Assembly: GCA_044359815.1 (NCBI GenBank)
Contig: JBIKLL010000051.1
Location: forward strand, 1 to 19,583
DNA length: 19,583 nucleotides
Source of the DNA: Pseudobdellovibrionaceae bacterium
GTDB taxonomy: Bacteria; Bdellovibrionota; Bdellovibrionia; Bdellovibrionales; Bdellovibrionaceae
Reading direction: 5' to 3'
Shown here: piece after piece, positions 1-19,583 of the stretch
How the letters are laid out: every line of letters starts with the position of its first letter
How positions within the stretch are numbered: position 1 is the stretch's first letter
Position numbers and translations under genes: made by a program
The notes under the pieces: model-generated
What the model was told of the DNA's origin: nothing
Databases searched by the model: none
What the model saw: only the letters and a program-made list of their open reading frames with translations

Positions 1-9
1 GGGGTGATT

Positions 10-1398
10 TCAATTTATCAGCTCCCCACGCATATTTGATGGAAAGGCCTTCAGGATTTTAACCTTCAAAGTTTGTCCCACCAGTTTTTCAGCCCGTTCG
101 GGCGAATCCATTAACACAGAAACTAATTTGTTCTGTCTGGATCTTCCAACCAGCTTTTTAACATCAGCATTGTATTTCTCAAACAGCACATCCAAAACCT
201 GTCCGTCGTATTTTTCAGCTAACTTAAATGCAATATTGTCTTGATGGGCAAACAATCTGGCCAATCGGTCGTCTTTGGTTGCCTCATCGATTTGGTTTTC
301 AAACTTTTCAGCTTTTGTAAAGGGCCTTGGTGAATATTTAAATGCGTAAACCGTTTCGTAGCCGACTTCAGTCAATAGCTTAAGTGTTTGCTGAAAATCC
401 TCTTCGGTTTCGCCAGGAAATCCGACAATGATATCAGTGGATAAAACCACATTGGGAATAGCTTTTTTGATCATAGCAATTTTATCCAAATATTCCTGAT
501 GTGTGTAACCCCTGTTCATTTGGGCTAAAATAGGATCGCTCCCGCTTTGAAACGGCAGGTGTATGTATTCGCAAACTTTTTCTTTCTCAGACTCAATGAC
601 CTCAACCAGTTTTTGATTAAAATCTTTGGGGTGACTGGTGGTATAGCGAACTCGCTCGATATCTGTTTTTTGTGAAACAGCTTTTAATAAATCGGCAAAA
701 TCACTGCCATCAGTGGATTCATAGGAATTCACATTCTGTCCCAGCAATGTGACCTCTTTCACACCACGGCTGACCAATTTTTTAACGTCTTCTACGATGT
801 GCTCGAGCGGTCTGCTTTTTAATCGCCCACGAGTGAACGGGACGACACAGAAAGTACAAAAATTATCACAGCCCTTGGTGATGTTAACAAAAGTCGCCAC
901 ACCTGGGTTTTTAATTAAAGTTTCTATGTGATAGGGTTCGCGGTGCCTAAACTGAGTGTTTACAGGTTTGTTTAGATCATCCAGATTAGCTAAAATACTG
1001 GGAAGCTCATCGATGTTGTCCGTGCCAAACACAAAATCTATTAGGGGCTGATTTTTTATCAAGGCCCCTTTTTCTTGATTGCCAACGCAACCGCCCACGC
1101 CGATTTTTAAATGCGGATTTTTCTGTTTCAATTTTTTATATCGGCCGGCTTCCGAATAAACCTTTTGCACAGGTTTTTCGCGCACACTGCAGGCATTGAT
1201 AATGATCAAATCGGCTGACTGAACGCTATCAACCTGTTGGTAATTGGCCATTTCCAGCAATGAATACATGCGATCGGTATCGCTAACGTTCATCTGACAA
1301 CCATAGGTCGATATATAAACGTTTTTAGTTTGCGTATCCAAGCCTGGTTTAAATCCAGCAGGGATCGAAATGTCATTTTGCTGACCAAGATTTTGCAA
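10..1398 (-). CDS. miaB: tRNA-2-methylthio-N6-dimethylallyladenosine (i6A37) methylthiotransferase MiaB
   Basis: N-terminal UPF0004 motif TYGCQMN...NACSVRE, radical SAM CxxxCxxC (GCDNFCTFCVVPFTRG), TDIIVGFPGET and FKYSPRP motifs, C-terminal TRAM-like region. TTG start with a GAGGA Shine-Dalgarno just upstream. Confidence 0.95.
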   Translation of the reverse strand: MQNLGQQNDISIPAGFKPGLDTQTKNVYISTYGCQMNVSDTDRMYSLLEMANYQQVDSVQSADLIIINACSVREKPVQKVYSEAGRYKKLKQKNPHLKIGVGGCVGNQEKGALIKNQPLIDFVFGTDNIDELPSILANLDDLNKPVNTQFRHREPYHIETLIKNPGVATFVNITKGCDNFCTFCVVPFTRGRLKSRPLEHIVEDVKKLVSRGVKEVTLLGQNVNSYESTDGSDFADLLKAVSQKTDIERVRYTTSHPKDFNQKLVEVIESEKEKVCEYIHLPFQSGSDPILAQMNRGYTHQEYLDKIAMIKKAIPNVVLSTDIIVGFPGETEEDFQQTLKLLTEVGYETVYAFKYSPRPFTKAEKFENQIDEATKDDRLARLFAHQDNIAFKLAEKYDGQVLDVLFEKYNADVKKLVGRSRQNKLVSVLMDSPERAEKLVGQTLKVKILKAFPSNMRGELIN

Positions 1399-1452
1399 AA
1401 ATCCTCGCTTGTGGTTAATGGCCTAATGAGTTATAGGAAAGCTTAATAATTT

Positions 1453-1965
1453 ATGCAACCACGATTACAAACTTCAAAAAAATGGACGGCCTTTCCTAAG
1501 GAATTTGCCACTCAAGTTTTTGATATTTTTGAAACTCATTTTAAATCAAAGCTTAAAGGCGGTAAATTGATCGTCGAGGGCAGAATCTATCCAGAGGAAG
1601 TTTTGCTGCGCGTTGGCGTGCTTCAAAAAGGCAAACTGGCTCAGCAAAATTTTGAGGTTTCTGCACAGTACAGTTACAAAGATTTAGATGCCGATCAAAA
1701 AATCAATGACTGCATCGACGTCGCGGCCACCTTGATGGACGAGCTACTGTCGCTCCCCGAGGATCAGGAGATCGAATTCCCCCTGGTTTGGACCGAATTT
1801 TCTGAAAATAAATCAAAAATCTTTTTTAAATACACCACGGTCAATACCGAACTGGAAGCAGAGGCCGACAAGATTTTAGGTGTCGCTGCCACTGACGATC
1901 TGGTCAAAGAAGAACCAGACGACGACCCCAACCAACCTCCTAAAAACAAAAACAAGCTTCACTAA
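1453..1965 (+). CDS. Hypothetical protein (170 aa), acidic C-terminal tail
   Basis: Clean ATG-initiated ORF filling the gap, divergent from miaB, with AGGA upstream. No family recognised. Confidence 0.8.
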   Translation: MQPRLQTSKKWTAFPKEFATQVFDIFETHFKSKLKGGKLIVEGRIYPEEVLLRVGVLQKGKLAQQNFEVSAQYSYKDLDADQKINDCIDVAATLMDELLSLPEDQEIEFPLVWTEFSENKSKIFFKYTTVNTELEAEADKILGVAATDDLVKEEPDDDPNQPPKNKNKLH

Positions 1966-1966
1966 T

Positions 1967-2346
1967 TTCGAGATCTAGATTTTTAAAATCTTTTGTATTT
2001 TCTATTTTTGATTCTTTAATCTAAGGAATTTAATAAACTGCAAATATGAGATTTTAGAAACAAATCTTTTTACCTAAACAGGGTACAGCATCCTGCTTCA
2101 CCTGCTGTTGATCGAATAAATTTATAAAAAGACTTAATTTTGAAATTTTGTTTTAAATGGTAATTTTGCGCCGTCCTCAGAATTTAAAATTTATTCTCTC
2201 AACGGTCCCCCATGACCCGCAGAGCCCCTGTTTAGGTAAAAAGATTTGTTTCTAAAATCTCATATTTGCAATTCATTAATAGAAAATTGGCTTTTAAAGA
2301 ATCAAAAATAGAAAATACAAAAGATTTTAAAAATCTAGATCTCGAA
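1967..2346. repeat. Giant fold-back element 1: nested perfect inverted repeats (53 bp outer, 45 bp inner) enclosing a GC-rich structured core
   Basis: 1967-2019 is the exact reverse complement of 2294-2346. 2039-2083 is the exact reverse complement of 2226-2270. A third imperfect stem pairs 2107-2123 with 2187-2203. Lies between convergent genes. Confidence 0.95.
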
Positions 2347-2351
2347 GCCTG

Positions 2352-3707
2352 TTAAGCTTGGTCTTTTTCTAGGAGCTCGGCGATGCTTTTGGCATAAGTG
2401 GCAATTTGGTTTTTGTCAGGACCTTCAACAAGTATCCTGATCAGAGGCTCAGTACCAGAGTATCTGACAAAGATTCGACCTTCGGATTTAAGCTCTTGGG
2501 TGTATTTTCTTATCAGATCGTCGTATCCAGCAACGGCGCTAAGCTCTTTGCGTTTTTTTACTCGGCAATTAATCAAAATTTGCGGAACGTCTTCGATTAG
2601 GTGATTCAGTTCGCTCAGCTTTTTGCCCTCTTGAATCATAACCGCTAAAACGTTAAGAGCTGCCACACATCCATCACCTGTTGTTGTGTGATCCAAAAAT
2701 ATAATGTGACCAGATTGTTCGCCGCCCAGATTGTGTCCGTTTTGTCGCATTTCTTCCACGACGTATTTGTCACCCACATTTGTTTTAACAACTTTGATTC
2801 CATTTTCACTGAGCTTTTTTTCCAGACCAAAATTACTCATCTGGGTTACAACCAAGGTGTTGTTTTTCAGTGTGCCCTTTTTCTTCATGTGTAAAGCGCA
2901 GACTCCCAAAATGTGATCCCCGTTCATTAAATTGCCTTTTTCATCGGCCATAATCACTCGGTCTGCATCACCATCCAGACTGATTCCCACATCAGCTCTG
3001 TATTGAACTACAGCAGCGGCTAATTTTTCTGGATAAAGAGCGCCAACCTTGTCATTGATATTTGTACCATTGGGCGTGTTACCGATATGAATGACTTCTG
3101 CGCCGAGCTCTTCAAAAATTGCAGGAGCAACCTTGTAGGCAGCTCCGTTGGCTGTGTCTAATACAATTCTGATTCCATCCAGAGTGTATTCCAGCGGAAA
3201 TGTGTTTTTAGCAAACACGATGTAGCGACCTTGGGCATCGTCGATTCGCTTGCTGCGACCAATTGAATTAGATCCTGAAAGATTCAAAGACTTTGTGACT
3301 AAATCTTCGATTTGTTTTTCAACTGAATCATCAATTTTGTAGCCATCTGGACCGAATATTTTAATCCCATTGTCTTGATAGGGATTGTGACTGGCTGAAA
3401 TCACAATCCCGCAACTGGCTCTCATATTTCGGGCCAAAAAACCAATCCCTGGTGTTGGTAGTGGACCCACCAATTGCACATGCACACCCATTGAATTTAA
3501 ACCTGATGCTAGAGCTTGCTCAATCATGTAACCCGAAAGCCTGGTGTCTTTACCGATAACTACTTTTTTAGGAAGACTGGGGTTTTTGGCTCGCTGCTGA
3601 TTAAGCCAAAATCCAATGGCTTGTCCAACCTTCAACACCAAATCAGGTGTCATTGGCAGTTGGTTTGCCGTTCCTCTGATTCCGTCTGTGCCAAACAGTT
3701 TTCCCAT
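2352..3707 (-). CDS. glmM: Phosphoglucosamine mutase
   Basis: FGTDGIRG N-terminus, catalytic ISASHNP, metal loop DGDADR, GGEQSGH and RYSGTEPLIR motifs. Confidence 0.96.
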   Translation of the reverse strand: MGKLFGTDGIRGTANQLPMTPDLVLKVGQAIGFWLNQQRAKNPSLPKKVVIGKDTRLSGYMIEQALASGLNSMGVHVQLVGPLPTPGIGFLARNMRASCGIVISASHNPYQDNGIKIFGPDGYKIDDSVEKQIEDLVTKSLNLSGSNSIGRSKRIDDAQGRYIVFAKNTFPLEYTLDGIRIVLDTANGAAYKVAPAIFEELGAEVIHIGNTPNGTNINDKVGALYPEKLAAAVVQYRADVGISLDGDADRVIMADEKGNLMNGDHILGVCALHMKKKGTLKNNTLVVTQMSNFGLEKKLSENGIKVVKTNVGDKYVVEEMRQNGHNLGGEQSGHIIFLDHTTTGDGCVAALNVLAVMIQEGKKLSELNHLIEDVPQILINCRVKKRKELSAVAGYDDLIRKYTQELKSEGRIFVRYSGTEPLIRILVEGPDKNQIATYAKSIAELLEKDQA

Positions 3708-3708
3708 G

Positions 3709-4101
3709 CTATTCTTTCGTCTGCAATTCTGCGTTTATTTGATTGGGTTTTACAGAGATCACTTTCACTCCAAAGGGAACATCAATTTTTTGCAGAGGCA
3801 CATCCAAGGTTAATTTACCATCTGCCTTTTTGGTTACGTCTAATGAAACCAATTGCACAGCTCCGGATTCTAGAAATTTTTTAAGTGCCGTTCGAGGGCC
3901 AGAAAATTTAACTTTCACATGATCTGCGGACTGGCTGATGATGGTTTGATTTGGGGCTGTGACCAATTCAACCTCAAGATTTCTGGTCAAAATAAAATCT
4001 CGCCGTCCCAAAATTGTAAACCACAAAATCAGTGCAATAAATAACGCCACCAATTTGTAGCTTAAATTTTCACCTGCAATTTCAAGAAGCTTTTGTTTCA
4101 T
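3709..4101 (-). CDS. cdaR: Short YbbR/CdaR-like protein (N-terminal TM helix plus one YbbR-like beta domain)
   Basis: N-terminal ENLSYKLVALFIALILWF pattern typical of YbbR/CdaR, plus a V.V..SGPR motif. Sits between cdaA and glmM as in the conserved operon. Confidence 0.75.
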   Translation of the reverse strand: MKQKLLEIAGENLSYKLVALFIALILWFTILGRRDFILTRNLEVELVTAPNQTIISQSADHVKVKFSGPRTALKKFLESGAVQLVSLDVTKKADGKLTLDVPLQKIDVPFGVKVISVKPNQINAELQTKE

Positions 4102-4858
4102 CGTATAAAACCCTTCTTAAATCACCGCTATCATTCATTACCGACAATTGCCCACCGTGAACCAATCCAACGGATTTGTTTTCCTCGCTGACAATAATAA
4201 CAATGGAATCTGTTTCTTCTGTTAAACCAATAGCAGCTCGGTGTCTGGTTCCTAAGTTTTTATCTAACACTGGGCTTTTACTGAGCGGCAAAAAATTGCC
4301 TGCAGAATGGATTTTTCCACCTCTTACCAGTACGGCTCCATCATGGATGGGGCTGCTGGGTAAAAATATAGATAACAGCATTTCAGAACTGAGCTTGGCA
4401 TCCACTTCGGTCCCAAACTCAATGTGATAATCAACCAGGATGTCCCTTTCGATAACTATCAGCGCACCCATGCCCTTTTGAGCCATGGCAAAAGCGGCCT
4501 TACAGATTTCTTCGATCACATAGGCCTCTTGCACACCAGAAACGTCCGAGAAAAAGGGATTGCTACCGATCTGAGCCAACGCCCGCCTGATCTCTGCCTG
4601 AAACAGCACAACCACAATGACAAACAAATTTGAAAAGAATTTTTCTAATATCCAGTTAAAGGTAAACAGCTCAAGCCAGATACTCAGAATGTAGGCAACG
4701 GCCAGAACTCCCAATCCAGACAGCATTTGAATGGTTCCGGTTTTTCTGATTAAAACTAGAATTCGATAAACAACTAACCAAACCAGCAGCACATCCAGTA
4801 AATCCTGAAAGCGCAAGTGAGTTAAAATAAAAACTATGTTGTCCATCGCCTGTTGCAT
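4082..4858 (-). CDS. cdaA: Membrane-bound diadenylate cyclase (c-di-AMP synthase) CdaA/DacA
   Basis: Three N-terminal hydrophobic helices, FQAEIRRAL, GALIVIER, and the DAC catalytic motifs HDGA and GTRHRAA. Confidence 0.93.
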   Translation of the reverse strand: MQQAMDNIVFILTHLRFQDLLDVLLVWLVVYRILVLIRKTGTIQMLSGLGVLAVAYILSIWLELFTFNWILEKFFSNLFVIVVVLFQAEIRRALAQIGSNPFFSDVSGVQEAYVIEEICKAAFAMAQKGMGALIVIERDILVDYHIEFGTEVDAKLSSEMLLSIFLPSSPIHDGAVLVRGGKIHSAGNFLPLSKSPVLDKNLGTRHRAAIGLTEETDSIVIIVSEENKSVGLVHGGQLSVMNDSGDLRRVLYDETKAS

Positions 4859-4868
4859 TTTATTTTTA

Positions 4869-6821
4869 CTAAGCTGTTACTGGTCCTGGATTTCCGACGG
4901 GGTCTGTTGAAGATTTCTTAACCTCTGAAACTTCAGCCTGAGTTCCCCCTGAACTCCCGTTATTATTTTTATTGCTTCTAACCTTTGCGATTTCAGAAAC
5001 AGCGGCTCCATTCACCAGCATTTCAACTTCCACGCCGTCAATGGTTTCGTATTCCAGCAATGCCACCGCCAGTCTTTCCAAAGCGTCTCTGTTATCAACT
5101 AAAATATTTTTTGCTACTTTAAAGCCTTCCTCAACAATTTTAAAAACTTCAGCATCAATTTCTTCGGCCTTTGAATCCGAATATTCTTTAGTGGTGCTGC
5201 CATAATTCAGTCCTAAAAACACAGGGCCTTCGCGTTTTTCATAGGACAGGGGGCCCAGCTTTTCGCTCATTCCCCATTCGCAAACCATCCGACGAGCAAT
5301 CTCGGTAGCCCGCTCGATGTCATTGCCAGCACCTGTTGTGATATCGCCAAACACGATTTCCTCGGCAGCTCTGCCACCAAACAAAAATGAAATCATGTTT
5401 TTAGCTTTAGTCTTAGATAAATTTAAACTGTCTTTTTCAGGAAGAGTCTGAGTTACCCCCAAAGCCATTCCCCTGGGAATAATTGTGACTTTGTGAATAG
5501 GATCAATGCCCACTAATTTTTTACCTACCAGTGTGTGACCTGCTTCGTGATAAGCTGTGACTCTTTTGTCTTCATCTGAAATCACCATGGACTTGCGTTC
5601 ACTGCCCATAAGAACCTTGTCTTTTGCTCGTTCAAAATCGTCCATAGTTAAATATTTTTTATCTGTGCGGGCGGCAATAAGTGCAGCTTCGTTGGCCAGA
5701 TTTTCTAAATCAGCTCCAGAAAACCCTGGAGTCCCTCTGGCGATTTTTTCTAAGTCCACATCAGGTCCCAGCGGAGTCTTTTTAGTGTGCACATCCAAAA
5801 TTTGCTTTCGGCCATTCACATCAGGTTTATTAACAACAACCCTTCTGTCAAATCTGCCTGGTCTTAATAAAGCCGGATCCAACACATCAGGACGGTTAGT
5901 CGCTGCAATTAAAATAACTCCGTCATTGCTCTCAAAGCCATCCATTTCAACCAGCAACTGATTAAGAGTTTGCTCCCTCTCATCATGCCCGCCGCCCATG
6001 CCAGCCCCTCTGTGCCTTCCGACAGCGTCGATCTCGTCGATAAAAATCAAGCACGGAGCTTGTTTTTTACCCTGTTCAAACAAATCTCTGACACGGCTTG
6101 CGCCTACGCCCACGAACATTTCAACGAAATCTGAACCTGAAATAGAAAAAAACGGAACTCCCGCTTCACCAGCAACAGCTCTGGCCAATAATGTTTTACC
6201 TGTTCCCGGAGGACCCACTAACAAAACACCTTTGGGGATTCGCCCACCCAGCTTGGTAAATTTTTTGGGATCTTTTAAAAACTGCACAATCTCTTGCAGT
6301 TCTTCTTTGGCCTCATCGACGCCGGCAACTTCTTTGAAGGTCACACGGTTTTTGGTTTCGTTTAAAAGTTTTGCTTTTGATTTTCCAAAGGACATGGCTT
6401 TACCACCACCGACTTGGATCTGTCGCAGCAATAACATAAACATTCCCACGACTAAAATCACAGGCAGCCAATTAAAAAATAGCGCTTGCATAAACGAGTT
6501 GGAATCGCCCTTTTCGTAATTAGGAGTGATCCCATTGGCGACCAGAAATTTAAAACCCTCATCAGTCGTGTTCCCAGGAATGACAAAGTTTTTACCAGCG
6601 TATTTGCGTTCATAGTCAGCTTTGATTTCGCCAACAATTTCTTCGGTGTCAGTTCTGAAAGTCACTGAAGCGATTTCTTTATTTTTTACTGCTTCAGAAA
6701 ATTTAGCATAGTTAAAATCTTGAATCATAGTTTGGCTTTTATTCTGCCAAGCTTGAATTACAAACACGGCAATCACTACCAGAAAAAGCCAAAGGGCTAA
6801 GGTTTTTTGAGCTGACTTCAT
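4869..6821 (-). CDS. ftsH: ATP-dependent zinc metalloprotease FtsH
   Basis: Two TM segments, Walker A GPPGTGKT, pore FVG, Walker B IFIDEID, second region of homology and HEAGH zinc motif. GGAGG RBS upstream. Confidence 0.98.
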
Positions 6822-6835
6822 AGGCCTCCAAACGG

Positions 6836-6859
6836 TCAGAGAAAGTTTTCACTTTCTGA
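6836..6859 (-). promoter_or_regulatory. Small hairpin with GAAA tetraloop in the ftsH leader
   Basis: Minus strand reads AGAAAGT-GAAA-ACTTTCT (6857-6840), immediately 5' of the ftsH RBS. Confidence 0.35.
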
Positions 6860-6920
6860 TTAAGAATAGCTTATCACAATTCTCAGCGATGCCACAACAA
6901 AGCTCAGTGATTGCAAAAAT

Positions 6921-7916
6921 TTAGGTCCTATGTTTTGGATCTATTTGGACAAGGATAAGCCCTGCGTTAATTGACCAGATCATGGGACCCAGTACGAAGT
7001 TGTGCAGTTTTTTTGGATTGTCCAGTCGCTTTTGGATTTCTTTGACCTGCCCTAGCGAAAAATTCTTATAACCAGCATTAAAAATCATCTGACCAAGGAC
7101 TGTTTTCTGCTGCGAATCCGACAGAAGCCAGTAATTTTGCACAGTCATTGGGCTGATCTGGGAAAAATCTTGTTCCGACGACTGACAGATTAATTCCAAT
7201 GATCTGGCAAGACTTTCTGTGGATCCAGGACGGACCATTTGCAACTGTGGCAACCAAAAATTTCTGATCCAATTGCGCAAAAAATGATTTTGTTGATTTG
7301 AGGGATCCTGCATCCATTTTAATTCGCATTTTTTTGCATAGGACAGCAAAGATTTCTTTGAAAACTCTAGAGCAGGCCTTAGCTTCCAGTCATTAATAGG
7401 TTTTAGTGATCTGAGCCCCTTTAGACCCGATCCCCGAATCAGCTGAATCAATCTGGTTTCCAGCAGATCATCTTGGTGATGTGCGGTAGATACAAAGTCA
7501 AACTTCAAGCGTTCTTTAAGCTTTAATAGCTCTTGGTAACGAAAGATTCTTAACTGGTTTTCAGCTATCAGCGACTGCTCACTGGGTCCCAGCGCATAAA
7601 ATTGCAAATTATAGGATTTTGCCAACTCTTTGCAAAAACTCTGAGCCTGATTTCGGTATTCAATATCACCGCCATGATGAACATAGGCAACAACTAGATT
7701 CTGCCTTTGAGTTCTGGCGATGGCTTTAAAAAACAAATCAACAAGCACCACAGAATCCACTCCGCCAGACACCGCTATGATGATTTTTTTATCCAATACA
7801 TTGAGATGCCTTAGTTGCTGACTAAACCGATGATTCAGATTAACCCAAGTTGATTTTTTAAATGGTTTGTCTGTTTGATTTGTACTCGTATTTTCAGACA
7901 CAGCTTTGTTTTGCAT
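6921..7916 (-). CDS. tilS: tRNA(Ile)-lysidine synthetase TilS (short form; start uncertain)
   Basis: PP-loop AVSGGVDS, TAHHQDDLLET, RGSG, DPSN and RNWIR motifs. Upstream of ftsH, as in the common tilS-ftsH synteny. Confidence 0.92.
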   Translation of the reverse strand: MQNKAVSENTSTNQTDKPFKKSTWVNLNHRFSQQLRHLNVLDKKIIIAVSGGVDSVVLVDLFFKAIARTQRQNLVVAYVHHGGDIEYRNQAQSFCKELAKSYNLQFYALGPSEQSLIAENQLRIFRYQELLKLKERLKFDFVSTAHHQDDLLETRLIQLIRGSGLKGLRSLKPINDWKLRPALEFSKKSLLSYAKKCELKWMQDPSNQQNHFLRNWIRNFWLPQLQMVRPGSTESLARSLELICQSSEQDFSQISPMTVQNYWLLSDSQQKTVLGQMIFNAGYKNFSLGQVKEIQKRLDNPKKLHNFVLGPMIWSINAGLILVQIDPKHRT

Positions 7917-8053
7917 GGGGCTTTAATTAGCACGAATTCAATTGAAATCAACTCTGGTAACCTTTGAGGGTTTGAGTTTTTTAAATAGAGTGAATTTTAC
8001 TGTACAAAATCCTGACACTGGCGGTTTGATTTACCCCCTGTACAATAACCAAT

Positions 8054-8692
8054 ATGGGCTTTTTAAATCTGCTTTTACACAATGGTTTTGTCAAAATCCC
8101 CAGGTCTATGTCCCTTAAGGTTTTTCTGGGGACTGCATGTGCCAGTGTTTTAATGGTATTTTCGCTGGTCACTAATGCCAGCACCAATCCCATTCAGTCA
8201 AAAGTCAAAGAACTGATTAGCTTTTACCAGGATAGCAAATCATTAAAGGCCGAGGAATCCAGATTGATACAAGATTTTTTATACAGACTCAGTTTTAAAA
8301 TTCATACCTTGGGTGCCACCACTGATGAGCGCAAAGTTTTATTAAATGCTTTAGATCAGATTTTACTGGATTCAAATCTGGAGACTCATCCAAAGATTCT
8401 GACCTTCGCTGAGAATCTGTCACAGGCATTGAAAGACCATTTGGAGCCCAAGGAAGACGCCTTTGCCTTTATCAAAAACTTTATTTCCTTTAGTGGCATC
8501 GATGACCCAAAAGACGTGAATGAGTTTTTTGAAAAACAAGATTATGTGAACAAAAAAAGCTTTATCACGGCCCAGAACCCGATGTTTGAGGAAGCCGGTC
8601 AGTTTGCTATTTTAAAAACTGAACCTCAGGTGGACCTATCCAAGATCAATTTACTGTTTGATTTTAAATTTCAATCAAACCCAACAAATTGA
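8054..8692 (+). CDS. Hypothetical protein, probably exported (alternative start ATG 8108 gives a signal peptide)
   Basis: Long ORF filling the gap. MSLKVFLGTACASVLMVFSLVTNA resembles a Sec signal peptide. Its 3' end overlaps the convergent ALDH gene by 22 nt. Confidence 0.7.
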   Translation: MGFLNLLLHNGFVKIPRSMSLKVFLGTACASVLMVFSLVTNASTNPIQSKVKELISFYQDSKSLKAEESRLIQDFLYRLSFKIHTLGATTDERKVLLNALDQILLDSNLETHPKILTFAENLSQALKDHLEPKEDAFAFIKNFISFSGIDDPKDVNEFFEKQDYVNKKSFITAQNPMFEEAGQFAILKTEPQVDLSKINLLFDFKFQSNPTN

Positions 8693-10032
8693 TGATTTAT
8701 AAACTCATAAAACCCAGGCTTTCCTAGCTCCTTGCCGTAACCTGATCCCCTGACCCCGCCAAAGGGAACTCTGATGTCAGACTTTATCATGGCATTCACT
8801 GCCACCATACCCACTTGCAGCCCTGTGGCGATTTCGTTCGCAAGATTAAGGTTTTTCGCAAACAAAGCAGCGCCCAGTCCGTATTCGGAATCATTGATGG
8901 CTTTTACCACCTGATCTGAGTCTGTAAATTCAGCCACCATTCCTACGGGTCCAAAATATTCTTGGTTTTTAAAATGGGGATGATCGACATTGGTTTCAAC
9001 AATCTGAATGGGATGGTAACTGGTTTCAGAAAATTCAGGTGGCAGTTTTTCTGAAAATACCAATTTCCCGCCAGTGCTTAAATGCTCAGAGACTTGTTTT
9101 TTTAATTGCACAACAAAGCGCTGATGCGCCAATGCCCCTCTATCAGTGCTGGGATTTTGAGCCAGACCTAGTTTTAGCTTCTGCAATTCTGTAAAAAACA
9201 AATCTAAAAATTCAGCTTTGATTGAGCTTTCTATCAGAAATCTTTTGGCAGATATGCAGGCTTGTCCATTATTAACCATTTTCGCCATGGCACAAATCTG
9301 TGCTGATTTTTCAAGATCGGCATCTTTAAAAATCACGTAGCAATCATTACCGCCAAGCTCTAGGACTGACTTTTTTAAATACTTACCAGCCAATGAAGCA
9401 ATGACCGACCCCCCAGACTGACTGCCCGTAAAGGTCACAGCACGAATGGTTTTATTTTTAACAACCATTTCTATTTTGGAATGGGGAATTCTCAGATTTT
9501 CCGCCACTGGCACCGTTGAGTTTAAAATACTGACTATTTTTTCTGCGCTGCCAGCTGTGATATCTGAATGTTTAATGATCAAACTATTCCCGTTTAGCAC
9601 GCTGACCACAGCTACTCTGATCACCTGCCAAAGCGGGTAATTCCAAGGCATCACCGCCAGTATCACTCCTAGGGGCTGTTTGATCAAAACTGTCTGTTTA
9701 TAATGCGCCCCTGGAGTTTCAGAATTCATCATACCAGTAAAATTTTGAGACGCGTATTGCAGTGAAAATATCGATTTATCTATTTCTGCCAATGAATCTT
9801 TGATGGGCTTTCCCATTTCGACTGAAATCAAAGTGGCCAAAACACTTCTGTCTGTTTGCAAAGCTGCTGCAATGGATTGCAGAATTTTTATTCTGCCAGT
9901 TTCATCAATGGATTTTAATTGTTCAAAATTCTGTTGAGCTTTTAGAATGATTTCGTAAATCTCCGAGTCGGTATGATAATTATAACTACTCAGTGTTTTT
10001 AAATTTTCAGGGTTGACTGTGTTAAATTCCAC
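8671..10032 (-). CDS. NAD(P)-dependent aldehyde dehydrogenase, succinate-semialdehyde dehydrogenase (Sad/GabD1)-like
   Basis: EMGKP, PWNYP, FTGS, catalytic ELGG and NGQAC, EYFGPV and PFGG motifs. Start placed at GTG 10032 (VEFNTVNP) by analogy with family N-termini; the ORF is open to 10068. Confidence 0.9.
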   Translation of the reverse strand: MEFNTVNPENLKTLSSYNYHTDSEIYEIILKAQQNFEQLKSIDETGRIKILQSIAAALQTDRSVLATLISVEMGKPIKDSLAEIDKSIFSLQYASQNFTGMMNSETPGAHYKQTVLIKQPLGVILAVMPWNYPLWQVIRVAVVSVLNGNSLIIKHSDITAGSAEKIVSILNSTVPVAENLRIPHSKIEMVVKNKTIRAVTFTGSQSGGSVIASLAGKYLKKSVLELGGNDCYVIFKDADLEKSAQICAMAKMVNNGQACISAKRFLIESSIKAEFLDLFFTELQKLKLGLAQNPSTDRGALAHQRFVVQLKKQVSEHLSTGGKLVFSEKLPPEFSETSYHPIQIVETNVDHPHFKNQEYFGPVGMVAEFTDSDQVVKAINDSEYGLGAALFAKNLNLANEIATGLQVGMVAVNAMIKSDIRVPFGGVRGSGYGKELGKPGFYEFINHQFVGFD

Positions 10033-10255
10033 TCCACACAAATAACTCGACAAAAGAAGATATGACAATAGCGAAAGATGTCAGACTCAATATTAAATAG
10101 GCTGACGCTTTATAAACCCGTTCCAATTTTAAAGCTGATTTTTTATAAGGACTGCTGAAGGCAAAAACAGGATTTGCTATGCAGGCTCTAAAAAACTGAT
10201 TACAGCTAAAAACGAAAAACACTGTTGATAGGAGACTGACAATATAAAGCATCAT
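10022..10255 (-). CDS. Small membrane protein (77 aa, two hydrophobic helices)
   Basis: ATG start, two hydrophobic stretches flanking a basic loop, fills the gap and overlaps the ALDH start. Confidence 0.5.
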   Translation of the reverse strand: MMLYIVSLLSTVFFVFSCNQFFRACIANPVFAFSSPYKKSALKLERVYKASAYLILSLTSFAIVISSFVELFVWSGI

Positions 10256-10262
10256 GATACAG

Positions 10263-10290
10263 AGCCCATCGGCTTGATACCAATGGGTCT
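10263..10290 (-). terminator. Hairpin downstream of the 233-aa ORF (possible weak terminator)
   Basis: Minus strand CCCATTGG-N7-CCGATGGG stem with one G-U pair, about 20 nt after the stop codon. No strong U tract. Confidence 0.3.
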
Positions 10291-10306
10291 AAATACGACA
10301 ATGGTC

Positions 10307-11008
10307 TTAAAATTCTTCTTCTTCACTGATTGAAGATTCAGAGGTCATACCCCTTACTTCATCAATAAAGCTTTGAGTCTCGTCTTCAAATTCATTGTCC
10401 AGAGCTGCTTCATCAATTTCAAGCTCTTGAATAGCTGCCAAGAAATCTTTTTCGTTTCTCAGATCTTTCCTGATCATTTCTAAGAACTTATCTGGATAAC
10501 GTGATGTGAGTTCTTCAACATAACGCTCAAGCTTACCATCAGCCAAAATTTTACGTCTGACCTGGATTTTCTTCCAAAGAGCCAGGTAATGAAATCTGCA
10601 GTAACCTTCAACCACACCTATTTGATCGCAATCCCTGACCCGGCAATACCTGCGACCTTCAGCGTCGGTCAGAATCACTTCCTCAGGACCGCTTTCTTTA
10701 GCCACAACGGATTCAGACTCCAGAACTTCAATGGAGGCGTCCTCGGTGACCTCTACAGTTTCATCAAACTCAGACAGATCAGGAATTTCCTCGGCACCAA
10801 AATCTTCATCAGATTCTAAAATAACTTCATCCGAAGCGGGCTTTTCTTTGCTTTTTTTGCCGCCTTTAACCTTGGAAGGTATGGGGCTTTGCTTCTTTTT
10901 TGCTGCAGCGCTTAACTCTGATTTTGCCGAGTCTTTTTGCTGCTTTGCTGCATTTTTATTATCTGATTTATTACTGACTGTCTTCTTAGGTGTTTTTGTT
11001 TTTGCCAT
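10307..11008 (-). CDS. Hypothetical protein: Lys-rich then acidic disordered N-terminus, C-x4-C-x9-C-x2-H putative Zn site, helical acidic C-terminus
   Basis: Sequence composition and the motif YCRVRDCDQIGVVEGYCRFHY. Confidence 0.85.
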   Translation of the reverse strand: MAKTKTPKKTVSNKSDNKNAAKQQKDSAKSELSAAAKKKQSPIPSKVKGGKKSKEKPASDEVILESDEDFGAEEIPDLSEFDETVEVTEDASIEVLESESVVAKESGPEEVILTDAEGRRYCRVRDCDQIGVVEGYCRFHYLALWKKIQVRRKILADGKLERYVEELTSRYPDKFLEMIRKDLRNEKDFLAAIQELEIDEAALDNEFEDETQSFIDEVRGMTSESSISEEEEF

Positions 11009-11044
11009 AGAGATTGGATGAACGATTCAGACAAACAAGTCAAA

Positions 11045-12010
11045 TTATTTTACAACAATTGTGCCTTCCGAAGACCTTGCAACAACTTGTCCCTTCACTC
11101 CACCGCCACGGGCGTGACCCTTATAAACTTTGTTTGAGCCATCACGATAGGCTTTTAAGTTGCCGGGCAAATACAATTCGCCGTCCTCGGTGGACAGACT
11201 TAAATAAGCAGAGCTGTCTTTAGGCAAAACCACTGTAAGTCGGCCTTTTTGAGAGCGGACATTTATATCAGCTTCCTCTGAAGGATTCAGGGATACTGAT
11301 CCATCTAGAATTTGACCTTCCATTCGGCCTTTAAAGGAATTCGTTGATAAAATCCCCTTCTTAACATCAAATTTTAAAGTCCCCGATGAATCTTTGATGT
11401 TTGATTTTCCCTTGGTCGTAGAAACCTGCATTGATCCCTGAGATTTTTCAATGCTAGTGTCACCTACAAAATTAGAAACAATCAGCTCACCTGTTTGCTT
11501 GGTGATTTTAACCATGGCTGCAAAAGAATCGGCCTCAATACTGCCGACATTTTCATCAGCCACTAATTCACCATTAAGCAAAATCACTTTTGCTGTGGAC
11601 TTCAGGGCCTTTAAATTTACCTTAGCCTTTGTGGCTTCAATTAAAATTGGATGTTTCCAATTTTTAACATTGATTGAGCCTTCCTTCAGGTGAACTTCAA
11701 GGGTCAAACTGGGAATTTCAAATTCTAAACTGACAGGCTTTGAAAAATACCGATCACTGACGATAATAGCAGTGTCCTTAATTGAAACCTGCACAGAATC
11801 TGAAGTTCCCTCCAAAATCCGCCATTTTAATTCTTTGGAAGCCGAGGGGATAAAGTTTATTTTGGCATTTTGCAAATTCACGAACATAGTTTCTTGCCCT
11901 GTCAAAATCTTTTGAGCCAATGCTGCAGAAGGCAGCAACGACAGCAATAAGCTCAACACTAGACAAATCGCAGCAACAGAAAAAGCTAAAAAATATTTTT
12001 GAAAACTCAT
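11045..12010 (-). CDS. Secreted DUF4097/adhesin-like beta-strand repeat protein
   Basis: Signal peptide ending ALA-Q, followed by repeated beta-strand units with G-x-(I/L/V) turns (NGELV, VGSIE, TGELI, QGSMQ, SGTLK) and a terminal SSEGTIVVK. Confidence 0.75.
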   Translation of the reverse strand: MSFQKYFLAFSVAAICLVLSLLLSLLPSAALAQKILTGQETMFVNLQNAKINFIPSASKELKWRILEGTSDSVQVSIKDTAIIVSDRYFSKPVSLEFEIPSLTLEVHLKEGSINVKNWKHPILIEATKAKVNLKALKSTAKVILLNGELVADENVGSIEADSFAAMVKITKQTGELIVSNFVGDTSIEKSQGSMQVSTTKGKSNIKDSSGTLKFDVKKGILSTNSFKGRMEGQILDGSVSLNPSEEADINVRSQKGRLTVVLPKDSSAYLSLSTEDGELYLPGNLKAYRDGSNKVYKGHARGGGVKGQVVARSSEGTIVVK

Positions 12011-12016
12011 ACATTG

Positions 12017-12045
12017 ACTCTGCTTTTAATCTGACTTTCTGTCAA
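12017..12045 (-). promoter_or_regulatory. Putative sigma70 promoter for the DUF4097-like gene (possibly leaderless)
   Basis: Minus strand TTGACA (12045-12040), 17-nt spacer, weak -10 CAGAGT (12022-12017), then 6 nt to the ATG with no SD. Confidence 0.3.
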
Positions 12046-12068
12046 AGAACTTTTATCGAAAGGATTTT

Positions 12069-13244
12069 ATGAACCATGCAGTAATTATCGCAGCCAGCCG
12101 CACGCCTGTCGGCAGTTTTCAAGGCAGTCTTTCTGGATTAGCCGCTCCAAAATTGGGAGCGATTGCAATCAAGGAATCTTTAAAAAGGGCTCAGCTAAAA
12201 GCCGAAGAAATTGACGAAGTTATTATGGGTGAAGTTTTAACCGCAGGTGTGGGACAAGCCCCCGCCAGACAATCTGCATTGTATGCAGGTATTGCAAATT
12301 CAGTTCGTTGCATGACAATTAATAAAGTTTGCGGAAGCGGCCTTAAGGCCGTGATGTTGGCGGCTGACTCTGTAAATCTGGGACACAGCCAATTTGTAAT
12401 TGCTGGTGGTCAAGAAAATATGTCTCTTGCGCCTCACCTGATGGAAAACTCCAGAGTTGGCTACCGCATGGGTCCACAAACAATTTCTGACAGCATGGTA
12501 AAAGACGGCTTGTGGGATCCTTACAATAATTTTCACATGGGAAATGCTGCTGAACTTTGTGTGCGCGAATATAAATTTACACGCGAAGAACAAGACGCCT
12601 TTGCGATCGACTCCTATAAAAAAGCCCAAAATGCCATTCAGAGCGGTGCTTTTAAAAATGAAATTGCAGCTGTGGAAATTCAAGACCGAAAGGGCACAAT
12701 TAGAATCGAAAACGATGAAGAACCCGGTAACGCTAAATTTGATAAAATCCCAGGACTACGACCCGCTTTTGAAAAAGAAGGAACTATCACTGCAGCCAAT
12801 GCCTCAAAAATAAATGACGGAGCTGCTGCGCTAGTCGTCACAACAGAAGCTTTGGCAAAACAAAGGGGATCAAAAGTTTTAGCGAAAATTAAAGCTCAGG
12901 CAACATTTGCTCAAGATCCAAAATGGTTCACAACAGCTCCTGTGGGTGCCATGAAAGAAGCTTTAAAAAAAGCAAATCTAACTGTTGATCAAATTGATTT
13001 ATGGGAAATTAATGAGGCGTTTGCCAATGTCACTATGGCAGCAATTAGAGATCTAAAAATTGATCCAGCACGTGTAAACATCAATGGTGGAGCTGTTGCC
13101 ATAGGTCATCCAATTGGCGCCAGTGGAGCCAGAATTTTAACGACGCTTTTGTATGCTCTGGAAGCTAAAAATAAAAAATACGGAATGGCTTCACTCTGCA
13201 TAGGTGGCGGAGAAGCTGTTGCTGTTATTGTGGAAAGACCCTAA
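12069..13244 (+). CDS. atoB: Acetyl-CoA C-acetyltransferase (thiolase)
   Basis: NKVCGSG catalytic Cys, NEAF, GHPIGASG and CIGGG motifs. AAGGA RBS. Confidence 0.93.
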   Translation: MNHAVIIAASRTPVGSFQGSLSGLAAPKLGAIAIKESLKRAQLKAEEIDEVIMGEVLTAGVGQAPARQSALYAGIANSVRCMTINKVCGSGLKAVMLAADSVNLGHSQFVIAGGQENMSLAPHLMENSRVGYRMGPQTISDSMVKDGLWDPYNNFHMGNAAELCVREYKFTREEQDAFAIDSYKKAQNAIQSGAFKNEIAAVEIQDRKGTIRIENDEEPGNAKFDKIPGLRPAFEKEGTITAANASKINDGAAALVVTTEALAKQRGSKVLAKIKAQATFAQDPKWFTTAPVGAMKEALKKANLTVDQIDLWEINEAFANVTMAAIRDLKIDPARVNINGGAVAIGHPIGASGARILTTLLYALEAKNKKYGMASLCIGGGEAVAVIVERP

Positions 13245-13262
13245 AGATCAGAAAAGAGTTTT

Positions 13263-13955
13263 ATGAAAAAAGTATTTTCAAACGCTACAGAGGCCCTATT
13301 TGATATCAAAGATAACGTAACAATTGTCTTGGGTGGGTTTGGACTTTGTGGAATTCCAGAAAATTTGATCCAGGCTTTGAAAGAATCTAAGGCCAAGGGA
13401 TTAACCTGCGTTTCAAACAATGCAGGTGTTGACGACTGGGGACTGGGCTTACTGTTGCAAACCCGACAAATCAAAAAAATGATTTCAAGCTATGTGGGTG
13501 AAAATGCTTTATTTGAAAAACAATACTTAAACAAAGAACTGGAAGTGGAATTTTGTCCCCAGGGAACTTTGGCCGAAAGAATCCGAGCTGGTGGAGCCGG
13601 CATCGCTGGTTTTTACACTCCTACAGGAGTCGGCACCAAGGTCGCCGAAGGTAAAGATATTAGAAAGTTTGATGGGAAAGAGTTTGTTTTAGAAACAGGC
13701 ATCAAAGGCGAATTTGCATTTGTGAAAGCTTGGAAGGGCGATAAGTTTGGAAATTTAATTTATCGAAAGACCAGCAGAAATTTTAATCCCATGGCGGCCA
13801 CTGCCGGGAAAGTCACGATTGCCGAAGTTGAAGAGCTGGTCGAAATCGGCCAGTTGGATCCGGATCAGATCCATACACCTGGTGTTTATGTGCAAAGAAT
13901 TTTTCAAGGAACTAATTATCAAAAGCGCATCGAACAAAGAACGGTGAGGAAATAA
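13263..13955 (+). CDS. scoA: Succinyl-CoA:3-ketoacid CoA transferase subunit A
   Basis: [31 protein letters not shown] and IHTPGVYV motifs. Confidence 0.93.
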
Positions 13956-14620
13956 TGCCACTAAATCGAGATCAAATTGCAGCCCGTATTGCAAAAGAGG
14001 TTGAAGACGGATTTACCGTTAATCTGGGTATTGGTATTCCAACCTTGGTAGCTAATCATATTCCCGCCGATAAGTTTGTCATGTTTCAAAGTGAAAATGG
14101 TTTGTTAGGAATGGGAGCTTTCCCATCTGAGTCTGAGGTCGATGCTGATTTAATCAATGCCGGAAAACAAACTGTTACCTGTGTAGCCGGCGCCAGTTTT
14201 TTTTCCAGTGCAGACAGTTTTGCAATGATTCGTGGTGGCCATGTGGATTTAACAGTTTTGGGGGCCATGGAAGTGGATGAATTGGGCAGCATCGCAAACT
14301 GGATGGTTCCCGGAAAAATGGTTAAGGGCATGGGTGGCGCCATGGATTTAGTTGCTGGAGCCAAGCGCGTGATAGTGGCCATGCAACACACTGATAAGGA
14401 AGGTAATTCAAAGCTACGAACTAAATGTCTACTGCCTCTGACTGGGGTTCAATGCGTGCACAAAATTGTTTCTGACTTGGGAGTCTTTGATGTAACCAAA
14501 GAGGGATTTGTCCTACTTGAGCATGCTCACGACGTAAGTATAGACCACATCAAGCAGCACACCGAAGGCAGACTCACCATCAGCAAAAACGTAAAACCCC
14601 TAACCCTGCACGGGGCATAG
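13955..14620 (+). CDS. scoB: Succinyl-CoA:3-ketoacid CoA transferase subunit B
   Basis: NLGIGIPT, catalytic SENG and GMGGAMDL motifs. TAATG stop/start overlap with scoA. Confidence 0.93.
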   Translation: MPLNRDQIAARIAKEVEDGFTVNLGIGIPTLVANHIPADKFVMFQSENGLLGMGAFPSESEVDADLINAGKQTVTCVAGASFFSSADSFAMIRGGHVDLTVLGAMEVDELGSIANWMVPGKMVKGMGGAMDLVAGAKRVIVAMQHTDKEGNSKLRTKCLLPLTGVQCVHKIVSDLGVFDVTKEGFVLLEHAHDVSIDHIKQHTEGRLTISKNVKPLTLHGA

Positions 14621-14913
14621 ATCTGAATAACTAGCTGGACCTACGTCTGCGCAATGGCTTTGCTAAAAACTTAAAGATCAATGAAGACAATTTAAAAGCA
14701 TTTAATTTTAATTTAATGAGACCTCCGCGGAGCCTGGACGGCGGGGGCTTGGCCCGAGCGGAGAAGCAGGAGCTGCGTCTCATTAAATTAAAATTAAATG
14801 CTTTTAAATTGTCTTCATTGAACTCGTGTTTACTAGCATCTATTTTGCCTTAGGTCCTTAGTCTAAGGAAGATTCATTCAGACCTACGCCCCGTGCAGGG
14901 AATCAGGGGTTTT
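14593..14913. repeat. Giant fold-back element 2: perfect 45-bp inner inverted repeat plus imperfect outer stems enclosing a 54-nt GC-rich core
   Basis: 14678-14722 is the exact reverse complement of 14777-14821. 14604-14628 pairs with 14876-14900 (23/25). 14593-14601 pairs with 14905-14913. GGACCTA 14637-14643 pairs with TAGGTCC 14851-14857. Confidence 0.95.
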
Positions 14914-14942
14914 TCCGAAAACTAAATAGGAATCACATAATT

Positions 14943-15935
14943 ATGGGCGCACGCAAGTTACAAAAAGACCACTACCTGTTTCGCGAAGGTGATCCACCTG
15001 ATGCGATGTACGTTTTAAAAAGCGGAAGGCTTGCTGTTGTCAAAACAAAATCAAATTCAGAAGTTCTGCTTGCAGAGCTAAATCCAGGGGCGATGGTCGG
15101 AGAAATGGCTTTCTTTGACAATAAACCCAGAAGCGCATCCGTCAAAGCTGTGAAAGATTCAGAAGTCATTGCCCTTCCCTACAAAGCTTTGCACGCTCAG
15201 TTTTCAACTTTTCCAGAATGGTGCAAAGCAATCATGCGAACTGTGAACGATCATTTGCGAAACGCTAATCAAAGAATCAAGCAGCTTGAAAAATCAGATG
15301 CTGAGGGCGGTGGTGATTTATTTCCTCCGCACACAATCAATAAACTGATTTCGATTCTGAATTTGATTGGAACTAAATTTGGTAAGCTTAACGAAACAAC
15401 AAAGCTTATGGAAATCAATGGGCAGACTCTGCGTGATTACACGATTCAGATATTTCAGGAACCCACGCACAAAATGCAAAAACTCACAAACGTACTGATG
15501 GATTTAGAATTGGTAAAAGTCGAAGAAATGGGCGAAGGAAAATCAAAAGTCATCATTTTAAAACCAGATTTATTGTATAGCTTTGTTTATTGGTACAACG
15601 ATTGGTTATTCAAGCAAGAAAAAGACCGTGTCACAATCAAGGAAGAAGAACTAAAAATCCTAACAGCCCTGATTCATTTTGCAAAAAAACAGCAGCCTGA
15701 TGATAAGGGCATAACAAAAATTAATTTAACTGAAATGCAAAACGATTCCATGCGCGAACTTGGTTATTTGGTGAAAACTGAGGAAACAGCTCCTTTAGTT
15801 GAAAAAAAGATCATTGGTGATCACGTTATGTCGGATGACGGGAAAGCCTTGTTCACATCATTTAAATTAGATGAGATCGAAAAAACAGCGCCTTATTGGA
15901 AGATCATTTATACATTAACAAAAGTTCGCAGATAA
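14943..15935 (+). CDS. Cyclic nucleotide-binding (Crp/Fnr-type cNMP domain) protein with uncharacterised C-terminal region
   Basis: LFREGD...MYVLKSG and phosphate-binding cassette GEMAFF-x4-RSASV. TAGGA RBS. Confidence 0.88.
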   Translation: MGARKLQKDHYLFREGDPPDAMYVLKSGRLAVVKTKSNSEVLLAELNPGAMVGEMAFFDNKPRSASVKAVKDSEVIALPYKALHAQFSTFPEWCKAIMRTVNDHLRNANQRIKQLEKSDAEGGGDLFPPHTINKLISILNLIGTKFGKLNETTKLMEINGQTLRDYTIQIFQEPTHKMQKLTNVLMDLELVKVEEMGEGKSKVIILKPDLLYSFVYWYNDWLFKQEKDRVTIKEEELKILTALIHFAKKQQPDDKGITKINLTEMQNDSMRELGYLVKTEETAPLVEKKIIGDHVMSDDGKALFTSFKLDEIEKTAPYWKIIYTLTKVRR

Positions 15936-16000
15936 GCAGCAACCCCCAAAATTTTAAATCTTTAATCAGATTGCCGCTCTAAAAACTCGACAAAGACCGC

Positions 16001-16630
16001 TTAGTAACAACGACCTTCCCAAGTAACAATTTTTTCTCTAAATCGCTTTAAGGAATAAAAGTTTGCAATGGCTTCAGTATCATTGTTGCTGCCCAGATTA
16101 ACTCGGACATCTTTTGTAGTTTCCCTAAAATAGTACTCAACGTCTTGATTACCCCAACGAGTCACATATCTGTAGTCGCATCTTTGGTGCCCTTGATTGT
16201 CGATGTAGCAATATCTTTCACGAACTTCATAACGGCAGCTTTGCCAGTCTCGGTAAGTCTGAGACCGCTCAACCGAGGTTGCCACTCTTACAAAAACATC
16301 AAAAGGCTGCCCCGTCATACCCGCAGGTAAAGCCATAGATCCGTTTTCTGGCAATTCTAAATTCTTGGGAACCATCAATTTAATTTCGTATTCTTTATCC
16401 CCTGGACCCTCTAGTTCAATTTGCACTAGATCTTTTTTCTTTTTTTCGATTGTGGTTTTGTATTGTCCTGCAGGTATTTGTTCTTTATCAGGTCCACCCG
16501 GTTTTAAATTGTAAATAAACGGTCTTTTTACTGATGTCGTCCCATCAATTTCATCACAGGCAACTCCCAAAACCAAAAGAGCCGGCAGTAAAAACAAGCG
16601 AACTGTTTTGCTTAGCGTAGATATGTTCAT
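16001..16630 (-). CDS. Putative lipoprotein of unknown function
   Basis: ATG 16630 preceded by a GGGGGA SD. Signal peptide with lipobox-like LGVA-C; four further Cys in the mature part. Confidence 0.8.
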   Translation of the reverse strand: MNISTLSKTVRLFLLPALLVLGVACDEIDGTTSVKRPFIYNLKPGGPDKEQIPAGQYKTTIEKKKKDLVQIELEGPGDKEYEIKLMVPKNLELPENGSMALPAGMTGQPFDVFVRVATSVERSQTYRDWQSCRYEVRERYCYIDNQGHQRCDYRYVTRWGNQDVEYYFRETTKDVRVNLGSNNDTEAIANFYSLKRFREKIVTWEGRCY

Positions 16631-16750
16631 AATCCCCCCTTGAACACTATTTAACATTGTTAGCTCACCAGTCTTAAAGCAAAATAAAAATTAACAGCCA
16701 ATCACTAAATAATGACGCACAAAATTGATTACATAAGATTTTTTTAAATA

Positions 16751-18235
16751 CTAATAAACGCCTTCAAGACGGCATCTAAGCGGCAATAGGGTTTCATCAA
16801 GCTTGCTTATGTTTTCAGCCCCCAAATTAAAAATATACAAAGAATTGGTTTTGGAATTCTCTTGTATCGGTTGCCCATAGGTTAAAACGATTTTATCCCC
16901 TGTCTTGGCTAATCCATAACTTACCAGCAGCTTTTCAACCTGATTTTTAACTTCATCCAGGGATGAATAAGGCAAAATAGGTAAAGTCTGAATCCCCCAA
17001 ATCAGTTCTAGCTTATTTAAAGTTGGAAACTGATCTGTAACCGCAATGATTCTGGCTTTTGGGCGAAAGCCAGAAATTATCTGAGCAGTTTTTCCAGAAG
17101 TGGTCAGACAAACAATCACTTTCGCTTCGATCTTTAGAGCGCTTAAACTTCCTGACGCAGCGATGGCTGCGGCCGTAGATAAAAATTCATTTTCCAAACT
17201 GATTTTATAATACTTTTCCTGATTGTCTTCGACCTCTTTAATGATTTCGTGCATGGTCCTAATACATTTAAAAGGGTACTTTCCACTGGCTGTTTCTGCA
17301 GATAACATCAGGGCATCTGAACCATCCAATACAGCGTTAGCTATATCAGTGATTTCAGCCCTGGTAGGCCTGGGATTTTCAACCATACTATCAAGCATTT
17401 GAGTGGCAGTGATAACCGGCTTGTTCAGCAAATTACACAAATGAATAATTTGTTTTTGCATGGCCGGCAGTCGGCTTTGCCCTACTTCAACAGCCAAATC
17501 ACCGCGAGCAACCATCACAGCATCAGACAGTCTGACTATGTCTTCCAGATTTTCGATAGCTTCCAGCATTTCAATTTTGGCACAGATCTTTGTTGATGGA
17601 TTTTTAGCATCAATAAGTTCCCTCAATTTACGAATGTCTTTACCTGATCTAACAAAACTCAAAGCAACGTAATCAACGTTTTCATTCAGACCAAATTCTA
17701 AGTCTTTTAGATCTTTCTCTGTCAAGCAATCGACTTGTAATCTTTCATTGGGGACATTCATCCCTTTGCGATCTTTTAGGATACCACCATAGATAACTTC
17801 AGCAATGACTTCATCATTTTTAATGTCGACGACCTTAAGCTCTAACAATCCATCGTCTAATAAAATTTTAGATCCCACAGAAACTGATTTTGCAAGATCA
17901 GGAAAGTCACTCGGTATCAGGCCAACGTCACCAACCACAGATTTCATTGTGATCGTAACCTTTTCGCCTTGTTTTATAGGTATAGACCCATTCTTAAATT
18001 TCCCCACTCTGATTTTTGGACCCTGCAGATCCTGCAAAATAGTTAGTGGTGCTTGCAATGATGTTGAAAGCGTTCTTAGGTTTTGAATTACTTTTAAATG
18101 ATCTTCGTGATTACCATGGCTGAAATTCAGTCGGGCTACATTCATCCCCGCTCTAATTGCATTTTCTAGAGCTTCTTTTGCTTGCGTCGATGGGCCAATA
18201 GTTGCAACGATTTTTACCCTTCGATCCGCCAACAT
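16751..18235 (-). CDS. pyk: Pyruvate kinase
   Basis: KIVATIGP, ARLNFSHG, DLQGPKIR, AKIE, MVARGDL, ATQMLDSM, PTRAE and MLSAETASG motifs. Confidence 0.97.
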   Translation of the reverse strand: MLADRRVKIVATIGPSTQAKEALENAIRAGMNVARLNFSHGNHEDHLKVIQNLRTLSTSLQAPLTILQDLQGPKIRVGKFKNGSIPIKQGEKVTITMKSVVGDVGLIPSDFPDLAKSVSVGSKILLDDGLLELKVVDIKNDEVIAEVIYGGILKDRKGMNVPNERLQVDCLTEKDLKDLEFGLNENVDYVALSFVRSGKDIRKLRELIDAKNPSTKICAKIEMLEAIENLEDIVRLSDAVMVARGDLAVEVGQSRLPAMQKQIIHLCNLLNKPVITATQMLDSMVENPRPTRAEITDIANAVLDGSDALMLSAETASGKYPFKCIRTMHEIIKEVEDNQEKYYKISLENEFLSTAAAIAASGSLSALKIEAKVIVCLTTSGKTAQIISGFRPKARIIAVTDQFPTLNKLELIWGIQTLPILPYSSLDEVKNQVEKLLVSYGLAKTGDKIVLTYGQPIQENSKTNSLYIFNLGAENISKLDETLLPLRCRLEGVY

Positions 18236-18240
18236 TCAAA

Positions 18241-19583
18241 TCACCCTTTTCTGCTGTAGTAATTTATTTTACCAGACAATGCTTGCATTTGCTCCTGGTG
18301 CTTTTTTTCAATACGATCTAAATCTTTTTGATGAGCATCATGTAGCTGCGCCATCTTGTTCTGAAATTTCATTTCCTGTGACTCTAAAGTTTGTTCAACA
18401 GCTTTTTCCCGAACTTCGCTTTTTTGCTGAAACAAATCTTGCTGTCGCTTTATTTCATTTTTATGAACCTCGTCTTTAATTGCAATTTCTTTTTCATACT
18501 GATCTATAGTAGTTGAATATTTGGTTTGATTTTTCCGTTCTTGATCTCTGAGCTTTTTTTCCATCTTCAAATACTGATCTTTAATAACATCTATTTGAGC
18601 AATCCGTTGATCTGCCAATCTGTCAGCCTGCACGTTTTTCAGATTATCAATACTTTTTCTGTGCATTTTTTCTTGCAGCGATTGAGTCTCGGTAGTGGTC
18701 TTCATGATTTTGCCAATACGATCTTCCGTGTTGTTTTTAACGTAATCAATCTCCCCCTCATAGTTAGAGATCAATTGATTTCTATCCTGGCGATTTCTTG
18801 TTAACATAATATTTTGTTCCAACTTATGTTTACGGCTAGTATCAGAAAGCATTTTATCAGAACGATCGATTACGTCGTTAACACGCGATCTGGCTTTGTC
18901 GTTAACGACATCAGTGATCGCTTCCTTTTGGAAATTTAAATCTTTAAATCGATCATCATAGGCTCGCTTAACATTTTTTAATTCTAAATTGGTAAGCCTT
19001 TGACCCTTGACCTGATTGGCGTTGTATTCATGCTTAGCTTCAGCTGCTTTAAGCTCGGCACTTCTCACTCGCTTTTCCATATACCCAATGGATTGTTCTT
19101 TTAGGCGATCACGGTAATTATCAAAGTCTTTAACCTTTTTATTAAGCTCTTCTGCATAACGTTTTCTTAGATTTTCTTTTTCACTTTGCAGGATTTTGTC
19201 ACGGGCTGATAAAACTGTGTCAGTTTCTTTCTGGGAAGTGTTATAAACTGTCATCCAATTTTCATTGGTCTGCGCGATCTTATTGTCAGATTGTCGTTTC
19301 TGGTCTTTTAGTTGAGTTTTTAAAGCCCTTGCTGTTTCGTCATTGTGATTGGTCAGTGACATGACTTTTTGGTCACGGTCTTGGACCAGGGCCTTTAACT
19401 CCTTGTTAAATTTTTCATTCAGCTTGCGAGCCTGAGTTTCAATGGCTTTTCGCATTCCGTCTCTGGATTGTTCTGCATACTCAAAAAAGTTTTTTTCTTG
19501 TTCTTGATGACTGGCATCGAATTCTTTTTTCAGCAATTCACGCTGTTGCCTGTTGATATTCCGCTCTTTGTCCAATTCGTTTG
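18241..19583 (-). CDS. Long coiled-coil protein, 5'-truncated by the window edge
   Basis: E/K/Q/R-rich and proline-free helical sequence over more than 440 aa. The reading frame stays open past TTG 19575 to the window end, and the stop is 5 nt from the pyk start. Confidence 0.8.
   Translation of the reverse strand, partial: NELDKERNINRQQRELLKKEFDASHQEQEKNFFEYAEQSRDGMRKAIETQARKLNEKFNKELKALVQDRDQKVMSLTNHNDETARALKTQLKDQKRQSDNKIAQTNENWMTVYNTSQKETDTVLSARDKILQSEKENLRKRYAEELNKKVKDFDNYRDRLKEQSIGYMEKRVRSAELKAAEAKHEYNANQVKGQRLTNLELKNVKRAYDDRFKDLNFQKEAITDVVNDKARSRVNDVIDRSDKMLSDTSRKHKLEQNIMLTRNRQDRNQLISNYEGEIDYVKNNTEDRIGKIMKTTTETQSLQEKMHRKSIDNLKNVQADRLADQRIAQIDVIKDQYLKMEKKLRDQERKNQTKYSTTIDQYEKEIAIKDEVHKNEIKRQQDLFQQKSEVREKAVEQTLESQEMKFQNKMAQLHDAHQKDLDRIEKKHQEQMQALSGKINYYSRKG

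Follow-up and report, generated by a model that had tools for sequence, protein, structure and literature searches.

The window, the whole stretch of 19,583 nucleotides analysed here from a lake bacterium of the Pseudobdellovibrionaceae, contains two very long nested hairpins at the ends of genes. Element 1 lies between two convergent genes, an ORF at 1453–1965 and glmM at 2352–3707, and overlaps their final 21 nt and 17 nt, respectively; its outer right arm provides the final four codons of glmM together with the stop codon, and the GlmM C-terminus reads ...LEKDQA* here versus ...LEKELS* in relatives. Element 2 starts inside the final 17 nt of a CoA-transferase B gene (13955–14620) and ends 43 nt short of the next gene (14943). 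The features of the two elements, with strand where one applies, are as follows.

1945–2368, minus: element 1, whole hairpin, 424 nt, a putative aberrant family copy (inverted-repeat search and fold)
1945–2019: element 1 outer left arm, 75 nt, 89% complementary to its partner 2294–2368
2030–2083: element 1 inner left arm, 54 nt, 96% complementary to its partner 2226–2279
2039–2083 with 2226–2270: element 1 perfect run, 45 bp
2084–2225, minus: element 1 tip, 142 nt (sequence and fold)
2087–2097, minus: tip hairpin AGCA-GGA-TGCT
within 2100–2106, minus: 3' strand of the junction helix
2107–2203, minus: AT-rich 97-nt hairpin replacing the short second hairpin
2204–2217, minus: tip hairpin GGTC-ATGGGG-GACC, loop without GGA
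2219–2224, minus: 5' strand of the junction helix, CTCTGC
2226–2279: element 1 inner right arm, pairs with 2030–2083
2294–2368: element 1 outer right arm, pairs with 1945–2019
14604–14900, plus: element 2, whole nested hairpin, 297 nt (inverted-repeat search and fold)
14604–14628 and 14876–14900: element 2 outer arms
14675–14722: element 2 left arm, 48 nt, 98% complementary to its partner 14777–14824
14678–14722 with 14777–14821: element 2 perfect run, 45 bp
14723–14776, plus: element 2 tip, a type A family core (model R1, 96.2 bits, E 1.4e-25)
14723–14728 and 14758–14763, plus: junction helix CTCCGC/GCGGAG
14729–14731, plus: GGA segment
14732–14742, plus: hairpin 1, GCC-TGGAC-GGC
14745–14755, plus: hairpin 2, GGGC-TTG-GCCC
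14765–14774, plus: hairpin 3, AGC-AGGA-GCT
14777–14824: element 2 right arm, pairs with 14675–14722

An earlier note on this DNA described two giant palindromes with unrelated arms and a shared core, and its description of them holds: nested inverted repeats and folds are recovered at both places, each core is adjoined by a perfect stem of exactly 45 bp, blastn finds no similarity between the two sets of arms, both elements contain the 9-mer GAAGCAGGA at the coordinates stated (2091–2099, minus, and 14763–14771), and no mobilising enzyme is encoded in the window. The topology it drew for element 1 is reproduced by the fold, with a CUCUGC/GCAG helix, GGUC-AUGGGG-GACC, the 97-nt AT-rich hairpin and AGCA-GGA-UGCU, and the minimum free energy structure of the minus strand at 1930–2385 is a single continuous hairpin of -212 kcal/mol. 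The equal length of the two perfect runs is a coincidence, since the run beside the tip varies from 1 to 74 (median 39) among the 57 copies measured, with a value of 45 solely in element 2.

Both palindromes are genuine copies of a long-hairpin repeat family of about 64 members in this genome, as the earlier note had suspected of a dispersed element. In the 2.95-Mb genome, nhmmer finds 63 copies, and 63 matches are returned at E up to 1 by the covariance model R1 (weakest E 0.65, 17.9 bits), which was built from 44 copies with element 1 excluded; the element 2 tip is one row of the family alignment, A1. Flanking ungapped stems scoring at least 20 accompany 57 of the 63 copies, and hairpin length ranges from 127 to 277 nt (median 185, 56 copies). 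The basal stems are near-perfect, AT-rich and 40–150 bp long, typically 40–80 bp, and carry a conserved GC-rich tip, in which a junction helix CUCYGC/GCRGAG encloses, in order, GGA, hairpin 1 (loop NGGAN), GGG, the short extra hairpin 2 and (C)GA; hairpin 3, which again has a GGA loop, comes 3' of the junction helix. Run unfiltered to E 1, R1 still misses element 1, whose homology therefore rests on its topology, on CTCTGCGG at its 5' junction and on 17 nt of its 3' junction that are identical to another copy (C124:47393–47409, E 0.019). Its tip also clusters with the family tips when the tips of the genome's palindromes are clustered, and we place it as a putative 64th, aberrant copy, joined to the family only through topology and the 17-nt identity.

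The family fold is kept by compensatory change, in agreement with the earlier proposal of a conserved, covarying core. Among the 44 sequences of alignment A1, 97.7% of 1224 cells are paired versus 86.2% in shuffles, and 17 of 28 base pairs are altered on both sides; the junction helix pair 19–55, for example, is C-G in 22 copies and U-A in 22, and pair 61–71 is A-U in 34 and G-C in nine. None of 500 shuffles attains the observed pairing and covariation, and slid controls are only 35–49% paired. GGA is present in 41 of 44 hairpin-1 loops (the exact AUGGAU in seven) and in 32 of 44 hairpin-3 loops, with CGA in another 11. Type C copies have the second GGA hairpin replaced, and four of the ten aligned are without hairpin 1 as well; all retain long stems.

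The arms diverge among copies yet stay paired within each. Mean identity between copies is 54% ungapped over the inner 40 nt (35% is expected by chance), and 3101 of 3179 stem positions within copies (97.5%) are Watson-Crick pairs. The mismatches, read on the GGA-loop strand, comprise 34 G-T and 15 A-C (binomial p 0.009), with G-T exceeding A-C in 21 copies and the reverse in nine, and this excess argues that the GGA-loop strand is selected to fold. Of the 154 long palindromes in the genome, nearly all bear structured tips and almost none a simple loop; the tips form at least five families, including the one considered here (58 copies), an unrelated tip (60) and another (16), and those tips of the other families that were scanned gave no meaningful Rfam match. 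The idea of a conserved core mounted on interchangeable arms is not supported in the form proposed: arms do differ from copy to copy, but most are mutually homologous (67–87% over 40–70 nt per side), and the same arm consensus also bears the second, unrelated tip family, with 84 cross-family arm matches between the two largest families versus one in a shuffled control. It is conceivable, if doubtful, that the long AT-rich palindrome is a shared chassis with interchangeable structured GC-rich tips; if that holds, the hairpins would make up a modular element whose cargo can be swapped, without a described precedent.

Copies lie directly downstream of stop codons, mostly in convergent gaps and almost never in divergent (promoter) gaps. 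For the 57 scorable copies, the gap is convergent in 34, tandem in 22 and divergent in one, against expectations of approximately 10–13, 30–38 and 9–16 (chi-square p 1.5e-11 or smaller), as counted with crude ORF calls and with the elements included in the convergent gaps. Fifteen of the 22 copies in tandem gaps are closer to the upstream stop codon, and the element points the same way as the genes in 11 and the opposite way in 11. At copies 21 and 46, whose stems are 72 and 74 bp, genes end 70 nt to each side of the tips. No promoter-like or terminator-like consensus sites were found in two regions scanned, and neither target duplications nor conserved termini are seen at the hairpin ends.

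The same tip plan is found on unrelated stems in 10 of 40 relatives, and copy numbers across the 40 range from 0 to 12, compared with 63 here. In relatives, L067 and L070 lack hairpin 2 and have a plain two-hairpin form. Divergent doublets are seen in three genomes of genus g9, namely G135 (spacer 327 nt), G161 (295 nt) and G171 (241 nt), and there is one in the present genome, on C52. Farther afield, at least 59 structured loci from other phyla have a 20-nt first hairpin that hardly varies, GCGGAGCC-N(1-2)-GGA-N-GGCGGGRGC, and the form GCGGAGCC-AYGGAY-GGCGGGAGC sits on long stems in metagenome-assembled genomes labelled Eremiobacterota/Vulcanimicrobiota, Chromatiales, Eisenbacteria, Binatia and others. 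A second bold and rather doubtful reading is that this hairpin marks a large uncatalogued branch of the superfamily, one that spans phyla and binds one conserved partner.

No Rfam family matches the window at gathering score. The sole bacterial family that matches repeatedly is TwoAYGGAY (RF01731), whose matches are all to the sense strand and all fall short of the threshold. Scans of 30 loci at E up to 10 gave matches at 12, none reaching the gathering threshold of 43 bits; full-length sense matches (model positions 1–168) occur at 11 of 20 loci, at 24.4–38.1 bits, and at one of another ten, and the best scores are 38.1, 34.5 and 34.0 bits. Much of the top score is owed to the generic long stem and CAUGGAUG. 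The two-hairpin plan of TwoAYGGAY is present, with the junction helix and hairpin 1 forming one arm, hairpin 3 following, and the long stem closing both. We conclude that the tip is a diverged form of this catalogued motif, new as a variant but not as a kind of element, and the novelty claimed for the family by the earlier note is not supported; it is also countered by a preprint in which TwoAYGGAY is multi-copy, mobile-looking and, in some lineages, has elongated basal stems (bioRxiv 10.64898/2026.09.22.753630).

On this evidence we favor, with somewhat better than even confidence, a long-hairpin repeat family with TwoAYGGAY-class tips that spreads into terminator-side gaps, folds as RNA, and offers its GGA loops to a protein. 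The element would spread into such gaps by duplication or transposition, would be transcribed within read-through 3' ends and fold there, and its tip would show the GGA loops to a protein, for which CsrA is the obvious candidate; the long stem could be a rigid handle, or a place where the RNA is processed or stabilized. The even division of orientations in tandem pairs (11 versus 11) and the lack of promoter-like or terminator-like consensus in the two regions scanned speak against an RNA that works in one orientation only. Mobility is not borne out by the hairpin ends, where target duplications and conserved termini are not seen, or by the most similar pairs of copies from separate loci, which are about 87% alike at most and give no sign of recent jumps. 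The genome has one csrA gene (PF02599, 90.5 bits), and RF01731 belongs to Rfam clan CL00106, which we take to be the Csr/Rsm clan. CsrA is a possible, weakly supported binder of the tips, judged from their loops; against it are the 11 of 44 hairpin-3 loops that read CGA, the AUGGGG of the first loop of element 1, and the type C copies with a replaced second GGA hairpin, four of ten of them also without hairpin 1.

A mobile element acting at the DNA level, REPIN- or MITE-like, with a single-stranded hairpin or cruciform whose tip is recognized by a transposase such as an HUH/Y1 enzyme and with any RNA incidental, seems unlikely to us. It would account for the 63 copies here versus 0–12 in relatives, the unbiased 11:11 orientation relative to flanking genes, the arm consensus shared with a second tip family (84 matches versus one shuffled) and the abundance of structured-tip palindromes (154), and the G-T over A-C bias fits folding of single-stranded DNA equally well; the genome also encodes eight paralogous 206-aa Y1_Tnp-like proteins and one more distant. 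The Y1-like genes, however, share just the ORF and about 60 nt upstream, and hairpins are absent from the flanks of all eight; the protein family was not detected in three genomes that carry the element, G008 and G019 (each a complete single contig) and G025, and is present in 16 of 30 relatives that do not carry it. Target duplications and defined ends are likewise not seen, and the low-copy doublets kept in three species of genus g9 resemble kept genes rather than junk.

It is quite improbable that the hairpins are primarily bidirectional barriers to transcription or RNA decay, ending or protecting both convergent transcripts, with the tip secondary. The distribution of the copies (34 of 57 between convergent genes, one between divergent genes) would suit such a role, as would stems that often reach or enter both stop codons (element 1, copies 21 and 46), but the two regions scanned contained nothing resembling an intrinsic terminator (a T run after a GC-rich stem), and the position could merely mark where insertions are tolerated. 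The conservation of the tip across genera, and of the first hairpin across phyla, would also be left unexplained.

We give still less credence to a truly new structured family, unrelated to described ones, whose likeness to TwoAYGGAY would be convergence on hairpins with GGA loops. No Rfam match reaches gathering score, the RF01731 consensus as aligned contains neither hairpin 2 nor the GGA/GGGA internal loop, and the nearly invariant first hairpin of the at least 59 loci in other phyla goes undetected by RF01731 in all five of those look-alikes scanned, even at E up to 10. Against this, the topology is the same, GGA loops resembling AYGGAY are common at both hairpins, the elements are multi-copy and form divergent doublets, sense-strand matches recur (12 of 30 loci), and wide structural variation is documented within TwoAYGGAY (bioRxiv 10.64898/2026.09.22.753630). 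A REPIN/RAYT system, for which the earlier note had suggested looking, is not supported: Y1/HUH-like genes are present, but these hairpins do not flank them and there is no co-occurrence among relatives.

The hairpin family with TwoAYGGAY-class tips can be compared with three known systems. TwoAYGGAY itself was described from human gut sequences, Gammaproteobacteria and Clostridiales (Weinberg et al. 2010, PMC2864571), and a preprint names Pseudomonadota and Bacillota and reports wide variation in structure, many copies with strong copy-number variation and an appearance of mobility, divergent doublets separated by about 250 bp, a lengthened basal stem in Bacillota members, and, in Pseudomonas, arrays of 5–6-nt repeats upstream and, in P. 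fluorescens SBW25, REP arrays downstream (bioRxiv 10.64898/2026.09.22.753630). The present elements are similar in having a basal stem around two successive hairpins with (A)YGGAY or GGA loops, tens of copies per genome with numbers that differ strongly among relatives, and divergent doublets a few hundred nt apart. The two tandem G-A pairs in one TwoAYGGAY stem (Gardner and Eldai 2015, PMC4333381) may be set beside the GGA...GGG...(C)GA around hairpin 1 here and the GGA/GGGA loop in other phyla. The differences are scores below the Rfam threshold at every copy, an additional short hairpin that separates GGG from (C)GAGC, the many degenerate loops (UGGAC, AGGA, ACGA), the far longer, near-perfect basal stems, and a host lineage outside the taxa named for the motif in the papers cited here. 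Upstream repeat arrays of the Pseudomonas type are not seen at the copies in the present genome. One copy in a relative, L068, has (GCTTTT)n just upstream.

Binding of CsrA/Rsm proteins has been proposed for TwoAYGGAY from its loops, and Csr/Rsm decoy RNAs (CsrB, RsmY and RsmZ) likewise have GGA motifs in hairpin loops, with csrA present in this genome. Unlike one abundant decoy RNA, the family has two or three GGA motifs per unit spread over 63 loci, and a quarter of its second loops (11 of 44) are without GGA.

REP, BIME and REPIN sequences are short noncoding palindromic extragenic repeats, present in tens of copies and concentrated at the 3' ends of genes. The elements described here are also palindromic, extragenic and present in tens of copies at gene 3' ends, in a genome with Y1/HUH-type genes. 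The arrangement is inverted, however: in REPINs the stem is conserved and the loop variable, whereas in this family the tip is conserved and the stem varies.

The two long palindromes described in the earlier note exist as claimed, with inverted repeats located around the GC-rich tip of each as listed here.

1945-2368: element 1 as a whole, nested inverted repeats around its tip
1945-2019 and 2294-2368: element 1, outer repeats (75 nt, 89%)
2030-2083 and 2226-2279: element 1, inner repeats (54 nt, 96%)
2084-2225: element 1, tip (142 nt)
14604-14628 and 14876-14900: element 2, outer arms
14675-14722 and 14777-14824: element 2, arms (48 nt, 98%)
14723-14776: element 2, tip (54 nt)

As that note also reported, GAAGCAGGA is common to the tips of both elements, the arms of one (its basal stem strands) have no match in the arms of the other, and the 45-bp perfect run beside the tip is exact in both. 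The equal lengths of these runs are a coincidence; among the 57 copies measured in the family, this run varies from 1 to 74 bp, and is 45 bp in element 2 alone.

The window has an ordinary bacterial gene content, including miaB-like, glmM, cdaA, ftsH, tilS-like, thiolase, CoA-transferase and pyruvate kinase genes, with no tRNA and no Rfam match at gathering score anywhere within it; a cyanobacterial origin was dropped, the HIP1 octamer not being enriched (24 copies). Element 2 lies after the CoA-transferase B gene, and element 1 is between convergent genes and overlaps the ends of both. Its right outer arm provides the last four codons and stop codon of glmM, and the GlmM C-terminus reads ..LEKDQA, compared to ..LEKELS in relatives, with the last three residues differing exactly where the arm begins. 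Because the outer arms form the last codons and stops of both convergent genes (at 2352-2368 and 1945-1965), the gene ends are mutually reverse-complementary. The region at 3709-4858 contains cdaA (DAC domain), a 130-aa open reading frame without a Pfam match, and then glmM, an arrangement that follows the usual cdaA-cdaR-glmM order except that the gene in the middle is unusually short.

The 24 sequencing runs listed all consist of DNA-type contigs, most of them from lake-water metagenomes. No allele lacking element 1 or element 2 was found when contigs of four DNA runs were compared with the whole window; these contigs break or fold back at the palindromes, and are thus uninformative on insertion polymorphism. 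In the element 1 region, for example, the pieces of X2 stop at 1996 and restart at 2317, and X3 has an opposite-strand joint at 1967/2347. In 15 relatives a co-oriented gene is directly next on the 3' side of glmM, and with this different synteny there is no clean empty site for element 1.

As the earlier note anticipated, both elements belong to a dispersed family. Its members are long hairpins with a tip like that of the Rfam motif TwoAYGGAY (RF01731). In the 2.95-Mb, 125-contig genome there are about 60 copies by blastn with the element 2 tip, and 63 with an nhmmer profile. The same number is matched at E up to 1 by R1, a covariance model derived from an alignment (A1) of 44 type A and type B tips, each with 12 nt of stem per side. 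Of the 63 copies, 57 have flanking stems that are ungapped and score 20 or more, and the whole hairpins are 127-277 nt long, with a median of 185. The tips, in which hairpins 1 and 3 are mostly of the GGA-loop type, are classified as follows.

Type A: CUCUGC...GCAGAG-A-AGC-AGGA-GCU
Type B: junction helix with a bulged U, and a hairpin 3 of 4 bp
Type C: about 25 other nucleotides in place of the second GGA hairpin

Hairpin 1 is also absent from four of ten aligned type C copies, and the 3' half of the type C consensus fold is not convincing. Reading the type C insert as hammerhead-like is without support, either at gathering score in the window or at E up to 10 in one type C locus (L010). Element 1, whose first loop is AUGGGG and whose second hairpin is a 97-nt AT-rich hairpin, is undetected by R1, including with filters off. 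We count it as a diverged 64th copy because it shares CTCTGCGG and hairpin positions with the family, has a 17-nt exact match at its 3' junction to the copy at 47393-47409 of contig C124, and has a tip placed in the same tip cluster.

The fold of the tip is selected, and the covariation that the earlier note saw in the core is real. Using alignment A1 and a structure that we specified, 97.7% of 1224 cells are paired; shuffles give 86.2%, and sliding the partners gives 35-49%. Both sides have changed in 17 of 28 pairs, and none of 500 shuffles reached any of these measures. Tip pair 19-55 is divided equally between C-G and U-A (22 rows each), pair 61-71 is A-U in 34 rows and G-C in nine, and A-U replaces G-C at pair 40-49 in three rows and at pair 41-48 in one. 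Arm identity from one copy to another, over the inner 40 nt, averages 54% (chance, 35%), and Watson-Crick pairs occupy 3101 of the 3179 stem positions within individual copies. Selection for the fold acts on one strand. Stem mismatches on the GGA-loop strand are more often G-T (34) than A-C (15; p 0.009, symmetric scoring). The asymmetry indicates single-stranded folding of that strand, a result that RNA and single-stranded DNA fit alike.

The elements are placed at the 3' ends of genes. Using our own crude open reading frame calls (2580 genes, 86.5% coding), 57 copies could be scored for position, with the other six of the 63 being at contig edges. The gaps holding them are convergent in 34 instances, tandem in 22, and divergent in one, compared to expectations of about 10-13, 30-38, and 9-16. 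Fifteen of the 22 copies in tandem gaps are nearer to the upstream stop codon, and the stems often reach stop codons; 11 are in the same orientation as the genes and 11 are opposite. Simple consensus scans of two regions identified no promoter-like or terminator-like sites, and the idea that the arms carry their own promoter or terminator was dropped. No target-site duplications or conserved termini were seen at the hairpin ends, and Tandem Repeats Finder (TRF) found no upstream arrays of 5-6-nt repeats at the copies in this genome.

Most likely, a duplicative element would carry the tip into 3' untranslated regions and read-through transcripts, where the tip would serve as a protein-binding RNA module. 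CsrA is a candidate partner, as suggested by the single csrA gene in the genome and by GGA being present in the first loop of 41 of 44 tips and in the second loop of 32. However, 11 of the 44 second loops read CGA, and both type C copies and those without hairpin 1 persist with intact stems, such that the putative CsrA binding cannot be required for retention of every copy.

The alternative is that the elements act as DNA, with the single-stranded hairpin recognized by a transposase. The 11:11 orientation relative to genes agrees with this, as does the abundance of long palindromes, with 154 in a genome-wide survey, in at least five tip families and almost none with a simple loop. The tip families have 60, 58, 16, 5, and 3 copies, together with 12 singletons; setting aside the TwoAYGGAY-like tip, there are at least four further conserved GC-rich tips (60, 16, 5, and 3 copies). 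The 60-copy family begins TTGCTAACGGCCGCAAGC, and its arms have a consensus in common with those of the TwoAYGGAY-like family, which also favors action at the DNA level; there are 84 arm matches across these two largest families and one in a shuffled control. Nine representatives of the other tips, listed here by contig, have no meaningful match in Rfam.

C5:4160-4500, other-tip palindrome (L215-L223, as are all nine)
C50:8780-9300, other-tip palindrome
C52:42700-43200, other-tip palindrome
C49:99050-99400, other-tip palindrome
C68:3690-4010, other-tip palindrome
C80:8910-9250, other-tip palindrome
C10:880-1250, other-tip palindrome
C26:9660-9990, other-tip palindrome
C27:13360-13700, other-tip palindrome

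The obvious candidates for such a transposase do not fit. The genome codes for eight Y1_Tnp-like paralogues (PF01797, weak), which are 206-227 aa as called with 85-93% protein identity, at these locations.

C23:201-821, Y1_Tnp-like gene 1
C48:48177-48797, Y1_Tnp-like gene 2
C56:2969-3616, Y1_Tnp-like gene 3
C47:11964-12584, Y1_Tnp-like gene 4
C49:93331-93951, Y1_Tnp-like gene 5
C100:633-1253, Y1_Tnp-like gene 6
C125:2378-2998, Y1_Tnp-like gene 7
C8:23373-24056, Y1_Tnp-like gene 8

None has flanking hairpins, and the earlier note's suggestion of a mobilizing RAYT/HUH nuclease flanked by copies of the element is not supported; conservation among these loci is restricted to the open reading frame and about 60 nt upstream. 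Moreover, the Y1-like protein family was not found in two complete element-bearing genomes (G008 and G019), and is present in 16 of 30 relatives without the element. Throughout the order this protein family occurs in multiple copies, reaching 17 matches in one relative. Several of the Y1_Tnp-like genes adjoin arrays of short tandem repeats, among them (CTAACTAT)n and (GATTCCC)n.

Copies are also present in relatives, of which 10 of 40 genomes have this tip plan on stems whose sequences are unrelated, at 1-12 copies each; nine are among 24 of the same family and one is among 16 of the same order. Of 150 other genomes sampled evenly across the phylum, 8 have matches; the element is amplified in this lineage. 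Three complete genomes of the related genus g9 have a singleton and a divergent doublet, whose elements each have a basal stem of 35-40 bp and are separated by spacers of 327, 295, and 241 nt.

G135:C1:1313300-1314700, g9 doublet (L224)
G161:C1:2597800-2599200, g9 doublet (L225)
G171:C1:1191400-1192700, g9 doublet (L226)

This doublet has the look of two small-RNA genes conserved as a pair, and not of a recent insertion. For the match coordinates of one relative, a search for a published small RNA in the main text and supplements of PMC3627812 gave only unrelated numeric hits. Directly 5' of the element in another relative (G017:C27:1-1716, L068) there is a (GCTTTT)n tandem array at about positions 29-110, similar to the arrays of short repeats that Pseudomonas TwoAYGGAY RNAs are reported to have upstream.

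A 20-nt pattern of the first hairpin, scanned in one genome per species, matched at least 113 stretches, and we examined 80 loci with 83 occurrences among the matches listed. Some are chance matches in GC-rich coding DNA (e.g. Streptomyces). Among the matches listed, 59 of the 83 occurrences have the same plan by minimum free energy, with at least 15 enclosing pairs, a GCC-loop-GGC hairpin, and after it another hairpin with a loop that is most often GGA-type or CGA. The record labels of these 59, among the matches listed, are mostly Vulcanimicrobiota/Eremiobacteraeota, with others from Chromatiales, Eisenbacteria, Binatia, Acidoferrum, Pirellulales, Alphaproteobacteria, Deltaproteobacteria, and Oligoflexia. 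Five of these loci from other phyla did not match TwoAYGGAY in an Rfam scan, even with E values up to 10. As this genome also shows, whole lineages of the class escape the Rfam model, so that the true range of TwoAYGGAY is probably much wider than catalogued.

TwoAYGGAY is a widespread "orphan" bacterial RNA motif, abundant and mobile-looking, and this genome provides a clean natural experiment, with about 64 copies in which the stems are rewritten by paired changes and the tip is fixed, together with natural variants lacking one or both GGA hairpins. These allow direct tests of the putative CsrA binding by GGA loops and of action as RNA or as single-stranded DNA, and bear on how a conserved tip sits on ever-changing perfect stems. 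The main interest is in the function of the tip and in the upkeep of perfect stems while their sequence changes; among the threads of the analysis, the most novel is a possible modular chassis bearing several tip families.

In permissive Rfam scans, TwoAYGGAY is the sole recurrent bacterial family, always matching on the sense strand and at full length, and the other matches are generic plant and animal microRNA-precursor hairpins on both strands. It matched 1 of 10 loci in one set and 11 of 20 in another with 24.4-38.1 bits, all under the 43-bit threshold, and the family fails Rfam's membership criterion; the long stem and the CAUGGAUG loop contribute much of the score. Titles and abstracts on Bdellovibrio palindromic intergenic hairpin repeats contain no relevant prior description in this lineage, and figures S25-S29 of a preprint (bioRxiv 10.64898/2026.09.22.753630), on taxonomic range and stem variants, may cover it. 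TwoAYGGAY was first listed in a table row in PMC2864571, its loops were proposed as CsrA sites in PMC4333381, and the preprint describes its pattern as mobile-element-like. The family differs from TwoAYGGAY in having an extra hairpin and in failing Rfam's numerical test, but is like it in topology, loops, copy behavior, and doublets. Because these fit the class, we take the family to be a diverged branch of TwoAYGGAY and not a member by the Rfam criterion; the real dispersed structured family proposed in the earlier note therefore stands, and its novelty gives way to kinship with a known orphan class.

Follow-up and report, generated by a model that had tools for sequence, protein, structure and literature searches.

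A fold-back repeat behind scoB carries an inverted copy of the scoB coding end in a Pseudobdellovibrionaceae bacterium

A long imperfect palindrome follows a scoB-type gene in a Pseudobdellovibrionaceae bacterium (assembly GCA_044359815.1, contig JBIKLL010000051.1). The stretch of DNA analyzed, hereafter the window, comprises positions 1 to 19,583 of this contig (19,583 nt). The left end of the palindrome contains the last codons of scoB, and its right end contains the same sequence in inverted, non-coding form. The locus raises the question of how the end of a protein-coding sequence came to be mirrored on the far side of a repeat. A first-pass annotation offered two answers: either the element copies adjacent host DNA into its opposite arm, which would also explain why arms differ between loci, or its insertion supplied the C-terminus of ScoB. 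The present study examined the structure of this locus, the ancestry of the mirrored codons, and the recurrence of such mirrors throughout the genome.

The palindrome at scoB and the ancestry of its codons

The features of the locus are listed in Table 1. The scoB open reading frame (ORF) ends in NVKPLTLHGA-TAG (ORF list, translation), and the gene is the last in a thiolase-scoA-scoB run, with Pfam matches to thiolase at 12069 and to CoA_trans at 13263 upstream. The gene order within 12069-15935 is thiolase, scoA, scoB, and the cyclic-nucleotide-binding (cNMP) gene. Orthologues of scoB were found in 35 of 40 relatives, with identities of 63-77%. The spacer between scoB and the cNMP gene is 322 nt and is nearly all occupied by the palindrome at 14593-14913. 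By eye, approximately 11 of 28 relatives have this gene downstream of scoB as well, beginning 0-105 nt past the stop codon.

Table 1. Coordinates of the scoB gene, the parts of the palindrome, and the downstream gene in the window
Feature	Position	Strand	Basis or detail
scoB-type gene (3-oxoacid CoA-transferase B subunit-like), 221 aa, C-terminus KPLTLHGA-TAG	13955..14620	+	ORF list; Pfam CoA_trans 8e-48
Outer left arm, unique to the locus: final 28 nt of scoB (K P L T L H G A stop) and the next 8 nt	14593..14628		Repeat search, local alignment, short-word BLAST
Left intermediate zone, unique in the genome, patchy pairing with 14825-14875	14629..14674		Alignment, fold
Inner left arm, AT-rich, homologous to the arms of other copies	14675..14722		48 nt, 98% complementary to 14777-14824
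GC-rich conserved core of the repeat family, ~55 nt, small internal hairpins	14723..14776	+	blastn, nhmmer, RNAalifold
Inner right arm	14777..14824		Repeat search
Right intermediate zone, patchy pairing only	14825..14875		Alignment, fold, short-word BLAST
Outer right arm, non-coding, repeats the scoB 3' end in inverted form	14876..14913		Repeat search, local alignment
Cyclic-nucleotide-binding-domain gene, downstream	14943..15935	+	ORF list; Pfam cNMP_binding 8.7e-25

The repeat search paired 14604-14628 with 14876-14900 over 25 nt (23 matches, 92%), and both mismatches inside this block are A-versus-G differences, i.e., transitions. Local alignment linked this block, over a bulge of 2 versus 4 nt, to a second block in which all nine positions match (AAAACCCCT at 14593-14601 and AGGGGTTTT at 14905-14913). 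Over their entire length (14593-14628 and 14876-14913), the outer arms show 33 matches, three mismatches, and two gap columns in 38 columns. The outer stem opens with AAAA, and the outer right arm leads into a T5 tract at 14910-14914. The intermediate zones (46 and 51 nt) pair in approximately 31 of 55 aligned columns by our own count, and the short patches involved (GGACCTA/TAGGTCC and others) are visible in both the alignment and the fold. The inner ~16 nt of the left zone are probably the end of the canonical arm, as suggested by a by-eye alignment to other copies. The account given in the first-pass annotation of the mirror and of the pairing patches between the outer and inner stems proved accurate in every detail that we checked.

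When 14588-14920 was folded as RNA, it formed one hairpin with an energy of -162.4 kcal/mol (z = -13.7), which none of 100 shuffles equaled. All three bases of the TAG codon are paired in this fold, and the stem is predicted to sequester the scoB stop codon in the mRNA, as the first-pass annotation had also expected. The match between the outer arms exceeds chance. Their score of 26.5 was reached in 0 of 2970 cross-copy control comparisons, and a coding-end mirror score of at least 18 occurred at 3 of 2168 gene ends without the scoB-element family.

Short-read assemblers stumble on palindromes and repeated cores, and an assembler that folded back through the inverted repeat could have generated the mirror. 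However, contigs from four public metagenome runs, which belong to different studies and are labelled lake-water metagenomes, tie each arm contiguously to its own, distinct flanking gene and differ from the window by 0-3 positions. The left arm is present in contigs covering 14326-14695, 14326-14722, 14487-14707, and 14506-14663, and the right arm in contigs covering 14723-15218, 14792-15211, and 14746-14983. In one run, overlapping contigs tile the whole stretch; the repeated core is, as expected, where contigs break. None of the run contigs skips the element, although contigs of this kind cannot show the absence of an empty form. The mirror is, moreover, short, imperfect, and followed by a different gene, and the same architecture occurs in 60 other copies. 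The mirror, whose presence in read data the first-pass annotation had listed as a check, is not an assembly artefact; that reading has practically no probability.

Another concern was that the outer arm might recur at other copies as an ordinary fixed terminal repeat of the MITE (miniature inverted-repeat transposable element) type. All 41 non-self genomic matches to 14593-14913 were confined to query positions 91-224. In short-word BLAST, the outer arms and the intermediate zones matched each other only, besides chance 12-17-mers. The outer arms are locus-specific.

The C-termini of ScoB were read in 28 relatives (29 loci, one of which was cut by a contig end). In 18 of the 28, the ScoB stop codon directly follows the residue that lines up with the final L of KPLTL, with endings such as VKPMKF, CKPMTL, and VKPLEL; 17 carry [KR]-P-[MLIV] at the place of KPLTL. 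Judged by this alignment, KPLTL is ancestral. The left arm is old coding DNA and, therefore, the right arm is a derived copy of host sequence, at least over the part with the KPLTL codons. By the same comparison, HGA is a lineage-specific extension of three residues and not ancestral. At least six of the 28 relatives bear their own short lineage-specific C-terminal extensions; the HGA extension needs no element because relatives carry short extensions too. A search for closer ScoB loci or an empty site found no genome of the same genus among species representatives and no empty site, and the best ScoB in a scan of metagenome contigs was 76% identical. The closest ScoB relatives are 76-77% identical, and the order of events is thus not observed.

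A repeat family located at gene ends

The core occurs in 50 copies by short-word blastn and in 64 copies by an nhmmer profile in the 2.95-Mb, 125-contig genome. Clear palindromic arms are present in 58 of the 64 copies, and two of the remainder are truncated by contig ends. The palindromes are typically 160-240 nt long; about a dozen span 250-358 nt. The family is non-coding and fold-back, with a structured core of ~55 nt between AT-rich arms of ~58 nt, and its homology wanes ~35-75 nt out from the core hit. Within copies, the arms are 91.6% complementary over 3535 pairs, whereas their median identity between copies is 0.59. The inner arms are diverged homologues of one common arm and not captured host DNA. 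The proposal that copying of host DNA explains the differences in arms between loci consequently holds for the outer arms and fails for the inner ones.

Mismatches in the arms alone comprise 76 G.T and 59 A.C pairs (p = 0.17), and the strand asymmetry is not significant. A strand asymmetry of 57 versus 26, obtained with core-edge positions included, was considered as a sign of selection at the RNA level and was rejected on the basis of the counts without these positions. Both mismatches in the 25-nt block at scoB are A.C on the mRNA strand and carry no wobble signature of RNA-level maintenance.

The core varies in a manner consistent with a conserved structure. In the alignment and RNAalifold, core pair 22-56 occurs as T-A (23 rows) and as C-G (22 rows), and pair 62-72 as A-T (35 rows), G-C (9), and G-T (1); because the copies are related by descent, there are fewer independent events than these row counts suggest. 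By eye, three copies have GAGC/GCTC and one has GGAC/GTCC in place of the GGGC/GCCC stem. Sub-types of the core carry a ~25-nt replacement of one hairpin or have lost another. Rfam gave no match at the gathering score in the whole window and none at E<=10 in 14560-14950, and among 20 other copies it gave only sub-threshold matches to plant miRNA precursors and sRNAs, which reflect the long-hairpin shape. With its compensatory changes and no Rfam match, the 55-nt core is a candidate for a new structured nucleic-acid motif. Candidates for what maintains it are a protein site, an RNA or single-stranded DNA structure, and gene conversion between copies.

A search of the genomes of 40 relatives found no real match to the core (a single 29-nt hit, E = 2.9e-4). 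An exact 22-nt degenerate core pattern gave ten single chance matches among species representatives, all in GC-rich genomes, and none among viral contigs, in collections that may omit the genome of the window or one very near to it. Literature on palindromic or intergenic repeats of Bdellovibrio and on miniature inverted repeats, judged by titles and the beginnings of abstracts, did not describe the family. In the collections searched, the family appears so far to be restricted to one genome.

Paired copies of the family lie ~130-180 nt apart, in tandem or inverted, at C52:6682-6980 and C105:28819-29075. The window contains another palindrome at 1945-2368, named fold-back element 1, in which a 142-nt center is enclosed by arms of 75 nt (89%) and 54 nt (96%). 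Its outer arms overlap the stop regions of the convergent genes 1453..1965 (+) and 2352..3707 (-). By eye, its center resembles a reversed core of the scoB family with AT-rich inserts; the profile search did not detect it.

The copies are located at the 3' ends of genes. With long ORFs as proxies for curated gene annotation, 25 of 60 armed copies lie between convergent 3' ends, compared with 397 of 2471 adjacent gene pairs genome-wide, and none of the 60 lies between divergent starts, compared with 413 of the 2471 pairs; 16 of the 60 are in a tandem context. The median distance from the edge of the palindrome to a stop codon is 2 nt; the stop codon is overlapped in 35 of 78 cases, and the distance is 15 nt or less in 42 of 78. 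The orientation of the core relative to the upstream gene is unbiased (nine same, seven opposite).

Recurrence of mirrored flanks

The first-pass annotation had suggested a genome-wide check of whether the arms of other copies mirror their local flanks, and this check was positive. To score outer palindromy, the left flank of each copy, more than 62 nt beyond the edge of the core hit, was compared with the right flank of the same copy after reverse complementation, and the right flanks of other copies served as controls. It was above the 99th percentile of controls in 11 of 55 copies and above the 95th in 16 of 55. The scoB copy ranked second among the 55. In a separate test, the 400 nt downstream of each gene were scanned for mirrors of its final 30 coding nt that score at least 12. 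Element-adjacent gene ends had such a mirror in 8 of 77 cases, and other gene ends in 9 of 2168 (odds ratio 28, Fisher p = 2.5e-8). Among the nine others, at least four flank a second fold-back family and four are ordinary short-loop hairpins.

Orthologues conserve the mirrored residues at four loci, scoB included. At C4, IFERSFS-stop is mirrored perfectly over 15 nt, and the orthologues indicate that the residues are ancestral; the relatives of this gene have ordinary short terminators 30-45 nt past the stop codon, clear of the coding end. At C33:94842, GDGI-stop is mirrored at 14 of 15 positions, and at C49:18943, SKT-stop is mirrored at 13 of 13 positions, contiguous with arms that match at 79 of 82; the residues of both are ancestral by orthologues. 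At C6, the mirrored residues are likely ancestral. At C99, they are partly ancestral, with SGG conserved in a gene that is shorter than its orthologues, and at C116 the tail is unlike that of the orthologues. The mirror at C9 is trivial because the ORF runs into the canonical arm and ends 15 nt from the core hit. The right-hand gene at C21 belongs to a large paralogous family in which no orthologue was assignable. Overlaps of 38 and 34 nt with two convergent genes at C103 were rejected as mostly noise from alignment extension; both C-termini are ancestral there, and strong palindromy is limited to the stop codons and ~13 nt.

Two genes that end inside palindromes have unusual C-termini. The C99 gene (1777-3171, -) ends 7-15 residues short of all orthologues examined, and the C116 gene (66880-69561, +) has a tail unrelated to that of all orthologues examined. 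These two genes are candidates for C-termini rewritten by repeats.

The second fold-back family is more abundant, with ~135 loci by BLAST, and has a different, longer core. It is also located after gene 3' ends (e.g., C33:15443-15842, C48:8977-9240, C33:133400-133647, C34:14800-15126, and ~130 more). In at least four copies, the final 17-28 coding nt of the neighboring gene are mirrored.

We consider, with moderate confidence, that the palindrome at scoB expanded in place by template switching during replication. A nascent strand would have been templated on the opposite side of the hairpin, as in quasipalindrome-type template switching, and the switch would have duplicated the left flank, the codons for K-P-L-T-L among it, in inverted form to the right of the element. 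The same switching would keep the arms of each copy complementary while the copies drift apart, and where the overwritten side is coding, it could rewrite C-termini. We infer this mechanism from several patterns. Template switching fits because the arms are near-perfect within copies yet diverged between them, because source and copy are placed roughly symmetrically, and because the pattern occurs in two unrelated fold-back families; a process at the DNA level fits because the arm mismatches show no significant strand asymmetry. At scoB, C4, C33:94842, and C49:18943, an ancestral segment lies nearby, and the derived segment is its reverse complement. Of the two answers in the first-pass annotation, copying of adjacent host DNA into the opposite arm is thus supported by the ancestry of KPLTL and by recurrence at other copies. 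Some observations do not fit easily. The outer and inner stems are not contiguous, which requires a separate switch at the base of the hairpin or later decay, and a bulge of 2 versus 4 nt lies within the ancestral-coding part of the stem. Hairpins that overlap coding ends exist without the element in approximately 4 of 2168 genes, and a pre-existing hairpin is accordingly possible. The evidence from other loci also has weak members, namely the unlike tail at C116, the merely likely ancestry at C6, and the noise at C103.

The main rival explanation is that the repeat inserted into the loop of a hairpin or terminator that already overlapped the scoB coding end, and that the outer arms are the old stem pushed apart. 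The preference of the family for convergent 3' ends and its avoidance of divergent starts are consistent with this explanation, as is the outer stem, which is GC-richer than the arms and, with its AAAA start and T5 end, resembles a bidirectional terminator. The zone of poor pairing between the two stems could represent the former loop together with the junctions, and element-free genes with such hairpins do occur. However, these hairpins are rare (9 of 2168 at a score of at least 12, at least four of which are beside the other fold-back family), and the chance expectation is well under one in 77 element-adjacent ends, compared with the eight observed. A hairpin target is also not required for insertion, since 39 of 55 copies have no outer palindrome above the 95th percentile. 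Furthermore, the 36-bp stem far exceeds the terminators of relatives, and in approximately 11 of 28 relatives the short distance to the next gene leaves little room for it. The rarity of hairpins and the many copies without an outer stem disfavor this explanation, and we regard it as unlikely.

The alternative that the insertion supplied the end of ScoB, with the reading frame entering element-borne sequence that gives HGA and the stop codon, accounts for the absence of HGA from the 18 relatives that stop after the aligned L, and other genes do read into or end in palindromes (C9, C99, and C116). KPLTL, however, makes up 15 of the 28 mirrored coding nt and, being ancestral, is not element-borne; the HGA region is unique to the locus and does not recur in other copies; and several relatives are extended without any element. 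We consider this alternative to be improbable. It fails for KPLTL and may hold for the HGA-stop part, for which we infer the direction of copying. It is highly improbable that the right arm arose without copying, by accumulated point mutations, with selection favoring a long 3' stem that terminates or stabilizes the mRNA. The T5 tract, the plausible terminator features, and the paired stop codon in the predicted fold would suit such selection, but stepwise substitution is very unlikely to produce runs of 13-16 mirrored bases free of mismatches at several loci, or matches in 33 of 38 columns at scoB, and the mRNA strand has no G.U bias. A more far-reaching variant is a self-extending fold-back element, in which the core is the sole inherited module, the arms are remade in place by hairpin-primed synthesis, flanks are mirrored, and 3' ends and C-termini are systematically rewritten. 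The core would then act as a binding site or as a catalytic or priming structure in single-stranded DNA or RNA. We regard this variant as unlikely.

Relation to known systems and implications

Expansion in place is most similar to quasipalindrome template switching. Template-switch mutation in quasipalindromes and the expansion of inverted repeats are attributed to the work of Ripley and Lovett, as cited in PMC13100816, and further work on template switching at such sequences is reported in PMC8604942 and PMC5941160. As described in PMC13100816 and PMC8794818, one arm templates the other and homogenizes or lengthens it, with source and target at about the same distance from the center. Template switching is described as correcting and expanding inverted repeats, including a yeast arm that grew from 9 to 24 bp (PMC13100816), and as being able to create and extend stems (PMC8794818). 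The cases presented in these sources are mostly short arms in yeast promoters, rRNA, and reporter genes. In contrast, the block at scoB measures ~36 nt, and a copy of a repeat family separates it from its source, ~250 nt away. The pattern also recurs here at many copies of two families in one genome, with conserved coding 3' ends captured.

REPINs and REP sequences with RAYT transposases share with this family the many extragenic copies, the inverted doublets predicted to form hairpins in single-stranded DNA or mRNA, and compensatory changes (PMC3116915; also PMC8266576). The genome of the window also encodes Y1 (IS200/RAYT-like) proteins. REPINs, as described in PMC3116915, have conserved 16-mers in the arms and a variable spacer, and the scoB family is reversed, with a conserved center and variable arms. 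None of nine Y1_Tnp loci inspected is flanked by the element; a degenerate core without palindromic arms (C8:22485-22569) lies ~0.8 kb from one Y1 paralogue. Eight paralogues of ~206 aa have weak matches to Y1 (IS200/RAYT-like) transposases (C23:402, C48:48384, C56:3206, C47:12183, C49:93544, C100:822, C125:2519, and C8:23571). They share 80-86% nucleotide identity over the ORF only, and 7-8-nt tandem repeats form arrays next to several of them. Y1 transposase genes were rejected as mobilisers of the family because their copies share the ORF only, with short tandem repeats at the flanks, and do not have the element at their borders. At C8:9768-10106 (-), a distinct RAYT-like Y1 gene has an inverted 13-nt REP-like motif on both sides, and the motif occurs 37 times in the genome. 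This appears to be an ordinary REP-RAYT system that is unrelated to the scoB element.

MITEs are often co-transcribed and fold into long hairpins, and their terminal inverted repeats are conserved and common to a parent insertion sequence. Bacterial MITEs such as ERIC and Correia, a class with a review in PMC3184786, resemble the scoB family in being small, non-coding, intergenic inverted repeats. The many short non-coding copies (64 nhmmer hits, typically 160-240 nt) agree with this class. However, the termini of the scoB family are its least conserved part, as reflected by the low arm identity between copies, and a search for IS110 and Y1 parents found no parent element; transposases of the IS110 family were not found in the genome. 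By eye, the ends of the element were not sharply definable; therefore, target-site duplications were not scorable.

Intrinsic bidirectional terminators are also located directly after stop codons and have an A-tract and a T-tract around a GC-containing stem, but the scoB structure is 321 nt long, has a folding energy of -162 kcal/mol, and contains a conserved 55-nt core. A simple consensus scan for an intrinsic terminator (short GC-rich stem, loop of 3-8 nt, T-tract) found 0 sites in 14400-15100, and only the T5 tract fits. Long inverted repeats that overlap protein-coding sequence are also found in the mitochondrial palindromes of Nematomorpha (PMC6649704). Both arms of those palindromes are described as lying in genes, whereas only the last few codons are involved at scoB and the mirror copy is non-coding.

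Given the AAAA start, the T5 tract, and the shorter spacer in approximately 11 of 28 relatives, the outer stem with its T5 tract may terminate or stabilize the thiolase-scoA-scoB transcript and uncouple the next gene. We regard the present findings as a new fold-back repeat family, seen so far only in this genome, together with a known mutational process that acts with unusual regularity. Inverted-repeat template switching has so far been known mostly from reporter assays and from scattered events in comparative genomics. In this bacterium, two abundant fold-back families seem to seed palindromes that spread into neighboring DNA, including conserved coding ends. If this is true, the genome offers a natural system in which to see how long hairpins arise and stay perfect. 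It would also explain why the 'terminal repeats' of such elements differ from locus to locus, which is misleading for repeat annotation. Moreover, repeats of this type would reshape 3' UTRs and the C-termini of proteins, as in the HGA extension of ScoB, the shortened C99 gene, and the divergent C116 tail.
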